NCBI GenBank assembly: GCA_020847075.1
Contig: JADLCS010000050.1
Location: 2,026-66,025, forward strand
Direction: 5' to 3'
Length of the DNA stretch: 64,000 bases
DNA from: Gammaproteobacteria bacterium
GTDB taxonomy: Bacteria; Pseudomonadota; Gammaproteobacteria; SZUA-140
Shown here: positions 1 through 64,000 of the stretch, piece after piece
Position numbering within the stretch: position 1 is the stretch's first letter
How the letters are laid out: every line of letters begins with the position of its first letter
The notes under the pieces: model-generated
What the model was told of the DNA's origin: nothing
Database searches by the model: none
The model's input: the letters and a program-made list of their open reading frames with translations, nothing else
Translations under genes and position numbers: made by a program

Positions 1-2097
1 TACGTCGACGCCGCCTTCCTCGGCCAGCCGCCGCGCCACGCTGTCGGCGCGCACGTTGAAACCGATCACGATCGCGTTCGAGGCCAGCGCCAGATTGATG
101 TCGGACTCGGTAATCCCGCCGACACCGTCCGAGACGACGTTGACGGCCACCTCGCCGCCCGACAACTGGAGTAGCGAGTCCTTCAGGGCCTCCACCGAGC
201 CCTGCACATCCGCCTTGATCAGGACGTTGAGGGTGAGCACGCCTTCCTTGCCCATCTGCGAGAAGACGTCTTCCAGCTTGGTCGCTTTGCGCGCGGCCAG
301 CTTCACGTCGCGGTACTTGCCCTGGCGGTGCAGCGCGACCTCGCGCGCGCGGCGCTCGTCGGCCAGCACCACCATGTCGTCGCCCGCGTTGGGCGTGCCC
401 GAGAGACCCAGCACCACCACCGGCATGGAGGGGCCGGCGGAATCCACCGGTTTCCCGTTTTCGTCCAGCATCGCCCGCACGCGGCCGTATTCGCAGCCGG
501 TGAGGATCACGTCGCCCCTGCGCAAGGTGCCGTTCTGCACCAGGATCGTGGCCACCGGCCCGCGCCCCTTGTCGAGACTGGACTCGATCACGGTACCGGC
601 CGCGGCGCGATCGCGCACGGCCTTCAGCTCCATCACCTCGGCCTGCAGCAGGATCGCCTCCAGCACGTCATCGACGCCCTGGCCCGTCTTGGCGGAAACC
701 TGTGTGAAGATGGCGTCGCCGCCCCACTCTTCCGGGATGATCTCCTGGGCGGAGAGCTCGTGCTTGACGCGATCCGGGTCGGCGTCCGGCTTGTCGATCT
801 TGTTGATGGCGACGACGATCGGGACCTTGGCCGCCTTGGCGTGCTTGATCGCCTCCAGGGTCTGCGGCTTGACGCCGTCGTCGGCCGCCACGATCAGCAC
901 CACGATGTCGGTGATCTTGGCGCCGCGCGCGCGCATCGCCGTGAAGGCCGCGTGGCCGGGCGTGTCGAGGAACGTGACGACCCCGCGCTCCGTCTCCACG
1001 TGATAGGCGCCGATATGCTGGGTGATGCCGCCGGCCTCGCCGGCCGCCACCTTGGTGCGGCGTATGTAGTCGAGCAACGAGGTCTTGCCGTGGTCGACAT
1101 GGCCCATGATGGTGACGATGGGGGGGCGCGAAGACTCCTCGCCCTCGTGTTCGCCGCTGACCTCGAGCACCTGCTCCTCGAGGGCGTTCTCCTGCAGCAA
1201 CTGCACCTTGTGCCCCATCTCCTCGACCACGACAGCCGCCGTCGCCTGATCGAGCACCTGATTGATGGTGACCATGCTGCCCATGCCCATCATGGCCTTG
1301 ATGACCTCGGCGGCCTTCACCGACATCTTCTGCGCCAGCTCCGCCACCGTGATCGTCTCCGGGATGGTCACGACGCGCACGATCGGCGCGGTCGGCCTCT
1401 CGAAACCGTGCCGCGTCACGTTGAACGCCGGCGTCTTGCTCTTCGTCTTCTTCTTGTTGCGGCGCGCACCGCCGGACGGGGTGGCGACGTGCAGTTCCTC
1501 ACGACCGTATTTGGTCTCGCGCTCGTCGCGCTTCTTGCGCCGCTTGCCTTTCTTGTCGCCGGACTCCTCCGACTCGGTCGCGGGCGCGGCCGGCTGCGCC
1601 GGTTTCGGTTCCACGACAGCGGCGGGCACCACGATGATGTCCGGCACCAGTTCGCGCACCGTCTCGACGACGGGCGGCGCCGCCGTCTCCATGGCCGCGG
1701 CCGGAGTTTCCGCCGCCTGTTCCTCGGGCGGAACCACCGGCTCGGCGCCGGTTTCCGCGCCCTCGGGCGCCAGTTCGCCGCGCATGGCGTAGGTGCGCTT
1801 GCGCCGATACTCGACGTTCACCTTGCGCGTCTGCGCCTTGGCGCGCCCGTGCGTCGGCGTGGTCAGCTTGAGTTCGCCGACCGTCTTGCGCCGCAGCGTG
1901 ATCTTTTTCGGCTCGCCCTTGCCGCTGTCCTTGCCGTGCGCGTTGCGCAGATGGGTCAACAGCTCCATCTTGTCCTTGTCGCTGATGGTCTGGTCCGCAT
2001 CTGTGATCGGCAGCCCCGCCTCGCCCAGTTGCAGGATCAGCCGATCGACCGGGATGCCGACCACTTCCGCCAGTTGTCTTACTGTCACGTCCGCCAT
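1..2097 (-). CDS. infB: Translation initiation factor IF-2 (C-terminal part runs off the left window edge)
   Basis: Reverse translation from the ATG at 2097 gives [31 protein letters not shown]... The frame stays open to position 1, where it reads [20 protein letters not shown], an IF-2 C-domain motif. It lies directly downstream of nusA. It is absent from the ORF track because there is no stop inside the window. Confidence 0.92.
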
Positions 2098-2149
2098 GGA
2101 GTTGGATGCTTCCGTCTCGGTTCTTTACAAGAAGAGTGTTGAATCGGCC

Positions 2150-3649
2150 TTAATGCTGCGGTTCCGCGGCGAACCAGGGGGCGCGGGCGGCCATGATCAG
2201 CGCCCGGGCCTGGTCCTCTTCGATGCCCTCGATCTCGAGCAGATCGTCGACCGATTGCTCCGCCAGATCCTCCTGGGTCACGATGCCCTTTGCCGCCAGC
2301 TTGTGCGCCAGTGCCTCGTCCATGCCTTCCAGCGCGAGCAGATCCTGCGCCGGCGTCCCCGCGTCCGTCACCTCTTCGTTGGCGATGGCGTGGGTCAGCA
2401 ACACGTCGCGGGCACGCTCGCGCAGCTCCTGCACGATGTTCTCGTCGAACTCCTCGATCTCCATCAGTTCCTTGGTGGGAACGTAGGCGATCTCCTCGAT
2501 GCTCGAGAAACCCTCCTGCACGAAGATGGAGGCGATCTCCTCGTCGACGTCGAGCTGTTCCATGAACAACTGCTTGAGCGCATTCGCCTCGGCCTCGCTC
2601 TTCTCCTCGGCCTGCTGCTCGGTCATGATGTTGAGCTCCCAGCCGGTGAGCTGACTGGCCAGCCGCACGTTCTGGCCGCCGCGGCCGATCGCCTGCGAGA
2701 GGTGTTCCTCCTTGACTGCCAGGTCCATGCTGCCCGACTCCTCGTCCACCACGATGGATTCGACCTCGGCCGGCGACATCGCATTGATGACGAACTGGGC
2801 CGGATTCTCGTCCCACAGGATGATGTCGATGCGTTCGCCCGCCAGTTCGTTGGAGACGCTCTGAACGCGCGAACCGCGCATGCCGACGCAGGCGCCCACG
2901 GGGTCGATGCGCTCGTCATGGGCCTTGACCGCGATCTTCGCGCGCGACCCCGGATCGCGCGCGGCGCTCACGATCTCGATCAGCCCTTCGCCGACCTCGG
3001 GGACCTCGAGCTTGAAGAGCTCGATGAGGAGCTCGGGCGCGGTGCGGCTGACGTGCAGTTGCGGGCCGCGCGACTCGGGCCGCACCGCCTTCAGGTAGAC
3101 GCGCAGGCGGTCGCCCGGGCGGACGGATTCGCGCGGGATGATGTCCTCGCGGGAAAGCTGGGCCTCGGCATTGGCGCCGACGTCCAGCACGATGCTGCCG
3201 CGATCGGCGCGCTTCACCACGCCGGTGAGCAGTTCGCCCACCCGGTCCTGGTACTGCTCGACGACGTGGGCGCGTTCGGCCTCGCGCACCTTCTGGATGA
3301 TCACCTGCTTGGCGGTCTGAGCGGCGATGCGGCCGAACGCCACGGACTCGATCGGCTCCTCGATGAATTCGCCGACCGCGGCCGCGGGATTCACGTCCAG
3401 CGCGTCGTCCAGGCGGATCTGGGCGTCCGGATTTTCCATGACCACGGAATCCTCCACGACCTGCCAGCGGCGGAACGTCGCGTAGTCGCCGGTGTCGCGA
3501 TTGATGGAGACCCGCACGTCGACGTCCTCGGTGTAGCGCTTCTTGGTCGCGGCCGCCAGCGCGGACTCGATCGCCCCGACGATCACGTCCCGGCCGATGC
3601 CACGCTCGTTCGACACCGCATCCACGACCATCAGAATTTCTTTACTCAT
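2150..3649 (-). CDS. nusA: Transcription termination/antitermination factor NusA
   Basis: ORF 2150..4288 contains [39 protein letters not shown]... with S1/KH-type sequence. Start trimmed to the ATG at 3649 (499 aa). The rest of the ORF is an upstream read-through. Confidence 0.95.
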
Positions 3650-3681
3650 ATCCGTTGCCTCTGTCTGATCATTACTACCTG

Positions 3682-4140
3682 TCAGATATCGGGGACCAGA
3701 CGCGCCCGATCGATATCCCGCAAGGGAAGCTCGATCTCCCGGCCGTCGACCTCCAGGACCACCTGTTCGCCGCGCACGCCCATCAACAGTCCCTTGAAAT
3801 TGCGCTGCCCGTTCAGCGGCGCGTGCAGGCGCAGGCGGACCTCCCTGCCCCGAAAGCGCTCGAAGTCGCGCGTCCCGTCCAGCGGCCGGTCCAGCCCCGG
3901 CGACGACACCTCCAGCAGATAATGCCCCGCGATCGGATCCTCCACGTCGAGCACGCCGCTGATCTGGTGGCTGACCCGTTCGCAATCGTCGACCGTGACG
4001 CCGTCCTGCTTGTCTATGTACACGCGCAAGGTCTGGTTGCTGCCCTGCGGGAAATACTCCACGGCAACCAGTTCGCAGCCGTGCAACGCCACCGCCGGCT
4101 CCAGCATCCGCCGCAATCGCGCGGTAATCTCCAAGCCCAT
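3682..4140 (-). CDS. rimP: Ribosome maturation factor RimP
   Basis: [29 protein letters not shown]...[13 protein letters not shown] is the RimP signature. Position upstream of nusA fits. Start taken at the internal ATG at 4140. Confidence 0.9.
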
Positions 4141-4314
4141 GGGCCAACCCTGCAAAAACAAAAATGGGCCCAAAGGCCCACTTCGATTCCTCGTCCGGCG
4201 CCAGAACGGAGCCGACCGCCTGTATAGACCGGAAACCGATGCTACAGTTCCCGCCCCCGTTCGCGCCGCCGCGCCCGCTCATGGACACCGGCCGGCCCGT
4301 CCGCTGGGTGCCAT

Positions 4315-4343
4315 ATTATAGGAATATGACTTTTGTTTTTCAA
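4315..4343 (-). promoter_or_regulatory. Consensus sigma70 promoter for the rimP-nusA-infB operon
   Basis: The minus strand reads TTGAAA (4343-4338), a 17-nt spacer, then TATAAT (4320-4315), about 175 nt upstream of the rimP start. Confidence 0.6.
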
Positions 4344-4415
4344 CAAACACTTAACTCCCTGAATTCAAACCGGGATCGCATCGCCCGACCGCGGCGGAAC
4401 GGGTAGGCGGCCCGG

Positions 4416-4646
4416 TCAGAAAATCCGCCGGTAATCGCGGGTTTTCTCCCGCCGCCCATCGGCGCCCCCGTCCGTCCCGCCGCGGGAAAGGCCACCGCCA
4501 TCGTTTAGGCGCTCCACCAGCACCGAGATGCGGTCCAGGAGATAGCGCTGCCGCAAAGACTGCTCACGCAGTTGTCCCAGCAGCAACAGGACATTGACCG
4601 TGTAGAACGCTATCCATAATAAACTGACGAGCAACCACCATTCCAT
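4416..4646 (-). CDS. Small membrane protein, unknown function
   Basis: 76-aa ORF with one hydrophobic helix (WWLLVSLLWIAFYTVNVLLLLG). GAGGTGAGG Shine-Dalgarno directly upstream of the ATG. Confidence 0.45.
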   Translation of the reverse strand: MEWWLLVSLLWIAFYTVNVLLLLGQLREQSLRQRYLLDRISVLVERLNDGGGLSRGGTDGGADGRREKTRDYRRIF

Positions 4647-4844
4647 TTCCTCACCTCGCTGTCGCGACTCTGCGCCATTCGCGGCGCCGCCTCCCTATAT
4701 AAAGACGATCCAGAGGATCTTTTCCGCAACCTCTGGAAAAAAATGTTTTCCGCAGAATCTCTGTCTCGGGCGCGTGACCTCAAGAAATTAATGAGAATGA
4801 TTTGCATTTATAGCGTGAGCATGCCTATACTTGCCGCGTCCGAT

Positions 4845-5381
4845 TCACAGCAAGGGACGTCGCATTCCATGAGCCGATCGAACCACAGCGCCCCCTATCC
4901 CGACGCCACCCCGCTGAAGTCCCTGGCCGCTTCTGAACTCGTCCTGGTCACGACCCTGCGCCTGTGGGTGGCCGCGGCCTGTGGGCCCAACGAACGGAAC
5001 TCCGGGATCCGGTGGTACGACGGCCTCGCCGCAGCGGGGGTGTCGGAAGAAGGCGCCATGGCCTTTCACGAAGGGCGATGGCGCCAGCACTTCCGGCAAT
5101 TGCATCAATACTTCGGCATAGGCCCGCTCGATGCGCTCGCGTCGCCGGTGATTGGACAGCACCCGCTGCGCGACCCGGGTCAGAAATGCGCGCGGCTCCC
5201 GTATGGCAACCGGCTCATCACGGGCCAGCAGTCGGAGGAAGGCATCGTGGGCCAGATCCGCCGCCCGCTGCGGGCATCCCAGCTTCTTGCACAGCCAGGC
5301 CTGCAACCACCCGTGGTGATGGTGGTACAGGCTATGGACGGTTTGCTGCAAGGTGGTTTCGACTTCCGGCATTCCGTGCAC
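4845..5381 (-). pseudogene. Truncated FecI-type ECF sigma factor (region 2 only)
   Basis: Residues about 10-100 (TVHSLYHHHHGWLQAWLCKKLGCPQRAADLAHDAFLRLL...RERIERAYAEVL) align with the full-length FecI at 10919..11449. After APSP (about nt 5075) the sequence has no region-4 helix-turn-helix and looks non-protein-like. Confidence 0.6.
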
Positions 5382-5410
5382 TACCTCAGCATACGCCGGG
5401 CATTATCTTC

Positions 5411-5431
5411 TAATTAATAATTATTCTCATC
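5411..5431 (-). promoter_or_regulatory. Candidate Fur box upstream of the truncated fecI copy
   Basis: AT-rich island. The minus strand reads GATGAGAATAATTATTAATTAG, about 13/19 matches to GATAATGATAATCATTATC. Confidence 0.45.
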
Positions 5432-5491
5432 TTAACAGGGGAGAAAGAGATTGCAAGCGGGACCCGAGTCGCGGCGGAACAGGATACCGCA

Positions 5492-7249
5492 CTAGAATGC
5501 CGTATCCAGCGCAGGGATATGCTCGGCATAGGCCCGCCAGCGCGCGACCGAGCGGCGGTAGATCGGTTGCCGCACCTGCCAGCGGCTCGGGGTCTGCACG
5601 GCGCGTTCGTTCTTGTGAAAATCCAGGCAGCGGGGGTCCCACGGAACGTCGAGGAACCGCAGGATCCGCCGCGCTTGCCCTTCCAGGTCGGCGACGGTGT
5701 CCTCGTACTGCACGTCGAGGATCGGCAATGGCAGCACGGCATGCCAGTGCGCCATCAGGCGGCGGTATTCGCGGGTGAAAAAGGCCAGGGCGTCGAAGTC
5801 GGTGGCGTAGCGCTGGTCAGGATTGAAGTTCTCCATCCAGATGGACAGGGCATTGTCCCGCGCGTCGCGCCGGCAGTGGATCACGCGCGCGTTGGGGAAC
5901 AGCACGGCGGCGAAGGCCAAGTGGAAGAAGTTGAGCGGCGACTTGTCGCTGATGCGACGCCGGCGTCGGGGCGCCCCGTCGCGCAGGGCGCGTAGATATT
6001 CGTGCGCGTGTGCGCGACTCTGCATCTCGTCCAGCGCCGCCGCGGCCTGCCAGGGTTCCCCGTCCTCCGGGGCGCAGCGCGCCGCGATGCGGGACAGGTC
6101 CGGCAGTTCGCCGGCGCCGTGCAGCAGCGGATGCGCGGCGAGGATCTGTTCGGTCAGCGTGGTGCCCGAGCGCGGCAGGCCGACGATGAACACCGGCTGG
6201 TCGTTGCCGAGCCCGAAGCGGCGCCGCTCGTGGAAGAAGTCGGGGGTGTAGGCCGCGATGACGTGCTCCATGCGCGCGACCAGAGCCCCCCGGTCGAGCG
6301 GGCCCGACACCCTGCGCCGCGCGGCGTTCGCCTGCACTCCGGCCTGAGCCGCCGCATCGTGATTGCCACCACGGTCGTGGTACTTGGCCAGCCCGTAGCC
6401 GATCAGCGCCCTCGCCTCGTCCTTGACCTGGTCGTCGCGAACGCTCTGTTCCGCGCGGGCGAGCCATCCCGCCTGTTCATCGCCCGCGGCGCCGGCCGGA
6501 TCGTGATCGCGCAGCAGGGCCAGGTAATTACCCAGCGCCTGGGCGTGATCGGGGCGGCGGCGCAGGACGTTGAGATAGGCGCCGCGCGCGCCGTCCGCCT
6601 CGCCCATGTCCTCCAGCGTGCGGCCCAGCCCCATCCAGCCTTCGATATGATCCGGGTCCATGCCCAGCGACTGGCGGAACAGCGTCTCGGCGCGTTTCAC
6701 CTTGCCGCGCCCGGAAAGCTGCCCGGCCAGCCGGCTGCGCGCCTTCGGCAGGGCCGGGTCGTGCTTGACCGCGCGCTCCAGGCATTCCAGTGCGTCCTCA
6801 AACTGGCCGGCGTCGATCAGCAGCGTGGAGAGGTTCAGATACGTCTCGGCCCGCGCGGGGTCGATCAGCAGCGCATTCTTCAGCGCCGTGAACGCCGCCT
6901 CGCGCCGTCCGAGCTGTTTCATGGCCGTGCCGAGATTGTGCCAGCCGTCGGCGAAGCGCGCGTCGATCTCAACGGATTCCGCGAAACACCGCGCGGCGTT
7001 TTCCATCTCGCCGAGCAGGGCATAGACCCGGCCGAGGTCGGACCAGGAGCGCGGGTCGTCGGGCGCGAGTTCGCAGGCCCGCTGCCCGCTGGCAAGGGCG
7101 TAACCTCGCTCGTCGCCGGCCGCCTGCAACAGCGCGAGGTGCCGGTGCGCCACCGCGTCTCCCGGCGCCTCGGCGATCCTCTCCCGGCAGAACGCCAGCG
7201 CCCCCTGGCGGTCGCCTGCTTCGATCAATGCCTGAAGAGAATCGTGCAT
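5492..7249 (-). CDS. TPR-repeat protein fused to a sulfotransferase domain
   Basis: The N-terminal half has repeated TPR-like helices (ALAFCRERIAEAPGDAVAHRHLALL..., YALLGEMENAARCFAESVEID...). The C-terminal half has the PAPS 5'-phosphosulfate loop GLPRSGTTL and sulfotransferase-like sequence. The start is 13 bp after the receptor gene stop. Confidence 0.8.
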   Translation of the reverse strand: MHDSLQALIEAGDRQGALAFCRERIAEAPGDAVAHRHLALLQAAGDERGYALASGQRACELAPDDPRSWSDLGRVYALLGEMENAARCFAESVEIDARFADGWHNLGTAMKQLGRREAAFTALKNALLIDPARAETYLNLSTLLIDAGQFEDALECLERAVKHDPALPKARSRLAGQLSGRGKVKRAETLFRQSLGMDPDHIEGWMGLGRTLEDMGEADGARGAYLNVLRRRPDHAQALGNYLALLRDHDPAGAAGDEQAGWLARAEQSVRDDQVKDEARALIGYGLAKYHDRGGNHDAAAQAGVQANAARRRVSGPLDRGALVARMEHVIAAYTPDFFHERRRFGLGNDQPVFIVGLPRSGTTLTEQILAAHPLLHGAGELPDLSRIAARCAPEDGEPWQAAAALDEMQSRAHAHEYLRALRDGAPRRRRRISDKSPLNFFHLAFAAVLFPNARVIHCRRDARDNALSIWMENFNPDQRYATDFDALAFFTREYRRLMAHWHAVLPLPILDVQYEDTVADLEGQARRILRFLDVPWDPRCLDFHKNERAVQTPSRWQVRQPIYRRSVARWRAYAEHIPALDTAF

Positions 7250-7262
7250 CTGACTGTTTATA

Positions 7263-9689
7263 TTAGAGATCGAAATTGTAATCCGCCCGCAGCAGCACGG
7301 AACGCGGCGCGCCGAAGAAGTGGCTGTACAGGAAGGCGCTGTTCGGACGCTCGATGTACTTCTCGTCCGTGACGTTGCGCACCAGCAACGAGAAATCCCA
7401 TCCCGGCAGTCCTTTGTAGAAAGCGTGCAGATCGAGGCGCTCGTAGCCGTCGACGAACAGGTTCTCGTCCGTCAGCACGATGCGGTCGCCCACGCTCAGC
7501 AAGGTCGCGCCGAAGCCCAGGCCCTTGAACGTACCACCCTGCAATTCATAGCTAGTATACAGCGAAGACTGGCGCTTGACGGTCCCGCCCGGCGTCTTGC
7601 CGAAATTGGGGTCCTGCCGGTCGATGTATTCAGCATCCAGCCAAGCCGAAGCGGCCCCCACCGTCCAGCCGGGCCGCGGCGTCCCGGTGATCTCGAGCTC
7701 GAGGCCATCGGACCGCTGCAATCCCCCGGAAATGAAAAATTCGGCGGTCGATGGCAAATCGGGATCGGGGTCAGGGATGGGCCGGTTATCGAGTTCCTGG
7801 CGGAATACCGCGACCGTCGCGCCGAGCTGCCCGTCGAACCATTCGCCCTTCAATCCCAGCTCAAAACCCTCGCCGGTCTCGGGATCGAGGATACCATTCT
7901 GGGAGAGATCCAGCACCGGATTGAAGGACTGCGCATAGACGGCGTAACCGGTGAGGCTTTCGTTCAGGTCCTGCACTACACCGATGCGCACGGTCGGCTC
8001 CTTCTTGTCCATCGTGTCACCGGGAGTGGCGGACAGGCCGTTGAACACGCTCTCCAGCTTCGCACGGTCGTAACGGATGCCGAGCAGCAGCTTCGTGCGG
8101 TCGAGCACGCTCAACAGGACCTGCCCGTAGATCGCTTCATTGGAACTGTCCACGCGGCCGTCGTAGGCGCGCGGCAGGCTGCGAGCGGGGATGCTGGCGG
8201 CCGTCGCAAGACTGCCATCATAGATGTTGGCGGTGCCTATCGAAGAGGTGTAGCCGCCCCAGGCAAGAAAATCCCCGCGATTACGCTCTACACCCGCCAG
8301 CAAACGATGCTCGCGGCCAAATGCCTCGAAACGGCCATCCAGTCTCAGCTCACCGGCCCAGGTTACGTCCTCCTGCCCCACCCAACTGGCATACAGGTAG
8401 GTGTTGCCCGCATCGTCGATGCCGTAGCCGTAACTGTCGGAGATGCCCATCAGGCGGTTGCGGCTGCGGTGCAGTTGCAAGGTGGCAAGCCAGCGGTCCG
8501 AGAGTTCGCGGTCCACCTTCACGGTCATATGCAATCCGCTGGCGGTGGAATCCTCGGTGCTCGGCACGCCGAAGAAGAACGAGCGCGGCACATCGGGGGG
8601 CACGAGTTTATTCCCTTCCTGCCGCAGCGCGATACCCAGGCTGGGGATGAATTTGTCGTCCTGATAAATCAGTTGCGCCAGCACGCGCGTCCGGTCGTCG
8701 ATCAGCCACTCCAGGCTCGGGGCGAGCACGGCGCGCCGCGATTCCACACCGTCGATGAACGAGCCGCTGTCCTCGTAGGCGACCGCGGCCTGTCCGCGCA
8801 CGCGTTCATCGGCGTCGAGCGCGCCGGCAGTATCCGCTTCCACGCGAAACGTGTCGAAAGATCCCGCCTGCGCGGCCACCTTCAGCATGGGCTCCGCCTG
8901 CGGCTTTTTCGTCACCATGTTGATGAAGCCGCCGAGCGAACCCTGGCCGTACAGCATCGACGACGGTCCCTTGACCGCCTCGACGCGCTCGAAGGGCGCG
9001 AGGTCGAAATTGTTGTGCTCCCCGCCGGCGGCGAAACCATCGATGCGGATATCACGGCCGCTGTCCAGCTCCTGGCCGCGCAGCGTAAACCCCTCCCCAC
9101 TGCGTGGGGAATTCCCCGCGAAGGTCTTGCTGCCTGCGATGACGCCGGCCGAGAGCTCCAGCGCGCTGCTGAGGTCGAGCGACTGCCGCGCCTCGATCGA
9201 GTCGCGCGTGATGACGCTGATCGATTGCGGGGTCTCGCGCAGCGGCAGGGCCGACTTGGTCGCCGTCGTCTGATACTCCGCCTTCAATCCTCCCGGCTCG
9301 CGCGGCGCATCACCGAAGCGGGCATCCTCTACACCCTCGACGTTCACCGCCGGCAACAGCAGCGCGTCTTCCGGTTCGGGGGTCAGCACGTAACCGGCCC
9401 CGTTCCGGCTCGCGGCGTATCCGCTGCCCTGCAGCAGCGCCGCCAAGCCCTCCTCCGCTCCGTAGACCCCCTGCAGGCCGGGGCTGTTTTTGCCGGACAG
9501 GAGGGTCGCGTCGAACGACAGCACGACGCCCGCCTCGCCGGCGAAACGGCTGAGCACGGCGCCGAGAGGCCCGGCCGGGATATCGTAGGACCGCCGGGCC
9601 TGGTCTTCCGCCGCGGGCTGCGCCGCAACCGGTTGCCCGACAGCGCCCAGGGAAAGCGCAAACGCCACGCCGAACAACGGACTGCGCAT
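7263..9689 (-). CDS. TonB-dependent siderophore receptor with N-terminal signalling (STN) domain, FecA type
   Basis: Signal peptide MRSPLFGVAFALSLGAVGQPVAA. STN-like segment YDIPAGPLGAVLSRFAGEAGVVLSFD. Plug and barrel motifs, with a C-terminal ...LLRADYNFDL ending in an aromatic-x-x residue pattern. Start trimmed to the ATG at 9689. Confidence 0.9.
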   Translation of the reverse strand: MRSPLFGVAFALSLGAVGQPVAAQPAAEDQARRSYDIPAGPLGAVLSRFAGEAGVVLSFDATLLSGKNSPGLQGVYGAEEGLAALLQGSGYAASRNGAGYVLTPEPEDALLLPAVNVEGVEDARFGDAPREPGGLKAEYQTTATKSALPLRETPQSISVITRDSIEARQSLDLSSALELSAGVIAGSKTFAGNSPRSGEGFTLRGQELDSGRDIRIDGFAAGGEHNNFDLAPFERVEAVKGPSSMLYGQGSLGGFINMVTKKPQAEPMLKVAAQAGSFDTFRVEADTAGALDADERVRGQAAVAYEDSGSFIDGVESRRAVLAPSLEWLIDDRTRVLAQLIYQDDKFIPSLGIALRQEGNKLVPPDVPRSFFFGVPSTEDSTASGLHMTVKVDRELSDRWLATLQLHRSRNRLMGISDSYGYGIDDAGNTYLYASWVGQEDVTWAGELRLDGRFEAFGREHRLLAGVERNRGDFLAWGGYTSSIGTANIYDGSLATAASIPARSLPRAYDGRVDSSNEAIYGQVLLSVLDRTKLLLGIRYDRAKLESVFNGLSATPGDTMDKKEPTVRIGVVQDLNESLTGYAVYAQSFNPVLDLSQNGILDPETGEGFELGLKGEWFDGQLGATVAVFRQELDNRPIPDPDPDLPSTAEFFISGGLQRSDGLELEITGTPRPGWTVGAASAWLDAEYIDRQDPNFGKTPGGTVKRQSSLYTSYELQGGTFKGLGFGATLLSVGDRIVLTDENLFVDGYERLDLHAFYKGLPGWDFSLLVRNVTDEKYIERPNSAFLYSHFFGAPRSVLLRADYNFDL

Positions 9690-9885
9690 CGCGCGCCGGA
9701 GAGGCGCTACGCCCGGACCGGTCTGCCCCGGGGAGTGATGGTGGAAAACGGCATGATGGCTCTGCGGCATGATGTCCTCTCGTCGTCGTTCGGCCCGGAC
9801 GGGCGTCTTATCTTTCTAGTCGAACGAAACCTGAAAAGTGACAATCATGGCCAGCGACATGGATCATCGCCCGGCGATCCGGCGG

Positions 9886-10839
9886 CTATCCGCGCGGCCC
9901 GAGGCCGACCCAGTAACGTGTACGGTAGATAGCGCGCACCGGCAGGGCCTGTTCTATCGCCTTCAACGCGATATCGGTATCCCGCACCGGGAAGGCGCCG
10001 GAGATCCGCAGTCCGGCGACCGTCGGGTCGCAGGCCAGCCGGCCGGGGCGATATCGGGCCAGCTCATCGACCAGATCTCCCAGGCGCCAGTCGCTCACGA
10101 CCAGCATTCCGCGCGTCCAGGCCGCCAGCGACTCGTCGGCCACGCGCGGCATCCCCGCCTCGGCGCGGGAAAATACGGCCTGTTGCCGCTCACCGACGAT
10201 CCGCGTGTCCCGGGGGGCATCCACCGGGCGGATCTCCACCGCATGGCGCAGCACCGCCACACTGGTGAACCCCTCCCGCTGACGGACGATGAACCGGGTG
10301 CCGAGCGCGCGCACCTCACCCTGCGCCGTCTCGACGATGAACGGTCGCGCCACGGGCCCCGGATCGACCGCGGTCTCCACCAGAATCTCTCCCGCGCGCA
10401 TCCTGAGCAGACGCCGATCGTCGTCGAAAACGACATCGACCGCCGTGGCGGTATTCAGCATCAGACTGGAACCATCGGGCAGGACGATCCTGCGCTGCTC
10501 TCCCCCCGCGGTATGGTGATCGTCGAACCAGCCCCGGCTCCGTCCCATACCGGCGCCGGTAAACGCGCCGAGCATCATGGCGATACCGAGACCTTTCAGC
10601 GTGTCGCGCCGGGTGAGCCGGGATCGGGCGGGACCGGCGATCCTGAATGTCGCCGCGGATACCTTTCCGGGCAACGACTGCATCCTGCATTGCAGCGCCT
10701 CCACCTGATCCCAGGCCCAGCGATGATCGGGATGGGCTTCGACCCAGTCGCGCCAGGCCCTGCGGTCCGCCTCGGTCGCTCCGCCGGAGCCGAGGCGGGC
10801 AAACCAGCGGGCGGCCTCACCCAGGGCGGTCTTGTTCAT
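9886..10839 (-). CDS. fecR: FecR-type anti-sigma factor / iron sensor
   Basis: MNKTALGEAARWFARLGSGGATEADRRAWRDWVEAHPDHRWAWDQVE is a typical FecR N-terminus, followed by a single TM segment and a periplasmic domain. It lies between fecI and the receptor gene. Confidence 0.88.
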   Translation of the reverse strand: MNKTALGEAARWFARLGSGGATEADRRAWRDWVEAHPDHRWAWDQVEALQCRMQSLPGKVSAATFRIAGPARSRLTRRDTLKGLGIAMMLGAFTGAGMGRSRGWFDDHHTAGGEQRRIVLPDGSSLMLNTATAVDVVFDDDRRLLRMRAGEILVETAVDPGPVARPFIVETAQGEVRALGTRFIVRQREGFTSVAVLRHAVEIRPVDAPRDTRIVGERQQAVFSRAEAGMPRVADESLAAWTRGMLVVSDWRLGDLVDELARYRPGRLACDPTVAGLRISGAFPVRDTDIALKAIEQALPVRAIYRTRYWVGLGPRG

Positions 10840-10918
10840 GTGTCTCCAGGGCCCAACTCAAGGTCGGAAATGAATCTTTGCGATGAAACATCCCGTGGTC
10901 ATTCCCGCGTAATGGGCG

Positions 10919-11449
10919 CTAGACGCCCGCGCCCAGCCTGAGCAGCAGGCAGCGTTCGACGGCCCGCGCCATGTATTTGTTCACCGAACTCACGGAAACA
11001 CCCAGCCGGCGCGCTATCTCGGCATAGCTCAAGCCCTCCAACTGCGACATCAGAAAGGCCTGCTTGGGTCTCGCGCCCATCCCGTCCAGCATCGCATCGA
11101 TTTCGCACAGGGTCTCGATAATGATCGAACGCTGTTCGGGTGAACCGGTCTCCGCCTCGGGGATCAGGGCGAGCGCCTCGAGATAGGCCCGTTCCAGGGT
11201 TCTGCGCCGGAAATAATCGATCATCACGCGCTGCGCCACCGTAGCGAGGTAATCGCGCGGCTCACGGATGTCCGCCACCCTGCACGCGGCATCGGGCGCC
11301 GCGATCAGGCGGACGAAGGTATCGTGCGCGAGATCAGCCGCGCTGTGCGCGCAACCCAGTTTCCTGCGCAACCATCCCAGCAACCACCCGTGGTGATCGC
11401 TGTAGAGGGTATGCATGGTGTCGCGCAGACTGTCCTCGGATGCCGCCAT
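10919..11449 (-). CDS. fecI: FecI-type ECF sigma factor
   Basis: Region 2 (HHGWLLGWLRRKLGCAHSAADLAHDTFVRL) and region 4 HTH (LEGLSYAEIARRLGVSVSSVNKYMARA) are both present. Start taken at the internal ATG at 11449. Confidence 0.9.
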   Translation of the reverse strand: MAASEDSLRDTMHTLYSDHHGWLLGWLRRKLGCAHSAADLAHDTFVRLIAAPDAACRVADIREPRDYLATVAQRVMIDYFRRRTLERAYLEALALIPEAETGSPEQRSIIIETLCEIDAMLDGMGARPKQAFLMSQLEGLSYAEIARRLGVSVSSVNKYMARAVERCLLLRLGAGV

Positions 11450-11504
11450 GATGCGTCCGTTCGTCGTGCGGCAAAGGCGATCGTCGCCCCGCCATGACAA
11501 ATAT

Positions 11505-11526
11505 GATAATAATTATCAGTATTATC
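11505..11526 (-). promoter_or_regulatory. Fur box upstream of fecI
   Basis: GATAATAATTATCAGTATTATC, about 15/19 matches to the Fur consensus GATAATGATAATCATTATC, 56-77 bp upstream of the fecI start. Confidence 0.65.
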
Positions 11527-11605
11527 AGCGGCGGAAAACCGGATTGCAAGGCGCGACGGGGCCGTCCGGTCCCGCCCCGGAGAATCCGGCGGATCCGACT
11601 GGCAA

Positions 11606-11712
11606 GGCGGGGACGGGGATCCAGTGACTTCAACTTATTGAAAAGTAGGATCCTGGATTCCCGTCCCCGCCTGCACGGGGCCGGTTCTCGTTACGCGGGA
11701 ATGACACTCAGG
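11606..11712. repeat. Long inverted repeat plus REP-like palindrome
   Basis: GGCGGGGACGGGGATCCAG (11606-11624) pairs with CTGGATTCCCGTCCCCGCC (11653-11671), 18/19 complementary. It is followed by ...CGCGGGAATGACA, the same motif class as at 44.1 kb and 50.7 kb. Confidence 0.6.
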
Positions 11713-11741
11713 CAAGGTGGTTATATATAAGGAACGCCCGT

Positions 11742-13064
11742 CTACCCCGAAGTGGCGATATCCGTTTCGAGCTGGGCGTCGACCGGGGTCACCAATATCT
11801 TGTCGATGCGGTGTCCGTCCATGTCGACCACCTCGAACCGGTAATTGTCCAGGAAGAAATGCTCGCCCGCGGAGGGGACATGCCCGAACTGATGCAGCAC
11901 CAAACCGGCCAGGGTATGAAACGACGCGTCCTGCGGCACCGAATGCAGCCCGAGCAGATCACGCGCCTCATCGACGGGCAACCCGCCGTCGAGCAACCAT
12001 GATCCGTCCTCCCGGCGAACGACCAGAGGCTCCCCCTCCTCCGCATTTTCGGCAATTTCACCGGCGATCGAGGTCAGAATATCCGTCGAGGTCACCAGCC
12101 CCTGCACCCCTCCGTATTCATCCACTACGATGGCCATCGGCACCTCGATGCGACGCAGTTGCTCCAGGGCGTTCAGGGCGCTGATATCCTCGTGCACGAA
12201 CAGCGGCTGACGCAAGGCCTCCCGCACGTTCAGGGCGCGGCCATCGAGCATCTGTTCCAGCAGATCGCGCATCTGGACCACCCCCACGACCTCATCGAGT
12301 TCCCCGCGGCTAACCAGGAAGCGGCTGTAGGGGCTGTCCCGCAACAGAGGACGGAGGTCACGCTCCGCCGTTTCGATATCCAGCCACACGATATCGACCC
12401 GTGGCGTCATCAGGGCCTGGATGGGGCGATCGGCAAGACGCATCACTCCCCGGATCATGTCGCCCTCGACCTGCTCGACCACACCCGTATCGGTGGCCTC
12501 GGAGATCAGGGACCGGATCTCCTCATCGGTGATCTTGTGGGTCGATACCGCATGGCGCCCCAGCAGGCGGAGCACGAAACGGGTGGAGGCGTCCAGCACC
12601 ACCACCATCGGGGTAAACAGCGCGGCCAGCACCTTCATGAACGGCGCCACCGTCGAGGCGATACGCTCTGCATTCGCCAGGGCAACGCGCTTCGGCACCA
12701 GTTCACCCAGGATCAGGGAGAAATAGGTGATTCCCGCCACGACGATCGCCAGCGCCAGGATATCGCTTATCGATTCGAGCCAGGAGAATTGCGCCAACCA
12801 TCCGGAGAGCGACGCGGTCAGGGTCTTTTCGCCGTAGGCGCCGGCAAAGATGCCGATCATGGTGATGCCTATCTGGACCGTCGACAAAAACGGCCCGGGC
12901 GACTCGGCGAGGTTCATGGCGCTGCGGGCGCTTTTGCTGCCGGCCTCCGCCAGGGCCTTGAGGCGTGCGCGACGCGCCGAGATCACCGCGAGCTCGGACA
13001 TGGCGAAGAAGCCGTTGATCAAAATCAACAGCAGGATAACGAGCAATTCCCAGGGAAACGTCAT
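11742..13064 (-). CDS. CNNM/HlyC-CorC family transporter (DUF21-CBS-CorC_HlyC)
   Basis: MTFPWELLVILLLILINGFFAMSELAVISARRARL is the DUF21 signature. A CBS pair and a CorC/HlyC C-terminal domain follow. Start trimmed to the ATG at 13064. Confidence 0.88.
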   Translation of the reverse strand: MTFPWELLVILLLILINGFFAMSELAVISARRARLKALAEAGSKSARSAMNLAESPGPFLSTVQIGITMIGIFAGAYGEKTLTASLSGWLAQFSWLESISDILALAIVVAGITYFSLILGELVPKRVALANAERIASTVAPFMKVLAALFTPMVVVLDASTRFVLRLLGRHAVSTHKITDEEIRSLISEATDTGVVEQVEGDMIRGVMRLADRPIQALMTPRVDIVWLDIETAERDLRPLLRDSPYSRFLVSRGELDEVVGVVQMRDLLEQMLDGRALNVREALRQPLFVHEDISALNALEQLRRIEVPMAIVVDEYGGVQGLVTSTDILTSIAGEIAENAEEGEPLVVRREDGSWLLDGGLPVDEARDLLGLHSVPQDASFHTLAGLVLHQFGHVPSAGEHFFLDNYRFEVVDMDGHRIDKILVTPVDAQLETDIATSG

Positions 13065-13201
13065 GAATCTACCGCGCGGGAAACGCAACGAACGGCCCGC
13101 GAGGCCGGCCAGTGCGAATCGTGTTTACGGTTGTGAGGATCACGGCGGAAAACCGGTGCCCGAAGGCGGAGCGTTGAGAATACGCCATGATTACTTCGTC
13201 A

Positions 13202-13492
13202 TCAGGCCTTTCCGCCCGGCCCGGTGCGATATCCGGCGACGAACCCCCGGAGGAATCCGTCCAGCGAATACCCAGCCTTCGTGGCAAGCCACACCCCCGC
13301 CGCGACGAGTCCGAGCAGGATCGCGATCTGAGGCCCCAGGGCCTGGTACAACCCATAGCCGATCGCGCCGCCGACGATCACAATCAGGCAGATCATCAAC
13401 AGGTAACCGACCACCGTAGATACCAGATCGAAATTCGTCACCAGAAACAGGATCAGCAGGATAGCCAGCCCCGCCGGAAAAAGAAGATTCAT
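13202..13492 (-). CDS. Small integral membrane protein, unknown function
   Basis: 96-aa ORF starting MNLLFPAGLAILLILFLV..., with three hydrophobic helices. Confidence 0.5.
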   Translation of the reverse strand: MNLLFPAGLAILLILFLVTNFDLVSTVVGYLLMICLIVIVGGAIGYGLYQALGPQIAILLGLVAAGVWLATKAGYSLDGFLRGFVAGYRTGPGGKA

Positions 13493-13876
13493 GGTGTACC
13501 GCTTCCCCGCATGGTCGATAGACCCGTTCATTATGAACAAAGCCAAGTAAATATGTCCATAAACATGAAGATATATATGGACCGATGCATGGCCCGACGG
13601 GACCGGGGACACCTGTACGACCTGCCCGATCTTCCTCGAATCACTATCGGATACAGCATCATCCCACTCACTAAGAATTTTTAAGAAGCGTGAAATCCCG
13701 ATTCACGCGACCCGGTCACGGGCACGGTCTTTCGAGCTCGACATCACACAAATCGTGTGCAGAAAGCTACTGTTTTCACAATCATTATTCGGGACACCGG
13801 GCTAATCATTCCGTATGAGATGCCGCTATATCTAGCTGAGAAACATGTGTGCGTATACATACAGGAGAGTATCTCA

Positions 13877-14902
13877 ATGAAAAAAACTACAGCACTAACC
13901 ATGGTGTCCGCCGCGTCCTTATTCGTGGGCGGCGCGGCCATGGCGGCTCCCATCGGGGGGTATGACGCATGGACGGTCTCGAGCGGAACCATCACGGCCA
14001 CCTGCCCCGCGGGTTATACCTGCGCCAATCTGGATGCCACCGGTAACGGAATTCTGCAACAGCGGATCACGGACGCTGTGGATACCACGGTCTCCTATTT
14101 CCGCACCATCGTGACCAACGAGGGCGCCACCGCGACCGACCTGGCCGCCGTCCAGGCGCTGGGTTTCCGGAATGAAGGCATGATCGGCGCGCAGGACGGC
14201 TCGGGCAACTATGTCAACCGCAGCATCATCAAGGCGGGCACCCAGCTTGGCAACGATGCGATGTCGACCATGGCGGAAGTCGGTTCGGGGACCCTGATCG
14301 GCATCGCCGATTTCATCGCCGACCAGGAACAGGGACTGGGCGCGAATAACAACGCCCGCAACATGGACTGGCACTTCCAGGAAGGCGATACCAGCTATCT
14401 GGAGTTGAACGCTTACTCCACCGGTGGGCTCGCCGGTGGCGGTGCCGGCAATGAGGGTACTCTCACGGTGCGCCGCGCGGGCGGGCTGTCCGAAGGCGGC
14501 ACCCTGACCCTCGATCCGGGCGGCTCACAGGAACAGACCCTGGCCTATGCGGCCGGCAACGCCGTCACGGCGGTATGGTTGACCCAGGCGGCCTCGGGCG
14601 GCGGTTCTTACACGAACCGGACCCTGGGCCTGCAGCGCTACACCGTGGTGACCACCACGGGTCAGGCGCAGAAAACCAATGTCGGCGGCACCTCGATATC
14701 GGCAAGCAACGCGGACGGTAATGGCAATTTCGTAATCGACGTCTCCGCGGGCAATGATGCCGCAGTCACGGGAACACAGTTCGGATGGAACACGGCGCTG
14801 TTCGGTACTCAACCGCAGGAGTACTTCACCAACTCCGTCAGCAGCGGAGTGAACGCCCCGCCCGCCCCGGGCACCTACGCCAACGATTACCTCTTGCCCT
14901 GA
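13877..14902 (+). CDS. Secreted protein of unknown family, paralog A
   Basis: AGGAGA Shine-Dalgarno 8 nt before the ATG at 13877. Sec signal peptide MKKTTALTMVSAASLFVGGAAMA|AP. Shares blocks with the next ORF (see findings). Confidence 0.8.
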   Translation: MKKTTALTMVSAASLFVGGAAMAAPIGGYDAWTVSSGTITATCPAGYTCANLDATGNGILQQRITDAVDTTVSYFRTIVTNEGATATDLAAVQALGFRNEGMIGAQDGSGNYVNRSIIKAGTQLGNDAMSTMAEVGSGTLIGIADFIADQEQGLGANNNARNMDWHFQEGDTSYLELNAYSTGGLAGGGAGNEGTLTVRRAGGLSEGGTLTLDPGGSQEQTLAYAAGNAVTAVWLTQAASGGGSYTNRTLGLQRYTVVTTTGQAQKTNVGGTSISASNADGNGNFVIDVSAGNDAAVTGTQFGWNTALFGTQPQEYFTNSVSSGVNAPPAPGTYANDYLLP

Positions 14903-14939
14903 CGGCACACCGAACATCGCATTGCGATAGGAGAACAAC

Positions 14940-15866
14940 ATGAATCGTAAGTATCTATTCAAGGCGGCAATGGCTACGATGGGGGGACTTTTCGTGTCGA
15001 GTGCCGCCCTGGCCGGCTCCGCCATCCTGCACGATGCCCCGCTGGGCTTCGACCAATACTCGGTCACCAACGGCGTCGTCACCGATACCTCGGCCGAATG
15101 CTCGACCACCTGGACCTGCGTGACGCTGGATGCCACCAGCGCCGGAATGTTCATGCAGCAGATCACCGATCCCGGCACCGGCGTCTCCTTCATCCGCACC
15201 ATCACGGTGGAGGAAAATGCCAACGGAACACCCGCATCCGGCCTGGCGTTCTGGCAGGAAACCCAGACCTACGCCAGCGGCGTGAACAGCAACAACGTCG
15301 CCGTCAGTCAGGGGATCGTGGACGGCGGGATGAACTTCACCGTCAAACTCTTCGAGGCCGCGTTCAAGGACGGCGGCGATCTCACCATCCCGACGAGCGG
15401 CGGCGGTGGCGCGGATATGTACATGAACCAGCAGGTCGCCGCACAGACCTTCCAGCAGGATGGCGTGAACGGCAACGCGCGCCAGCGCATCGACCAGAAT
15501 CTGGGCGTTGCGGCGGTCGGCAAGTTCTCCTACGCCTCGATCGACGGCGCGGCGTTCATGCCCACGGCCGGTGGCACCCTGGGCGGTACGGTCATGCCGG
15601 CCCTCGCCTATGCCGCGACCGATGGCCTGAGCGTAGTGTGGATAGGCGCGGACATGCCGGGGAATGCCTCGGCCAGCGCGCGTCAATTCGGTTATCAGCG
15701 TTACAGCAACTGGGGCGCGGTGGCCGTGACGGCTCCCGGCACCAATGCCGCGACGGGCACCTCCAGCTACATGGCGCTCGGATCGGCCGCGGCCTTCACC
15801 GACAATGGATCGTGGGACTGGGACGCCTCGCTCTGGGATCTGGGCCTCGCACCGACCGGGCCTTGA
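14940..15866 (+). CDS. Secreted protein of unknown family, paralog B
   Basis: AGGAGA Shine-Dalgarno. Signal peptide MNRKYLFKAAMATMGGLFVSSAALA|GS. Blocks shared with paralog A: TC..LDAT..G...QQITD...VS[YF][FI]RTI, LAYAA, QRY. Confidence 0.8.
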   Translation: MNRKYLFKAAMATMGGLFVSSAALAGSAILHDAPLGFDQYSVTNGVVTDTSAECSTTWTCVTLDATSAGMFMQQITDPGTGVSFIRTITVEENANGTPASGLAFWQETQTYASGVNSNNVAVSQGIVDGGMNFTVKLFEAAFKDGGDLTIPTSGGGGADMYMNQQVAAQTFQQDGVNGNARQRIDQNLGVAAVGKFSYASIDGAAFMPTAGGTLGGTVMPALAYAATDGLSVVWIGADMPGNASASARQFGYQRYSNWGAVAVTAPGTNAATGTSSYMALGSAAAFTDNGSWDWDASLWDLGLAPTGP

Positions 15867-15939
15867 TATAAAAGGGGCGACAAGGATGTAGCCCTGGAGA
15901 AACGGTCGGTTCCGTCCGGCAGATCGGCGGGACCGGCCG

Positions 15940-16812
15940 TCACACTCTCAAGGATAGACTCTCGTCGGCTTCATAGCCGATCTTTTCCATGGCGTCCGCG
16001 ATCATCTCGGAGAGCTCGGCGCGCAATTGCCGGGTAACCTCACCCGCACCTCTATCGATGGAACCCGCCCGGAAGAACTCCGGATTCCTGGACACCGACC
16101 GCATGCGTTTGATATCCGTCTCCGCAACGATCCTGTCGAGGATCGCACCGTCCGCTTCCGCGCCCAGAAAGGAAAAAATCCCGCGCAGGGTCTCCGCACG
16201 CCGGGTCACCAGATCCTCGTAGTGGACCATATACACGTTGTCGCGCCCCGCGGAGAAGGCGCACCAGCGATCGACGTGCTGAACAAAGATCCGCGCGGAC
16301 TCGCGCAGCCAGCCGGCCAGGTCGCCATGCTGGGTCACTATCTCGCTGTGACGCGGATCGTTTTCCTCCTGCGCCAGACGCAGGTTGTGATGCCAGGCCG
16401 ATAATCCCTGGTCTATCGGATTACGGAAGATCGCGACCAGCCTGGGCTGATCGAACAGCTCATTGAAAAACTCGAGGTTCGCGATGATGTTGTTGTCGTT
16501 GGCCCCGACGATCGTCTTGCCTCCGGCCGCGTCGCACATCATGGTCTCGAGCGCAGAGCGGAATACGGCGTTCACGCTCCGGCCACCCACCAGGGCCGCC
16601 CCCTGCCCGCCCGTACGCCGGTCGTACAGTTGCAGTACCTTGTTGAACTCACCGAACACCCACTTGAGCCCCTCGTAAAGAGAGCGGCAATCGTATTCGG
16701 AGGGGCAGGAGATCCGAGGGTGCAGATTCAGGGCGCGCTGCAGCAGGGTCGTCCCTGACTTGGGAGGGCCGAAACAGAAAAACAGTCGAATCTGTCGGGA
16801 TTCTTTTTTCAA
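15940..16812 (-). CDS. Stand-alone sulfotransferase
   Basis: FGPPKSGTTLLQRALNLHP is a 5'-PSB loop and FRNPIDQGLSAWHH resembles a 3'-PB region. 290 aa with no signal peptide. Confidence 0.8.
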   Translation of the reverse strand: MKKESRQIRLFFCFGPPKSGTTLLQRALNLHPRISCPSEYDCRSLYEGLKWVFGEFNKVLQLYDRRTGGQGAALVGGRSVNAVFRSALETMMCDAAGGKTIVGANDNNIIANLEFFNELFDQPRLVAIFRNPIDQGLSAWHHNLRLAQEENDPRHSEIVTQHGDLAGWLRESARIFVQHVDRWCAFSAGRDNVYMVHYEDLVTRRAETLRGIFSFLGAEADGAILDRIVAETDIKRMRSVSRNPEFFRAGSIDRGAGEVTRQLRAELSEMIADAMEKIGYEADESLSLRV

Positions 16813-17341
16813 TACTCCGACTACCCAGCTGGTATGAGCTATATATATCGAGGTATTACATTGATACGACAGATATTGTCAGTGGACGCCGAAAAGGCCT
16901 GCTGGGTTCCCTGTTTTTTTCCGCACCGATAGCGATGCATGCCGGCGCCTCATATTTCCCGGGCCAGCGTTCACCAAGTGTGTCGCCGTGCTCAGGATGT
17001 GCGAGGGGACATCCAAGTCAACCCTCGCGCCTTGCGCTGGCGACAGCCATTGGTGCCCCGGTACGCCCTGCGTCCGGCGGCACTGCGCGCCGCCTACCAC
17101 AATGGCTTGACGCCGCCATGTTCGCTCCTTACTCACTCCGTTCGTCCCTCGCTCACGCGACTACCGGCGGCTTCTCGCCCTCGCTTCGCTCTCCATGGCT
17201 CGTCGAGAGAGGGGTCTCTATACAGGGGGGAACTGTAGTTCTTCTGAACCGAATGGCGCGGAAAAGGAGCCGAATATCGGCTTGACCGAACTCGCGGAAA
17301 TGCTGGCGCCTGTTTGGGACAGGCGGGCGAAGGGGCGAAAA

Positions 17342-17377
17342 AACAAAGGGGCTGCGTTTCCGCAACCCCTTTTATTT
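17342..17377. terminator. Bidirectional rho-independent terminator
   Basis: Hairpin GGGGCTGCG-TTTC-CGCAACCCC (17347-17368) with T-runs on both strands. It sits immediately 3' of the tRNA on the minus strand. Confidence 0.65.
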
Positions 17378-17387
17378 TCAAACCGTT

Positions 17388-17464
<77 letters not shown>

Positions 17465-17521
17465 ACCTGAACTTTGAGGGGGCTATAGTACAGAACCCGG
17501 GCGCTGTTATCAAGCCGTCGC

Positions 17522-17908
17522 TCACGGGACCCGGCTCTCCAGGACCACGAAGGCGACGGCGTACTGGGCCTCGTCGGAGATGGAGACATGGCTCCGGCAG
17601 ATCCGGGCCTCCCGGCAGAGGACTTCGGCCCGCCCGCTGTAGGACAGGCCGGGTTTCCCGCGATCGTCGTGCTCCACGCAGATCTGGCGCAGGTGCACCC
17701 CCGCACTCAGGCCCGTCCCGAGCGCCTTGGCTACCGCCTCCTTGACCGCGAAACGCTTGGCCAGGAAGCGGGCGGGATGAAAGATCCCGCGATACTGCTC
17801 GTATTCGCGCTCGGTCAGGATCCGCCGCGCGAAGCGGTCGCCGTAACGCTCCAGATTCGTCTGCATGCGCGCCACCGAAACGATGTCCGTCCCGATGCCG
17901 TGGATCAT
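17522..17908 (-). CDS. acpS: Holo-[acyl-carrier-protein] synthase
   Basis: [15 protein letters not shown]...[14 protein letters not shown]... is the AcpS signature (128 aa). The start overlaps the pdxJ stop. Confidence 0.92.
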
Positions 17909-18651
17909 CGGCGCGCCTCGACCATCAGGCGCTTCATCTCGCGCACCGCCTCTCCGAGCCCGGTAAACAGGGCGCGCGCCACGATGGCGTGTCCGATATT
18001 CAGCTCGCGCACGCCGGGGATCGCGGCGATCGGTTCGACGTTGTGATAACTCAGGCCATGTCCGGCGTTGACCTGGATGCCGGCCGCTAGGCCGATCTCG
18101 ACCGCCCGCCGGATGCGCTCCAGTTCCTCTCGCGCGACACGCGGATCGCCGGCGTCGGCGTAATGTCCGGTATGGATCTCCACCGCCGGGGCCCCGGCGC
18201 GCACCGCCGCCTCGATCTGCACGGGATCGGCGTCGACGAACAGGGACACGACGCAACCGGCGGCGGCCAGGCGCTCACAGGCGGTCGCGATCCTCGCCTC
18301 CTGCCCCGCGACGTCGAGACCGCCTTCGGTGGTCAGTTCCGCCCGGCGCTCCGGCACCAGACAGCAGTTGTGCGGGCGGATGCGTTCAGCATAGGCCAGC
18401 ATCTCTTCCGTCACCGCCATCTCCAGATTCATGCGCGTCTGCAGGATATCCCGCAGCATCTCCACGTCACGCTCCTGGATATGCCGCCGGTCCTCGCGCA
18501 GGTGCAGCGTGATGGAGTCGGCCCCCGCCTGCTCCGCCTCGATCGCGGCCTGGATCGGATCGGGATAGCGCGTGCCGCGCGACTGCCGCAGCGTCGCGAC
18601 ATGATCGATGTTCACGCCCAGCAGAATAATGTCCCGCTCCCACGCCGTCAT
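17905..18651 (-). CDS. pdxJ: Pyridoxine 5'-phosphate synthase
   Basis: [23 protein letters not shown]...[12 protein letters not shown]...EIHTGHYA are PdxJ motifs. Start trimmed to the ATG at 18651. Confidence 0.93.
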
Positions 18652-19472
18652 GCCCGGCCCTCGCCTTCCACTGTTGCGCCCGTCACCCGTTCCGCCTCCC
18701 GCCCCCTGCCCCGCCGGAACAATCTCCGGCTGGCCAGCGGCCTGCCTCCCAACCGCGCATCGAGCACCGTCCGCATCAGGCGCTTCGCCTCGTGCAGATG
18801 CACGGCGTCGCACAGTTCCCCGCGCGCCAGGGCCAGCAGGCTGCCGCCATGCAAACGCACCGGCCGCGCGCGGACGGCATAGTCCCCTGCACCCGTCTCC
18901 GCGGTCGCGTCCGTCCGGACCGGCCCGAGTTCGGGGTAGTAATCATACACCTCCTCGGACCGGATCGGATCACCGCCGGTGATCTCGTGGTCGAGCACCA
19001 GACCATAGCCCAGCTCACGCAACAGCGTCAGTTCGAACAGGCGCAGGACCGACTGTTCCCCGGGCGCGGAAAGCCCCGGTGCAGCCAGTCGCCGCAGCGC
19101 GGACTCATAGACGGCGAACAGGCCCGGATGAGGGTCGTGGCGATGCAGCAGCCGCATCAGCAGTTCGTTCATATAAAACCCGCTGATCAGCGCGCGGCCG
19201 CGCGGACCGTCGCCGTCGCGGGGCTCGACCGCGGTCAGTGTTCCCAACTCTCCGCGCATCGACCAGCTCGCGAGCAACGGCTGGAACGGCTGCAGCAGAC
19301 CGTGCAGGCGCGATTTCGGGCGCCGCGCGCCGCGCGCGATCAGTGCGATGCGGCCATGCCCGGGGGTGAACGTCTCCAGCAGCAGGCTGCTGTCGCGATA
19401 CGGCCGGTGGTGCAGTATATACGCCGGCTCCAGCATCGCCTTGCCATGCGCGCTCGGCGGGATATGCGTCAC
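18648..19472 (-). CDS. recO: DNA repair protein RecO
   Basis: [44 protein letters not shown]... is a RecO N-terminal OB fold. The true start may be the internal ATG at 19436. Confidence 0.88.
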
Positions 19473-19479
19473 ACCACCC

Positions 19480-20397
19480 TCAGTCGCCGTATCCCAGGCT
19501 GCGCAGGGCCCGCTCGTCGTCGGACCATTTCTCTTTCACCTTGACCCAGAGCTGGAGGTACACCTTCACGTCGAACAGACGTTCCATCTCCTGCCGCGCC
19601 TCGGTCCCGATCCGCTTCAGCATCTGCCCCTGCCGGCCGATGACGATCGCCTTCTGCGCATCGCGCTCGACCCAGATCACCGCGCTGATCGAGGTCAGCG
19701 GCGGACCCTCCTTGAACTCCTCGATCTCGACCGTCACCGCGTAGGGAAGCTCGTCCCCGAGCAGGCGCGTCAGCTTTTCCCGCACCAGTTCCGCGGCCAG
19801 GAAACGCTCGCTGCGGTCAGTCACCTGCTCCTCGGGAAACAGCGGCGGTGACTCCGACAACAGGCGGCGGACCTCCTCCTCCAGCGCATCCGTCTGCGTC
19901 CCCTGTGTCGCGCACACCGGCACGACCGCAGCGAAATCCCGCTTTTCCTTCATCAGGGAGATATAGGGCAACAGCCGTTCCTTGTCCTTGACCCGGTCCA
20001 CCTTGTTGAGCACCAGGATCACGGGGAGGCGCACGGACTCCAGCAGGCCGAGCACATGCTCGTCCTCCTCTTCCCATTTCAGGCACTCGACCACGAACAA
20101 CACGACGTCGACATCCTCGACCGCCGCCGTGGCCGTCCGGTTCATCACGCGGTTGATCGCATGGCGCACACCGCGGTGCAATCCGGGCGTATCGATATAG
20201 ACGGCCTGAGCCCCGGGAGTGGTCTTGATGCCGAGGATCCGATGGCGGGTGGTCTGCGGCTTGCGCGACGTGATGGCGATCTTCTGACCCAGGATCCGGT
20301 TCAACAGGGTGGACTTGCCGACGTTCGGCCGACCCACGATAGCGACATAGCCGCAGCGATGCATCCCGCCCTCCGAATCAACCGATCCCATGTCCAC
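19480..20397 (-). CDS. era: GTPase Era
   Basis: [18 protein letters not shown] (G1), DTPG (G3), NKVD (G4) and a KH domain at the C-terminus. The start may be 11 codons downstream. Confidence 0.93.
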
Positions 20398-20444
20398 CGG
20401 CGGCAGCGCGGGACAGCGCGGGTCCGTTCATCGCGACCGGCATG

Positions 20445-21125
20445 TCAGGGTTCCTCCTGCAACAGGCACAGCGCCTTGCCGGCCGCGTCCTGCTCGGCCC
20501 GGCGCCGGCTGTTCCCTTCACCGGACAGCGCCTGGTCCAGGCTGGCCACCCGGCATTCGACCCGGAACAACTGGGCATGATCCTGGCCTTCGACACTCAG
20601 CACCCGGTATTCCGGCAGCGGCAGGCGGCGCGCCTGGAGATACTCCTGCAAGCGCGTCTTCGGATCCTTGGCCGCCTGGTCCGGAGAAATCCCTTCGATC
20701 TCCGCGCCGAGCACCGTTCGCACCAGCCCGCGGGCGGCCTCGAGCCCCGTCTCCAGGTAGGCCGCCCCGATCAGCGCCTCCAGCGCGCCGGCGAGGATGG
20801 AATCACGGCGGAATCCCCCGCTCTTCATTTCACCCGGCCCCAGCAGCAACTCGTCCCCCAGGTCGAGATCGCGCGCCCGGCGCGCGAGCACTTCGCCATT
20901 GACGAGGTTGGCGCGCAGGCGGCTCAACGCCCCTTCGTCCTCACAGGGAAAACGCGTGTACAGGACCTCGGCGATGATCAGGCTCAGGACCGCGTCCCCC
21001 AGGAATTCCAGGCGTTCGTTGTTGGGATTGCCGTAGCTGCGATGAGTCAGGGCCATGAGCAGCAGGTCCTCGCGCGAGCACGAATACCCGAGCCGGCGGC
21101 ACAGCTTGTCGTGAGAAGGCTTCAA
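20445..21125 (-). CDS. rnc: Ribonuclease III
   Basis: ALTHRSY...NERLEFLGDAVL is the RNase III signature, with a dsRBD at the C-terminus. Confidence 0.94.
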   Translation of the reverse strand: MKPSHDKLCRRLGYSCSREDLLLMALTHRSYGNPNNERLEFLGDAVLSLIIAEVLYTRFPCEDEGALSRLRANLVNGEVLARRARDLDLGDELLLGPGEMKSGGFRRDSILAGALEALIGAAYLETGLEAARGLVRTVLGAEIEGISPDQAAKDPKTRLQEYLQARRLPLPEYRVLSVEGQDHAQLFRVECRVASLDQALSGEGNSRRRAEQDAAGKALCLLQEEP

Positions 21126-21496
21126 TGGCCGGATAATGTCACGCTGTCCTCGAAGGATATCAGCAGGCTGACGTTGCCATAGAACGGCTCCTGCACCTCG
21201 TACTGAATGGTCACCGTCTTCGAACCCGAGTCGCTTCTGATATCGATGTCGTTCTCGCCTACGTGACTCACGTTATTGATCTCCAGCCGTTTGAGCAGGC
21301 GGGAGCGCAGCTCGCCGACCGCCAGCCCCTGCGACTCCTCCTCCGCCAGGGACTGCAGCGACGAGGTGACGCTGAAATGCTCCAGGTACACGGGGGTGAG
21401 TTTGATGCCGATATAGGCGAAAAATCCGATGACCGCCAGCACTATCAACAGGCTGAGAAACGTCAATCCTTCTTGTTTTTTTCCGAATCGCTCCAT
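21122..21496 (-). CDS. DUF4845-type small membrane-anchored protein
   Basis: MERFGKKQEGLTFLSLLIVLAVIGFFAYIG... It occupies the conserved slot between lepB and rnc, as in Pseudomonas. Confidence 0.65.
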   Translation of the reverse strand: MERFGKKQEGLTFLSLLIVLAVIGFFAYIGIKLTPVYLEHFSVTSSLQSLAEEESQGLAVGELRSRLLKRLEINNVSHVGENDIDIRSDSGSKTVTIQYEVQEPFYGNVSLLISFEDSVTLSGH

Positions 21497-21552
21497 ACCC
21501 GGATCTCCCCGACAGGTTGTACCATAGGCGTCCGCAGCGGTGATGACCCCGC

Positions 21553-22379
21553 TCAGTCGAGCAGGCTTCCGATACGGTTCCAGGTGACGCCACCCTTGGC
21601 GGCATCCCAGTTCATCCATATCATAAACGCTTTACCGACCAGATTCTCTTCCGGCACCGTACCCCAGAACCGACTGTCGTTGCTGTTGTCGCGATTGTCT
21701 CCCATCACGAAATAATGGCCTTCCGGCACGACGAACTCCCCTTCGGCGATGTGGCGGCTGTTCTGGATCAGGATCTCGTGCTTGACTTCACCCAATTGCT
21801 CCGTGCGCAGGCTGGCGCCACTCATCCCCAGGCCGGCGCCGACGCCGGCATAGATGCCGACATATTCCTGGACCGCCTTCTCGCCATTGACGTAGACCAT
21901 CTTGTCCTGATAACGGATGTGATCGCCCGGCAGCCCGACGATGCGCTTGATGTAGTCCGTGGCGGGGTCCTTGGGAAAGCGGAACACCACGATGTCGCCT
22001 CGCCGGGGCGCGCCGACATCCACGACCTTGGTGCCCACCAGCGGCAGGCGGATGCCATAGGAGAATTTGTTGACCAGGATGAAATCCCCCGCCAGCAGGG
22101 TCGGCATCATCGACCCCGAGGGGATACGGAACGGCTCGACCAGGAACGAGCGCAGGACCAGAACGACCAGGATGATCGGGAAAAAGGAACGCGCGTATTC
22201 CACCAGCAGCGGTTCCTTGCGGATCCGCTGGATCCGATCCTCGCTCGCCTCCTGGCTTCCGCCCTGCGCCAGCGCCGTGGCGGCGCGCTCGCGGCGCGGC
22301 CGCAGCGCATAGGCATCGAACGCCCAGATCAGGCCCGTCACGAGCAGGGCCAGCACCATTACGGCTTGAAAGTCGAAGT

Positions 22380-22383
<4 letters not shown>
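21553..22383 (-). CDS. lepB: Signal peptidase I
   Basis: [33 protein letters not shown] and [14 protein letters not shown] are conserved boxes. Confidence 0.94.
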
Positions 22384-24176
<1,793 letters not shown>

Positions 24177-24199
24177 GAATGGCGAATTCTTCCCGGTCC

Positions 24200-24234
24200 A
24201 TAAAAAGTAAAGGGGAGCGCGCTAGGCGCTCCCC
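24200..24234 (-). terminator. Rho-independent terminator after the degP-like gene
   Basis: GGGGAGCGC-ctagc-GCGCTCCCC on the minus strand (24234-24212), followed by TTTACTTTTTAT. Confidence 0.7.
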
Positions 24235-24269
24235 GGGCTATCATAACAGAGCCGGAAATGATCAGACAG

Positions 24270-25736
24270 TTACTGTTTGGAATCCTCTTCCAGCTTCAGC
24301 GCGAGGAAGATCGGGCTGCCGCGGCGCTGCACCAGGATCGGCACTGCCTTCCCGGCCGGCAGATCGGCTACCAGCTTCTTGAACTGCTCCACCGTCCCCA
24401 CCTCGGCGTTGTTGAACTGCAGGATGATGTCGCCCCGGCGCATCCCGGCCCTGGACGCCGGCCCGCTCTCGATCCCGTCGACCAGGACACCGCCCTTGCC
24501 GTCCAGTTGCTGTTTCTGCTCCGGGGTCAGCTCCACCACCGAGACCGCCAGCCGCTTGATCCGGGTACCGTTGGCGTCGCCGCTTTCCGCGGCCAGATCG
24601 AGCTCGCCCTCCTCCGGCAGTTCACTGATGGTGACCTTGAGGGTCAGCGACTTGCCCTTGCGAATGACCTTGAGGGGCACCTTGCCCCCGACCTTGGATA
24701 CGCCGACCATGGGCGGCAGGGCCCCCGAACTCTCGACCTCCTTGCCGTCGAATTCGACGATGACGTCGCCCACCTCGATGCCGGCCTTCTGCGCCGGGCT
24801 GTCGGGCAGCACGCGCGCCACCAGCGCGCCGATCGGCTTGGACATGCCGAAGGATTCCGCCAGCGTGCGGTCCACGTCCTGGATGAGGATACCCAACCAG
24901 CCGCGCGTGACATGCCCCGCGCTGCGCAACTGATCCACCACGCTCATCGCGATGTCGATCGGAATCGCAAACGACAGACCCATGAACCCGCCGGTGCGGC
25001 TGAAGATCTGGGAGTTCACCCCGACGACCTCTCCATCCATGTTGAACAACGGACCGCCCGAGTTACCGGGATTGATCGCGACGTCGGTCTGGATGAACGG
25101 CACATAATTCTCGTTGGGCAGACTTCTGCCCTTGGCGCTCACGATGCCCGCCGTCACCGAGTGCTCGAAGCCGAACGGAGAGCCGATCGCCAACACCCAG
25201 CTCCCGACCTTGAGGGCGGCGGAACTGCCGATCTTGACCACCGGCAGATTGTCGGCGTCGATCTTGAGCAGCGCGACATCGCTGTTCTTGTCGCTGCCCA
25301 CCACCTCGGCGACGAACTCGCGCCGGTCGCTGAGCCGGACGACGATCTCGTCCGCGTCCCGGATCACGTGATTATTGGTCAGGACATAGCCGTCCTTCGA
25401 AATGACGAAACCGGAGCCGAGGGACTTTTCGTCGAACTCCTCGGCGGGACCGCTGCCGTCCCCGCCGCGCTCGCCGAAAAAGCGCCGCAGGAAATCGTCG
25501 AAGGGCTGCTGCTGATCCGGCATCGCCTCTTCATGCGGGTTACGGAATCGCTCCTGCTTGATCTTGGTCGTGGTGCTGATATTCACCACCGCCGGGCTGC
25601 TCTGCTCCACCAGCTCGGTAAAATCGGGCAGATCCTTGATCGCTGCGCCGGCTCCCGTGGCAACCGTCATCAGTATCAGCATGGCCCCGCTCAACGACAG
25701 CCACCGCACCTTCACTCGACCCGCGTTATGATTCAT
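24270..25736 (-). CDS. degP: Periplasmic serine endoprotease DegP/MucD family (two PDZ domains)
   Basis: Signal peptide, HV...D...TDVAINPGNSGGPL catalytic triad context, and two PDZ-like segments. Start at the ATG at 25736. Confidence 0.92.
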   Translation of the reverse strand: MNHNAGRVKVRWLSLSGAMLILMTVATGAGAAIKDLPDFTELVEQSSPAVVNISTTTKIKQERFRNPHEEAMPDQQQPFDDFLRRFFGERGGDGSGPAEEFDEKSLGSGFVISKDGYVLTNNHVIRDADEIVVRLSDRREFVAEVVGSDKNSDVALLKIDADNLPVVKIGSSAALKVGSWVLAIGSPFGFEHSVTAGIVSAKGRSLPNENYVPFIQTDVAINPGNSGGPLFNMDGEVVGVNSQIFSRTGGFMGLSFAIPIDIAMSVVDQLRSAGHVTRGWLGILIQDVDRTLAESFGMSKPIGALVARVLPDSPAQKAGIEVGDVIVEFDGKEVESSGALPPMVGVSKVGGKVPLKVIRKGKSLTLKVTISELPEEGELDLAAESGDANGTRIKRLAVSVVELTPEQKQQLDGKGGVLVDGIESGPASRAGMRRGDIILQFNNAEVGTVEQFKKLVADLPAGKAVPILVQRRGSPIFLALKLEEDSKQ

Positions 25737-25770
25737 GAACACTCCTGTTTCGTTGTACCATTCCATCAGC

Positions 25771-26286
25771 TCAAATCTTGCGCCGGTAATCGCGCGCGAT
25801 GTCGCCGACCGCGATCTTGTGGCTGGTGGCCTCGGGCTCGTCCGCGAAACCGATCAGGCGGGGCTGATGACGGGCATCCTGCGCGACGGCCTGACTATAG
25901 CGACGCATCCAGGCCAGGCCCGCCAGGAGACCCAGCACGCCGCATACCGCCGTCGCCCCTTCCTTCGACTGCCACGACAGAGTGTCGTTCAACAGCCCTC
26001 CCGCGACACCGCCCAGCAACAGGAAGATCAGCGGCATGGCATACACGGCGAATGAACTCCGCACCAGCGCCCCGTCCTCGAGGCCGAGCGTGACCAGGTC
26101 ACCGTTCCGGGCCCCGATCGTGTTGATCACACGGATACGGCTGGCGCGATTTCCGAGCACCTTGGCGAGCACCCCCGTGCCGCACCCCTTCTGTACGGCG
26201 CAACTGCCACAGGTGGTCTTGCGCTGGGTTTCCACCCAAGCGTGTTCGCCTTCCGTCGAGACGACCCTTGCCGTTTCCGTCATCAT
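25771..26286 (-). CDS. rseC: RseC/MucC family protein
   Basis: N-terminal CGSCAVQKGCGTG cysteine motif plus two TM helices. Position in the rpoE operon fits. Confidence 0.8.
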   Translation of the reverse strand: MMTETARVVSTEGEHAWVETQRKTTCGSCAVQKGCGTGVLAKVLGNRASRIRVINTIGARNGDLVTLGLEDGALVRSSFAVYAMPLIFLLLGGVAGGLLNDTLSWQSKEGATAVCGVLGLLAGLAWMRRYSQAVAQDARHQPRLIGFADEPEATSHKIAVGDIARDYRRKI

Positions 26287-26460
26287 ATCCGCGCTACCGA
26301 TATCATCGTGTGACTGTCATACGGCCCCGCGGTTCCCTCCGCGGACGCAGGCCATTGCATGGCTTCGACGAACCGTGCCTGGCGTCGATGGGAGGAAACT
26401 CCGGAGAAGGGATGGCGCAATGTGTGGGCGGAAAAGCGGCGCGGCAGGCCGTCGCGGGCT

Positions 26461-27168
26461 CTAACGCCCGGATCCGTAACCGACCAGCTGGACATAGGAC
26501 AGCATCGTCTGGGTGTCCGCCGCCCCGGGCGCATAGCGGTGGGAATTCACCAGATAGTCGTACAGATCGGTCGCCGCCGGAGAGGCGTCGTTCACCGCCA
26601 CGCTGGAACGGCGCGGGGCGGCCTGTTCCGCGGGCTTGGCGGCGGCGAGCACGGTGACGACCGGCGGTTGTTTCACCGTCGCCGATACGGACGCCGTCTG
26701 CGCCGTCGCGGGGGTCTGCGGCACGACCGCGAAGGTCGCCGCCTGCTGCGGCAACGGCGGCGCGATGGCCGCGACGGTCATCGCGGTGGACGGTTGCGGC
26801 GCGTTGTTCAATTCCATCACGCCCACCCCGAAGACCGTAATGGCGGACAGGGAAGCGGCCAGGGCGAAGCCCAACGTGGCCCGGGTTCGGGATGGAGTTC
26901 TGAGAACGGTCGGAGCGGAGGAGTGGCGGCGGTGCGGATTGAAGTGGAGCGGTTCGTGTTCGAGGGCCAGCGTGACGCATCCGGCCAGATCCCGCGGCAG
27001 ATGTCGCGGCAGGTTGCGCTGCAGGGCATCCCGGATCAGATGGTAGTTGCGCCAACGCTCCCCCGCCGTCTCATCCTCTTTCATCGCCCGGATGACACAC
27101 GACATGTCGCATTCGTCGAGTTCGCCATCGATCAGCAGGGAGACCTTGTCCGCGTTTTTCTCCATCAT
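26461..27168 (-). CDS. rseA: Anti-sigma-E factor RseA/MucA
   Basis: LLIDGELDECDMSCVIRAMKEDETAGERWRNYHLIRDAL is an RseA_N domain. One TM helix and a periplasmic tail follow. It lies directly after rpoE. Confidence 0.85.
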   Translation of the reverse strand: MMEKNADKVSLLIDGELDECDMSCVIRAMKEDETAGERWRNYHLIRDALQRNLPRHLPRDLAGCVTLALEHEPLHFNPHRRHSSAPTVLRTPSRTRATLGFALAASLSAITVFGVGVMELNNAPQPSTAMTVAAIAPPLPQQAATFAVVPQTPATAQTASVSATVKQPPVVTVLAAAKPAEQAAPRRSSVAVNDASPAATDLYDYLVNSHRYAPGAADTQTMLSYVQLVGYGSGR

Positions 27169-27202
27169 GGGCAACACCTGTCTTATGGTTATTGGAACGT
27201 CT

Positions 27203-27778
27203 TCAATCCAGCAGCGGCTTGAGCTTGCCGTTGATGACCTCGCGCGCGCGGAATATGCGCGAACGCACAGTGCCCACCGGGCAATTCATCCGCTCGGCGA
27301 TCTCCTCGTAGCTCAGGCCGTCGAGCTCGCGCAGGGTGATCGCCATGCGCAGATCCTCCGGCAGCTTTTCGATGGCACTGCGCACCGTATTCTCGATCTC
27401 GTCCCTGGCCAGGAGGTGCTCGGGGGTAGCGTATTCCTTCAATTCGGATTCGCCCTCGAGATACCCCGCTTCCTCCGCATCGATGTCCACACTGGGCGGC
27501 CGCCGGCCTTGAGACACCAGATAGTTCTTTGCCGTGTTGACGCCGATGCGGTACAACCACGTATAAAACGCGCTCTCGCCGCGGAAGCTGGGAAGGGCGC
27601 GGTACGCCTTGATGAATGCCTCCTGCGCTACGTCCATAACTTCACTCTGATCATAGACATAGCGCGATATCAATTTAGTGAGCCTATATTGATATTTCTG
27701 TACAAGGATATCAAACGCTTTCTTGTCGCCATTCTGAACACGTTCGACCAGTGCCTGGTCAACATTATTATCGCCCAT
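27203..27778 (-). CDS. rpoE: RNA polymerase sigma-E factor
   Basis: DQALVERVQNGDKKAFDILVQKYQYRL...FYTWLYRIGVNTAKNYL...LDGLSYEEIAERMNCPVGTVRSRIFRAREVI. Start at the ATG at 27778. Confidence 0.95.
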   Translation of the reverse strand: MGDNNVDQALVERVQNGDKKAFDILVQKYQYRLTKLISRYVYDQSEVMDVAQEAFIKAYRALPSFRGESAFYTWLYRIGVNTAKNYLVSQGRRPPSVDIDAEEAGYLEGESELKEYATPEHLLARDEIENTVRSAIEKLPEDLRMAITLRELDGLSYEEIAERMNCPVGTVRSRIFRAREVINGKLKPLLD

Positions 27779-27824
27779 CCGGGCTGGCCCCTCCCGCAAA
27801 GGCTGTGACGCCTTGCTCAAGTGG

Positions 27825-27851
27825 TGTGACAGTGTTGTTATCGTTTAGTTC
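27825..27851 (-). promoter_or_regulatory. Candidate sigma-E-type autoregulated promoter
   Basis: The minus strand reads GAACTA (27851-27846), 15 nt, then GTCACA (27830-27825), resembling GGAACTT-N16-TCTAA. A match by eye only. Confidence 0.3.
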
Positions 27852-27988
27852 AGGGTGATTAAGGTTTCTGTTTCAGGCTTTTATGATATATAGCTAGTGC
27901 CTCCCGCGCGAGTGGGTGGGATTTTATCAAAAATTGGCTGTAGAATCAGACATATTATCCAGTTTAATCAAGGTCTAAGGCCCCTCGC

Positions 27989-29623
27989 ATGCACCCCTCC
28001 GGGCATTACGATGTATTGATCATAGGCAGCGGCGCCGCCGGGCTCAGCCTGGCCCTGCGGCTGGCCCCGCAGGCGCGTATCGCCCTGATCTCCAAGGCGG
28101 CCTTGAGGGAAGGGGCCACGCTGTACGCCCAGGGAGGGATCTCGGTGGTGCTCGACAAGGAGGATTCGCTGCAATCCCATGTCGAGGACACCCTCAATGC
28201 CGGCGCCGGTCTGTGCGATCCCGCGGTGGTCGAGTATACCGTCAAACACGCCCGCCGGTGTATCCAGTGGCTGATCGATCAGGGCGTCGCCTTCACCCGC
28301 GCCGACGGCCCCGATACCGGCGCGGATTACCATCTCACCCGCGAAGGCGGCCACAGCCATCGCCGCGTGGTGCATGCCGCCGACGCCACCGGGCGCGCGG
28401 TCGAGACCACGCTGGAACGCCGGGCGCGGGAACACCCCAACATCACCGTCTTCGAATACCATCTCGCCGTGGACCTCATCCGGGAAAAGGCGCTGGACTC
28501 CCCCCGTGGGGGCCGATGCGTGGGGGCGTACCTTCTCGACCTGCGCGACGACAATCGGGTCGCCGTCGTCTCCGCCCGCTGCACCGTGCTCGCCACGGGC
28601 GGGGCCGGCAAGGTCTATCTCTATACCACCAATCCGGACATCGCGAGCGGCGACGGCATCGCCATGGCCTGGCGCGCGGGCTGCCGTGTCGCCAATATGG
28701 AATTCATCCAGTTCCACCCCACCTGCCTCTATCATCCGAAGGCAAAATCGTTCCTGATCACCGAGGCCGTGCGCGGCGAGGGCGGACGCCTGCTGCTGCC
28801 CGACGGCAGCCGCTTCATGGACCGTTTCGATCCGCGCGGCGAGCTCGCCCCGCGCGACATCGTGGCGCGGGCAATCGATCACGAGATGAAGCGTCTGGGC
28901 GTGGAGTGCGTCTATCTCGACATCAGCCATAAACCGGCGGATTTCATCCGCGCGCACTTCCCCACCATCCACAACCGCTGCCTGGAACTCGGCATCGACA
29001 TCACGCGCGAGCCGATACCCGTGGTGCCGGCGGCGCACTACCTGTGCGGCGGCGTCATGACGGACCTGCGCGGCCGCACCGACATCGAAGGCCTGTACGC
29101 GCTTGGCGAGATGACCTTCACCGGTCTGCACGGCGCCAACCGCATGGCCAGCAATTCACTGCTCGAATGCCTGGTGTTCGCGGAGGCGGCCGCCGAGGAC
29201 ATCGCGCACCGGCTGGAGGACTTCGCCCTGCCCGGCCCGCTGCCGGCCTGGGACGAAAGCCAGGTGACGGATTCGGATGAAGAGGTCGTGGTGGCGCACA
29301 ACTGGGACGAGCTGCGCCGTTTCATGTGGGACTACGTCGGCATCGTGCGCACCGACAAGCGGCTGCAGCGGGCCATGCACCGCACCGAACTCCTGAAGCA
29401 GGAGATCGACGAGTACTACGGCAATTTCCGCGTCACGCGCGACCTGCTCGAGCTACGCAACCTGGTCCTGATCGCGGAACTGATCATCCGTTCCGCGCTG
29501 CTGCGCAAGGAGAGCCGCGGACTGCATTACACCCTGGACTACCCGGCGGCGGACCTGGCCCGCACGCCGCATAACACCGTGCTCACCCCGCAACACCGCC
29601 CCGGCCGCGCTCAGCCGGGATAG
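27989..29623 (+). CDS. nadB: L-aspartate oxidase
   Basis: [16 protein letters not shown] (FAD fold) and HYLCGGV..., 544 aa. Divergent from rpoE as in E. coli and Pseudomonas. Confidence 0.95.
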
Positions 29624-30072
29624 CCCTCCTCCGTCGAACCCGGGCCGTGCAGACCGAGCCGGACGCGCAGGCGGCGATAGGCTTCGCCGTCGAGGCTGTC
29701 CGGCAGCAGGACGACCGAGCCGCGGCGTTCTCCGGAGAAATTGAGCACGGTCAGCGCGGGATGCACGTGGGAATCCGCCCGCAGCCGGCACACCCGCTCC
29801 CCTCCGCCGCGCTCGAACAGACGCCAGTCCCCGTCCCGGGTCCACACCAGGGCCACGATGTCGCGTCCGCCCCGCATCAGCACGCGGGACGCATAACTCC
29901 GCGCGAAGCAGAGCACGATTAGAAGGGCGAGCAGGCCGCCCGCGGCCGCGCCCAACGGGAGCCACAGGAGGAGCGCCAGCGCCCCGCCGTGCGTCAGGGC
30001 CAGGTACGCGGCGAGCCGGCGCGACGGGTGCAGCTCAAGCCGCAGCGGCGCCGCGTATCTTGACGATGACAT
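29611..30072 (-). CDS. YgfX/CptA-like inner-membrane protein
   Basis: Two TM helices, then ...[18 protein letters not shown] (compare E. coli YgfX ...AADSMDEAEWRDLRRIL). It lies immediately after sdhE. Confidence 0.7.
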
Positions 30073-30298
30073 CGCGTATCTCCCGGTCGCCCGGAGCCAG
30101 CGACCCGAGCAGATACTCCAGCAGCAACGGATCCGGATAGTCCAGCAGGCGTTGGAACGCGGCCCGCTCGGCGCCCGGGGCGTCGTCGTAGGCGTGATCG
30201 AGGAACCCCTGCAGCAGCAGGTCCAGTTCCCGCATGCCGCGCCGGCACTGCCAGCGCAGTCGCGCGCGCTCCCGCGCCGGCTCCGGGGCGCCGCTCAT
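30035..30298 (-). CDS. sdhE: FAD assembly factor SdhE
   Basis: RLRWQCRRGMRELDLLLQGF contains the RGxxE motif. 87 aa. ATGA overlap with the sdhB stop. Confidence 0.88.
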   Translation of the reverse strand: MSGAPEPARERARLRWQCRRGMRELDLLLQGFLDHAYDDAPGAERAAFQRLLDYPDPLLLEYLLGSLAPGDREIRDVIVKIRGAAAA

Positions 30299-30999
30299 AT
30301 GAACTGCTTCAGCATCATCTGCTTGATCTCGCCGATGGCGCGGGTGGGATTGAGCCCCTTGGGACAGACCTGCACGCAGTTCATGATGGTGTGACAGCGG
30401 AACAGCTTGTAGGCGTCCTCCAGTCCGTCGAGCCGTTCCTCCGTCGCCTGGTCGCGGCTGTCCGCGAGGAAACGCCGCGCCTGCAGCAGCGCGGCGGGCC
30501 CGAGGAATTTGTCCGGATTCCACCAGAACGACGGGCAGGCGGTGGAACAACAGGCGCACAGCACGCATTCGTACAGGCCGTCGAGCCGCTCGCGTTCGGC
30601 CGGACTCTGGCGGAACTCGACCTCGGGGCTCGGATCGTGGTTGATCAGGTAGGGCTTGACCGCACGGTACTGGCGGTAAAACTGTTCCATGTCGACGACC
30701 AGGTCACGGATCACCGGCAGGCCCGGCAACGGCCGGACCTCGACCGGCTGCCCGAGGCCCTCGAGCGGGGTGATGCAGGCGAGGCCATTACGGCCGTTGA
30801 TGTTCATCCCGTCCGAGCCGCACACCCCCTCGCCGCAGGAATGCCGGTAGCTCAGCGTCTCGTCCTGCGCCTTGATGCGCGCCAGGGCGTCGAGCAGCAT
30901 CATGCCCGGCGCGAGGCCATCGACCTCGTAGTCGCGCATGGAGGGCCCGGCGTCGGTCTCCGGATTGTAGCGGTACACGGAAAAACGCATGCGTTCCAT
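30295..30999 (-). CDS. sdhB: Succinate dehydrogenase iron-sulfur subunit
   Basis: SCGEGVCGSDGMNINGRNGLAC, CVLCACCSTACPSFWWN and CHTIMNCVQVCPKGL are the cluster motifs. Confidence 0.95.
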   Translation of the reverse strand: MERMRFSVYRYNPETDAGPSMRDYEVDGLAPGMMLLDALARIKAQDETLSYRHSCGEGVCGSDGMNINGRNGLACITPLEGLGQPVEVRPLPGLPVIRDLVVDMEQFYRQYRAVKPYLINHDPSPEVEFRQSPAERERLDGLYECVLCACCSTACPSFWWNPDKFLGPAALLQARRFLADSRDQATEERLDGLEDAYKLFRCHTIMNCVQVCPKGLNPTRAIGEIKQMMLKQFI

Positions 31000-31001
31000 G
31001 A

Positions 31002-32780
31002 TCAATACACCCTGGGTTGCGGCGGAAACGGCTCCACCGTCCGCGGCTTCATGCGCACCGGCTTGTAATCCAGCGCGCCGCCGTCCCTGAAATACAAGGA
31101 ATGCTTCAGCCAGTGCTCGTCGTCGCGCCGGGGGTAATCGATGCGCGAATGGGCGCCCCGACTCTCCCGGCGCGCCAGCGCCGAACTCACCGCGGCCAGT
31201 GCCACGTCCATCAGGTTTTCCAGCTCCAGCGCCTCGATGCGGGCGGTATTGAAGACGCGGCTGCGGTCGCTCAGGGTGACCTGCTGCAATCTCCGTTCCA
31301 GCTCGCGCACCTCGAGGACACCCTGTTGCAGCACCTCCTCGGTGCGGAACACCCCGCAATGCCGTTCCATGACGCGTTGCAGCTCCGACCGCAAGCCACT
31401 CACCGTCTCGCCGCCGCGCCGTTCGTCCCAACGTGCCAACCGGGCGAGCGGTTGCTCGATCGACTCCGGATCGAGCGGACGGTGATAACGCGCCTCCTTC
31501 AGATACTCGATGATGTGATTGCCCGCCGCGCGGCCGAACACCACGATGTCGAGCAGCGAGTTGCCGCCGAGGCGGTTGGCGCCGTGCACCGATACGCAAG
31601 CGCACTCCCCCACCGCGTACAGACCGATCACGGGCTCCTCGGGGCCCTGCCGTTCCGGCGCCACCACCTGCCCGAAACGATTGGTCGGGATGCCCCCCAT
31701 CGTATAGTGGCAGGTCGGAAACACCGGTACGGGCGCCGTCACCGGATCGATGCGCAGGAAGGTCCCGACCATGGACTGGATACCGGGCAGGCGCTGGTGG
31801 ATCACGTCGGCGCCGAGGTGTTCGAGCCTGAGCAGGACATGGTCGCCTTCTGGCCCGCAGCCGCGCCCCTCGCGGACCTCGGTCGCGATCGCCCGGCTCA
31901 CCACGTCGCGGCTGGCGAGATCCTTCGCGTGCGGCGCGTAGCGCTCCATGAAGCGCTCGCCCTCGCGGTTGACGAGATAGCCGCCCTCGCCGCGCGCGGC
32001 CTCGGAGATCAGCATGCCCTTGCCAGCGATGCCGGTCGGATGGAACTGGACGAACTCCATGTCCTGCAGCGGGATACCGGCGCGCAGCGCCATCGCCATG
32101 CCGTCACCGGTGTTGATGTGCGCATTCGTATTGGTGCGGTAGAGCTGTCCGGCGCCGCCGGTCGCGAGCAGCGTCGTCTTGGCCTCGATCACCAGCGGTT
32201 CGCCGGTCTCGATACACAACACCAGCGCGCCGAGGATATAACCCTCGCGATCCTTGAGCAGATCGAGGGCGAAATACTCGTCGAAGAAATGCGTCCTGGC
32301 GCGGATGTTCTGCTGATAGAGCGCGTGCAGGATGGCGTGGCCGGTGCGATCCGCGGCGGCGCAGGTGCGCGCGGCCTGCTCGCCGCCGAAGTTCTGGCTC
32401 TGGCCGCCGAAGGGGCGCTGATAGATCTTACCGTTGTCCAGACGCGAGAACGGCACGCCGAAGTGTTCCAGTTCGATCACCAGCCGCGCGGCCGCGCGAC
32501 ACATGTACTCGATGGCGTCCTGGTCACCCAGCCAGTCGCCGCCCTTGACGGTATCGTACATATGCCAGTGCCAGTTGTCGGGCAGCACATTGGCGAGCGC
32601 TGCGTTCATCCCGCCCTGGGCGGCGACGGTATGGGAACGCGTCGGAAAGACCTTGGAGACTACCGCCACCGAGGCATCCGCCTGCGCCAGTTGCAGCGCG
32701 GCGCGCAGGCCGCCCCCGCCCGCGCCGATGACCAGGGTATCGAAGCGGCGGCGTTCCACCTCCTGGCCTCGGGCGTTCAT
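31002..32780 (-). CDS. sdhA: Succinate dehydrogenase flavoprotein subunit
   Basis: FDTLVIGAGGGGLRAAL...SHTVAAQGG... (His for covalent FAD). 592 aa from the ATG at 32780. Confidence 0.95.
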   Translation of the reverse strand: MNARGQEVERRRFDTLVIGAGGGGLRAALQLAQADASVAVVSKVFPTRSHTVAAQGGMNAALANVLPDNWHWHMYDTVKGGDWLGDQDAIEYMCRAAARLVIELEHFGVPFSRLDNGKIYQRPFGGQSQNFGGEQAARTCAAADRTGHAILHALYQQNIRARTHFFDEYFALDLLKDREGYILGALVLCIETGEPLVIEAKTTLLATGGAGQLYRTNTNAHINTGDGMAMALRAGIPLQDMEFVQFHPTGIAGKGMLISEAARGEGGYLVNREGERFMERYAPHAKDLASRDVVSRAIATEVREGRGCGPEGDHVLLRLEHLGADVIHQRLPGIQSMVGTFLRIDPVTAPVPVFPTCHYTMGGIPTNRFGQVVAPERQGPEEPVIGLYAVGECACVSVHGANRLGGNSLLDIVVFGRAAGNHIIEYLKEARYHRPLDPESIEQPLARLARWDERRGGETVSGLRSELQRVMERHCGVFRTEEVLQQGVLEVRELERRLQQVTLSDRSRVFNTARIEALELENLMDVALAAVSSALARRESRGAHSRIDYPRRDDEHWLKHSLYFRDGGALDYKPVRMKPRTVEPFPPQPRVY

Positions 32781-33118
32781 CGACCGTGCAACGAATACAG
32801 CGCCTGCAGCACCCACAGACCGGCGCCAGCGAGGACCAGCGCCGTCACCGCGAGCAGGGCGAGACGCAGGGACAGCGCGCCCGCATAGTCGATGATGACG
32901 TCGCGCATGCCGACCCAGGCATGCAGCAGGAGGGCGCCGAAGAACAGTGCGGTGGCCAGCCCGACGAAGGGATCGGCCATCCAGGCGCGCCAGGCGTCAT
33001 AGGAAGCGGGCGGCGCAATGGCGCAGGCCGCTGCGACGAACAGGGTATATGCCAGCAGGTACACCGCGCTCAGGCGCTGCCACAACCATGCGCGCAATCC
33101 CCGGGCGCGGCGGTTCAC
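32777..33118 (-). CDS. sdhD: Succinate dehydrogenase membrane anchor subunit
   Basis: GTG at 33118 overlaps the sdhC stop (GTGA). The 113-aa hydrophobic product ends ...LWVLQALYSLHGR. Confidence 0.75.
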   Translation of the reverse strand: MNRRARGLRAWLWQRLSAVYLLAYTLFVAAACAIAPPASYDAWRAWMADPFVGLATALFFGALLLHAWVGMRDVIIDYAGALSLRLALLAVTALVLAGAGLWVLQALYSLHGR

Positions 33119-33498
33119 GGCAGCAGCAGGGCCGCGCCCAGCATGGCGGCCACGCCTCCGGCCAGCACCGCCCAGGCGCTCGCTCGCGCGCCGCGCAGCG
33201 TGACCCCGATGTCGAGATCGATGAGCAGAAACCGGACCCCGGCCAGCACATGATGCGCGAAGGCCCAGACCAGCAGGAGCAGACCGACGCGCGCGCCCGC
33301 GTCCCGCGACAGTGCGACCACCTCGGCGTAGCCCCGCGCGTCCGCCAGCGAGCGGTCGAACAGATACGCTAGCAGAGGAATCGACAGCACCAGCAGGACA
33401 CCGCTGAGACGATGCCCCAGGGACAGTATGGCCATCACCGGAAAATGGATGCGGGTCAGCGTCAGGAAGACGGGGCGTTTGGCGTTGGGCGCTGTCAC
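33115..33498 (-). CDS. sdhC: Succinate dehydrogenase cytochrome b556 subunit
   Basis: RPVFLTLTRIHFPVMAILSLGHRLSGV is the SdhC signature. Three TM helices. Confidence 0.88.
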   Translation of the reverse strand: MTAPNAKRPVFLTLTRIHFPVMAILSLGHRLSGVLLVLSIPLLAYLFDRSLADARGYAEVVALSRDAGARVGLLLLVWAFAHHVLAGVRFLLIDLDIGVTLRGARASAWAVLAGGVAAMLGAALLLP

Positions 33499-33606
33499 GC
33501 CGCCTAGTGTAGCTCAGTCCTCCCCTTCCCACATCCTTACACCCGCGCCTGAATTCCGTTATGATCAGCGGTCCGATCCATCGATCCCGACAGGTCCGCG
33601 ATCCGC

Positions 33607-34650
33607 ATGAATCCACGCTGGAACGATTTTCTTCTCGAGGCCGGCGCCCGGATCGCCGGGGATCGCGTCGAGGACTTCGGAAATCCCTCGCGCGAACTGC
33701 AGGCCTCCGCCAGCGGCGACGTCATCGCGGACCTGAGCCATCGCGGCCTGATCCGCGTCCATGGGGCGGATGCCGCGAAGTTCCTGCAGGGACAGCTCAC
33801 CAACGACATCCACCTCGTCGACGAGGACCGCAGCCAGCTCAGCGGCTACTGCAGCCCCAAGGGGCGCCTGCTCGCCCTGCCGCGTGTGTTCCGTCGCGAC
33901 GACGCCTATTACCTGCAACTCCCGCGCGACCTGCTCGAGGTCACGCTGGCGCGCCTGAAGAAGTATGTGCTCATCTCCAAGGTCACGCTGGAAGACGCCG
34001 GCGAGGCGCTCATCGGCCTCGGCCTCGCCGGGCCGCGCGCCGCCGCGATCCTCGCGGACCTCGTCCCGCACGTCCCGGCGGGGCCCGATTCCGTCCGTCG
34101 CGGCGGCGACCTGAGTATATTGCGCCTGCCGGGCGGGCGGCCGCGTTTCGCCCTGTACGGCCCGGTCGCGGCGATGGAACAGGCCTGGACGGCGCTGGCC
34201 GCCCATGCCGCGCCGGTCGGCGCCGGGGCCTGGGACCGTTACGACATCCTGGCCGGGATCCCCGACATCCGCCCCGCCACGATCGATGAGTTCATCCCCC
34301 AGACCGTGAACCTCGAGCTGCTCGATGGGATCAATTTCAAGAAGGGCTGCTACACCGGCCAGGAGATCATCGCGCGCCTGCATTACCGCGGCAGCGTGAA
34401 ACGACGGATGTACCTCGGCCGCGCCGACGTGGAACCGGCGCCCGCACCGGGAACCCCGCTGTACGCCGCCGGGGGCGACGGCCAAGCCGTCGGCCATGTC
34501 GTTTCGGCCTGCCCCGCACCCGCCGGCGGCTCCGAACTGCTGGCCGTGGTCGCGGTCGAGCATTCCTCCGACAATACCCTGTATATAAAAGACAATCCTG
34601 AAGACCTGGTTACCCTGAGCCCCCCCGAGGGCCTGCCGCCCTTCGCCTGA
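33607..34650 (+). CDS. ygfZ: Folate-binding Fe-S cluster repair / tRNA-modification protein YgfZ
   Basis: LIRVHGADAAKFLQGQLTNDI and ...NFKKGCYTGQEIIARLHYRG are the YgfZ/CAF17 KGCYxGQE motif. Confidence 0.9.
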   Translation: MNPRWNDFLLEAGARIAGDRVEDFGNPSRELQASASGDVIADLSHRGLIRVHGADAAKFLQGQLTNDIHLVDEDRSQLSGYCSPKGRLLALPRVFRRDDAYYLQLPRDLLEVTLARLKKYVLISKVTLEDAGEALIGLGLAGPRAAAILADLVPHVPAGPDSVRRGGDLSILRLPGGRPRFALYGPVAAMEQAWTALAAHAAPVGAGAWDRYDILAGIPDIRPATIDEFIPQTVNLELLDGINFKKGCYTGQEIIARLHYRGSVKRRMYLGRADVEPAPAPGTPLYAAGGDGQAVGHVVSACPAPAGGSELLAVVAVEHSSDNTLYIKDNPEDLVTLSPPEGLPPFA

Positions 34651-34871
34651 GCCCCGCGCCGGCCCCACCGGTGGTGAAAGCCTGGCGCGTATCTTGCTAT
34701 CAAGTTATGGCGGACACGCCGATAGCCTAGGATCTGTCTCAAAATCGGCCTGAGTGAAAAGACGGGGTCATTCCCATACTCGCGGAAACGACAGCGTGAG
34801 TATCGATGCCAACAGGCATTTCCGATCCCGAGACAGGCTCCAGACACGTTCACCCATAACCGACGCGCGCC

Positions 34872-35723
34872 ATGGCCTCACAGCAAATCGAAATCTTCTG
34901 GAACGATCTGGTCGCGGACATCCGCACCAACCGGGTAATCCTGCCGGCCTTGCCAGAGATCGCGCTCAAGACCCGCAAACTCCTGGAGGACCGCAACGTC
35001 ACCACCAGCCAGATCGCGCGCGTGATCGGCGCGGACGCGGTGCTGACCACCCGCCTGCTCCGTGTCGTGAACAGCCCGCTCTACCGCACCCAGGACCCGA
35101 TCGAGGACGTCCGCACCGCGATCACCCGCCTCGGCAACAGCAATGTGCGCAGCGTGGTGACCAGCCTGGCCATGGAGCAGCTCTATCAGAGCAAGCTCGC
35201 CTCCCCGCTCAAGCGCAAGCTGCTCGCGCGTAACTGGGAACACAGCGTGCATGTCGCGGCGCTCAGCTACATCATCGCGGACAATTACACGCCGCTGAAC
35301 GCCGACGAGGCCATGCTGGCCGGGCTGGTGCACAACATCGGGGAACTGCCGATCCTGGAATACGCCGAACTGCTGCCCGACATCGCGGCGGACGAGACCG
35401 CGCTGAACCGCCTGCTCGAGGTACTGCATACGCGGGTCGGCGCGCTGGTGCTGGGGAGCTGGAAATTCCCCCGCGAACTGATCACCGCGGCGGCGGAACA
35501 CGAGGACCTCGCGCGCGAGCCGGGCACCGACGCCGATTACACCGACGTGGTGATCGTGGCCAATCTGCTCAGCTACATCGGCAGCGACCACCCCTACACC
35601 AAGCTCGACTGGTCCGCGATCCCCGCCTTCGGGCGGCTCGCCCTCACGCCCGAGGAGAGCATCGCCGCGATGCGGAACGCGCGCGAACAGATCCACGAGA
35701 TCAAACAACTGCTGGCGGGCTAG
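34872..35723 (+). CDS. HDOD domain signalling protein
   Basis: ILPALPEIALKTRKLLEDRNVTTSQIARVIGADAVLTTRLLRVVNSPLY is a typical HDOD N-terminus. Confidence 0.85.
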   Translation: MASQQIEIFWNDLVADIRTNRVILPALPEIALKTRKLLEDRNVTTSQIARVIGADAVLTTRLLRVVNSPLYRTQDPIEDVRTAITRLGNSNVRSVVTSLAMEQLYQSKLASPLKRKLLARNWEHSVHVAALSYIIADNYTPLNADEAMLAGLVHNIGELPILEYAELLPDIAADETALNRLLEVLHTRVGALVLGSWKFPRELITAAAEHEDLAREPGTDADYTDVVIVANLLSYIGSDHPYTKLDWSAIPAFGRLALTPEESIAAMRNAREQIHEIKQLLAG

Positions 35724-35807
35724 AAAAAAGGGGTCAGTACCCTTTTCTAAACAGGGACGAGCGAAACAGCCCCACGAAGCTGACGAAAAGGGTACTGGCC
35801 CTTTTTT
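35724..35807. repeat. Inverted pair of GGGGTCAG-type palindromes (bidirectional terminator-like)
   Basis: AAAAAGGGGTCAGTACCCTTTTC (35724-35747) and GAAAAGGGTACTGGCCCTTTTTT (35785-35807) are near reverse complements. They lie between convergent genes. Confidence 0.6.
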
Positions 35808-35818
35808 CAACCCCCTTT

Positions 35819-36592
35819 TCAGCGGAACGGCGCGCCGAGTACCCACACCACCAGGGAATACCGGACCCCCGTGGTGACCGGCGTCACCTGATGATAGACG
35901 TAGGACGGAAACACGATCATCGACCCCTGCGGCCGGATCTCCTCGCACTCGTGGTAGCGCTCGCGATGGCGCACGTGCGGACCGAAATCGAACTTGAGGT
36001 TCCCGCCCTCATAGGCACCGGGCTCGTTCAAGTTCAGCGTCATGCTGAGCTTCCTGACCTTACCGATCATACCGGGGTTGTCGATCGTATTGGGGGGCGG
36101 CCGCCCGTCCACCAGCGGCGTAACACCCGGCTCGAACCTGCGATAGGCGCCGTTGTGGCAGGTGAAACCGTCGGTATGCCAGCCGTAGAACCCGCCCGGC
36201 CGGTACACCGCGAATTGCATCGGCTCGGCGTAATCGACCTCGTATAACCAGCCCGCCCGCTGGTTGGCCTCGGCGATCAGCGGAAACAGCAGGTCGTAGA
36301 TCCACGCCTCGTTGAGAAAACAGACCTCGCTGTCGCGGATGTACTTCCCTTTCGTGGCCTCCTGCTGGGACGTGCCGGACGCCTGCGCCGCCTCTTCCAG
36401 CGTCCGGTCCGCCAGCGCGCTGGCGCCGGCATTGGCGGCGCCCTTCTGGGTACTGCCGAGCGTGACGCCGGTGGTCTCGACGCCCTGGGCCTTCAGTTGG
36501 GCCAGCACCTCCAGACCACGCGCCATGATCTTCTGGCAATTCTCCGGAGAGATCGCGCCCTTGAACCACCAATAGGGATGTACCGGAAGCAC
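35819..36592 (-). CDS. 2OG-Fe(II) oxygenase superfamily protein
   Basis: HxD (GWHTDGF), a distal His (SYVYHQVTPV) and RxS (GVRYSLVVW) are in the expected order. Confidence 0.75.
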   Translation of the reverse strand: MLPVHPYWWFKGAISPENCQKIMARGLEVLAQLKAQGVETTGVTLGSTQKGAANAGASALADRTLEEAAQASGTSQQEATKGKYIRDSEVCFLNEAWIYDLLFPLIAEANQRAGWLYEVDYAEPMQFAVYRPGGFYGWHTDGFTCHNGAYRRFEPGVTPLVDGRPPPNTIDNPGMIGKVRKLSMTLNLNEPGAYEGGNLKFDFGPHVRHRERYHECEEIRPQGSMIVFPSYVYHQVTPVTTGVRYSLVVWVLGAPFR

Positions 36593-36732
36593 GGTCTACC
36601 TGCGCCACCGAAACGGGGAGGAAACGCACATGGCTTTGTCCATATTTCCGCAATCCAGGGCAAAAAAGGGATACGACATAATCTACCAGAAAACCGCATA
36701 AACCGGGGATAGACCGCGGTCTCGGTGCCTCA

Positions 36733-36938
36733 GCCGTCAGTCATTACCGGCCTCCAGGATCTGCCCGGCAACACCCGCCTCCGGTTCCGGGCCACGTGCC
36801 AGACAGGAGCGAAAATGGCCTTCCCGCGCGGGGGCCAGCAACAGGTGCACATGGTTGGTCATCAGCACATAGACGTAGATCGCGCCGCCATGTTTCTCCG
36901 CTTGCTTCCGCAGGGTATCCGGGCAACGGGTTTTACCC
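36733..36938 (-). pseudogene. Remnant of a RAYT/IS200-like (Y1, HUH) transposase
   Basis: Minus-strand translation gives ...LRKQAEKHGGAIYVYVLMTNHVHLLLAPARE..., the HUH motif. The N-terminus is cut by the IS end at 36939, and a premature stop follows about 30 codons after HUH. Confidence 0.6.
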
Positions 36939-36989
36939 TGACCGTACCCCTGATTCTGTACTAATTATGATGTGGGAGACTTCATCATA

Positions 36990-37810
36990 TCAGGCCGTGA
37001 TCCGGGCAAATACTGCAGGCGGCTGGCTCCCTAGAGAACGGTGCGGCCGGACCTCATTGTAGTGGACGCGCCACGCCTCAATCGTCCTGCGAGCATCCCC
37101 CAAGTCATGGAACCAATGCAGATTAAGGCACTGATCCCGAAACTTCCCGTTGAAGCTCTCGACGAAGGCATTCTGCGTCGGCTTGCCGGGCTGAATAAAA
37201 TGTAATCTGACGCGGGTTCTCTGACTCAGAAGAACAGCGCTTTCCCTGTAAACTCAGGGCCATTGTCGCTGACGATCACCCGGGGCAGTCCCCGGCGGCT
37301 GGCGAGCTCATCGAGATAACGCGCAACCCGCGCTCCGGAGATCGAGACATCCACAATCTGCCCGACGCACTCGCGGGAATAGTCATCCACAATATTGAGA
37401 ACCCGAATCCGTCGGCCGCCCGCCAGCTGGTTGCTCACGAAGTCCATTGACCAGCGCTCGTTCAGCCGACCCGGGATGGTCATCGGAACCCGTGGCCTGG
37501 CCAGCTTCTTGCGGTGCTCGGTGCGCACCTGCAGGCCTTCCTCGCGGTAGAGCCGATATGTCCTCTTGCGATTCTGGACCAGTCCTTCGGCCTTGAGCAG
37601 GCCGTGCAAGGTCGGATAACCATACCTTGGATACTGCTCGGCCAGTGTCTTCAACCGGGTCCGCAGACACTCGTCACTGCGCCGGCACGAGGTGTACCGG
37701 TATACCGACCGGGGCACCCCCGCCAATCGACACGCCCGCCGCTCGGAAAGGCCTAGCGTCACCATCAGATGATCTGCCGCCTTCCTGCGCACGGCAGGCG
37801 TTACCATTTT
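36990..37810 (-). pseudogene. IS3 transposase OrfB (DDE integrase core), frameshifted
   Basis: LSERRACRLAGVPRSVYRY...WSMDFV...NIVDDYSRE...VSDNGPEFTGKAL, then a stop. The C-terminus HFIQPGKPTQNAFVESFNGKFRDQCLNLHWF...RPHRSLG continues in another frame, so an indel lies near 37226-37245. Confidence 0.85.
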
Positions 37811-38066
37811 CCCCGGGCGATCTCCTTCAGTGCCACGTTGTCGAGCAGACTGTCCGCGAGCAGACGCTTGAGCTTCGCATTCTCCTGCTCCAAGGCGCGC
37901 AATCGCTTGGCATCCGAGACCTCCAGACGCTGTACTTGGCCTTCCAGCGGTAGATCGACTGCTCACTCACCCCGTGACGTCTCGACAAATTCGGTACGGA
38001 GGCGCTAGCCTCATTCTCTTTCAGAATGCTGATGATCTTTTCTTCGGTGAACTGCTTGCGCTTCAT
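37801..38066 (-). pseudogene. IS3 transposase OrfA (HTH), frameshifted
   Basis: MKRKQFTEEKIISILKENEASASVPNLSRRHGVSEQSIYRWKAKY, then the frame is lost. The expected LEVSDAKRLRALEQENAKLKRLLADSLLDNVALKEIARGKW* is in the adjacent frame, so an indel lies near 37935. Confidence 0.8.
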
Positions 38067-38141
38067 CCTGGGACCCCCCCTCCAGCGTAATTATAAGGAA
38101 ATCCCACATCGATGATGGCCCGGATTACGGGGGTACGGTCA

Positions 38142-38216
38142 ATCTAAGCCAGCTTCTGCTGTGGCGAATAACAGTGCAGCCATCATGACTAGCACAGTGA
38201 TTAAATTGTATTTCAC
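38142..38216 (-). pseudogene. 5' stub of a second cassette ORF (signal-peptide-like), cut by the IS
   Basis: AGGGAG Shine-Dalgarno, then GTG at 38216: VKYNLITVLVMMAALLFATAEAGLD, which runs directly into the IS terminal repeat. Confidence 0.35.
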
Positions 38217-38235
38217 AGATATTCTCCCTATTGGC

Positions 38236-38299
38236 GCCTAACGACCGGCTTCAGGCGCGCGGCGCTTGCGCCGCGTCGCTCTGCAAGCCATAGTTAGCA
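38236..38299 (-). other. Integron attC recombination site
   Basis: The minus strand reads TGCTAAC(R'')-TAT-GGCTT[G]CAG[A]GCG[A]CGCGGC-loop-GCCGCGCGC-CTGAAGCC-GGTC-GTTAGGC(R'). It is an imperfect palindrome with three bulged bases. R' fits GTTRRRY. Confidence 0.7.
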
Positions 38300-39135
38300 C
38301 CTGCACTTGAATCTGCGGTTGGTGGGATTAGAAGGCAAGTCGGCCGAAGAAGGAGCAGATCCTCCCGAATCTCCTCATCAAGCGTCGCCATCGCCCCAAC
38401 CAATGAACCGTGAATCACATGATAACTGTCCAGCATCGAGTGTTCAGCCTTCTCAAGAAATACCCCCCCTTGAGAATCAGGAACCTTACCTTGATACCGA
38501 CCGAACAGGCGAAGGCTGCATAGGATCTGGCACTGCACCCATCGAAAGAATGCCCACTCAGGCGTAATTCTGTCGGGGCGAGGGGCATTTCGGGGAGCGT
38601 CCTCGTCCAAAAAGGAAGCGTAGATGCCCCTTATGAAATCTACATCTGTGGCGGTTCTCTGTCGGGCCTCCTTGATCGCGTTCGGAAACTCCTTCCACTC
38701 AATGCCGTTGATCTCAGGGAAAAACTGATGCACTATTGACCATCGCTCGATAAAACCACGCGTATCATCGCCAATTGTGCTTTTCCATTCCTCAAGATAC
38801 TGGAGCATTTGGCCATCGGGGATGAAAGATCCGTCCCGTAGTTTGTTACTGAATTGGAAAGCATCGTTCAACCGATGATCGACCACCGGCGTGCATGCGA
38901 TTTCCTGCTCTATCTCGAAGCGCAGAAGCGATCCGACGTTTGGTATAAGGTACACGGGGTTGGTTTTGTCAGGTAACTTCGAAAAGCAGCGCTGCTGACT
39001 TTCCGGTCGCGTTGTTATCAACTCGAAGAATAGTTCGTCGGATACCAATACGACATAATCTTCGCACAGCGCTCGCACAGCCTCAGTAGACGCTCCGTCG
39101 AGAAAGCTCTTATCCAATATAACGCTGATTTTCAT
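38251..39135 (-). CDS. Integron cassette ORF 2, unknown function (PIN-like N-terminus by motif only)
   Basis: 294-aa ORF with visibly lower G+C. Starts MKISVILDKSFLDGAS...VVLVSDELFFEL. Its last 15 codons lie inside the attC. It begins 18 nt after ORF 1. Confidence 0.7.
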   Translation of the reverse strand: MKISVILDKSFLDGASTEAVRALCEDYVVLVSDELFFELITTRPESQQRCFSKLPDKTNPVYLIPNVGSLLRFEIEQEIACTPVVDHRLNDAFQFSNKLRDGSFIPDGQMLQYLEEWKSTIGDDTRGFIERWSIVHQFFPEINGIEWKEFPNAIKEARQRTATDVDFIRGIYASFLDEDAPRNAPRPDRITPEWAFFRWVQCQILCSLRLFGRYQGKVPDSQGGVFLEKAEHSMLDSYHVIHGSLVGAMATLDEEIREDLLLLRPTCLLIPPTADSSAGANYGLQSDAAQAPRA

Positions 39136-39153
39136 GGGTCAGGTGTTACGCGG

Positions 39154-39681
39154 CTACATTCTCTTCCCAAAGCCATCGGTCTGATAGTGCCCAGCGCCAT
39201 AACAGTACACACAACTTTCTACTTCTCCTCTGCAGAAACAAACAACCGTATGTCTTTCATCTCTTCTTCTTTGTAGCTCCTCATCTGACATGGACACAGG
39301 GGCGGGCGTTGCTGCGCCAGAATCCGGTTTCGGTTCAGATTCCTGGTGGGTGGAAGCAATCTTCGCTGCAAGGGATTTGTTGTTTCTTATAAACTCAATC
39401 ACCCACTCGGTACTTATCAGTCTTCCCTTGTATTTGTCAGTCAACTCCGATGTCCGATGCCGGTATAGCTTGTAATGGTTCCACGGACGCGGGTCAAGTC
39501 CAGACCAACTTGCTTCAACTTCAAGTAGCACTCGCGTCCTAACACCCTTAGGGCAAATCTTTAGGAGCCGTCCGTCGGGCCAATATTCGTCTCCTTGGTA
39601 ATGGGCTTTGGAGCCAATGATAAAGGCTTCCATACCATTCTCCTCGGCAATTGTGCGAACTGTTTCTAGGAGTTTTTCCAT
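39154..39681 (-). CDS. Integron cassette ORF 1, unknown function (C-terminal CxxCxGxG zinc-ribbon motif)
   Basis: 175-aa ORF with lower G+C. C-terminal VVCFCRGEVESCVYCYGAGHY. An alternative start at 39633 (MEAFIIGS) has a GAGGAG Shine-Dalgarno. Confidence 0.7.
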   Translation of the reverse strand: MEKLLETVRTIAEENGMEAFIIGSKAHYQGDEYWPDGRLLKICPKGVRTRVLLEVEASWSGLDPRPWNHYKLYRHRTSELTDKYKGRLISTEWVIEFIRNNKSLAAKIASTHQESEPKPDSGAATPAPVSMSDEELQRRRDERHTVVCFCRGEVESCVYCYGAGHYQTDGFGKRM

Positions 39682-39685
39682 ATCA

Positions 39686-39798
39686 TGCTAACAGTTAATT
39701 AGACGGAGTCGGTGATATTGGTGATAGGCGGATTCTATGTAGCATCGGCATGCCTCCCCTCTTCGCCCGATTTCCAGTAGGATACCCTTAACCCTTTC
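39686..39798 (-). other. attI region with the attI/cassette junction GTTAGCA
   Basis: The 117-bp intI-cassette spacer. The minus strand has AACTGTTAGCATGAT immediately before the first cassette ATG. GTTAGCA (39692-39686) is the exact reverse complement of the attC R''. Confidence 0.5.
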
Positions 39799-41211
39799 AT
39801 GGATGAAAGCCGAGGTGTCGTCATGGATGATGATCAGCGCGCCGCCTGTGAACGGCGGTTTTGGGCCCGTTATGCAAATATCATTATTGGTCAAGGCATT
39901 AAACCTTCTCTGGTACGCTGGCACGTGCTGCGGGCGAAGTCTTTCATCAAGACCTTTCCGGGCAGGCGTCTGGCCGATCTCGGGCCGGACGACGTCGCCG
40001 CCTATCTGACCCAGGCAGGCCGTCAGCAGACGGTGGAGCCCTGGCAATTCCGGCAAATCGTCGATGCTATACAGATTCTGTATAGCATTGTTCGCACGGA
40101 ATGGGCGACAAGCTTCGACTGGGACTACTGGCGCGATTCCGCACAGGCGCTGGGCGCCCAGCATGCCACGACGGCGCGAGAGGTCACGCCGGTCACACCC
40201 GGGGAATTTGCCGAGCGGCTCGGAGATACACGCTTCGCGCCGCTGATCCGGGCACACCTGGAGTTATTCGCAACCGTCGCCGCCGTGATCCGCACACGGA
40301 ATCTGGCGTTCCGCACCGAGCAGACCTACATGAACTGGATGTGCCGCTTCATGATTCACCATGGCGGACGTTCACCGGCCGAGCTCGGCGGACCCGAGGT
40401 GGCGGAATTCCTCCAGCACTTAGCGGTCAGACGCAACGTCGCGGCAAGCACGCAGAATCAGGCGCTGAATGCGCTGGTGTTCCTCTATGATCAGGTACTG
40501 CAAAGGCCCTTGGGTGATATCGGCGCCTTTGTCCGCGCCAAACGATCCCGGCGCATCCCGACGGTCCTGACCCGCGCCGAGGTCGGGCGCATTCTGGCCG
40601 AGCTGCACGGCCTGCAGGAATTGATCGTTTCGCTGCTCTACGGGACCGGCATGCGTCTCATGGAAGGTCTGAGACTGCGGGTGCAGGATATCGACTTTGG
40701 CCGCAACCTGATCGTGGTCCGCCACGGGAAGGGCGACAAGGATCGCGTCGCGCCCCTTCCCGCCACCCTCGTCGCCGGGATCAAGGGGCACCTTGCAGAG
40801 GTCAGGGCCTTGCATGAGCGTGATGTTGCGGAAGGATTCGGCGAGGTTTTTCTGCCGCACGCGCTTGCGACGAAATATCCGAACGCCGCCCGGGAGTGGC
40901 GCTGGCAGTTCGTGTTTCCGAGCGGCCGGCTGTCAGTCGACCCGCGCAGCGGCAAGACGCGACGGCATCATCTTCACGAGAGCGCCGTCCAGAAGGCGGT
41001 TAAATCGGCAGCGCGGCGCGCAGGGATAGCAAAAAAGGTCGGCTGCCATACCCTGCGCCACAGTTTCGCGACGCATCTCCTAGAGCGAGGACAGGATATC
41101 CGCACCGTGCAGGAGCTGCTGGGACATGCGGATGTGTCCACGACAATGATCTACACCCACGTACTCAATCGTGGCGGTATGGGTGTGCTCAGCCCGCTCG
41201 ACGCAGACTGA
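39799..41211 (+). CDS. intI: Integron integrase IntI with an N-terminal extension of about 145 aa
   Basis: [20 protein letters not shown]...[15 protein letters not shown]; the Arg in [13 protein letters not shown]; the IntI-specific insertion [47 protein letters not shown]; and [12 protein letters not shown]...[22 protein letters not shown] (H-R-H-Y). Confidence 0.9.
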
Positions 41212-41348
41212 AGCTATCCCTGGCACGAGGCGCCGGTTCCCGGCGAATGGACAGGCCACGGTTTCGCCGATCCGGCGCGGCCATGCCTCTCCCGCTACGG
41301 GATCACTCTGGCTGGCCAGTCCTTGACTGACGACAGATGCCGCAGCCC

Positions 41349-42848
41349 CTACTCCGGCTTCATATGCGGAAACAGCAGCACGTCGCGGATGGAGGGCGAG
41401 TCGGTGAACAGCATCACCAGGCGGTCGATGCCGATGCCTTCGCCTGCGGTGGGCGGCATGCCGTGTTCGAGGGCGCGGATGTAGTCGGCGTCGAACAGCA
41501 TCGCCTCCTCGTCGCCGGCCTCGCGCGCGCGCAACTGGTCCCGGAAGCGTTCCGCCTGGTCCTCGGCGTCGTTCAGCTCGGTGAAGCCGTTGGCGATCTC
41601 GCGCCCGCCGATGAACAGTTCGAAGCGGTCGGTCACGTCCGGATCGGCGTCGTTGCGCCGCGCGAGCGGCGACACCTCGGTGGGATACGAGGTGATGAAG
41701 GTCGGCTCGTGCAGGCGCGACTCCACCGTCTGCTCGAACAGTTCGAGCTGCAGCTTGCCAAGGCCGTAATCGTCCTTCGCCGCGATACCGCGCGCGGCCA
41801 GCAGCGCGCGCAGCCTTCCCGGATCACGCAGATCGTCCGCCGTGATATCCGGGTTGTAGTGCAGGATCGCCTCCGGCAGCGTCAGGCGGCGGAACGGGCG
41901 GCCGAAATCGAACTCCGCCCCCTGGTACGTGAACGCGGTCGCGCCGAACACGTGCAGACTCAGGCCGCGCAGCATCTCCTCGGTCAGGTCCATCAGGTCG
42001 TTGTAGTCCGCGTAGGCCTGATAGAACTCGAGCATGGTGAACTCGGGGTTGTGGCGCGTCGACAGGCCCTCGTTGCGGAAATTGCGGTTGATCTCGAACA
42101 CACGTTCGAAGCCGCCGACCACCAGGCGCTTCAGGTACAGCTCCGGCGCGATGCGCAGATAGAGCGGGATATCGAGCGCGTTGTGATGCGTCTTGAACGG
42201 GCGCGCGGTGGCGCCGCCGGCGATGACTTGCATCATCGGGGTCTCGACCTCGAGGAAGGCGCGCTCGCTGAGGAAGCGGCGGATGTAATCGACGATGGCG
42301 CTGCGCACGCGGAAGGTGCGCCGGGCGACGTCGTTCATGATCAGGTCGAGATAGCGCTGGCGGTAGCGCGCCTCCTGATCGACGAGGCCATGGTATTTGT
42401 CGGGCAGCGGGCGCAGGGCCTTGGTCAGCAGCCGGACGCGGTCGACCTTCACCGACAACTCGCCGGTCTTGGTCCGGAACAGCGCGCCCTCGGCGCCGAG
42501 GATGTCGCCGATGTCCCAGCGCTTGAACTCCTCGAACGCCTCGAGCCCGACGGTGTCGCGCTGGACGTAGAGCTGGATCTGGCCCGACATGTCCTGCAGG
42601 TGCGCGAAGGCCGCCTTGCCCATCAGGCGGCGCGTCATCATGCGGCCGGCCACGCTCACCCGCCGCACGTCGCGCTCCAGCGCCTCCGCGTCGGCCGAGG
42701 CGTACTCGGCATGCAACTCGCCAGCCACCACGTTGCGGCGAAAGTCGGTTGGGAAGGCATTGCCGCGCGCGCGCAGGGCGGCGAGCTTCTCGCGCCGCTG
42801 CGCGACCTGTTCCTGTTCATCCTGCGGACGGTCGTCGTCGGATTGCAT
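41349..42848 (-). CDS. lysS: Lysine--tRNA ligase (class II)
   Basis: ...[10 protein letters not shown]...GGATARPF...[23 protein letters not shown]...[20 protein letters not shown] Shine-Dalgarno before the ATG at 42848. Confidence 0.95.
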
Positions 42849-42865
42849 ATCTCTCCTCGAAACCG

Positions 42866-42915
42866 AAAAACCGGGGACAGACCCCGTTTTCCGGCGTAAA
42901 GGGGTCTGACCCCTA
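42866..42915. repeat. Two GGGGnCAGACCCC-type hairpins between prfB and lysS
   Basis: AAAAACCGGGGACAGACCCCGTTTT (42866-42890) and TAAAGGGGTCTGACCCCTA (42897-42915). Confidence 0.6.
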
Positions 42916-44011
42916 TAAGCCCTGCTTGAGGCTGGCCTCGATGAAGGTGTCCAACTCGCCGTCGAGCACCGCCTGCGTGTTGCCGGTCTCGATGCCGGTG
43001 CGCAGATCCTTGATGCGCGACTGGTCGAGTACATAGGACCGGATCTGGTTGCCCCAACCGATGTCGCTCTTGCTGTCCTCCAGCGCCTGTTTCGCCGCGC
43101 TGCGCGCGTTCAGCTCCCGCTCGTAGAGCTTCGCCTTGAGCTGTTTCATCGCGGTGGAGCGGTTCTTGTGCTGCGAGCGGTCGCTCTGGCACGCCACCAC
43201 GATGCCGCTGGGGACATGGGTGATGCGGATCGCCGATTCGGTGCGGTTGACGTGCTGCCCGCCCGCCCCGCTCGCGCGATAGGTATCGACCTTGAGGTCG
43301 GCCGGATTGATGTCGATCTCGATGTCGTCGTCCACCTCCGGCGAGGCGAACACCGCGGCGAACGAGGTATGGCGGCGGTTGCCGGAGTCGAACGGCGACT
43401 TGCGGACCAGGCGATGCACGCCGGTCTCGGTGCGCAGCCAGCCGTAGGCGTATTCCCCGTCGAACTTCACCGTGGCGCTCTTGATGCCCGCCACCTCGCC
43501 CGGCGAGACCTCGATCAGCTCGGTCTGGAAGCCGTGCGCCTCGCCCCAGCGCAGATACATGCGCAGCAGCATCTCGGCCCAGTCCTGCGCCTCGGTGCCG
43601 CCGGAGCCCGCCTGGATATCCAGGAAGGCGTTGCTGGCGTCCATCTCGCCCGAGAACATGCGGCGGAACTCCATCGCGGCCAGCCGGCCCTCGATCTCGT
43701 CCAGGTCCGCGATCACCGCGTCGGCGGCGCTCGCGTCGCCCTCCTCGTCGGCCAGTTCGAGCAGCTCGCGCGCCTCGTTCAGGCGGTCCTCGATCCCGGT
43801 GCAGCCGCCGACCGTCTCCTGCAGCCGCACCCGCTCGCGGCCCAGTTCCTGGGCCCGCTGCGGGTTGCCCCACACCGCCGGGTCCTCCAGCTCGCGTCCG
43901 ACTTCGATCAATCGCTCCCGCTTGTCGGCGAGGTCAAAGATACCTCCCCAGATCGGCGAGGCGACCCTGCATGTCCTTGATGCGCGTGAATACGAGATTG
44001 AGTTCGAGCAT
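42913..44011 (-). CDS. prfB: Peptide chain release factor 2 (programmed +1 frameshift)
   Basis: ATG at 44011 gives [25 protein letters not shown], then an in-frame TGA. The +1 frame continues [19 protein letters not shown]...[19 protein letters not shown] (GGQ motif) to the stop at 42913. Confidence 0.95.
43933..43950 (-). promoter_or_regulatory. RF2 recoding site
   Basis: The minus strand reads GGGGAGG-TAT-CTT-TGA-C: an SD-like element 3 nt upstream of the CUU UGA C slippery/stop context. Confidence 0.85.
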
Positions 44012-44093
44012 GTCTTCCGCCTGTCAGATGAAGCACGGCATTGTACTACACGGGAAAACCCAAACGGAAATCCCGGCAGGAAAAGGACGTGCC

Positions 44094-44304
44094 GTCATGC
44101 CCGCGCACGCGGGGATCCAGAACATTCAAACCCCTAGATGCCCGCCTGCGCGGGCATGACGAATCTATCCGGCGGCGAGATTCAGAACCGTAGGGTGGGC
44201 ACGTTTTATGCGCCCACGCGGTGCCGCCGCGCCGGCATGAATATCTGCCGTGGCAATTCCCGGATCTTGTTCCGCGTGGACACGAACAGCGTGCCCACCC
44301 TGCG
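44094..44304. repeat. REP cluster (two palindrome families)
   Basis: GTCATGCCCGCGCACGCGGGGATCCAG (44094-44120) and CTAGATGCCCGCCTGCGCGGGCATGACG (44134-44161) are one family. CCGTAGGGTGGGCACGTTTTATGCGCCCACGCGG (44188-44221) and CGTGCCCACCCTGCG (44290-44304) are another. Confidence 0.7.
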
Positions 44305-44342
44305 ATCCGGCTTGGCCATCATGCGCGCCCCGTCGGCGGGTC

Positions 44343-46079
44343 TCACTCGACGATGTGCTGGATGACCAGTTGCGGACTGCGCTGGCCGCGGTACTCGTTG
44401 ACGTCCAGCCGGTAGGCGATGCGGATCTCGCCACGCACCGCCGGGCACTGTTCGACGCGGGTATTGAAGGCGATGGCGTCGACATGGCGCCGTGTGCCGG
44501 GCAGGCGCAGCACCAGCTTGACGTGGCGCGCGCCGACGCAGCGCCGCTCCGCCACCTCGAAGCACCCGTCGAACACCGGCTCGGGAAAACCCTGGCCCCA
44601 CGGCCCGGCGTCGCGCAGCAGCTCGGCGACGTCGAGCGAGATCTCGTCCGCGGCGAGCTCGCCGTCGCTGTAGATCACGCCGCGCAGCGCGGCCGGATCG
44701 AGGTGGCGGCGCACCTCCGCCTCGAAGGCCGCCCGGAAGGCCGGGAAGTCCGCGGGCCGGAGCGTCAGCCCGGCCGCCATGGCATGCCCGCCGAACTTGA
44801 CGATCAGGCCGGGGTTGCGCGTCGCCACCGCGTCGAGCGCGTCGCGGATGTGCAGGCCCGGGACCGAGCGCGCCGATCCCTTGATCTCATCCTCGCCCGC
44901 CGGCGCGAAGGCGATCACCGGGCGGTACAACTGCTCCTTCAGGCGCGAGGCCAGGATCCCGATCACCCCCTGGTGCCATTCCTCGTGGTACAGGCACAGG
45001 CTCACGGCGCCGGACGCCGGGCAGGCATCCGCGGGCAGGCGGTCCAGACAGGCCTGGGCCTGCGTCTGCATCCCGGTCTCGATGCGCCGGCGTTCCCGGT
45101 TGAGCCCGTCGAGCCGCTCGGCCATCCCGAGCGCCGCGGTCTCGTCGTCGCACAGCAGGCACGCGATGCCGAGCGACATGTCCTCGAGCCGGCCGGCGGC
45201 GTTGAGACGCGGGCCGAGGGCGAAGCCCAGGTCCATCGCGGTCAGGCGCGTCATGTCGCGCCCGGCGACCCGGATCAGCGCGCGGATGCCCGCGCAGCCC
45301 GTCCCCCGGCGGATGCGCGCCAGGCCCTGGGCCACCAGGATGCGGTTGTTCTGATCCAGGACGGCGACGTCGGCCACCGTGCCCAGCGCAACCAGATCGA
45401 GCAGCTCGGCGAGACGCGGCTCTTCGAGGCCCCGCGCGGCGAACCACCCCGCGTCGCGCAGACGCCGGCGCAGGGCCAGCATGACATAGAAGATCACGCC
45501 GACGCCGGCCAGGGCCTTGCTCGGAAACACGTCGCCGGACTGGTTCGGGTTCACGATCACGGCCGCCGCGGGGAGTTCACGCCCCGGCAGGTGGTGATCG
45601 GTGATCAGCACCCGGATGCCGAGACGGTTCGCCGCCGCCACGCCCTCGAGGCTGGAGATGCCGTTATCCACCGTGATGATCAGGTCGGGGCGCTCGCGCG
45701 CGGCGAGTGCGACGATCTCGGGCGTCAGGCCGTAGCCGTATTCGAAGCGGTTCGGCACCAGGTAGGCCGCCTCGCGCGCGCCCATCATGCGCAGGGCGCG
45801 CACGGCGAGCGCGCAACTGGTCGCGCCGTCGGCGTCGAAATCGCCCACGACGAGGGCGCGACCGCCGGCGTCCAGCAGTTCGTGCAACAGCGCCGCCGCC
45901 GCGTCGCAGCCGGAGAGCAGATCCACCGGCAACAGGCGCTCCAGCGAACGCTCGAGTTCCCGCGCGGTCGCGACCCGGCGGCTGGCATAGATGCGCTTCA
46001 ATACGGGGTGGAGGTCCGCCGGCAGGTCGTCCCCCGCGGCGGGCTGCCGGCGTTCGATGAGAAAACTCGTCATGGTCAT
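44343..46079 (-). CDS. recJ: Single-stranded-DNA-specific exonuclease RecJ
   Basis: MTMTSFLIERR...ALVVGDFDADGATSCA...ITVDNGISS...LITDHH are DHH motifs, with DHHA1 and an OB C-terminus. The ORF-track entry 44343..47198 is an in-frame upstream run-on. Confidence 0.93.
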   Translation of the reverse strand: MTMTSFLIERRQPAAGDDLPADLHPVLKRIYASRRVATARELERSLERLLPVDLLSGCDAAAALLHELLDAGGRALVVGDFDADGATSCALAVRALRMMGAREAAYLVPNRFEYGYGLTPEIVALAARERPDLIITVDNGISSLEGVAAANRLGIRVLITDHHLPGRELPAAAVIVNPNQSGDVFPSKALAGVGVIFYVMLALRRRLRDAGWFAARGLEEPRLAELLDLVALGTVADVAVLDQNNRILVAQGLARIRRGTGCAGIRALIRVAGRDMTRLTAMDLGFALGPRLNAAGRLEDMSLGIACLLCDDETAALGMAERLDGLNRERRRIETGMQTQAQACLDRLPADACPASGAVSLCLYHEEWHQGVIGILASRLKEQLYRPVIAFAPAGEDEIKGSARSVPGLHIRDALDAVATRNPGLIVKFGGHAMAAGLTLRPADFPAFRAAFEAEVRRHLDPAALRGVIYSDGELAADEISLDVAELLRDAGPWGQGFPEPVFDGCFEVAERRCVGARHVKLVLRLPGTRRHVDAIAFNTRVEQCPAVRGEIRIAYRLDVNEYRGQRSPQLVIQHIVE

Positions 46080-47134
46080 TCTTCCCGGCCTCGGCGCGCC
46101 TCCCGTGCATGGGCGGCGAACGGGCGCGCGCGCCGCCACCAGCGGCGCGCCTGTCCCGGGCGGATATGATAATCGAGCGCGCCCGCCCCGCCTATGCCGA
46201 GGCCCTGGAGCCGGCCGGCGCGCAACGCGGACCACAGCGGCGCGATCCAGCGCCCCTGCAGGACCCGCATGGCGTCCAGCCAGTCCTCCACCGCGCCGAG
46301 CCGCGCCGGCGCGGCGAGCCGGTCGAACATGAGGAGCTGCCGGCCGCCCCCGGCGGCGGCCAGCCAGGCCGCGGCATCCGCCGGCAGCGGACGCGGCGCG
46401 AGCCCCGCGTTCAGCGCGAGCCCCTGCGCCAGGGGATGATCGCCCCAGACCTGTACGAACGGGCACGGGCCCGGCGCCGGCCGCGACCCGCCGCCCCAGA
46501 ACCAGACGCTGTTGATCGCGGGCACCCCGCGCGCCGCGCGCCGCCGGTTGACCTCGCTCGCGTGCAGCAGCATCTGGATCTCGTTGAGCAGGCGGCGCCA
46601 GACGCGCGCCTCCTCGCCCCGCGGCAGATGCGGCCGGAGGTCCTGCCCCAGCACCGCCTCCAGGGGAGAGAAGTCCGCGGCGGGCGCACGCGGCAGGCGG
46701 AGATACCAGCGTTCGGGCCCCGGCGCCTCCAGCCTCAGCCCGGAACCGGCGAGGTGCGCGGCGATCTCCCCGCACAGGGCGTCCGCCTCCTCCCGCTCGA
46801 CCGCCCCGACCCCGGTCAGCACGACACGATCCTGGCCGACGCGCAGATGCACGGGATCCATGCACAGGCAGTAATCGTCTCCCGGCACGCCGCCGTCCGC
46901 CCACAGCCTCAGCGGGGCCTCGGGCAGGTCGTCCGCGTCCCGCGTCCGCACGCCGAAGGCCTCGAACAGGGCGGCGGCCGGGGTCGCGCCCGCCGCGGGT
47001 CCGGCCGCCGCGCGGGCGAGCAGACGCCCCAGCACCCGCGCCGGCGCGTCCGCCGCCGCCAGGGTCGTCTCGTCCGCACCGCGCGGGCCGAACAGACCGG
47101 GGATCAGCAACACCGGTTCGGGAACGACGGCCAT
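46076..47134 (-). CDS. Conserved hypothetical protein (RpfE-like; SVWFWGGG motif)
   Basis: 352-aa ORF with protein-like composition. Its stop overlaps the recJ start (ATGA). An RpfE-type gene is found next to recJ in Xanthomonas; this is from memory and unverified. Confidence 0.6.
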   Translation of the reverse strand: MAVVPEPVLLIPGLFGPRGADETTLAAADAPARVLGRLLARAAAGPAAGATPAAALFEAFGVRTRDADDLPEAPLRLWADGGVPGDDYCLCMDPVHLRVGQDRVVLTGVGAVEREEADALCGEIAAHLAGSGLRLEAPGPERWYLRLPRAPAADFSPLEAVLGQDLRPHLPRGEEARVWRRLLNEIQMLLHASEVNRRRAARGVPAINSVWFWGGGSRPAPGPCPFVQVWGDHPLAQGLALNAGLAPRPLPADAAAWLAAAGGGRQLLMFDRLAAPARLGAVEDWLDAMRVLQGRWIAPLWSALRAGRLQGLGIGGAGALDYHIRPGQARRWWRRARPFAAHAREARRGREE

Positions 47135-47163
47135 GCGAATCTCTCTTTCCTCGTCCCGCCGCG

Positions 47164-47601
47164 TCAGCGCGGCCAGCAGTCCGCCGGCTGCGCGGCATCG
47201 AGCTCGGGGCCGTCCTGACCGAGCGTCAGCGTCCCGCAGACATCGCGGGCCTGATCAGTGCCGGAACGGGGCACGGCGCGGGCGCGGAACGCGATCGCCG
47301 GATCCTCCACCGCCACCAGCGCGAGACGATAATGACCGCCCGGCGAATCGACCTCATCGGCCGGCCAGCCCAAGGTCGTAAGCCCTTCGGCGTAATACCG
47401 ATGTGTGGCGCGATAGCGCTCCTGTTCGAGCTGTATCCTGAACAATTGCGTCGTCGCATCGGTGCGCCGGCCCTTGCGCACCAGGTCCCCATACGAAGGC
47501 AGGGCGATGGTGACCAGGAGGCCGACAATGGCCAGTACGGCCAGCAGTTCGATCAAGGTGAAACCGTCCTCACCGCATCCCCTTCCGTGACAGCGTCGCA
47601 T
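47164..47601 (-). CDS. Type IV pilin (PilE-like)
   Basis: The leader ends ...GEDG|FTLIELLAVLAIVGLLVTIALPSY (prepilin peptidase/N-methylation site). C-terminal Cys pair. Confidence 0.85.
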   Translation of the reverse strand: MRRCHGRGCGEDGFTLIELLAVLAIVGLLVTIALPSYGDLVRKGRRTDATTQLFRIQLEQERYRATHRYYAEGLTTLGWPADEVDSPGGHYRLALVAVEDPAIAFRARAVPRSGTDQARDVCGTLTLGQDGPELDAAQPADCWPR

Positions 47602-47732
47602 GAATCGCCCTCCTCCCTGAGTCGCGTCCACCCGCGTTCCCCGTTTGTCATGCCGGGCGCGTAGCGCTAGACTACGGTCAACCGCACGGATCGCGGCCGC
47701 GGCCTCCCTGATCGCCGCCGGGCATCGAACCC

Positions 47733-48269
47733 TTGGCAAACGGATTTGCTATGCGATGCACTCTATCACAGGGTCTCACCCTCATCGAGTTGATGGCGAC
47801 GCTCGTCGTCCTCGCCGTGCTCGCGGTATCCGCCGCGCCCTCCCTGCTCGATCTGCTCGACCGCCAGAGACTGCGCGGGGCCGCGGAGAACCTGCGCGGC
47901 GATCTCCTGCTCGCGCGCGCCGAGGCGCTGCGGCGGAACACGCCGGTCAGCGTCGCGTTCCGTACCGGCGGCGCGGACGACGGCTGGTGCTACGCCCTGA
48001 GCGACGCCGGCCCGTGCGATTGCCGGACGCACGACGCCTGCCTCATCGCGGGCGCGCCGGCGCACGGGGCGTCGGCGGAACGGTTCCGGCGCATCGGCCT
48101 CTCCACCAACCTTCGCCTGGGCGCGGCGACCTTCCAGCCCGCGCGCGGCACGGTCAACGCGGGCACGGTGACGCTCACCGCCGGGGCGCGCGAGGTCGAT
48201 GTGGTGCTGAGCGCGCTCGGCCGAGTACGGTTGTGCTCCGATACGCTGGGGGGCTATCCGCCATGCTGA
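47733..48269 (+). CDS. GspH/FimT-family minor pilin
   Basis: SQG|LTLIELMATLVVLAVLAVSAAPSLLDLLDRQRLRGAAENLRGDLLLARAEAL is a FimT/FimU-type N-terminus. Confidence 0.8.
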   Translation: MANGFAMRCTLSQGLTLIELMATLVVLAVLAVSAAPSLLDLLDRQRLRGAAENLRGDLLLARAEALRRNTPVSVAFRTGGADDGWCYALSDAGPCDCRTHDACLIAGAPAHGASAERFRRIGLSTNLRLGAATFQPARGTVNAGTVTLTAGAREVDVVLSALGRVRLCSDTLGGYPPC

Positions 48270-48910
48270 CGCGCGCGGGCCAGCGCGGCTTCAGCCTGAT
48301 CGAGCTGATGGTGGCGCTCACGCTCGGACTGCTCATCCTCGCCGGGCTCGCCTCCCTCTACGCCGAGGTGGTCAGGGCCAACGTGGCCGTGCTGAAGACC
48401 GCCCATCTCGAGCAGACCCTGTGGTCGCTGATGGGCCTGGTCGCCGACGACGCGCGCCGCGCCGGCTACTGGAGCCGCGCCGGGCTCGCCCTCGACGGAA
48501 CGGGCGTCAACGGTTACGCCCGGATCCATGTCCCCGCCGACGACTGCCTGCTGTACAGCTACGACGAGGACCGGGATGATCCCGATGGCGCGCCGGACCC
48601 GGAAGACCAGCACGGCTTCCGGCTGTCCGGCGCCGGCCTCCAGATCAAGACCAGCGACGAGAGCTGCGGCGGGACCACCTGCGCGGAGTGCGGGAGCGGC
48701 ACCTGGTGGCTGATGAACGACCCGGCGGGCATCCATATCACCGCCCTCCGCTTCACCCTCGCCGAACATGCCCGTCCCTTCGACGGCGCCGGACGCGAAC
48801 TCGTGGCGCGCGAACTCGGCATACGGCTGGAAGGCGAGATCGCCGGCGAACCCGCGACCCGCCGGCGGCTCGAGACCCGTGTCAGCGTGCGCAACCATGA
48901 GATCCGCTGA
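48263..48910 (+). CDS. PilW-like minor pilin
   Basis: QRG|FSLIELMVALTLGLLILAGLASLY... The ATG at 48263 overlaps the upstream stop. Confidence 0.7.
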   Translation: MLTRAGQRGFSLIELMVALTLGLLILAGLASLYAEVVRANVAVLKTAHLEQTLWSLMGLVADDARRAGYWSRAGLALDGTGVNGYARIHVPADDCLLYSYDEDRDDPDGAPDPEDQHGFRLSGAGLQIKTSDESCGGTTCAECGSGTWWLMNDPAGIHITALRFTLAEHARPFDGAGRELVARELGIRLEGEIAGEPATRRRLETRVSVRNHEIR

Positions 48911-49967
48911 ATCCTTCCGCGCCCTCCCCGCCCAGCGCGGCGCGGCGACGCTGGTGATCACGGTCCTGCTGCTGTTTTCCATGAGCCTGATGATGCTCTA
49001 CGCCGCGCGCGTGGGCGTGGTCGAGCAGCGTCTCGCGGCGAACGACACGCGGGCGCGCGCGGCCTTCGCCGCTGCCCAGGCCGGGCTCGGACAGGCACTG
49101 AGCGGACTCGCCGCACTCGATCGCGACACCCTGGAGTACGACGCCGCCGGCCGGACCGCGCTCGCCCCCGTCGCGGGCGCTCTCGCCAACGGCGCGGAAT
49201 ACGCGGTGGAGACGCATAATCGCGCGCTGGTCCCGTTCGAGGCCGGACTGCTCCGTCTCGAGTCGCGGGGTTCTTCCGGCGCCGGCGATGCACGATCGGC
49301 CACGCTGCTGGCGGCCTTCGCGCCCCTGCTGCCGAACGTGCCGCCCGCGCCGCTGGTGGTGCGCGGCGGACTGTCGCCTGCCGGCCGGCTCACGCTGGTC
49401 AACCTCGACCGTCCGGTCGGGGCCTGGACCGGGGGCGCGTACACGCCCGGCGGCCTGCTCGACCCGCGGTTCTCGGAACCCGCGCCGTGCGGACCCTTCG
49501 GGATCTGCGCGGACGACGCCCGTATCGGCGCACTGACGCCGGAGGCCTTTTTCGCCAACACCTTCGGCCGCCCACCGCCGGTCCTGCGCGCCGCCACCCG
49601 GCCCCTACGCTGCGCGCCGTGCGACCCGGCCGCGGTGCCGCCCGACGCTCGGCTCGTCTGGTTCGAAAACGACGGCGCGCCCGTCACCATCGCCGCGGGT
49701 CGACTGGGGACGGAGGAACACCCGGTCGCGGTGATCGTCGCGGGCGATTTCGCGCCGGCGGGCGCGCTGGAGATCCACGGGCTGCTGTTCGTGCTCGGCG
49801 ACTGGCTTGCGGGCATCGCCCCGCTGACGGTCGCGGGCGCCGTCGTCGTCGCGGGTGAGGCCGCCGGCGCCGGCCCGGCCGAGCTGATCTACGACGGCGG
49901 CGCGCTGGAAGACCTGCATCGCGCCGGACGCTATGCCGTCGTGCCCGGCAGCTGGATCGACTTCTGA
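48897..49967 (+). CDS. PilX-like minor pilin/assembly protein
   Basis: QRGAATLVITVLLLFSMSLMMLYAARVGVVEQRLAANDTRARAAFAAAQAGL is a PilX N-terminal domain pattern. Confidence 0.7.
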   Translation: MRSAESFRALPAQRGAATLVITVLLLFSMSLMMLYAARVGVVEQRLAANDTRARAAFAAAQAGLGQALSGLAALDRDTLEYDAAGRTALAPVAGALANGAEYAVETHNRALVPFEAGLLRLESRGSSGAGDARSATLLAAFAPLLPNVPPAPLVVRGGLSPAGRLTLVNLDRPVGAWTGGAYTPGGLLDPRFSEPAPCGPFGICADDARIGALTPEAFFANTFGRPPPVLRAATRPLRCAPCDPAAVPPDARLVWFENDGAPVTIAAGRLGTEEHPVAVIVAGDFAPAGALEIHGLLFVLGDWLAGIAPLTVAGAVVVAGEAAGAGPAELIYDGGALEDLHRAGRYAVVPGSWIDF

Positions 49968-49973
49968 GCCGGC

Positions 49974-50454
49974 CATGGACGGGATGGACGCATCGCCCCG
50001 GCAGCCTCGCCCCGCGCGCGGCTTCGCCCTGCTCGAGGTCCTCATCACGCTCGCGGTCAGCCTGCTGGCCCTGAGCGCCCTGATCCGGCTCCAGGGCGAA
50101 CTGATCCGCGGCGATGCCGCGGCCCGTGTGCAGACCCGGGCCGCCCTGCTGGCCGATCAGCGCCTGGAGACGCTGATCGGCGCGATCGCCGCCGACGGAC
50201 CCGGGGCGGTCGCCGGCGGCGAAGACACCTGGACCATGGAACTCGAACCCGCGGGCGAAGAGGCGGTCGCCATGTACACCCGCGCCTGGTCCGTCGATGA
50301 CGCGGGAACCTCGATGCGGATCGGCGTCCGCCTGACATGGAACGACCACGCCGGCGCCCGCCGGGACATCCTTCTGGAGACCCTCGTAGATCCGGTCGCG
50401 GATAATTACAGCGCGGCCGCGTGGACGGACGTCGATTTCATCCGACTGGAATAA
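49974..50454 (+). CDS. PilV-like minor pilin
   Basis: ARG|FALLEVLITLAVSLLALSALIRLQ is a prepilin-type N-terminus. 160 aa. Confidence 0.7.
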
Positions 50455-50473
50455 CAAACAAATCGAGAAAATA

Positions 50474-50817
50474 GGGGACAGACCACGGTTTCCGCCCAAA
50501 CAACGATCGACGTCATCCCCACTCAGACAGGGATCCAGCACGCAGCCCAACACGGATTTCCTCACCGTCGAACCCGTTGGGCTCCATTTCTTCAGCCCAA
50601 CCTACACCAACTGCGAGAACCTGGGGGACAGAGCACGGCTGCGGAGCATGATCGACGCCATCCCCACACGGATGGAACGCGATAGCCACGTCACGCCGAC
50701 ACAGGGAACCCCCCTGGATTCCCGCATCCACGGGAATGACGCTTGGGTATGCCGGCGTTCGCGGGCCGGACCGAGCGTAGTGAAATCCTGTTCGGGCGGA
50801 AACCGTGGTCTGTCCCC
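50474..50817. repeat. MITE-like unit bounded by perfect 24-bp terminal inverted repeats
   Basis: GGGGACAGACCACGGTTTCCGCCC (50474-50497) and its exact reverse complement (50794-50817). The interior holds a third degenerate copy (50622-50645) and REP palindromes of two other families (50575-50605, 50712-50742). Confidence 0.65.
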
Positions 50818-50820
50818 AAT

Positions 50821-51885
50821 TCACATCCGGCTGAGGATGGCCTGCTTCACCGCCTCCAGGCTGGCCTCCACGGTCAGTACGGCGCCCTGGTTCTGCTTGA
50901 TGGCGGTGTCGGGGTCCTTCAGGCCGTGGCCGGTCAGTGTGCACGCGATCCGGCTGCCCTCGGGGATGCGGCCGCGCTCGATGTCGCGCAGCGCGCCGGC
51001 GAGGGAGATCGCCGAGGCCGGTTCGCAGAACACACCCTCCTGGTCGGCGAGCAGTTTCTGTGCCGCGAGGATCTCCGCGTCGGTGAACTCGTCGAACCAG
51101 CCGCCCGATTCGCGGCTCGCCTGCCAGGCCAGGTCCCAGCTCTGCGGATGGCCGATGCGGATCGCGGTGGCGACGGTTTCCGGGTCGTCGACCATGTGGC
51201 CGCGCAGGAACGGGGCCGCGCCCGCCGCCTGATAGCCGGCCATGACCGGCCGCTTCGCGGCGATGCCGTCGGCGTGATATTCCTTGTAGCCCATCCAGTA
51301 GGCGCTGATATTGCCGGCGTTGCCGACCGGCAGACAATGATAGTCCGGCGCGTCGCCCAGCGCCTCGACGATCTCGAAGGCCGCCGTCTTCTGACCCTGC
51401 AGGCGGAACGGGTTGATGGAGTTGACGATCGCGATCGGCGCCTCGAGCCCGACCCGCTTGACCAGTTCCATGCCGGCGTCGAAGTTGCCCTTGATCTGGA
51501 TCACGCAGGCGCCGTGCATCATCGCCTGCGCCAGTTTGCCGAGCGCGATCTTGCCGTCCGGGATGAGCACGAAGGCGGTCACGCCGGCGCGCGCGGCATA
51601 GGCGGCCGCGGCGGCCGAAGTGTTGCCGGTGGAGGCGCAGATGATGGCGCGGCTGCCCTCCTCCACCGCCTTGGTCACCGCCATGGTCATGCCGCGGTCC
51701 TTGAACGAGCCGGTCGGGTTCAGGCCTTCGTACTTGACGTAGATCTCCACGTCCCGGCCGATCCGGCGCGGTATGTTCTCCAGGCGGATCAGCGGGGTGT
51801 TGCCCTCGCCCAGGCTGATGACGCGGGTGTCGGGGCCGACCGGCAGACGGTCGCGGTATTTGTCGATCAATCCGGTGTAGCGCAT
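50821..51885 (-). CDS. thrC: Threonine synthase
   Basis: [18 protein letters not shown] contains the PLP lysine motif. 354 aa from the ATG at 51885. Confidence 0.94.
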
Positions 51886-51948
51886 GGGGTATCCTCGATA
51901 CGGCTCGTGCTCGGTGGTGCGGCGCGCACGCACGCGCGCCGCGGAAGA

Positions 51949-53271
51949 TCAGTTGGCGGCCAGGCTCTCCAGCCGGATACGCGTCACCTTGCCGGCGATG
52001 GCGTCCAGCGCCTCGATGCGGGCGATCGCCTCGTTCATGCGGCGTTCCGGCACGCGGTGGGTCAGCAGGATCACGCTCGCCTCCCGCGCGGAGGGATCGG
52101 GCTCCTTCTGCACCACGGCCTCGATGCTGATGCCGGAATCGGCCAGGATGCGCGTCACGTCGGCCAGCACGCCCGGGCGGTCGGCCGCGCGCATGCGCAG
52201 GTAATAGGCGGTCTCCACCTCGTCCATCGGCAGCATGGGAATGTCCGACAGGCGGTCCGGCTGGAAGGCCAGGTGCGGCACGCGGTTGCCCGGATCGGAG
52301 GTCAGCGTGCGCGTCACGTCGACCAGATCGGCCACCACCGCGGAGGCGGTCGGCTCGCGCCCGGCGCCGGCGCCGTAGTACAGCGTGGGGCCGACCGCGT
52401 CGCCCTTCACCACCACGGCGTTCATGACGCCGTCGACGTTGGCGATCAACCGGCGGTGCGGCACCAGGGTCGGATGCACGCGCAGCTCGATGCCCTGATC
52501 CGTGCGGCGCGTGATGCCGAGGTGCTTGATGCGGTAGCCGAGCTGCTCGGCGTAGCCGACGTCCTCCGGCGTGATGGCGCCGATGCCCTCAGTGTAGGCC
52601 CGGTCGAACTGCAGCGGGATGCCGAAGGCGATGGCGGCGAGGATGGTCAGCTTGTGCGCCGCGTCGATGCCCTCGACGTCGAAGGTCGGGTCGGCCTCGG
52701 CGTAGCCCAGCCGCTGCGCCTCGGCCAGCACGTCGGCGAAGGTGCGCCCCTTGTCGCGCATCTCGGTGAGGATGAAATTGGTGGTGCCGTTGATGATGCC
52801 GGCCACCCATTCGATGCGGTTGGCCGCCAGACCCTCGCGCAGCGCCTTGATGATGGGGATGCCGCCGGCGACGGCCGCCTCGAAGGCGACCATCACGCCC
52901 TGCTTCTGCGCCGCGGCGAAGATCTCGTTGCCGTGGCGCGCGATCAGCGCCTTGTTGGCGGTGACTACGTGCTTGCCGCTGGCGATGGCGCGCAGCACCA
53001 GTTCGCGCGCCGGCTCGTAGCCGCCGATCAGTTCCACCACGATCTGGACGTCGGGCCGCTCCACCAGTGCGAAGGCGTCGTTGCCGATCTCGATGCCGGC
53101 AGTGTCGACGCCGGGGAAGGTCGTTTCGCGCGCGGCGGCGTGCGTGATCACGATGCCGCGGCCGGCGCGGCGCGCGATCTCCGACTGGTTGCGCTTCAGC
53201 ACATTGACGACACCGCCGCCGACGGTGCCGAGGCCGAGCAGGCCCACGCGTACCGGTTCGAGCTGTTTCAT
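51949..53271 (-). CDS. hom: Homoserine dehydrogenase
   Basis: [13 protein letters not shown] (NAD fold), ...ANKALIA..., and a C-terminal ACT domain. 440 aa. Confidence 0.94.
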
Positions 53272-54473
53272 GCCGAGGCCGCCTTGGGCTTGCCGGCGTC
53301 CTTGCGGAACATCTGGCGGATGCCACGGATCGCCTGGCGCGTGCGGTGCTCGTTCTCGATCAGGCCGAAGCGCACGTGATCGTCGCCGTAGGAACCGAAG
53401 CCGATGCCGGGGGACACCGCGACCTTGGCGTCCTCGATCAGCTTCTTGGCGAACTCGAGCGAGCCGAGGTGGCGGTACTGCTCCGGGATCTGCGCCCACA
53501 CGAACATGGTCGCCTTCGGCCGCTCGACCTCCCAGCCGATCGCGTTGAGCCCGTCGCACAGCACGTCGCGGCGCACGCGGTAGAGCTCGGAGATCTCGCG
53601 CACACAGTCCTGCGGGCCCTCCAGGGCGGCGATCGCCGCCACCTGGATCGGCGTGAACATGCCGTAATCCAGATAGGACTTGATGCGCGCCAGCGCCGAG
53701 ACCAGGACGCGGTTGCCGCACATGAAGCCGATGCGCCAGCCCGGCATGTTGTAGCTCTTCGACAGCGTGAAGAACTCCACCGCGACGTCCTTCGCCCCCT
53801 TTACCTGCAGGATCGAGGGCGCGACGTAGCCGTCGAAGGCGATGTCGGCGTAGGCGAGGTCGTGGATGACCCAGATCTCGTGCTCGCGCGCGATCTCCAC
53901 CACCTGCTCGAAGAACGACAGGTCGACGCACTGCGTGGTCGGATTGCCGGGGAAGTTCAGCACCAGCATCTTGGGCTTGGGCCAGGAGTCCTTGATCGCC
54001 TTGACCAGCTCGCCGAAGAAATCGACGCCGGGCACCAGCGGCACGTGGCGGATGTCGGCGCCGGCGATGACGAAGCCGTAGGGATGCACCGGATAGGCGG
54101 GGTTCGGCACCAGCACGGCGTCGCCGGGACCGACCGTCGCCAGCGCCAGGTGCACCAGGCCCTCCTTGGAGCCGATGGTCACGATGGCCTCGCTCTCCTG
54201 GTCGAGATCCACGTCGAAGCGCTGCTTGTACCAGCGGCAAATGGCGCGGCGCAGGCGCGGGATGCCGCGCGAGACTGAATAGCGATGGGTGTCCTCGCGC
54301 TGCGCGACCTCGATCAGCTTCTGCACGATGTGCGGCGGCGTCGGCTGGTCGGGGTTGCCCATACCGAAGTCGATGATGTCCTCTCCGCGGGCGCGGGCCT
54401 TGGCCTTCAGCTCGTTGACGATGTTGAAGACGTAGGGCGGGAGGCGGTTGATCCTGGCGAATTCTTCGAACAT
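53268..54473 (-). CDS. Class I/II aminotransferase (AlaC-like)
   Basis: [13 protein letters not shown]...NPAYP...[15 protein letters not shown] contains the PLP lysine context. Start at the ATG at 54473. Confidence 0.88.
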
Positions 54474-54620
54474 GTGGGCCCAAGCCGATGAATAAAGACG
54501 GCTATTATCGTTTCTTTTCCCTCCGGCAGGCAAGCCGAGCCTTTCACCCGCGACCCGGCTGCGCTAAGCTGTCGGGACCGCGCCGGTCGCCGGCGCCGGC
54601 CGGCGCGATGGAGCCCCCCG

Positions 54621-55049
54621 ATGCAGGTCAACCGCAATTTCGATCCCGAGAGCTACAGCATCCACTCCTACTCCGCCGGGGAGGTGACCGTCAGCCTTCC
54701 GTTCGACCCCTCCGTCCCCGTCGCGGCGGACGCGGACGGGGCGCCGCGGCGGGAGGTCCTGCGCCGGAGCCTGATCATCATGCCGGACCGCCTCATCGAC
54801 GACTGGCCGCCCCAGCGCTTCGAGGAACTCGAACGGGGGCACTTCGATCTGCTCGCCGGCTACGCGCCCGAGATCGTGCTGTTCGGCTCCGGCGCCCGCC
54901 TGCAGCGGCCGCACCCCGCGCTGCTGGCCACCCTCACCGACCATGGCATCGGCGTCGAGGTCATGGACACCGGTTCCGCCTGCCGGACCTACAATTTCCT
55001 GATGTCCGACCGCCGCCGCGTCGTGGCCGCCCTGCTGATGATCCTGTAA
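54621..55049 (+). CDS. Mth938/DUF498-like protein
   Basis: 142 aa. ...PEIVLFGSGARLQRP...LTDHGIGVEVMDTGSACRTYNFL is a typical DUF498 C-terminal half. Confidence 0.6.
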   Translation: MQVNRNFDPESYSIHSYSAGEVTVSLPFDPSVPVAADADGAPRREVLRRSLIIMPDRLIDDWPPQRFEELERGHFDLLAGYAPEIVLFGSGARLQRPHPALLATLTDHGIGVEVMDTGSACRTYNFLMSDRRRVVAALLMIL

Positions 55050-55142
55050 AGGGGTCAGACCCCTTTCCCGCTTTCCCGGACCCCTTTCCCGTACAGCGCC
55101 ATCCGACCGGCGTTGGGCTTCATTCCATTCAGCCCAACCTAC
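55048..55142. repeat. REP palindromes
   Basis: AAAGGGGTCAGACCCCTTTC (55048-55067) and CGTTGGGCTTCATTCCATTCAGCCCAACCTAC (55110-55142), the same family as 50575-50605. Confidence 0.65.
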
Positions 55143-55246
55143 CGCTGAATTTCCAGGATTCTCATCCCTCTTCACCATCAACGGATTCTGGGACAGATTC
55201 CCATCACCCAGTACCTATTACCCATTACGCCTTGGATCTTTACTCA

Positions 55247-55274
55247 GTCCTTAGTCCTTAGTCCTTAGTCCTTT
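55247..55274. repeat. Heptanucleotide tandem repeat (GTCCTTA)x4
   Basis: GTCCTTA GTCCTTA GTCCTTA GTCCTTT, ending 4 bp from the nlpD stop codon. Confidence 0.8.
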
Positions 55275-55277
55275 AAT

Positions 55278-56072
55278 CTACAGACCCGGCAGGTATTTCA
55301 GGGGATCGACCGGTTCGCCGTCGCGGCGGATCTCGAAGTGCAGTTTCACCGCGTCGGTGCCGGTGCCGCTGTCGCCCATCTCGGCGATCCGCTCGCCGGC
55401 CGCCACCGTGTCCCCCTCGCCCACCAGCAGGCGCTCATTGTGGGCATAGGCGCTGAGATAATGCTCGTCGTGCTTGATGATCAGCAGATTGCCGTAGTGC
55501 GGGATGCCGTTGCCGCTGTACACCACGCTCCCGGCCGCGGCGGCGCGCACCGCCTCGCCGCGCTCGCCCCGGATGTCGATGCCCTTGTCGGCCGTCCCGG
55601 AGGTCACCGCGGTACGGGCGGGGACGCGCGCCGTCGGCCATTGCCAGCCGGGCGCCGCCGCGGGCGCGACGGCGACGGGGGCCGGCGGGTCCTGGGGCGT
55701 CACGACACCGGGGGTGGCCGGCGGTGGGGTCTCGTTCAGCCCGAACACCTCGACCGTCGCGGAGGATGGTGGCGGCGCGGCCGCCGCGGCCCGTGGCGTG
55801 GCGGCGGCCGGCGGCGGGACGGCCGCGACCACCGGCGGGCGCGGTGCGAAGGCGTCCCGGCGTGGCGGGATGATGCGCAGATACTGTCCCGGGACGACCT
55901 GGTAGGGTTCCGCCAGCCTGTTCCACTCCGCCATCTGGTGGTAATCCTTGCCATAGCGGAAGCTGATCGAATACAGGGTCTCGCCAGGCTTCACCGTGTG
56001 ATAGACGGGTGCGCCGCAGGCGGCGGTCAGCAGCAATGTCAGGGCAAGCGCGCCCGCGCGTATCGCGGTCAT
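55278..56072 (-). CDS. nlpD: LysM/M23 murein hydrolase activator lipoprotein NlpD
   Basis: Lipobox LLLTAAC|G. LysM ([18 protein letters not shown]). A Pro/Ala-rich linker. M23 domain ([24 protein letters not shown]...LHFEIR). Confidence 0.9.
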
Positions 56073-56725
56073 TTGTTCCCCGTCAGCATCGGCACGAAGG
56101 TGGCCTCGTGCAGGCGTTCGTCCTGGTAGCCGGTCTCGGTCCGCAGGATCCGCCGCAGTTCCTGCTGCGCACCGCTGCCGACCGGGATGATCAGGCGCCC
56201 CCCCACCGCGAGCTGCGCGAGCAGGGGCTCCGGGATGGCGGCCGGCGCGGCGGTGGCGATGATCCCGTCGTACGGGGCGTACTCGGGCCAGCCCTGCTTG
56301 CCGTCGCTGTGATTGAGACGGACGTTGCGCAGGCGCAGGTTGTAGAAGCGCTGCTGTGCCTTGCGCTGCAGCGCCTGGATGCGCTCCACCGTATAGACCT
56401 CGGGCACCAGGCGCGCCAGGATCGCCGCCTGGTAGCCCGAGCCGGTGCCGATCTCGAGCACCTTGCGCAGGGGGCCGCCCTGCAGCAGCGCCTCGGTCAT
56501 GCGCGCCACGGTGACCGGCATCGAGATGGTCTGCCCGAAGCCGATCGGCAGCGCGGTGTCCTCGTAGGCCCGGGTCGCGAGCGCCTCGTCGACGAAGATG
56601 TGGCGCGGCGTATCCCAGATCGCCTCCAGCACCGCCTCGCTGGTGATGCCCTGCCCGCGCAGGCGCTCGATCAGGCGGCTGCGGGTGCGCCGCGAGGTCA
56701 TCCCGATGCCTTCGTGCTGGATCAT
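56069..56725 (-). CDS. pcm: Protein-L-isoaspartate O-methyltransferase
   Basis: ...[16 protein letters not shown]...[16 protein letters not shown] is a SAM motif. The surE-pcm-nlpD order is conserved. Confidence 0.92.
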
Positions 56726-57474
56726 GCCCCGATATCCTTCATCCAGCCCTGCAGCCGTTCGATCGCCGAGTGGCGCGTCAGGTCCACCTGCAGTGGCGTC
56801 ACCGAGACGTAGCCGTTGCGCACCGCGAAGAAGTCGGTCCCCGGCCCGGCGTCCTGTTCGGGGCCCGATTCGCCGATCCAGTAGATGGGCCGGCCGCGCG
56901 GGTCGGCGGCCATGATCACCGGCTCCGATTTGTGGCGATGACCGAGGCGGGTCACCATGAAGCCCGCCAGGTATTCCCACGGCAGGTCCGGCACGTTCAC
57001 GTTCAGGATCACGTCCGGCGGCAGCGGGTCGCTCTGCAGGCGGGTGACGATGCGCCGCGCGGCCTCCGCCGCCGTGGCGTAGTGCTCGAGGCTCCGACCC
57101 ACCAGGGAGACCGCCACCGCGGGCAGGCCGAGGAAACGTCCCTCCATCGCCGCCGCCACCGTACCCGAATAGATCACGTCGTCGCCCAGGTTCGCCCCGG
57201 CGTTGATGCCGGAGATGACCATGTCCGGCTCCTGCTCGAGCAGGCCGGTGATGGCGAGATGGACGCAGTCGGTCGGCGTGCCGTTGACCCGGATGAAGCC
57301 GTTGTCCAGCACCTGGGCGCGGATCGGATTCTCCAGCGTGAGCGAGTTGCTGGCCCCGCTGCGGTCGCGATCGGGCACCACCACGGTGAGTTCCGCTAGC
57401 TCGCGCAGGCCCTCCACTAGGCGCGCCAGACCGGGGGCGCGGTAACCGTCGTCGTTGCTGATCAGGATCTTCAT
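56722..57474 (-). CDS. surE: 5'/3'-nucleotidase SurE
   Basis: [16 protein letters not shown]...[10 protein letters not shown]...GTPTDCV... Start trimmed to the ATG at 57474. Confidence 0.93.
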
Positions 57475-57605
57475 GACAGGGGGGTGGCGACGCGCCCTTC
57501 CCCCGGAAAGGTGAGGCGGTGGACGTAAACCATCTTCATGGCGGGCATTTTGCCCTGAACGGGCGGGGCCGCACAAGCGGAACCCGGGGAAAACGCGACG
57601 ATCGA

Positions 57606-57688
57606 CCGTAGGGCGGGCACAGTTTTCGTGCCCACGCGGAAACGGCCGGATGTTACGCGTGGGCAGGCACGACGTGCCCACCCTACGG
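57606..57688. repeat. Inverted pair of GTAGGGTGGGCAC-type REPs
   Basis: CCGTAGGGCGGGCACAGTTTTCGTGCCCACGCGG (57606-57639) and CGCGTGGGCAGGCACGACGTGCCCACCCTACGG (57656-57688). Confidence 0.7.
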
Positions 57689-57700
57689 CTTCCGGAAGCC

Positions 57701-59137
57701 CTAGTTCATCACGGCGGCGCACAGCCCCATCAGCGCCCCGGGATAGATACCCAGACCCAGGATGAGCAGGCCGTTCACGCTCATGACCGCGCGCATGTCG
57801 AAATTGACCGCCAGCGGCGCGGAGTCCTCCGGCCGGTCGAAGTACATGAACTTGACCAGGCGCAGGTAATAGAACGCGCCGACGACGGAGAACAGCACCG
57901 CGAACACCGCCAGCCAGACCAGGCCGACGTCGATGACGGCGCGCAGCACGGACAGCTTGGCGTAGAAGCCCACGGTGGGCGGAATCCCCGCCATCGAAAA
58001 CATGACGATGAGCATCATGAAGGCGAACCAGGGGTTGCGCTCGTTGAGCCCCTTGAAATCCTCCAGCTCGTCGGCCTCGAAGCCGGCCCGGCTGAGCAGG
58101 ATCACCATGCCGAAGGCGCCCAGGGTCATCAGCGAATAGACCAGGATGTAGAACATCGCCGCCGAGTTGCCGACGCGCGTCCCGGCCAGGATGCCGAGCA
58201 GCAGGAAGCCCACGTGGGAGATGGTCGAATAGGCGAGCATGCGCTTGACGTTGCGCTGCGCGATGGCGATCACGTTGCCGATGCCGATCGACAGCACCGC
58301 CAGCACCATCAGCATGGTCCGCCACTCGACGTGCAGGCCGCCCAGGCCGTCGGCCAGCAAGCGGATGACCATGGCGAAGGCCGCGATCTTAGGCGCGGTG
58401 CCGATGAACAGCGTCACCGCCGTGGGCGCGCCGTGATAGACGTCGGGGATCCACATATGGAACGGGACCGCCCCCAGCTTGAAGGCGAGGCCGACCACCA
58501 CGAAGGTCATGCCGAACAGCAGCACCTTGTCATCGGACGGGGCGCGGCGGACATAGTCGCCGATCTCGGCGAGGCCGAGACTGCCGGTGGCGCCGTACAG
58601 CATCGACATGCCGTAGAGCAGCATGCCGGAGGCGAGCGCGCCCAGCACGAAGTACTTCATCGCCGCCTCGGAGGCGGCGATCGAATCGCGGTTCATCGCC
58701 GTCATCGCATACAGCGACAGCGACATCAGTTCGAGCCCGAGATAGAGCGTGAGCAGATTGTAGGCCGAGGTCATGATCATCATGCCGAGCAGCGCGAACA
58801 GCCCGAGCACGAAGAATTCCCCCTTGAAGATGCCGCGCACGCTGAGGTATTCGCGCGAATAGAGGAACACCACCGCCGTGATCAGGTAGAGGAACACCTT
58901 CAGCACGTCGCTCATGTTGTCGCTGATGAACATGCCCGAGAAGGTGACCGCGGGGGCCGGGGAATGCAGCGCGACGGTGAGCACGGCGGTGCCGAGCAGG
59001 CTCGCCTGCGCCAGCAGATAGGTGATGATGCGGTTCTGGTCGTCGACGAAGAGATCGGCGACGACCACGACGCAGATCATCCCGAGCAGGAAGATCTCGG
59101 GCAGCGCCGGGGCGAGATTGGGGCTTATGAAATCCAT
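57701..59137 (-). CDS. nuoN: NADH-quinone oxidoreductase subunit N
   Basis: 478-aa polytopic membrane protein with antiporter-like sequence. Last gene of the nuo order. Confidence 0.92.
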
Positions 59138-59180
59138 GGGCGTTCCGGGTCGGCCTTCGCTGTCGTGGTTGAAATATCCA

Positions 59181-60701
59181 TCACAGTTTCGATTCGGAGA
59201 TATGTTCCAGCAGGTGGCCGACCGAGGCGTGCATGACGTCCACCAGCGGCGCCGGCCAGACGCCGAGCAGCAGCACCAGCGCGGCGAGGGTGCCGAGCAG
59301 CAGCGCCTCGCGCGGATTCAGATCCTTCATCCCCGCCACGTTCTCATTGGCGACCTTGCCGAAGATCACCCGCTTGACCATCCACAGGGTGTAGGACGCG
59401 CCCAGGATCAGGGTCAGCGCCGCCAGCAGCGCGTACCAGAAATTCGCCTTGAACACGCCCAGGATCACCATGAATTCGCCGACGAAACCCGAGGTGCCGG
59501 GCAGGCCCGTGTTGGCGAGGGCGAACAGGACCATGAGCGCCGCGAATACCGGCATGGTGTTGACCACGCCGCCGTAATCGCCGATCAGGCGGCTGTGCAC
59601 GCGGTCGTACATGACGCCGACGCAGAGGAACAGCGCGCCGGAGACGAAGCCGTGCGAGATCATCTGCACCAGGGCGCCCTCCACGCCCAGCGCGGCGCCG
59701 CGCGTACCGGCGTCGGTCCCGAGGATGGAGAACGCGGCGAAGAAACCGAGGGTCACGAAGCCCATGTGCGAGATCGAGGAATAGGCGATCAGCTTCTTCA
59801 TGTCTTCCTGCACCAGGGCGACCAGCGCGATGTACACCACCGCGATCAGCGACAGCGCGATCATGAGCCCGTCGAGCTGGGCGCTGGCGTCGGGCGCGAT
59901 CGGCATGGAAAAGCGGATGAAGCCGTAGGCGCCCATTTTGAGCATGATGGCGGCGAGGATCACCGAGCCCCCGGTCGGCGCCTCGACGTGGGCGTCCGGC
60001 AACCAGGTGTGCACCGGCCACATCGGCACCTTGACGGCGAAGGCGATCAGAAAGGCGATGAAGATCAGCGTCTGCGCGTTCATGCCGATGCGCAGGACGT
60101 GGAAGTCGAGGATGGAGAAGCTGCCGGTCTGAAAATAGAGGTAGATCAGCGCGACCAACAGCAGCACGGAGCCGAGGAAGGTGTAGAGAAAGAACTTGAG
60201 CGCCGCGTACACGCGGCGCGGGCCGCCCCAGACGCCGATGATCAGGAACATCGGGATCAGCATGCCCTCCCAGAACACGTAGAACAGGATGGCGTCGAGC
60301 GCGGCGAATACCCCCGCCATCATGCCGCCCATGATGAGGAAGGCGGCGAAATACTGGGCGCGCTTGTATTCGATCACCTCCCAGCCGGCGACCACCACCA
60401 CCACGGTGAAGAAGGTGGTGAGCAGGATCAGCGGCATCGAGATGCCGTCCACGCCCAGGTGGTAATAGATGTCGAACACCGGAATCCAGGCCGCGCGTTC
60501 CTCGAACTGCATGTGGTAGGTGCCGCGGTCGAAGCCGGTGAACAGCGGGATGGACAGCAGGAAGGTCGCCAGCGCGATCAGCAGCGCGACCCAGCGCACG
60601 GCGTTGTCGCTGTTGCGGCCGGCGCCGAGCGCGAGCACCAGGGCGCCGCCGACGATCGGCAGCCAGATTACCAGACTCAGCAGAGGAAGTTCCGTCGGCA
60701 T
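59181..60701 (-). CDS. nuoM: NADH-quinone oxidoreductase subunit M
   Basis: 506 aa. ...[25 protein letters not shown]... is the NuoM signature. Confidence 0.93.
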
Positions 60702-60734
60702 GCCGCTATCCCTGGGTCAATCTCTCGTTTTCCA

Positions 60735-62696
60735 TCAGACGATGACGAACACGAGCAGCAGGAGCAGCAGCCCGAGGATCATCGCGAAGGCGTAATGATA
60801 CAGGAATCCGCTCTGCGCGTGCCGGATCCGCGCGGCGATCCAGCCGATCCCGCGCGCGGTCCCGTTCACCATGACGCCGTCGATCACCGTGACGTCTCCG
60901 GCGCGCCAGAACACGCGGCCGAGACGGCGCCCGCCGCCGGCGAAGAAGAAGTCATTGAACTGGTCGGCGTAGTAATTGCGCTCCAGCAGCCGGTTGAGCG
61001 GCGCGAGATTGCGCTGGATGGTGTCGGCGATGTCGGGGCGCTTCATATAGATGAACCACGCGGTGGCGAGCCCGGCCATGGCGAACCAGAACGGCAGGCC
61101 GAGCAGGCCGTGCAACACGAAGCCAGCCGCACCGGTGAAATGCTCGCCCAGGTGCGCCAGGGTATCGTGCGCCGGGTCGACCGTGATGGCGTCGCCGAAC
61201 CAGTCGCCGAACAGCAGCGGCCCGACGGTGAGCGCGCCGATGACGAGCGAGGGTATGGCGAGCAGGACCAGCGGCGCCGTCACCACCCGGGGCGATTCGT
61301 GCAGATGCTCCCGCGTATGGTGATCCATGCGCTCCTCGCCGTGGAACACCAGGAAGAACATGCGGAAGGAATACAGCGCCGTCACAAACACACCGAGCAG
61401 CACCGCGACGTAGGCGAAGCCGGCGCCGGGCAGATCGGAGGCATGTACCGCCTCGATGATGGCGTCCTTGGAGAAGAAACCGGAGGTGCCCGGAAATCCG
61501 ATCAGCGCCAGCGAGCCGATCAGCGCCGTCCAGTAGGTGACCGGCATGTACTTCTTCAGCCCACCCATGTGGCGGATGTCCTGGTCGTGGTGCATGGCGA
61601 TGATGACCGAGCCGGCGGCGAGGAACAGCAGGGCCTTGAAGAAGGCGTGGGTCATCAGATGGAAGACGCCGGCGGCGTAGGCCGAGGCCCCCAGCGCCAC
61701 CACCATGTACCCGAGCTGGGACAGCGTCGAGTAGGCCACCACGCGCTTGATATCGTTCTGCACGATGCCGAGCAGGCCCATGAAGAAGGCCGTGATCGCG
61801 CCGATCACCAGCACCACGCTGAGCGCGGTGGTGGATAATTCATACAGCGGCGACATACGCGCGACCATGAAAATGCCCGCGGTCACCATGGTCGCGGCGT
61901 GGATCAGCGCCGAGATCGGGGTCGGACCTTCCATCGAGTCGGGCAGCCAGACGTGCAGCGGGACCTGGGCCGACTTGCCCATGGCGCCGATGAACAGCAG
62001 GATGCAGATGACCGTCAGCAGCGACCACTGATGCCCGGGAATGATCTCGATCATCGTATCCTTCATCAGGGGCGCCGCGGCGAACGCCTCGGTGTAATCG
62101 AGGGTGTTGAAATAGGCCAGCACCGCGGCGATGCCGAGGACAAAGCCGAAATCGCCCACGCGGTTGACCAGAAACGCCTTGAGATTGGCGTAAATGGCGC
62201 TCTCGCGCTGGTACCAGAACCCGATCAGCAGATAGGAAGCCAGACCCACCGCTTCCCAGCCGAAGAACAGCTGCATGTAGTTGTTGGACATCACCAGCAT
62301 CAGCATGGAGAAGGTGAACAGTGCTATGTAGCTTAAGAAAAGCTGATAACCCGGATCGTCATGCATGTAGCCCACGGTGTAGATGTGGACCATCAGCGAG
62401 ACGAAGGTCACCACCAGCAGCATCAGCGTGGTGAGACGGTCGATCAGGAACCCGACTTCGAAGCGTATGCCATCGCTGACCATCCAGGTATAGACGGCCT
62501 CGTTGTAGGTCGGAGCGCCGTCCAGCACGATGTGCTTGAACACGACCAGCGACAGCACGAACGAGATCGCCACGCCGAGGATGGTCGCCCAGTGCGCGCC
62601 GGCGCGGCCGATCCTGCGCCCGAACAGACCGGCGAGGATGGCGCCGGCCAGGGGCGCAAGCGGGATCGCGAGATAGACTTTTTCCATTGCGTCCAT
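60735..62696 (-). CDS. nuoL: NADH-quinone oxidoreductase subunit L
   Basis: 653 aa. ...HVWLPDSMEGPTPISALIHAATMVTAG... plus the long C-terminal extension typical of NuoL. Confidence 0.94.
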   Translation of the reverse strand: MDAMEKVYLAIPLAPLAGAILAGLFGRRIGRAGAHWATILGVAISFVLSLVVFKHIVLDGAPTYNEAVYTWMVSDGIRFEVGFLIDRLTTLMLLVVTFVSLMVHIYTVGYMHDDPGYQLFLSYIALFTFSMLMLVMSNNYMQLFFGWEAVGLASYLLIGFWYQRESAIYANLKAFLVNRVGDFGFVLGIAAVLAYFNTLDYTEAFAAAPLMKDTMIEIIPGHQWSLLTVICILLFIGAMGKSAQVPLHVWLPDSMEGPTPISALIHAATMVTAGIFMVARMSPLYELSTTALSVVLVIGAITAFFMGLLGIVQNDIKRVVAYSTLSQLGYMVVALGASAYAAGVFHLMTHAFFKALLFLAAGSVIIAMHHDQDIRHMGGLKKYMPVTYWTALIGSLALIGFPGTSGFFSKDAIIEAVHASDLPGAGFAYVAVLLGVFVTALYSFRMFFLVFHGEERMDHHTREHLHESPRVVTAPLVLLAIPSLVIGALTVGPLLFGDWFGDAITVDPAHDTLAHLGEHFTGAAGFVLHGLLGLPFWFAMAGLATAWFIYMKRPDIADTIQRNLAPLNRLLERNYYADQFNDFFFAGGGRRLGRVFWRAGDVTVIDGVMVNGTARGIGWIAARIRHAQSGFLYHYAFAMILGLLLLLLVFVIV

Positions 62697-62710
62697 GATG
62701 TCCCGCCGCC

Positions 62711-63016
62711 TCAGCCCTTGAGAGTGTCCAGATTGGTCACATTGATGGTGCGCCGGTTACGGAACAGCACGATCAGCAGGGCCAGTCCGATCGCCGCCTC
62801 CGCCGCCGCCACCGTCAGGATGAAGAACACGAAGACCTGGCCGCCGGTGTCGCCAAGATAATGCGCAAAGGCGACGAAGTTCATGTTGACGGCGAGCAGC
62901 ATCAGTTCGATCGCCATCAGCAGGATGATCAGGTTTTTGCGGTTGAGGAATATCCCCGCCATGCTGATGCAGAACAGCACGGCGCCGAGGGTAAGAAAAT
63001 GCGACAGGGCGATCAT
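62711..63016 (-). CDS. nuoK: NADH-quinone oxidoreductase subunit K
   Basis: 101 aa with three TM helices. ...[11 protein letters not shown]...[13 protein letters not shown]... Confidence 0.92.
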
Positions 63017-63024
63017 GGTTCCTC

Positions 63025-63648
63025 TCAGGGTGCGGTCCGATTGTCCGGCTTCTTTTCCGCCGCCATCTTGACGATGCGCACGCGGTCGTCGCGCCGCACG
63101 CTGACCTGCTCGGCGGGGTTCTGGTACTTGGTCTCGGGCCGCCGGCGCATCGTCAGCGCGATCGCGGCCACGATCGCCACCAGCAGGATCGCTGCGGCGA
63201 TTTCAAACGGATATACATAGACGGTATAGAGCAGGCCGCCCAGCTCCTTGGTGTTGCTGTAGTCCGCCGCATGGCGCGCCGGCGCGGCAACGCTGTCCAG
63301 CCCGAAATATTGCGGACCGACCACCAGCGCCATCTCGGTCAGGATCAGCAGCGCGACCAGCGCCCCGACCGGCAGGAAACGGATGAACCCCTCGCGCAAC
63401 GGGACGATGTTGATGTCCAGCATCATCACGACGAAAAGGAACAGCACCATGACCGCGCCGACGTAGACCAGCACCAGCACGATGGCGAGAAACTCCGCTT
63501 CCAGCAGCAGCCAGATCGCTGCGCTGGTGAAGAAGGCCAGCACCAGGAACAGCGCGGCATGCACCGGGTTGCGCACGGTAATTACCGCAATGGCCGCCGC
63601 GGTCAGGATAGCCGCGAAGAGATAAAAGAGTACCGGTTCTATGTTCAT
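63025..63648 (-). CDS. nuoJ: NADH-quinone oxidoreductase subunit J
   Basis: 207-aa membrane protein between nuoI and nuoK. Confidence 0.9.
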
Positions 63649-63726
63649 GCCTGTTCTTGTCTTATATCCACAACGGTATGATCCGTCCCGCCGCCTCCGC
63701 GGCGCCCTCCCCCATGCGCCGTCCGC

Positions 63727-64000
63727 TCAGCGGAACTGCGCGTCCTGCGCGCGATCCGCGGCGATCTGCGCCTCGAACTTGTCCCCGAACGCGAGCAGCT
63801 TGTCCTTGGTCATGATGTTCTCGCCGCGCTTCTCGAAGTGGTACTCGAACACGCGCGTCTCGACGATGGCGTCGACCGGGCAGGCCTCCTCACAGAAGCC
63901 GCAATAGATGCATTTGAACAGGTCGATGTCATAGCGCGTGGTGCGCCGTGATCCGTCCGCGCGCGGCTCCGCCTCGATGGTGATCGCGAGCGCCGGACAT
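63727..64000 (-). CDS. nuoI: NADH-quinone oxidoreductase subunit I (N-terminal part beyond the window)
   Basis: Reverse translation gives ...[39 protein letters not shown]...AQDAQFR*. It has a 4Fe-4S ferredoxin motif. Confidence 0.9.

Follow-up and report, generated by a model that had tools for sequence, protein, structure and literature searches.

An undescribed family of paired, putatively Sec-exported paralogues in uncultured Gammaproteobacteria

Introduction

What might a bacterium do with two adjacent genes whose predicted products resemble each other, appear to be exported, and match nothing that has a name? The question is raised by two genes, here called A and B, in a 64,000-nucleotide stretch of gammaproteobacterial DNA (contig JADLCS010000050.1) that we refer to as the window. 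An earlier note on this DNA had described the two products as tandem paralogous secreted proteins of an unrecognised family, and we have followed up that description. At stake is an apparently exported, selected family of 324 clusters that lacks a Pfam model, a name or a detectable structural relative, and whose role could illuminate how uncultured Gammaproteobacteria of activated sludge and sediment build or decorate their surfaces. Family members lie beside two further poorly understood gene sets, those for bacterial TPR-GT41/sulfotransferase proteins and for the RND-DUF1302-DUF1329 envelope module.

Results and Discussion

Two tandem genes for exported paralogues

The features of the locus are as follows.

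13613..13876, + strand: intergenic region upstream of gene A, AT-rich, presumed promoter and 5' UTR
13877..14902, + strand: gene A, 341-aa precursor (ORF list, BLASTP, homologues)
13877-13945, + strand: gene A signal peptide, residues 1-23, by inspection
14903..14939, + strand: A-B spacer of 37 nt, holding a palindrome and a ribosome-binding site
14916-14928, + strand: the palindrome ATCGCATTGCGAT, inside the A-B spacer
14940..15866, + strand: gene B, 308-aa precursor (ORF list, BLASTP, homologues)
14940-15014, + strand: gene B signal peptide, residues 1-25, by inspection
15902..15940, no strand assigned: GC-rich hairpin where gene B and a sulfotransferase gene converge at their 3' ends

The two genes are indeed tandem paralogues: they are co-oriented on the + strand, 37 nt apart, and their products are 30% identical over 272 columns (BLASTP, E=7e-16). 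When A and B are scored against HMMs made from the close homologues of the other paralogue, the cross-scores of about 50 bits are far beyond chance, and B types as B in HMM scoring. The ribosome-binding sites that the earlier note had read as AGGAGA are present at 13863-13868 for gene A and at 14929-14934 for gene B, which starts at ATG 14940. For gene A the best start is probably ATG 13877, preferred over an upstream GTG at 13757 because of the AGGAGA at its proper place and because homologues begin MKK. The shortness of the spacer implies co-transcription, and we propose that the two genes constitute one operon. The palindrome is kept at three related loci (L007, L002 and L029), the rest of the spacer having diverged in L002, and the final ~60 nt before gene A are almost the same in L007, the closest relative, with partial conservation in L002. 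A scan for sigma-70 promoters on the + strand upstream of gene A found no convincing consensus. Beyond gene B, positions 15860-15945 fold with an MFE of -39.8 kcal/mol (z = -4.2 against shuffles), and the hairpin there looks terminator-like, a clear U-run being absent.

Both are real genes under purifying selection, which is what supports their expression: dN/dS against three orthologous pairs is 0.14-0.25 for A and 0.10-0.22 for B, and GC3 is 0.83 in B and 0.76 in the long ORF from GTG 13757 that contains A, with similar values in neighbouring genes. The flanks are AT-richer, as had been observed, with GC of 0.47-0.51 at 13450-13899 and 0.54 at 16600-17049 against ~0.64 around them, and these are ordinary intergenic regions. 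A genomic island behind them was considered and rejected, because the pair occupies the same site in the syntenic L002.

Signal peptides were judged by inspection with a hydropathy rule. That of A is MKKTTALTMVSAASLFVGGAAMA, followed by AP (cleavage site ...GGAAMA/AP), and that of B is MNRKYLFKAAMATMGGLFVSSAALA, followed by GS (...SAALA/GS). The n-region, h-region and A-x-A site of each precursor predict Sec-dependent export, in agreement with the earlier claim. Each mature protein has two Cys (C43/C49 in A, C54/C60 in B; C-x5-C), and both are G/A/T/S/N-rich, low in Lys and acidic, with a pI of 4.1; Cys pair and G/A/T/S/N-richness are as the earlier note gave them. Every block that it had listed as shared was found in A and in B, namely G[YF]D...C-x5-C...LDAT...QQITD...VS[YF][FI]RTI, a Gly-rich run, LAYAA....V.W, QRY and a Trp/Phe-rich C-terminus, in which the motif reads FGWNTALFGTQP in A and WDWDASLWDLGLAP in B. 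The C-termini themselves (A ...ANDYLLP, B ...LGLAPTGP) both end in Pro. Inspection together with Pfam and NCBIfam also upheld the reported lack of lipobox, PEP-CTERM, autotransporter and RTX signatures in A and B. There is no lipobox [LVI][ASTVI][GAS]C at the cleavage site, and no Cys in either signal peptide; A and B, like 135 relatives, lack the hydrophobic C-terminal helix of PEP-CTERM proteins, and A and B have no corresponding Pfam/NCBIfam match; and A and B match neither Pfam Autotransporter nor HemolysinCabind and have no visible nonapeptide repeats.

A family with no known relative

The earlier note had proposed profiling the distribution of the family and its gene neighbourhood. Doing so returned 324 clusters (50% identity), none of them named and each from metagenomes or MAGs, with a conserved A-then-B order and recurrent neighbours; the members come from wastewater and environmental MAGs. 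Among 135 full-length representatives, 127 have a signal-peptide-like N-terminus (a hydrophobic segment), 119 have the Cys pair (C-x5/6-C), with extra C-terminal Cys pairs in some, and a single one has a lipobox-like site; pI ranges from 4.05 to 5.18. The C-terminal family motif is W-x-W-D...F-G-x-x-P-x-F. In the close A/B alignment R76, W234, Q253 and W304 are invariant or nearly so, as are E100, Q150 and W304 in the wider one. The polar residues among them, R76, Q253, E100 and Q150, would also fit a binding or catalytic site, a point against the reading proposed below.

A and B hit no family of Pfam or PHROGs (cut-offs E<=1 or 0.1), and their sole NCBIfam match, at 12 bits, is noise. Pfam had no match at E<=0.01 for 131 single-domain relatives, and for 37 two-domain relatives one chance-level match, Lustrin_cystein (E=0.0038, below threshold). 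Against PDB sequences, phmmer and profile hmmsearch gave best E values of 0.08-0.3, over short stretches only. Named relatives are called 'hypothetical protein' in every source, with one evidently wrong 'BolA-like' label, and we found no description of the A/B family in the literature on TPR-GT41-sulfotransferase systems.

A first AlphaFold model of A, from 58 sequences, had a pLDDT of 64.6; it was too weak, and its Foldseek matches (beta-supersandwich domains, YidC P1, leukocidin S) were set aside as noise. A second model, from 131 sequences, is all-beta and reached a pLDDT of 80.4 and a pTM of 0.80, with only moderate confidence in the central third (residues 105-190) and with predicted strands of mostly 3-6 residues. 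Submitted to Foldseek, a check that had also been proposed, the second model had no match in PDB (best E 0.9, TM<0.2; PsbP, porins and VDAC are noise) or in BFVD (best E 1.1), and neither database offers structural support for a lattice, lectin or other fold class. The A/B family is undescribed, without a known relative in Pfam, NCBIfam, PHROGs, PDB or BFVD, so the word unrecognised in the earlier note was apt. As far as these tools see, what is new within the databases searched is the family and its fold, rather than a mechanism, and many comparable dark families exist.

The arrangement of A and B nevertheless invites comparison with the leukocidins and gamma-haemolysins (PF07968), and one might ask whether they are a bi-component beta-barrel pore-forming toxin of that kind. 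The gene anatomy is strikingly alike, with tandem genes for paralogous, Sec-exported, all-beta proteins of ~300 aa that are ~30% identical, and Panton-Valentine leucocidin S chains were among the noise-level Foldseek matches of the first, weaker model. However, those matches had E ~3, a Foldseek probability of 0.02-0.03 and TM ~0.1, and they were gone with the better model. The family shows no sequence or fold similarity to these toxins and no cap/rim/stem match, and neither Leukocidin nor another toxin family of Pfam recognises it. Its members are all strongly acidic and have a putative disulfide loop; they come from MAGs of wastewater and the environment, where one genome may have several pairs amid housekeeping genes, and the single-chain two-domain fusions that are common among them would hinder alternating assembly of a pore. 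The two components of the known toxins must act together, whereas for A and B joint action is a proposal. We consider a toxin scarcely credible.

Integral outer-membrane beta-barrels of the porin type are also very unlikely. It is true that size, acidity, a G/T/N/A-rich composition and the restriction of Cys to one pair would suit a porin, that the C-terminal residue is Phe in 31 and Trp in 9 of the 135 relatives, and that porins, VDAC and Tom40 are among the noise-level Foldseek matches. But strands as short as those predicted would not span a membrane, for which at least 9 residues are needed, Foldseek TM to barrels is below 0.2, and no OMP family of Pfam is matched. Nor is the motif F-G-x-x-P-x-F, with its Pro, a beta-signal, and the last residues of A and B are ...YLLP and ...PTGP.

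Ordered pairs, arrays and fusions

Family genes occur in three arrangements: strictly ordered A-B pairs, fused two-domain proteins, and solo genes. With the sole exception of L008, every A-type gene that has downstream sequence is followed by B after 24-45 nt, and HMM typing shows the A-then-B order to hold in all pairs and arrays, including a clade just 45% identical to that of the window. Arrays of the form A-B-A-B(-A-B), with as many as three consecutive pairs, are found at L001, L005 and L010, and the MAG SJ336 has at least four family loci. Two domain copies are fused in one chain in 37 of the 150 top representatives, and at L028 two such two-domain genes stand in tandem. In the fusions D1 is closer to other D1s than to its own D2, so the heterotypic duplication is old and has been maintained, the D1 and D2 identities being conserved among the fusions.

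Judged by order, co-occurrence and fusions, A and B look like an obligate heteromeric paralogue pair, and since they come as ordered pairs or as fusions they probably cooperate in the cell envelope. Strict pairs, arrays and fusions of diverged copies indicate a specific partnership between the two proteins, one that is directly testable.

Neighbouring genes

Two sulfotransferase genes lie near the pair in the window.

15940..16812, - strand: stand-alone sulfotransferase of 290 aa, transcribed towards gene B; PF13469 (7.7e-20) and PF00685 (6.4e-16)
5492..7249, - strand: TPR-sulfotransferase fusion, 585 aa, 6.6 kb upstream; Pfam TPR and PF13469 (1.2e-44)

The stand-alone enzyme has a 77%-identical orthologue in the same position in L007 and is missing from L002, the closest syntenic locus; it is a possible functional partner of A and B. 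The TPR-sulfotransferase is included since modifying enzymes linked to TPR repeats are found repeatedly next to family genes at other loci, and its own link to A and B is weak. Downstream of the pair in L001, L006 and L032 comes another type of sulfotransferase, which scores above the Pfam threshold for PF03567. L005, L010, L030 and the two-domain locus L016 have SEC-C-TPR-GT41 orthologues next to their family genes, and TPR-methyltransferase genes also recur near family members. The adjacency of TPR-GT41 genes might merely reflect their abundance in these genomes, and part of the recurrence of neighbours may be synteny inherited within one bacterial order.

There is precedent for GT41 enzymes that modify exported proteins: HMW1C modifies the adhesin HMW1 (PMC3012730, PMC3983070), and Ogt of Synechococcus modifies pilin (PMC9306852). 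As in those systems, the GT41 gene adjoins that of an exported protein at L005, L010, L016 and L030. The window, in contrast, has sulfotransferases and no GT41 gene, no two-partner secretion gene of the HMW1 kind occurs at A/B, and modification of A and B is something we infer. An HMW1-like enrichment of N-glycosylation sequons was unsupported, with only 2 N-x-S/T sequons in A and 4 in B.

Another recurrent neighbour is an MMPL-DUF1302-LolA_like/DUF1329 module. It lies directly divergent from the A-B genes in L005, L010, L012 and L030, whose clades are 45-71% identical to the A of the window; on the short contigs L031 and L034 the LolA_like/DUF1329 gene is all that is visible before the contig ends. 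DUF1302 and DUF1329 proteins have been found in outer-membrane vesicle material (PMC3110197), and in Pseudomonas their genes show cofitness with those for RND and BNR proteins, for which reason a role in the export of some envelope component was suggested (bioRxiv 10.1101/2020.07.04.188060). Three families of that Pseudomonas DUF1302/DUF1329/RND(MMPL)/BNR set adjoin A-B pairs at this one recurrent locus type, and both the set and A/B are poorly understood envelope components, although the sequences of A and B show no relationship to any of the four proteins and the module is absent from the window. It is possible to imagine A and B as a periplasmic or outer-membrane accessory of the MMPL/RND-DUF1302-DUF1329(LolA-like) system, which would bind or bridge hydrophobic or cell-wall cargo and replace the BNR/Ycf48-like protein of Pseudomonas. 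No BNR gene was seen beside the module, and at L030 the gene after MMPL, of 321 aa, has no Pfam match. Still, we regard an accessory role as unlikely: the module was not found within 10 kb of the window pair or of ychF-type loci, it is missing near most solo and two-domain members, a stoichiometric transporter subunit would not usually be encoded in arrays of up to three pairs, and the adjacency could itself be inherited synteny.

The transferases bear on a further alternative, in which A and B would be secreted to act on sulfated or glycosylated polymers as enzymes or lectins, be it as polysaccharide lyase, hydrolase or binder of the cell's own exopolymer. The near-invariant residues of the close and wider alignments, the predicted all-beta fold, the sulfotransferases and glycosyltransferases nearby, and the secreted M10 metalloprotease and FG-GAP proteins encoded downstream at some loci would all fit such a role. 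But neither a CAZy-related Pfam family nor a PDB fold is matched, an obligate ordered pair and multi-pair arrays are atypical for secreted enzymes, and the neighbouring transferases are cytoplasmic types that would build a glycan, not degrade one. This alternative seems to us decidedly unlikely.

A proposed role in the cell envelope

We tentatively propose, as possible rather than probable, that A and B together form an exported hetero-oligomer that serves as a structural or glycan-binding component of the envelope or surface and is tied to glycan- or sulfate-modifying enzymes. Both would be Sec-exported, acidic, all-beta paralogues of ~30 kDa, each with a short C-x5-C loop near the mature N-terminus that is presumably closed by a disulfide. 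Gene order and fusions suggest that A joins B outside the cytoplasm, and the resulting assembly may be non-enzymatic: a surface layer, a matrix or an outer-membrane-associated coat, whose production or anchoring might be linked to these modifying enzymes. At what is probably the ancestral locus it would be tied to the MMPL/RND-DUF1302-DUF1329 outer-membrane module. A structural, not enzymatic, role is suggested because there are several pairs per genome, strong ribosome-binding sites, long AT-rich upstream regions, often isolated genes and a G/A/T/S/N-rich, low-Lys, acidic composition.

The nearest analogues for a structural role are perhaps LPS-anchored surface-layer proteins, among them RsaA of Caulobacter, which leaves the cell by type I secretion. 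The S-layer genes for NpdA and RsaA are solitary behind long upstream regions, as those of A and B are. Like A and B, proteins such as NpdA of Delftia (PMC3110197) are acidic, Cys-poor, abundant-looking and exported, and a dependence on glycan is plausible for A and B from the neighbouring sulfo- and glycosyltransferases. A and B differ in their size (~30 kDa against 60-100 kDa), in being of two types, in their Sec signal and in having no sequence similarity to S-layer proteins, and for them a lattice is conjectural.

A more specific version, to which we give little credence, is that A and B form a new-fold coat or glycan layer of uncultured wastewater and sediment Gammaproteobacteria, with subunits sulfated, glycosylated or methylated by enzymes encoded nearby. 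The sulfotransferase, SEC-C-TPR-GT41 and TPR-methyltransferase would be the modifiers, and the SEC-C motif might recruit its enzyme to Sec-targeted preproteins before export; alternatively, the modified glycan itself might be the anchor. If true, such a coat would represent a glycoprotein/sulfoprotein system of a new class in the bacterial envelope, linked to the obscure RND-DUF1302-DUF1329 module.

Further observations on the family

A phage or plasmid origin of the family was rejected, as viral contigs and plasmids held no relatives, and a word-indexed search with the wide alignment A2 gained little. Family genes are often isolated among housekeeping genes, behind long AT-rich upstream regions and with strong ribosome-binding sites. 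Solo members (L020-L025) and the two-domain loci L014 and L028 have no transferase or module neighbours of the kinds described above, and at L026 the sole trace of the module is a DUF1329-like gene at a distance of 9.6 kb. The small divergent upstream gene was rejected as a partner, since the 96-aa membrane protein of the window and L002 is unrelated to the 136-aa protein of L022 and L023. The large genes downstream of two-domain loci were likewise rejected as a conserved partner; DUF7948/SBBP proteins recur downstream in two of these loci, L017 and L026.

Genes A and B

gene A, 13877..14902, + strand, ORF of 341 aa
gene B, 14940..15866, + strand, ORF of 308 aa

A and B are protein-coding genes under purifying selection, as judged from their paralogy (30% identity over 272 columns, E=7e-16 by BLASTP), their third-position GC (0.83 for B and 0.76 for the long A-containing ORF from GTG 13757, with neighbouring genes alike) and their dN/dS of 0.10-0.25 (dS 0.6-1.2) against orthologous pairs on three other contigs. 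The tandem paralogues that the earlier note had described from the sequence are thus borne out, and every shared motif block it listed is present in the A-B alignment. GTG 13757 opens the longest ORF for A; we place the start at ATG 13877 instead because AGGAGA (13863-13868) lies 8 nt before it and all homologues begin with MKK or MNK at the matching position. B has its own AGGAGA (14929-14934), 5 nt ahead of its ATG. The 37-nt spacer leaves no space for a promoter, so that, judging from this layout, A and B are almost certainly co-transcribed.

A 13-nt perfect palindrome, ATCGCATTGCGAT (14916-14928), abuts the ribosome-binding site of B. It is kept in three loci bearing relatives (L007, L029 and L002, the last with the remaining spacer diverged) and was not found in loci of the other types. 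It could serve to bind a regulator or to tune the ratio in which A and B are translated. Between B and the convergent gene lies a hairpin rich in GC (15902-15940, z = -4.2). The flanks, noted earlier as AT-richer, are indeed so, with GC of 0.47-0.51 upstream (13450-13899) and 0.54 downstream (16600-17049) against a background of about 0.64, and both stretches are intergenic.

As had also been proposed, both proteins begin with a Sec signal peptide and lack a lipobox; the signal peptides are of classical form, and each has an A-x-A site. Once mature, both proteins are acidic (pI 4.1), with much G/A/T/S/N and very little Lys, and each has exactly two Cys, as C-x5-C close to the N-terminus. Among 135 full-length family representatives, a signal-peptide-like N-terminus is found in 127, a lipobox-like string in one and the Cys pair in 119 (spacing 5 in 77, 6 in 27), and pI has a median of 4.14 and a maximum of 5.18. 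Hardly any variation is seen over the full set at A23, which belongs to the signal peptide, and at G37, C43, C49, G58, I78, E100, Q150, W304, G310 and P313. A C-terminal motif, roughly [GP]-P-W-x-W-[DN]-x-x-x-F-G-x-x-P-x-F, recurs, and many proteins end directly past it (last residue F in 31 and P in 53 of the 135); some members continue into a Gly-rich tail with a final W, and others add, from their sequence, a second disulfide loop, which further supports an oxidising, extracytoplasmic location.

A family without known relatives

A and B match nothing in Pfam-A, NCBIfam or PHROGs, and PDB sequence and profile searches gave no match. In word-indexed searches of 5.8 billion proteins, A had 34 relatives and B had 25; all come from Gammaproteobacteria MAGs and metagenomes, and each is either nameless or called 'hypothetical'. 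When a profile was run exhaustively against 1.84 billion cluster representatives, 324 clusters fell within the family at E<=1e-3, and 180 did so at the stricter E<=1e-10. A Pfam domain was found in none of 131 single-domain and none of 37 two-domain members, and no members were found on viral contigs or plasmids. One relative bears the JGI label 'BolA-like', which no domain match backs. One protein from the profile search, P0129 (2809 aa, with 35 stretches matched), is a simple repeat in translation (…RGLLYQQIQSPRVLAD…), falsely matched because of the QQI motif, and is left out of all family counts.

A first AlphaFold model was weak (pLDDT 64.6). Built on 131 sequences, the model rose to pLDDT 80.4 and pTM 0.80. 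Its fold is all-beta, made of about 16 strands, most of them short; in the N-terminal part residues 30-100 exceed pLDDT 93, certainty drops in the middle, and the C-terminal part is again confident. Foldseek found no match to it in the PDB (best E 0.9, TM<0.2) or in BFVD. A porin-like barrel is very improbable given the short strands, the Pro-containing C-terminus and the lack of a barrel match. As far as these tools reach (Pfam-A, NCBIfam, PHROGs, PDB and BFVD), the family is new and its fold unplaced, and the earlier note's overall interpretation, including its unrecognised family, is supported; there may be a very remote kinship to a known beta fold.

Ordered pairs, arrays and fusions

With separate HMMs for A-type and B-type sequences, every gene of every pair was typed unambiguously and the order was always A then B, also in the double pairs of locus L001 and the triple pairs of L005, L010 and L034, in a clade that shares just 45-55% identity with the window proteins. 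Among A-type genes with downstream sequence, B is absent after A only in L008. Solo family genes occur at L018-L025, and one MAG, SJ336, has at least four family loci.

Two domain copies occur in 37 of the 150 best representatives (650-760 aa), each copy with its own Cys pair in 33 of these 37, and L028 has two such genes in tandem. In these fusions the first domain (D1) is closer to the D1s of other proteins than to its own second domain (D2), and the halves are therefore old and have retained distinct identities. The comparison did not establish that A corresponds to D1 and B to D2, so the domain duplication may have happened repeatedly.

Conserved order, co-occurrence and fusion are classic genomic signs of physically co-functioning proteins, and we infer that A and B would interact physically. 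A bi-component toxin of the leukocidin kind has the same gene anatomy, and nothing else about it fits; we consider it the least probable reading of all. The safest statement, from sequence and model, is that A and B are exported, acidic beta proteins belonging to an undescribed family, encoded as a pair in one operon, which would be stabilised by disulfides and would act together.

Neighbourhoods and possible role

On one side, the window pair is flanked by a gene for a CNNM/CorC transporter and one for a small membrane protein; on the other side come a sulfotransferase, tRNA-Met, acpS, pdxJ, recO and era. L002 is syntenic (rimP-...-CNNM-96 aa-A-B-tRNA-Met-acpS-pdxJ-recO-era) without the sulfotransferase; in L007, the closest relative, a sulfotransferase 77% identical to that of the window stands at the same position. 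A TPR-sulfotransferase lies 6.6 kb upstream of the window pair. Relative to L002, the window has an extra block (5492-11500) between rimP/nusA and the CNNM gene, a FecIRA-type surface-signalling unit adjoining this sulfotransferase.

Genes of the extra block
4743-5417, ORF of 224 aa, no identity assigned
5492-7249, - strand, TPR-sulfotransferase
7263-9770, - strand, TonB-dependent receptor with STN domain
9886-10839, - strand, FecR-like anti-sigma factor
10919-11500, - strand, ECF sigma factor

tRNA-Met(CAT) stands near the A-B pair in two distinct locus types. It is downstream and on the opposite strand in the window (17389-17465, - strand), L002 (12364-12440) and L007 (6119-6195), and upstream on the same strand in L006 (9066-9142, about 670 nt before A) and L001 (5791-5867), which may be coincidence or a trace of pair copying.

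A second locus type reads ychF-...-A-B-histidine kinase-response regulator, followed in L001, L006 and L032 by a 213-aa sulfotransferase (PF03567, 29 bits against a threshold of 22) unrelated to the window one. In ychF-type loci followed by the kinase/regulator pair, the A start codon is preceded, at a distance of about 35-60 nt, by an inverted repeat that is conserved, ACTGTTATA-N9-TATAACAGT (L001 at about 9940-9970; also L006 and L009), and a degenerate copy precedes the second pair of L001; the repeat was not found upstream of the window A gene.

In a third type (L005, L010, L012 and L030, with L012 from the same MAG as L007), MMPL/RND, DUF1302 and LolA_like/DUF1329 genes stand next to the pairs in divergent orientation; L031 and L034, both short contigs, show just the LolA_like/DUF1329 gene, adjoining A. 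DUF1302 and DUF1329 are poorly understood outer-membrane or vesicle proteins (PMC3110197) that cofit with RND genes (bioRxiv 10.1101/2020.07.04.188060). An accessory role for A and B in such a module is unlikely. Downstream lie either a 198-aa gene and an M10 peptidase or FG-GAP proteins and SEC-C-TPR-GT41 glycosyltransferases. Orthologues of the latter (46-48% identity) also lie upstream of the two-domain gene of L016, a locus with five GT41-domain genes, and the solo gene of L018 is preceded by a TPR-methyltransferase. None of these recurrent neighbours occurs at L014, L020-L025 or L028, and the associations are suggestive, not universal.

We tentatively favour, with less than even confidence, a role at the cell surface or in the envelope that is structural or glycan-binding and not enzymatic. 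The reasons are that pairs occur in multiple copies, both within arrays and at several loci of a genome, that ribosome-binding sites are strong and AT-rich leaders long, that the genes are often isolated amid housekeeping genes, that the proteins are composed as surface proteins are, and that recurrent neighbours make sulfated or glycosylated structures or are outer-membrane components. GT41 enzymes modify exported surface proteins, as in HMW1C/HMW1 (PMC3012730, PMC3983070) and Synechococcus Ogt/pilin (PMC9306852), and in some Gram-negative bacteria the surface layer depends on LPS (NpdA; PMC3110197). We rate a secreted lectin or glycan-active enzyme as less probable still than the module accessory. 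Unnamed exported families are common in metagenomes; this one rises above the ordinary because of its ordered pair and fusion genetics and its recurring links to two other obscure gene sets.

Directly after A-B arrays, a 197/198-aa secreted protein with no Pfam match is followed by an overlapping gene for an M10 (matrixin-type) metalloprotease, an arrangement conserved in the 45%-identity clade. The protease could process the A-B pair.

Loci of the 197/198-aa and M10 gene pair
L005, 11997-13408
L010, 14374-15770
L034, 7640-9036
L036, 2118-3523

On two unrelated contigs, genes downstream of two-domain members (L017 2676-5468 and L026 14632-17442) encode large secreted proteins with DUF7948/SBBP beta-propeller repeats, of 930 and 936 aa and mutually 28% identical; in L017 an OmpA-like barrel gene comes next.

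Other features of the window

37226-37966, - strand, truncated IS-type transposase (rve + HTH_21)
38251-39135 and 39154-39681, - strand, two ORFs with no Pfam match
39799-41211, + strand, tyrosine recombinase, domains from residue 156
41349-43034, - strand, class II (Asp/Lys/Asn-type) aminoacyl-tRNA synthetase gene (tRNA-synt_2)
44343-47198, - strand, RecJ ORF, 951 aa, DHH domain from residue 449
47645-48910, + strand, ORF with a type IV pilin N-methylation motif only at residue 211

The stretch 36600-41211 is low in GC (0.50-0.52 at 38-40 kb against about 0.66) and is probably an integrated mobile element adjoining the synthetase gene. The start of its recombinase is probably over-called, since the domains begin so far in. 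The 5' part of the RecJ ORF has very high GC (0.73-0.77), and an over-called start or a separate gene upstream is likely. The ORF at 47645-48910 probably has an internal true start, because the N-methylation motif does not appear earlier.

Follow-up and report, generated by a model that had tools for sequence, protein, structure and literature searches.

The 64-kb stretch of DNA analysed here (the window) comes from a gammaproteobacterial metagenome-assembled genome (MAG). It carries an integron integrase gene on the plus strand, an adjoining attI region and, divergent from intI, cassette reading frames and an attC site whose polarity lies on the minus strand. The features are listed below with the evidence on which each assignment rests.

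36939..38141, minus strand: IS3-family insertion sequence (Pfam HTH_Tnp_1, HTH_21, rve)
38142..38241, minus strand: remnant of cassette 2 (sequence and translation)
38236..38299, minus strand (top strand): attC of cassette 1, 64 nt (covariance model, folds, structural scan)
38242..39691, minus strand: cassette 1, 1450 bp (attC model, blastn boundaries, five-way alignment, G+C)
38251..39135, minus strand: ORF2, 294 aa (87 homologues, AF2 model)
39154..39681, minus strand: ORF1, 175 aa (five homologues, AF2 model)
39692..39798, minus strand: attI and promoter region (blastn to four relatives, five-way alignment)
39799..41211, plus strand: intI, integron integrase (TIGR02249, Pfam, VchIntIA alignment)
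39823..40248, plus strand: additional domain of 142 aa at the IntI N-terminus (Pfam, internal BLASTP, 2A3V alignment, cluster search)

The longest open reading frame of intI in the ORF list (39799–41211) encodes 470 aa. Translation probably begins with the ATG at 39823, which would yield a protein of 462 aa. This is the length of the IntI homologues and of the gene call in an identical contig (L098), and in a five-way alignment L089 and L091 do not have the first ATG (39799) in frame. The frame is intact and holds all catalytic residues. Specifically, alignment with VchIntIA (PDB 2A3V) shows conservation of R, K, HxxR, H and Y, in agreement with the R-H-R-Y contexts reported in an earlier note on this DNA. 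Against NCBIfam TIGR02249 the protein scores 470.5 bits (cutoff 265), whereas it falls below the cutoffs for XerC (TIGR02224, 143.3 bits, cutoff 335), XerD (TIGR02225, 153.3 bits, cutoff 330) and XerA, and also below that of the class-1-type equivalog NF011946 (331.9 bits, cutoff 435). Pfam finds SAM_4 twice, together with Phage_integrase. Residues 151–460 align end to end with VchIntIA (E 1.5e-93), and the IntI-specific insertion aligns without gaps to the matching VchIntIA segment, which bears out the earlier description of a tyrosine recombinase carrying this insertion. By sequence comparison, the integrase is an IntI and not a XerC/D recombinase.

The attC site and the attI crossover

On the minus strand, from 38299 to 38236, the attC site reads TGCTAAC TAT GGCTT[G]CAG[A]GCG[A]CGCGGC GCAA GCCGCGCGC CTG AAGCC GGTC GTTAGGC, where the R'' box is TGCTAAC and the R' box is GTTAGGC. 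The earlier note had taken this 64-bp imperfect palindrome for a canonical attC, and our folds are in accord: the site folds into a single hairpin in which one arm carries all three bulges, each of one base, and the folding z-scores are -3.2 (top strand) and -2.0 (bottom strand). The bottom, recombinogenic strand is the plus strand of the window, and its extrahelical bases are T, T and C. The base proximal to the L box is the C; most relatives have G here, and C occurs in 4 of the 25 sites of the model described below.

Rfam holds no attC family, and at its gathering thresholds the only hit in the window is a tRNA. The site was scored with a home-made covariance model (R1) of 25 attC sites from other integrons. 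Their alignment has 16 consensus pairs, and compensatory changes occur in 13 of these. R1 matches 38236–38299 over its full length and on the plus strand only, with 47.3 bits (E ~2e-8); the opposite strand of the site scores 11.1 bits, and the next best match in 128 kb searched reaches 12.7 bits. As a positive control, the model detects 17 attC sites at 22–53 bits, on the cassette strand, in four arrays outside the training set, and those checked against the gene calls of L089 fall between cassette ORFs. Neither beyond the insertion sequence nor elsewhere in the 64-kb window does any further attC exceed 12.7 bits with R1, and a structural scan of both window strands found no other compact hairpin with the attC layout. 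Excision by attC × attC recombination is impossible in the remaining array because it has one attC only.

At the other end of cassette 1, the minus strand reads GTTAGCA at 39692–39686. The earlier note had this position right but gave the spacing to the first ORF as 5 nt; the actual distance to the ORF1 ATG is 4 nt. Crossover is predicted between G39692 and T39691 of the minus strand. Blastn similarity to four other integrons (L081, L089, L091 and L092) starts at 39688–39690, and in the five-way alignment conservation sets in at AAC|AGT, with unrelated sequence on the cassette side. The attI junction had thus been placed correctly to the base, and comparison of platforms fixes the crossover to within a few bases, providing a clean natural example. 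The attI region includes the conserved block GGTGATATTGGTGATAGGCGGATTCTATGTAGCA. A conserved TATA-rich block in attI may be the cassette promoter; a simple sigma-70 consensus scan of 39690–40400 found no promoter for the cassettes, and a search for a LexA box near intI found none.

As the earlier note had pointed out, the R'' box TGCTAAC and the GTTAGCA at the attI boundary are exact reverse complements. The same rule holds in L081 and L082, and among relatives 14 of 22 adjacent attC pairs obey it, where 5.6% would be expected to do so by chance. We nonetheless do not treat the match as strong proof, since CTAAC is nearly fixed and free variation is confined to two of the seven positions, which puts the chance rate at ~6%.

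A two-gene cassette and a truncated array

Cassette 1 starts with TTAGCA where it joins attI, and its last base is the G in the R' core of its own attC. The lower G+C noted previously for its two minus-strand ORFs is evident in the cassette unit as a whole, at 0.508 compared with 0.62 for intI, 0.67–0.71 for the flanks and 0.65 for the window. ORF1, for which only five homologues were found, has a Cys-rich C-terminus (CxC...CxxC). ORF2 has 87 homologues in several phyla, all named 'hypothetical', and its last ~16 codons read through the attC site. The AF2 model of ORF2 has a pLDDT of 89.4 and a pTM of 0.87, with residues 276–294 disordered; that of ORF1 has a pLDDT of 75.

Neither protein matched Pfam, NCBIfam, PADLOC or PHROGs, and profile searches of PDB sequences likewise gave no match. 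Foldseek comparison of both AlphaFold2 models with PDB and BFVD returned no match at E <0.1; the ORF1 model has no PDB match, and ORF2 has none in PDB, BFVD or Pfam by model or sequence. With respect to resistance genes, NCBIfam and Pfam gave no match for the cargo proteins. A PIN-like identity for ORF2 was considered and dropped, as its basis was only the beta-alpha topology of the model and conserved D8, E38 and D236, and no search supports it. Lookup of the 470-aa IntI form and of ORF2 in a contig index gave no match.

The two ORFs are separated by 18 bp and have a single terminal attC in common, and R1 finds no attC between them. The ORF1 homologue in L082 carries its own attC, and in L086–L088 an attC lies directly upstream of the ORF2 homologue, with a different gene before it. 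Because the homologues of each ORF occupy attC-marked cassette positions in other arrays, the two-ORF unit probably arose by fusion of two cassettes whose intervening attC was lost, and the heptamer GCGTAAC, located 4 nt beyond the ORF1 stop codon, may be what is left of the lost R''. The earlier view of a two-ORF cassette therefore holds for an insertion unit with its attC, and probably not for a single original cassette. Nor are the ORFs part of a conserved non-integron locus, given these attC-marked homologues and the differing cassettes of relatives. An obligate toxin–antitoxin or defence pair was also considered for ORF1 and ORF2, and was rejected on the grounds that the homologues in L082 and L086–L088 occur in separate attC-marked cassettes.

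Beyond the attC, the remnant of cassette 2 retains a ribosome-binding site and a 25-codon ORF resembling a signal peptide (38216 to 38142). The IS3-family element cuts this ORF after the 25 codons and supplies its stop codon. Both terminal inverted repeats of the element are present (TGACCGTACCCC / GGGGTACGGTCA), its orfB is frameshifted, and no target-site duplication was found on reading its ends. From this last observation, the rest of the array was probably lost by IS-mediated deletion. [quoted passage not shown] With its probably fused first cassette, its IS-cut second one and an insertion sequence lacking a target-site duplication, the locus presents array erosion in progress.

Related platforms, known systems and alternative readings

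Four integrons with IntI proteins 78–93% identical to this one carry unrelated genes on the cassette side, so that cassette content differs at a shared platform. The closest is L081 (IntI 93% identical), whose alignment spans 39688–41409 and so reaches into the lysS flank; at 88% DNA identity it occupies the same chromosomal site with entirely different cassettes. L089, L091 and L092 (IntI 78–81% identical) align only from 39689/90 to 41211/12 and have arrays of 9–15 classic cassettes. In three of the four relatives, then, the shared DNA ends at the intI stop codon (41211/12). In the window, lysS, prfB and recJ-like ORFs follow intI directly.

In integrons, the partners that IntI brings together are the double-stranded attI, immediately upstream of intI, and the folded bottom strand of the attC of a circular cassette. 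Strands are exchanged at 5'-G/TT-3', such that the cassette lands beside attI and can be expressed from a promoter within the intI/attI region. At this locus, a 1450-bp unit (39691–38242) was inserted by this route; it holds two genes unrelated to each other and was probably formed when two cassettes fused upon loss of the attC separating them. The IS3-family element cut cassette 2, and IS-mediated deletion probably removed the remaining array. We infer this history of fusion and deletion, as well as activity of the integrase in the strain and the location of the cassette promoter.

As intI, attC, the attI crossover and differing cassettes at a shared platform are all demonstrated, we are highly confident that this uncultured gammaproteobacterium carries a genuine chromosomal integron here. 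The rival view, that there is no integron and that a XerC/D-like or phage-type integrase adjoins an unrelated terminator- or REP-like hairpin, is scarcely credible. The hairpin does come after an ORF, as a terminator would, and the folding z-scores alone are modest. The stem is not followed by a T-run, however, its attC score is strand-specific, similarity to other integrons breaks exactly at GTT cores, and the integrase scores far above the cutoff of the integron model while remaining under those of the Xer models. We likewise give very little weight to a mobile integron of the class 1–5 type on a transposon or plasmid. The different genes that adjoin related platforms (clpB in L091, lipB in L090) and the insertion sequence beside the array would suit such an element, but the NF011946 score is below cutoff, the housekeeping genes directly after intI and the lysS-side flank shared with L081 speak for a chromosomal site, and neither Tn402- or Tn7-type genes nor resistance-gene matches in the cargo were seen. 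A chimeric join from metagenome assembly or binning is similarly improbable. The source is a MAG contig, and none of the independent contigs retrieved spans 38244–38471; against this, L098 comes from another run and matches 38472–41438 with 100% identity, including the intI–cassette junction. L093, from another sample, is 99.8% identical over 32495–38243, and attC, cassette start and attI are mutually consistent.

The alternative that deserves more attention, although we consider it unlikely, is a stranded remnant: an integron platform that no longer captures or shuffles cassettes after IS-mediated loss of its array, with the fused cassette as fixed cargo. Such a state would fit the single attC left in 64 kb, the truncation of the array by an insertion sequence without target-site duplication, the missing attC between ORF1 and ORF2, the lack of a recognisable Pc promoter or LexA box in our searches and the recurrence of the arrangement at 100% identity in another sample. 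The intact intI with all its catalytic residues argues against it, as does L081, whose different cassettes at the same site indicate that the platform has turned over cassettes recently. Moreover, contig L093 breaks off at 38243, no more than a base or two from the R' junction of attC, which fits an assembly-graph branch at the crossover.

The integron supported here is real but ordinary, and it belongs to a known kind of element. IntegronFinder defines a complete integron as an IntI-type recombinase with at least one attC within 4 kb, and the attC (by our home-made model) lies 1.5 kb from intI. A sedentary chromosomal integron, by the operational definition of Cury et al. 2016, has >19 attC sites or is present in all genomes of a species; with one attC in the 64-kb window, the locus does not qualify by number of sites, and the platform occurs at the same site in one related lineage, L081. 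The scores under the NF011946, XerC and XerD cutoffs, the housekeeping flanks and the IntI insertion place the locus outside both the mobile classes 1–5 and XerC/XerD. The remark in the earlier note that chromosomes of this kind do not routinely carry integrons is unsupported, since the genome is gammaproteobacterial and ~20% of such genomes carry a complete integron (PMC4889954). As one more environmental chromosomal integron in a group where these are common, the locus has little import beyond annotation.

Among known systems, the Vibrio cholerae chromosomal integron shares the divergent arrangement of intI and cassettes, as well as attC sites with R''/L''/L'/R' boxes and extrahelical bases on the bottom strand. 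Its array, however, has ~180 nearly identical VCRs with attC sites of ~125 nt, compared with one attC of 64 nt here. The class 1 mobile integron (IntI1, attI1, Tn402) follows the same recombination logic with a GTTRRRY core at attI and attC; in addition to the NF011946 result, the present locus differs in being chromosomal, without transposition genes, resistance cassettes or a 3' conserved segment. Fused cassettes, with two genes and one attC, occur in mobile resistance integrons. There too, genes found elsewhere in separate cassettes share one terminal attC, but ORF1 and ORF2 have no recognisable function in Pfam, NCBIfam, PADLOC, PHROGs or PDB.

The N-terminal extension of the integrase

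The most unusual feature of the locus is an N-terminal SAM-like duplicate in IntI. PF13495 matches the protein in two stretches, and internal BLASTP aligns the two SAM-like domains at 30% identity (E 1e-4). VchIntIA (IntI4) aligns over its full 320 aa, comprising the catalytic domain, the IntI insertion and a single SAM-like domain, but the alignment begins only at residue 151 of the present protein, which has an extra 142-aa N-terminal domain. Judged from these matches, this domain duplicates, in diverged form, the SAM-like core-binding domain. To our knowledge, 2A3V is the only solved IntI structure, and it has no counterpart to the extra domain.

The same two-SAM-domain architecture is found in 'long' IntI proteins of 460–470 aa from Ectothiorhodospira, Thioalkalivibrio, Chromatiales and Desulfobacterota (55–93% identical). 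The closest of these integrons also have the conserved attI block, and their attC sites fit one covariance model together with the attC described here. The relatives examined have 3 to 15 cassettes, in contrast to the single fused unit and cassette stump of the present array. The extra domain is N-terminal in 820 representative protein clusters, and we found no description, experimental or other, of the long form in the searchable literature. The 142-residue duplicate sets apart a large and apparently uncharacterised clade of long integron integrases. Membership in a clade with a second N-terminal DNA-binding domain could interest integron specialists, as could the closely located attI crossover and the eroding array.

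A bolder and quite tentative reading, to which we give perhaps the same modest chance as to a stranded remnant, is that the duplicated domain marks a distinct mechanistic subclass of IntI and that, separately, ORF2 represents a widespread cassette-borne family with a fold new to PDB. Were this so, the extra domain would alter attI recognition or the regulation of recombination relative to IntI1 and VchIntIA. It might contact a second DNA partner, or it might bind attI itself, where conserved GATA-containing direct repeats (GGTGATATTGGTGATA) lie at 39709–39726.

The integrase and its long form

Overall, the locus qualifies as a genuine, complete integron by the IntegronFinder definition; its array is small and eroded, and its cargo has no recognised function. 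On recheck, intI, the two minus-strand ORFs and the palindrome are as the earlier note, which claimed a complete chromosomal integron at 38236–41211, had described them. The features of the locus are as follows.

39799–41211, + strand: intI ORF, 470 aa, including the IntI-type insertion
39823–40248, + strand: extra N-terminal IntI domain, 142 aa (Pfam PF13495 twice, internal BLASTP)
39700–39745: conserved attI block GGTGATATTGGTGATAGGCGGATTCTATGTAGCA, from alignment of related integrons
39692–39686, − strand: GTTAGCA, 4 nt before the ORF1 ATG
39681–39154, − strand: ORF1, 175 aa, divergent from intI
39135–38251, − strand: ORF2, 294 aa, divergent from intI
38299→38236, − strand: attC, a 64-nt imperfect palindrome into which ORF2 runs; starts TGCTAAC, ends GTTAGGC
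38142–38216, − strand: cassette 2 stump, an ORF of 25 codons after attC, with a ribosome-binding site; the encoded start VKYNLITVLVMMAALLFATAEAGLD is hydrophobic and resembles a signal peptide
38141→36939, − strand: IS3-family element with terminal inverted repeats TGACCGTACCCC / GGGGTACGGTCA and HTH_Tnp_1, HTH_21 and rve domains
36750–36938, − strand: REP-associated/IS200-type (Y1) transposase fragment, recognised by eye (...YVLMTNHVHLLLAP...), cut by the IS and abutting it

With respect to the integrase, the proposal that it is an IntI and not XerC/D is borne out by profile scores: the protein matches NCBIfam TIGR02249 (integron integrase) at 470.5 bits (cutoff 265), whereas the XerC, XerD and XerA models reach 143–179 bits, under their cutoffs of 220–335. 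The class-1-type equivalog NF011946, at 331.9 bits, is likewise under its cutoff of 435. Among solved structures, all of VchIntIA (the Vibrio cholerae IntI, PDB 2A3V) is matched end to end by IntI residues 151–460 (E 1.5e-93), in an alignment that takes in the insertion segment as well as catalytic residues R, K, HxxR, H and Y. Of the named integrases, those of Ectothiorhodospira, Thiohalomonadaceae, Thioalkalivibrio and Chromatiales are nearest. The true start is likely the second ATG, at 39823, giving 462 aa, because almost all full-length homologues among the matches listed are about 460–470 aa (exactly 462 aa in six of the eight closest), two relatives have the first ATG (39799) out of frame, and the gene was called as 462 aa in an identical contig from another run.

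Unlike VchIntIA, whose solved structure has no counterpart to it, the window IntI bears the additional 142-aa N-terminal domain. Pfam PF13495 matches IntI at two places and internal BLASTP aligns the extension with the rest of the protein (E 1e-4); these matches identify the extension as a second, diverged copy of the SAM-like core-binding domain. It occurs N-terminally in 820 representative protein clusters and is common to a large clade of integrases about 460–470 aa long, the long form being encoded by ~30 of the best 80 genome loci. No description of it was found in the searchable literature. The integron belongs to a well-known kind; its long-form integrase is the sole lead at the locus deserving specialist attention.

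The attC site and the attI junction

Folded as DNA, the palindrome forms one hairpin whose three bulges, each of a single base, lie on the same arm, in agreement with what had been read from the sequence. The attC family is absent from Rfam. A scan for such structures in 81 related loci yielded ~40 attC-layout hairpins beside other integrases, on their cassette side, and 25 aligned hairpins from other integrons, none from the window, were used for a covariance model (RNAalifold consensus of 16 pairs, compensatory changes in 13). Searched against both strands of the entire window with filtering disabled, this model returned a single attC, at 38236–38299 on the + strand and at full model length, with 47.3 bits (E about 2e-8) against a runner-up of 12.7 bits and 11.1 bits for the same site on the opposite strand, which upholds the assignment of the palindrome as an attC. 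As a positive control, four arrays outside its training set were searched, and the model detected 17 sites (22–53 bits) on their cassette strand; those in the related locus L089, compared with gene calls, are located between cassette ORFs. The + strand match makes this the recombinogenic bottom strand, in agreement with the minus-strand orientation of the cassette ORFs. On this strand T, T and C are extrahelical, the last position being G in most relatives and C in the window, as in 4 of the 25 model sites.

While a cassette is circular, its R'' is paired with the R' that comes to lie at its 5' end upon insertion. GTTAGCA is on the minus strand where the earlier note placed it, albeit 4 nt and not 5 before the ORF1 ATG, and the R'' heptamer TGCTAAC is indeed its reverse complement. 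Among relatives, 22 pairs of neighbouring sites were detected, and in 14 of them R'' of site k is the reverse complement of R' of site k−1, compared with 5.6% when pairs are drawn at random across loci; the rule is kept in the related loci L081 (GTTAGGG / CCCTAAC) and L082 (GTTAGCG / CGCTAAC). Such a match is supportive but weak evidence, since the heptamer is nearly fixed at five of its seven positions.

The placement of the attI junction proved right to the base. L081, a metagenomic contig with an integrase 93% identical to the window IntI, aligns to 39688–41409, reaching the 3' end of lysS, at 88% DNA identity; beyond 39688, on the cassette side, it has three unrelated genes. For L089 and two further loci, L091 and L092 (integrases 78–81% identical), alignment is limited to 39689/90–41211/12, which runs from the crossover as far as the stop codon of intI, and their arrays hold 9–15 typical cassettes each, with glyoxalases, acetyltransferases, NUDIX, HNH, Mrr, TIR, ParE, BrnT/A and HicAB as cargo. 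All four relatives thus carry different cassettes at the platform, in the comparison that the earlier note had proposed. In the five-way alignment conservation begins exactly at AAC|AGT and the cassette side is unrelated, so the intI–attI platform is a discrete conserved unit. The attI block GGTGATATTGGTGATAGGCGGATTCTATGTAGCA hardly varies between integrons whose integrases share only 69–93% identity, and it includes two direct repeats of the GATA type, 9 nt apart; the block may represent integrase-binding repeats or a promoter.

Cassette cargo and the eroded array

As claimed from the sequence, the two ORFs divergent from intI have lower G+C (0.51) than the flanks (0.67–0.71); intI is at 0.62. 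ORF1 has only five homologues, one of which (63% identical; L082, 1870–3125) occupies the first cassette by itself, with a separate attC (51.5 bits), and adjoins a 148-aa integrase fragment, so that platform has apparently decayed. The 87 homologues of ORF2, all unnamed, come from gamma- and betaproteobacteria, Ignavibacteria, Tectomicrobia and Electrothrix; in the related loci L086–L088 an attC lies directly upstream of the homologue and is preceded by a different gene. The covariance model finds no attC in the 18-bp gap between ORF1 and ORF2, and the simplest reading is that two cassettes were fused through loss of an internal attC. A GCGTAAC heptamer, 4 nt past the ORF1 stop, may be an R'' relic.

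Neither ORF matches Pfam, NCBIfam, PADLOC or PHROGs. The AlphaFold2 model of ORF2 is confident (pLDDT 89.4, pTM 0.87; attC-encoded tail disordered); into its small alpha/beta core a large helical segment is inserted, and D8, E38 and D236 are conserved. The model is without a neighbour in the PDB or BFVD, and looks faintly PIN-like, without backing from any search. For ORF1 the model is of moderate confidence (pLDDT 75.2), likewise with no match.

At the array end, the stop codon of the 25-codon ORF is provided by the first bases of the IS3-family element, and this ORF is the remnant of a second cassette cut by the IS. The element has a frameshifted orfB and keeps both terminal inverted repeats. 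No target-site duplication surrounds its ends (38141 and 36939), which suggests that an IS-mediated deletion took away the remainder of the array; ~23% of complete integrons include an IS (PMC4889954). The 43-aa transposase piece at 36750–36938 has no Pfam match, and past it the sequence looks like native chromosome and encodes a 2OG-Fe(II) oxygenase and an HDOD protein. Between these convergent genes, a 23-nt inverted repeat at 35725–35807 (91% complementary, AAAAAGGGGTCAGTACCCTTTTC / GAAAAGGGTACTGGCCCTTTTTT) looks like a bidirectional terminator.

Genomic setting

The earlier statement that integrons are not routine in such chromosomes is unsupported, since complete integrons occur in ~20% of gammaproteobacterial genomes (~6% of all genomes; Cury et al. 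2016, PMC4889954). Proteins around the locus cluster at at least 90% identity with proteins named 'MAG: Gammaproteobacteria bacterium'. Moreover, most of the locus is reproduced by independent assemblies: a contig from another run (L098) is 100% identical across 38472–41438, and one from another sample (L093, SRR26671183) is 99.8% identical across 32495–38243. The latter terminates at 38243, one or two bases at most from the attC R' junction, as expected of an assembly-graph branch if different cassettes precede that point, and its end may reflect cassette heterogeneity in that sample. At 42913–44000 (− strand), a release-factor-2-like ORF begins at an internal TTG, without the first ~30 codons in that frame, as would be expected if prfB has its usual programmed +1 frameshift here.

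Follow-up and report, generated by a model that had tools for sequence, protein, structure and literature searches.

Fused gene cassettes form a known but rare class in integrons. One example is gcu14-blaGES-1/aacA4 from a class 1 integron of Pseudomonas aeruginosa, for which circle excision and a single mRNA were examined by inverse PCR and RT-PCR (PMC4670013). In that cassette, two complete coding regions came to share one unit after the first attC was lost or truncated, and the outcome was block mobilisation, one transcript and a permanent, operon-like array of otherwise independent cassettes. Two small genes per cassette are also carried by Sucellos (sclAB) and Toutatis (tutAB) of the Vibrio cholerae chromosomal integron, where every occurrence keeps the two genes together (61 of 61 for Toutatis) and phage tests were made (bioRxiv 10.1101/2024.07.02.601686). 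The two-ORF cassette described here lies in a 64,000-nucleotide stretch of gammaproteobacterial DNA (hereafter the window) and resembles gcu14-blaGES-1/aacA4 in layout. It differs in its setting, a chromosomal, non-class-1 integron of an environmental bacterium, in that both functions are unassigned, and in that no more than 18 nt of its first attC would be left, in place of a truncated site. It resembles Sucellos and Toutatis in gene number, but its two genes are paired in one lineage only and form solitary cassettes elsewhere. We consider it likely that the locus is a fused integron cassette, derived from two ancestrally independent single-gene cassettes of which the upstream one (ORF1) lost its attC and left an 18-nt junction. 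The features of the locus are listed below.

39154 to 39681, minus strand: ORF1, 175 aa, C-terminal end ...VVCFCRGEVESCVYCYGAGHYQTDGFGKRM
38251 to 39135, minus strand: ORF2, 294 aa, N-terminus MKISVILDKSFLDGAS...
39136 to 39153, minus strand: ORF1-ORF2 junction, 18 nt, sequence CCGCGTAACACCTGACCC
39686 to 39692, minus strand: core site GTTAGCA where attI meets the cassette, 4 nt 5' of the ORF1 ATG, by direct sequence reading
38236 to 38299, minus strand: attC of the cassette, 64 nt, R'' TGCTAAC and R' GTTAGGC
39799 to 41211, plus strand: integron integrase intI, 470 aa, TIGR02249 (E 2.6e-141), Pfam Phage_integrase and Phage_int_SAM_4

The integrase gene is divergent from the cassette and adjoins its ORF1 side; the catalytic and SAM-like part of the protein covers residues 159-469 and is preceded by an N-terminal extension of about 158 aa. 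Folded as DNA, the attC forms a bulged hairpin of -24.7 kcal/mol (z -3.2), which none of 200 shuffles equalled; it is the only one that the attC scan of both strands returned in the 64 kb, so the integron holds a single cassette. Core sites were searched with a pattern relaxed from the strict GTTRRRY, and the cores of these integrons include GTTAGCC and GTTAGCA, which fall outside it. The preliminary description had proposed one cassette with two ORFs 18 nt apart and no attC between them, and the attC scan and the minus-strand coordinates agree with this: no attC was found between the ORFs on either strand, and the 18-nt spacer is too short for one. Joint mobilisation of ORF1 and ORF2, also proposed there, is predicted for the same reason. 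An attC hidden over the 3' end of ORF1 was considered and rejected, since both the R' core and an R''/R' hairpin are absent there. A simple sigma-70 scan gave no Pc-like match upstream of ORF1, promoter and terminator counts were no higher than in shuffled sequence, and an Rfam scan of positions 37000-41500 returned nothing relevant. A truncated IS3-family transposase follows directly after the integron.

The minimal, one-cassette form of the integron and the transposase remnant behind it could indicate an assembly chimera or a pseudogenised remnant devoid of biological meaning, but an independent assembly from another run (L018, SRR9827766) is 100% identical over 2967 nt spanning intI, ORF1, the junction and ORF2, and both ORFs are intact, full length against their homologs and keep all invariant residues. 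The chimera was rejected through this identical contig, and we regard the explanation as a whole as scarcely credible.

The fused-cassette reading is drawn because each family elsewhere occupies its own cassette, apart from the other. For ORF2, at least 80 non-redundant loci were recovered, with named source MAGs that include Gamma-, Beta- and Deltaproteobacteria, Ignavibacteriae, Tectomicrobia, Acidobacteriaceae and Binataceae, and an ORF1-family gene was present at 0 of 99 other ORF2-family loci (80 of them non-redundant; 600 nt or more of upstream sequence at 56). The pentamer GTTAG stands 3-30 nt 5' of the start codon at 42 of 96 loci, compared with 2/90, 2/82, 0/99 and 0/98 in control windows; given an attC core at this distance before the start, the gene opens its own cassette. 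Leaders of ORF2 homologs read GTTAGC(A/C)-cccgccac-ATG, and a full attC hairpin lies directly upstream or downstream of the gene at 28 loci. In L004, L019 and L024, where the homologs are 73-75% identical to ORF2, the attC that follows is nearly identical to that of the window, and ORF2 with its attC forms a conserved unit. ORF2 cassettes outside the window hold ORF2 alone, with a leader of 3-25 nt and an attC straight after or over the stop codon, an arrangement that leaves no room for an antitoxin. A conserved neighbour was also considered for ORF2 and rejected, as no neighbour family recurs beyond duplicate contigs.

The ORF1 family gives the complementary picture. A tblastn search of all fetched loci with 21 ORF1-family queries matched only L001-3, L104-112 and L018, the window's 100% twin, and a search with 45 ORF2-family queries found an ORF2-family gene at 0 of the 12 other ORF1-family loci; a metagenome scan with the ORF1 alignment A1 returned zero loci. 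Among loci with readable flanks, the ORF1 homologs of L001, L002 and L003 are followed by an attC that starts 4-7 nt past the stop codon, where CGCTAACAA, the start of the attC R'' box, is found, and L104 and L105 are single-gene cassettes of the ORF1 family with an attC at both sides. The order in L001 is an intI remnant, attI, the ORF1 homolog, an attC and an unrelated membrane-protein cassette, so that the homolog sits beside the integrase remnant, placed as in the window (GTTAGCGAT before the ATG). The window locus thus combines intI and an attI-side core, a 3' attC hairpin and two complete ORFs per attC with ORF families that each form, elsewhere, an independent cassette with its own attC.

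We propose that the ORF1 and ORF2 cassettes became neighbours at the first position of a small chromosomal integron and that the attC of the ORF1 cassette was then lost, leaving the 18-nt junction. A single degenerate core-like heptamer, GTAACAC, is present in the junction, a hairpin is not, and the sequence aligns both to the post-stop sequence of ORF1 homologs and to the leader of ORF2 homologs. Because the 18 nt are short and the reading depends on a dozen matching bases, we only infer that the junction is a remnant of the lost ORF1 attC joined to the leader of the ORF2 cassette. After fusion, the integrase would move both genes only as one unit, from the attI-side core to the ORF2 attC, and the two would probably be co-transcribed from the integron platform. 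Their linkage would then be an accident of cassette architecture and not a sign of joint work, and a functional interaction may possibly have been gained after the fusion.

The preliminary description had flagged the pair as the window's best candidate for an undescribed defence or toxin-antitoxin (TA) system. In such a true two-gene module, the effector would be ORF2, as a nuclease of PIN-like type, with ORF1 as its zinc-knuckle antitoxin, sensor or regulator. The genes do lie on the same strand, 18 nt apart, in one cassette at what is predicted to be the best-expressed first position, the acidic pattern of ORF2 is PIN-like (a D following strand 1, an E within the helix behind strand 2 and (T/S)xD past strand 4), and TA and defence genes are over-represented among integron cassettes (bioRxiv 10.1101/2024.07.02.601686). 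Yet the two families were apart at the 99 other ORF2 loci and the 12 other ORF1 loci and occur together only in the window and its identical twin contig, whereas accepted two-gene cassette systems always co-localise, as Toutatis does in 61 of 61 occurrences (bioRxiv 10.1101/2024.07.02.601686). The preliminary description had itself named a lack of co-occurrence as refuting, and on that criterion the inference of a functional pair is refuted. ORF2 cassettes elsewhere offer no space for an antitoxin, PADLOC gave no match, no PIN, HTH, RHH or AbrB domain was found, and comparison with PIN by hhalign reached a probability of 0.1%. Type II TA pairs are recognised by conservation of the pair across genomes and by a toxin fold next to an antitoxin DNA-binding domain, and neither was seen for ORF1 and ORF2.

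Some room for partners is left on the ORF1 side. Upstream of the ORF1 homolog in L002 and L003, at a distance of 27-38 nt, is another small gene, and no attC was detected in the gap; because of these close upstream genes ORF1 may tolerate or favour partners. The L003 upstream protein carries RNNLVH, a HEPN-like motif (Pfam HEPN_RiboL-PSP only at E 0.089), and with one such Rx4H protein among the upstream genes, the ORF1 family could in principle pair with varied RNase-like partners within a two-gene module. Against this, the upstream proteins of L002 and L003 share no relationship with each other or with ORF2, and a conserved upstream partner was rejected as the two do not match. Taken with the failure of the pair to co-occur, this makes a two-gene TA or anti-phage module improbable to a marked degree in our assessment. 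ORF1 and ORF2 look like two unrelated orphan cassettes that were joined, and not like a new two-gene defence or TA system.

ORF1 is a small protein separate from ORF2. Homologs conserve residues 1-16, so that its true start is that of the 175-aa version, not that of the 159-aa call found in public data. The layout given in the preliminary description was reproduced by the structure model, in which a small N-terminal alpha/beta domain (1-111) is followed by a disordered Pro/Ser/Ala linker (113-128, pLDDT<50) and then by the Cys cluster. The CxxCxGxG motif reported there is real (C157-G164) and belongs to a C-terminal Cys4 zinc knuckle, C148-x-C150-x6-C157-x2-C160-x-G162-x-G164. An exhaustive search assembled 124 representatives of the family, 13 of them at E<=1e-30 with a nearly full-length match. 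ORF1 had no match in Pfam, NCBIfam, PADLOC, PHROGs or a PDB sequence search, and its model had none at E<=0.001 in Foldseek against the PDB. Scans of 21 ORF1-family and 45 ORF2-family members against Pfam, NCBIfam, PADLOC and PHROGs likewise gave nothing usable.

With its one CxxCxGxG unit and a CxC pair, ORF1 resembles the relatives of the DnaJ CR domain (the DnaJ central domain, BSD2 and anti-TRAP). It differs from DnaJ CR, which has four CxxCxGxG repeats, by its single Cys4 knuckle and by scores that are all below curated thresholds, and from DnaJ in having no J domain or other chaperone feature. The window protein itself gives no match to the DnaJ CR domain PF00684; within the family the lowest E-value is 0.0013, and P0106 obtains 16.2 bits where the cut-off is 32.7. 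The C-terminus also has weak, sub-threshold matches to BSD2 (E 0.33) and anti-TRAP (E 1.7), and PDB sequence-profile searches with alignments A2 and A3 otherwise yielded sub-threshold noise. The CxC..CxxCxGxG knuckle is a mobile module that is also found on proteins with unrelated N-terminal parts, and this shuffling among unrelated proteins suggests a binding or docking role for it in ORF1.

ORF2 is modelled with confidence (AlphaFold2 pLDDT 89.3, pTM 0.87) as an alpha/beta core with strands at 4-7, 28-32, 62-64 and 248-250, which is split by a helical insert of about 160 residues (84-246). Conserved residues are D8, D13, E38, E74, E231, H232, D236, T/S251 and D/E253; E38, E74 and D236 are invariant, position 253 is always D or E, and D8 is kept in 44 of 45 sequences. 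In the model, the residues of this acidic and histidine cluster are placed on adjoining helices and at the ends of strands or shortly past them. The last 16 or so codons are read out of the attC, and the tail (276-294) is disordered in the model (pLDDT<50). None of the 87 homologs is named. Searches of ORF2 in Pfam, NCBIfam, PADLOC, PHROGs and PDB sequences gave no match, Foldseek of its model against the PDB and BFVD gave none at E<=0.001, and family scans of 8 divergent relatives gave nothing usable. The preliminary description could name no family for either protein, and across these resources neither belongs to a named one. As for defence systems in particular, the PADLOC check which had been suggested assigned no family to either ORF (PADLOC-DB v2 models, E<=1). 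Pfam and NCBIfam searches of both proteins and their family members found no HTH, RHH, AbrB or Phd antitoxin domain and no recognisable toxin fold.

The proposed PIN-like nature of ORF2 was tested on sequence and structure. The order of elements (strand, two helices, strand, two helices, strand ... strand, helix, strand) resembles that of PIN nucleases such as VapC and FitB, and so does the location of the conserved residues, where D8 closes strand 1, E38 sits in the helix that follows strand 2, and T/S251-x-D/E253 comes behind strand 4. D8, E38 and D/E253 would correspond to PIN acidic residues 1, 2 and 4, and the third is ambiguous (E74 or D236). Unlike PIN proteins, ORF2 has its helical insert of about 160 residues in place of the short PIN helical region, and unlike VapC it is twice the size and has no adjacent antitoxin. 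PIN HMMs, the fold search and hhalign all failed: PIN families were found neither at E<=10 in 45 family members nor at E<=5 in 8 divergent members, and Foldseek comparison of the model with the PDB and BFVD detected no PIN fold. The hhalign probability of 0.1% refers to the ORF2 alignment A2 against a VapC/FitB/PAE2754 alignment, and this test is weak. Only one VapC-like ORF was seen among the ORFs of the fetched loci. The apparent PIN likeness of ORF2 remains a motif-level resemblance only.

The modelled acidic cluster points, at low confidence, to a metal-dependent phosphoesterase or nuclease whose helical insert could be a recognition or regulatory module; HMM, profile-profile and fold comparisons all gave the nuclease idea no support. 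The usual ORF2 cassette carries no antitoxin gene, which makes a classical type II toxin an unlikely identity for ORF2, and the protein must act without a dedicated partner because the family is normally the sole occupant of its cassette. Another explanation is that ORF2 alone is an anti-phage or anti-mobile-element nuclease in a minimal cassette and ORF1 an unrelated passenger. The single-gene cassette found in many phyla and the conserved acidic cluster would fit, as would the non-integron copies near HipA/HTH, PARG and NTP_transf_8 genes (L020-23) or in an array of small unknown genes including CopG and DUF2283 (L114), and integron defence systems typically consist of one small gene (bioRxiv 10.1101/2024.07.02.601686). 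However, ORF2 shows no homology to any PADLOC model and no recognised nuclease fold, and its neighbourhoods are heterogeneous, some of them ordinary chromosomal ones (L113), so that we hold this explanation to be unlikely. Viral contigs scanned for both families contained neither, which was counted as neutral here.

More speculatively, and with considerable doubt on our part, the ORF2 family might be an undescribed stand-alone enzyme, with a fold that has no PDB or BFVD counterpart and a PIN-like acidic site, for example a single-protein anti-phage or anti-plasmid nuclease, spread through the integrons of many phyla as a one-gene cassette; bolder still, the fusion with ORF1 might be a new regulatory pairing in one lineage. 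The negative result on the two-gene module means that effort is not spent on a pair that is no unit, and it yields a practical rule: since fused cassettes mimic operons, a cassette with several genes deserves to be called a system only when those genes travel together across independent occurrences. Two orphan families have also been delimited. The zinc knuckle of ORF1, a shuffled C-terminal module, could be curated as a new domain, and the ORF2 family, a widespread one-gene cassette with a confident model that has no structural match, is a reasonable entry for cassette function screens.

ORF1 and ORF2, paired in the integron of the window, do not form a conserved two-gene system; their cassette most probably arose by fusion of members of two independent cassette families. 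The features on which the analysis draws are as follows.

41349-43034, minus strand: class II aminoacyl-tRNA synthetase, a flanking chromosomal gene
39799-41211, divergent from ORF1: integron integrase gene intI (TIGR02249, E 2.6e-141; Pfam Phage_integrase and Phage_int_SAM_4)
39686-39692, minus strand: core site GTTAGCA, 4 nt ahead of the ORF1 start codon
39154-39681, minus strand: ORF1, 175 aa
39136-39153, minus strand: ORF1-ORF2 spacer, exactly 18 nt
38251-39135, minus strand: ORF2, 294 aa
38236-38299, minus strand: attC, 64 nt, TGCTAAC...GTTAGGC
37827-38066, minus strand: IS3-family orfA (HTH_Tnp_1), transposase remnant
37226-37966, minus strand: IS3-family orfB (HTH_21 and rve, the latter cut at profile position 82/102)

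These coordinates confirm the preliminary description of two ORFs 18 nt apart in a single cassette bounded by GTTAGCA and the attC, with no attC between them. A custom scan for R''...R' pairs (the inverse core boxes at attC ends) folding as attC-like hairpins, run on both strands of the whole 64-kb window, returned this one real attC and a second match, a 148-nt stretch at 31434-31581 (both strands) far from the integron. Folded as single-stranded DNA, the attC gives a bulged hairpin at -24.7 kcal/mol, which 0 of 200 shuffles equaled (z = -3.2). The ORF2 stop codon falls within the attC, so the last ~16 residues are attC read-through, and this tail (276-294, pLDDT<50) is the sole long disordered segment of the ORF2 model. 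An assembly chimera was ruled out by L018, a contig assembled independently from another sequencing run, which matches the window at 100% identity for 2967 nt, from intI through ORF1 and the junction and across most of ORF2.

The integron of the window is intI plus one fused cassette and nothing more, followed downstream by an IS3-family transposase remnant and then ordinary chromosomal genes. The remnant (37226-38066, minus strand) lies ~170 nt past the attC, and the element may have truncated or replaced the remaining cassette array. The flanking genes are of chromosomal housekeeping types (class II aminoacyl-tRNA synthetase, 2OG-Fe(II) oxygenase, HDOD protein, and GCV_T-like protein). The IntI ORF has 470 aa, of which TIGR02249 matches residues 159-469 only, and Pfam places two Phage_int_SAM_4 stretches in it, the best at 156-239. 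The second stretch may fall in the N-terminal ~158 aa (39799-40270) as a duplicated SAM-like domain; alternatively, the true start could be internal. The intI gene call in L018 is 462 aa.

Co-occurrence of the two families was examined in 99 ORF2-family loci collected by a genome scan (14 loci), a metagenome scan (80 loci), and exact-protein look-ups; at 97% nucleotide identity, 80 of them are distinct, and 56 of these 80 have at least 600 nt upstream. Every locus was searched by tblastn with 21 ORF1-family sequences, and L018 excepted, none of the 99 held an ORF1 relative. Conversely, close homologs of ORF1 number only four, alongside remoter members of its family, and an ORF2 relative was found in 0 of 12 other ORF1-family loci (L001-L003 and L104-L112). 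Once duplicate contigs were set aside, no neighbor family recurred around the ORF2 homologs. This differs from Toutatis, an integron cassette recognized in the literature as a two-gene system, whose genes stand together in 61 of 61 occurrences (bioRxiv 10.1101/2024.07.02.601686). The co-occurrence in other integrons or defense islands that the preliminary description had named as its own check was thus not found, and the two-gene system it envisaged gives way to families that live apart, each normally as its own cassette.

For the ORF2 family, GTTAG lies 3-30 nt ahead of the start codon in 42 of 96 loci (as GTTAGCC, GTTAGCA, GTTAGGC, GTTAGCT, or GTTAGAC), against 2/90, 2/82, 0/99, and 0/98 in four control windows, and complete attC-like hairpins adjoin the gene directly upstream or downstream in 28 loci. 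The attC following the closest homologs (L004, L019, and L024; 73-75% protein identity) is nearly base-for-base that of the window, which marks ORF2 plus attC as a conserved mobile unit. The homolog in L019 also has a complete attC, ending GTTAGCA-cccgccac-ATG, immediately ahead of it. For ORF1, the homologs in L001, L002, and L003 carry CGCTAACAA, an attC start, 4-7 nt past the stop codon. The order in L001 is an intI remnant, attI, GTTAGCGAT abutting ATG, the ORF1 homolog, an 87-nt attC, and an unrelated membrane-protein cassette, while in L104 (Thiopseudomonas) and L105, attCs stand on both sides of more distant members. That the two families exist as independent cassettes is therefore a direct observation. 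The attC after the ORF1 homolog (L001:3039-3125) and that before the ORF2 homolog (L019:2036-2116) almost match in sequence type (..CTAACAAGCCCATCAAC...GGTTATGGGCGGCGTTAG..), suggesting that both families circulate in the same integron group.

That ORF1 and ORF2 form a true functional module appears highly improbable. In its favor, the ORF1 homologs of L002 and L003 follow another small gene after a gap of 27-38 nt in which no attC was detected, and the upstream protein of L003 carries an RNNLVH (Rx4H, HEPN-like) motif and matches HEPN_RiboL-PSP very weakly (E 0.089). However, the two upstream proteins (141-165 aa; L002:734-1231 and L003:659-1084) are unrelated to each other. These pairs may represent additional ORF1-family cassettes of the fused or two-gene kind; across three loci only, ORF1 cassettes could fuse often or ORF1 could serve different partners.

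The junction pattern is what a fused cassette, an already known kind of structure, looks like. The spacer reads TAG-CCGCGTAACACCTGACCC-ATG, and its 5' half is similar to the R'' start after ORF1 homologs (CGC-TAACA). In the opposite reading, GCG-TAACACCTGACCC and GCGTTAGCACCCGCCAC, the leader of L019, agree at 12 of 17 positions, with the distance to ATG kept. Since R'' and R' are inverse copies, the two readings are inseparable; under either, one degenerate core-like heptamer is left and the hairpin is gone. From these few bases, the spacer would be the vestige of a lost site, and two independent families would have been joined into one cassette.

Both proteins are indeed orphans matching no named family, and all 87 ORF2 homologs in the protein collection are unnamed. 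The AlphaFold2 model of ORF2 (45 sequences; pLDDT 89.3, pTM 0.87) runs from strand 4-7 through two helices, strand 28-32, two helices, strand 62-64, and a helix to a long helical region (84-246), strand 248-250, helix 254-263, and a short strand. All 45 sequences share E38, E74, and D236, and in all of them position 251 is T or S and position 253 is D or E; D8 occurs in 44, D13 in 42, and E231-H232 in 43. D8, E38, and T/S251-x-D/E253 are placed much as in a PIN site, and to this extent the earlier PIN-like reading holds, but no comparison by sequence, profile, or fold assigned ORF2 to the PIN domain. At permissive thresholds, no PIN-clan Pfam match arose in the 45 members or 8 divergent relatives; a profile search of PDB sequences gave nothing; Foldseek gave a best PDB E of 0.07 (TM 0.17) and a best BFVD E of 0.19, with PIN proteins absent from the top matches; and hhalign against a small VapC/FitB/PAE2754 alignment, a weak test, gave a probability of 0.1%. 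We read ORF2 as an uncharacterized alpha/beta protein with a large helical insert and a probable metal-binding acidic site, very tentatively a nuclease or phosphoesterase. A classical toxin needing an adjacent antitoxin is unlikely because the usual ORF2 cassette has no second gene. One homolog (P0010, 71% identical; L020-L023) lies outside a recognizable cassette near SRAP, NTP_transf_8, PARG-like, and HipA/HTH genes, in what looks like a toxin-antitoxin or defense-island neighborhood.

The ORF1 model is moderate (pLDDT 75). A small alpha/beta domain reaches residue ~111, residues 113-128 form a disordered linker, and the protein ends in a knuckle in which C148, C150, C157, C160, G162, and G164 are invariant or nearly so; Foldseek returned nothing for the model. 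An exhaustive profile search yielded 124 representative proteins, among which the N-terminal domain also occurred without the C-terminal module of ~45 residues (39154-39300; consensus ER.xV.C.C.GEVE.C..C.G.G.Y..DG.GN), and the module without the domain. The N-terminal parts that the module follows are unrelated: it ends proteins that combine a long coiled coil with a small 'MNF..A.EIAR.NPG' N-domain differing from that of ORF1, one HNH-like protein, and minimal proteins of 54-66 aa (noted proteins: P0116, P0128, P0132, P0134, P0146, P0147, P0165, P0169, P0173, P0186, and P0204). No Pfam family covers it, and zinc fingers of the DnaJ CR type (PF00684, BSD2, and anti-TRAP) matched only below threshold. 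We regard it as a mobile, predicted zinc-knuckle domain. Distant ORF1-family genes occupy varied contexts (including L106/L107:1320-3890 and L108/L109:4664-6193), among them cassette arrays. In Cycloclasticus, they lie ~110 nt downstream of a CTD12/MC6-8/DUF2326 set, which we take to be an ABC-3C-type conflict-system architecture; others, in an integrase/AlpA island, precede an HSP70/MreB-like gene by ~160 nt, a placement of note given the DnaJ-like zinc motif.

As the pair is not a conserved two-gene system, interest in it is low. What remains of interest is the ORF2 family, which is widespread as a one-gene cassette and whose confident model lacks a structural match, and, to a lesser degree, the shuffled zinc-knuckle module of ORF1.
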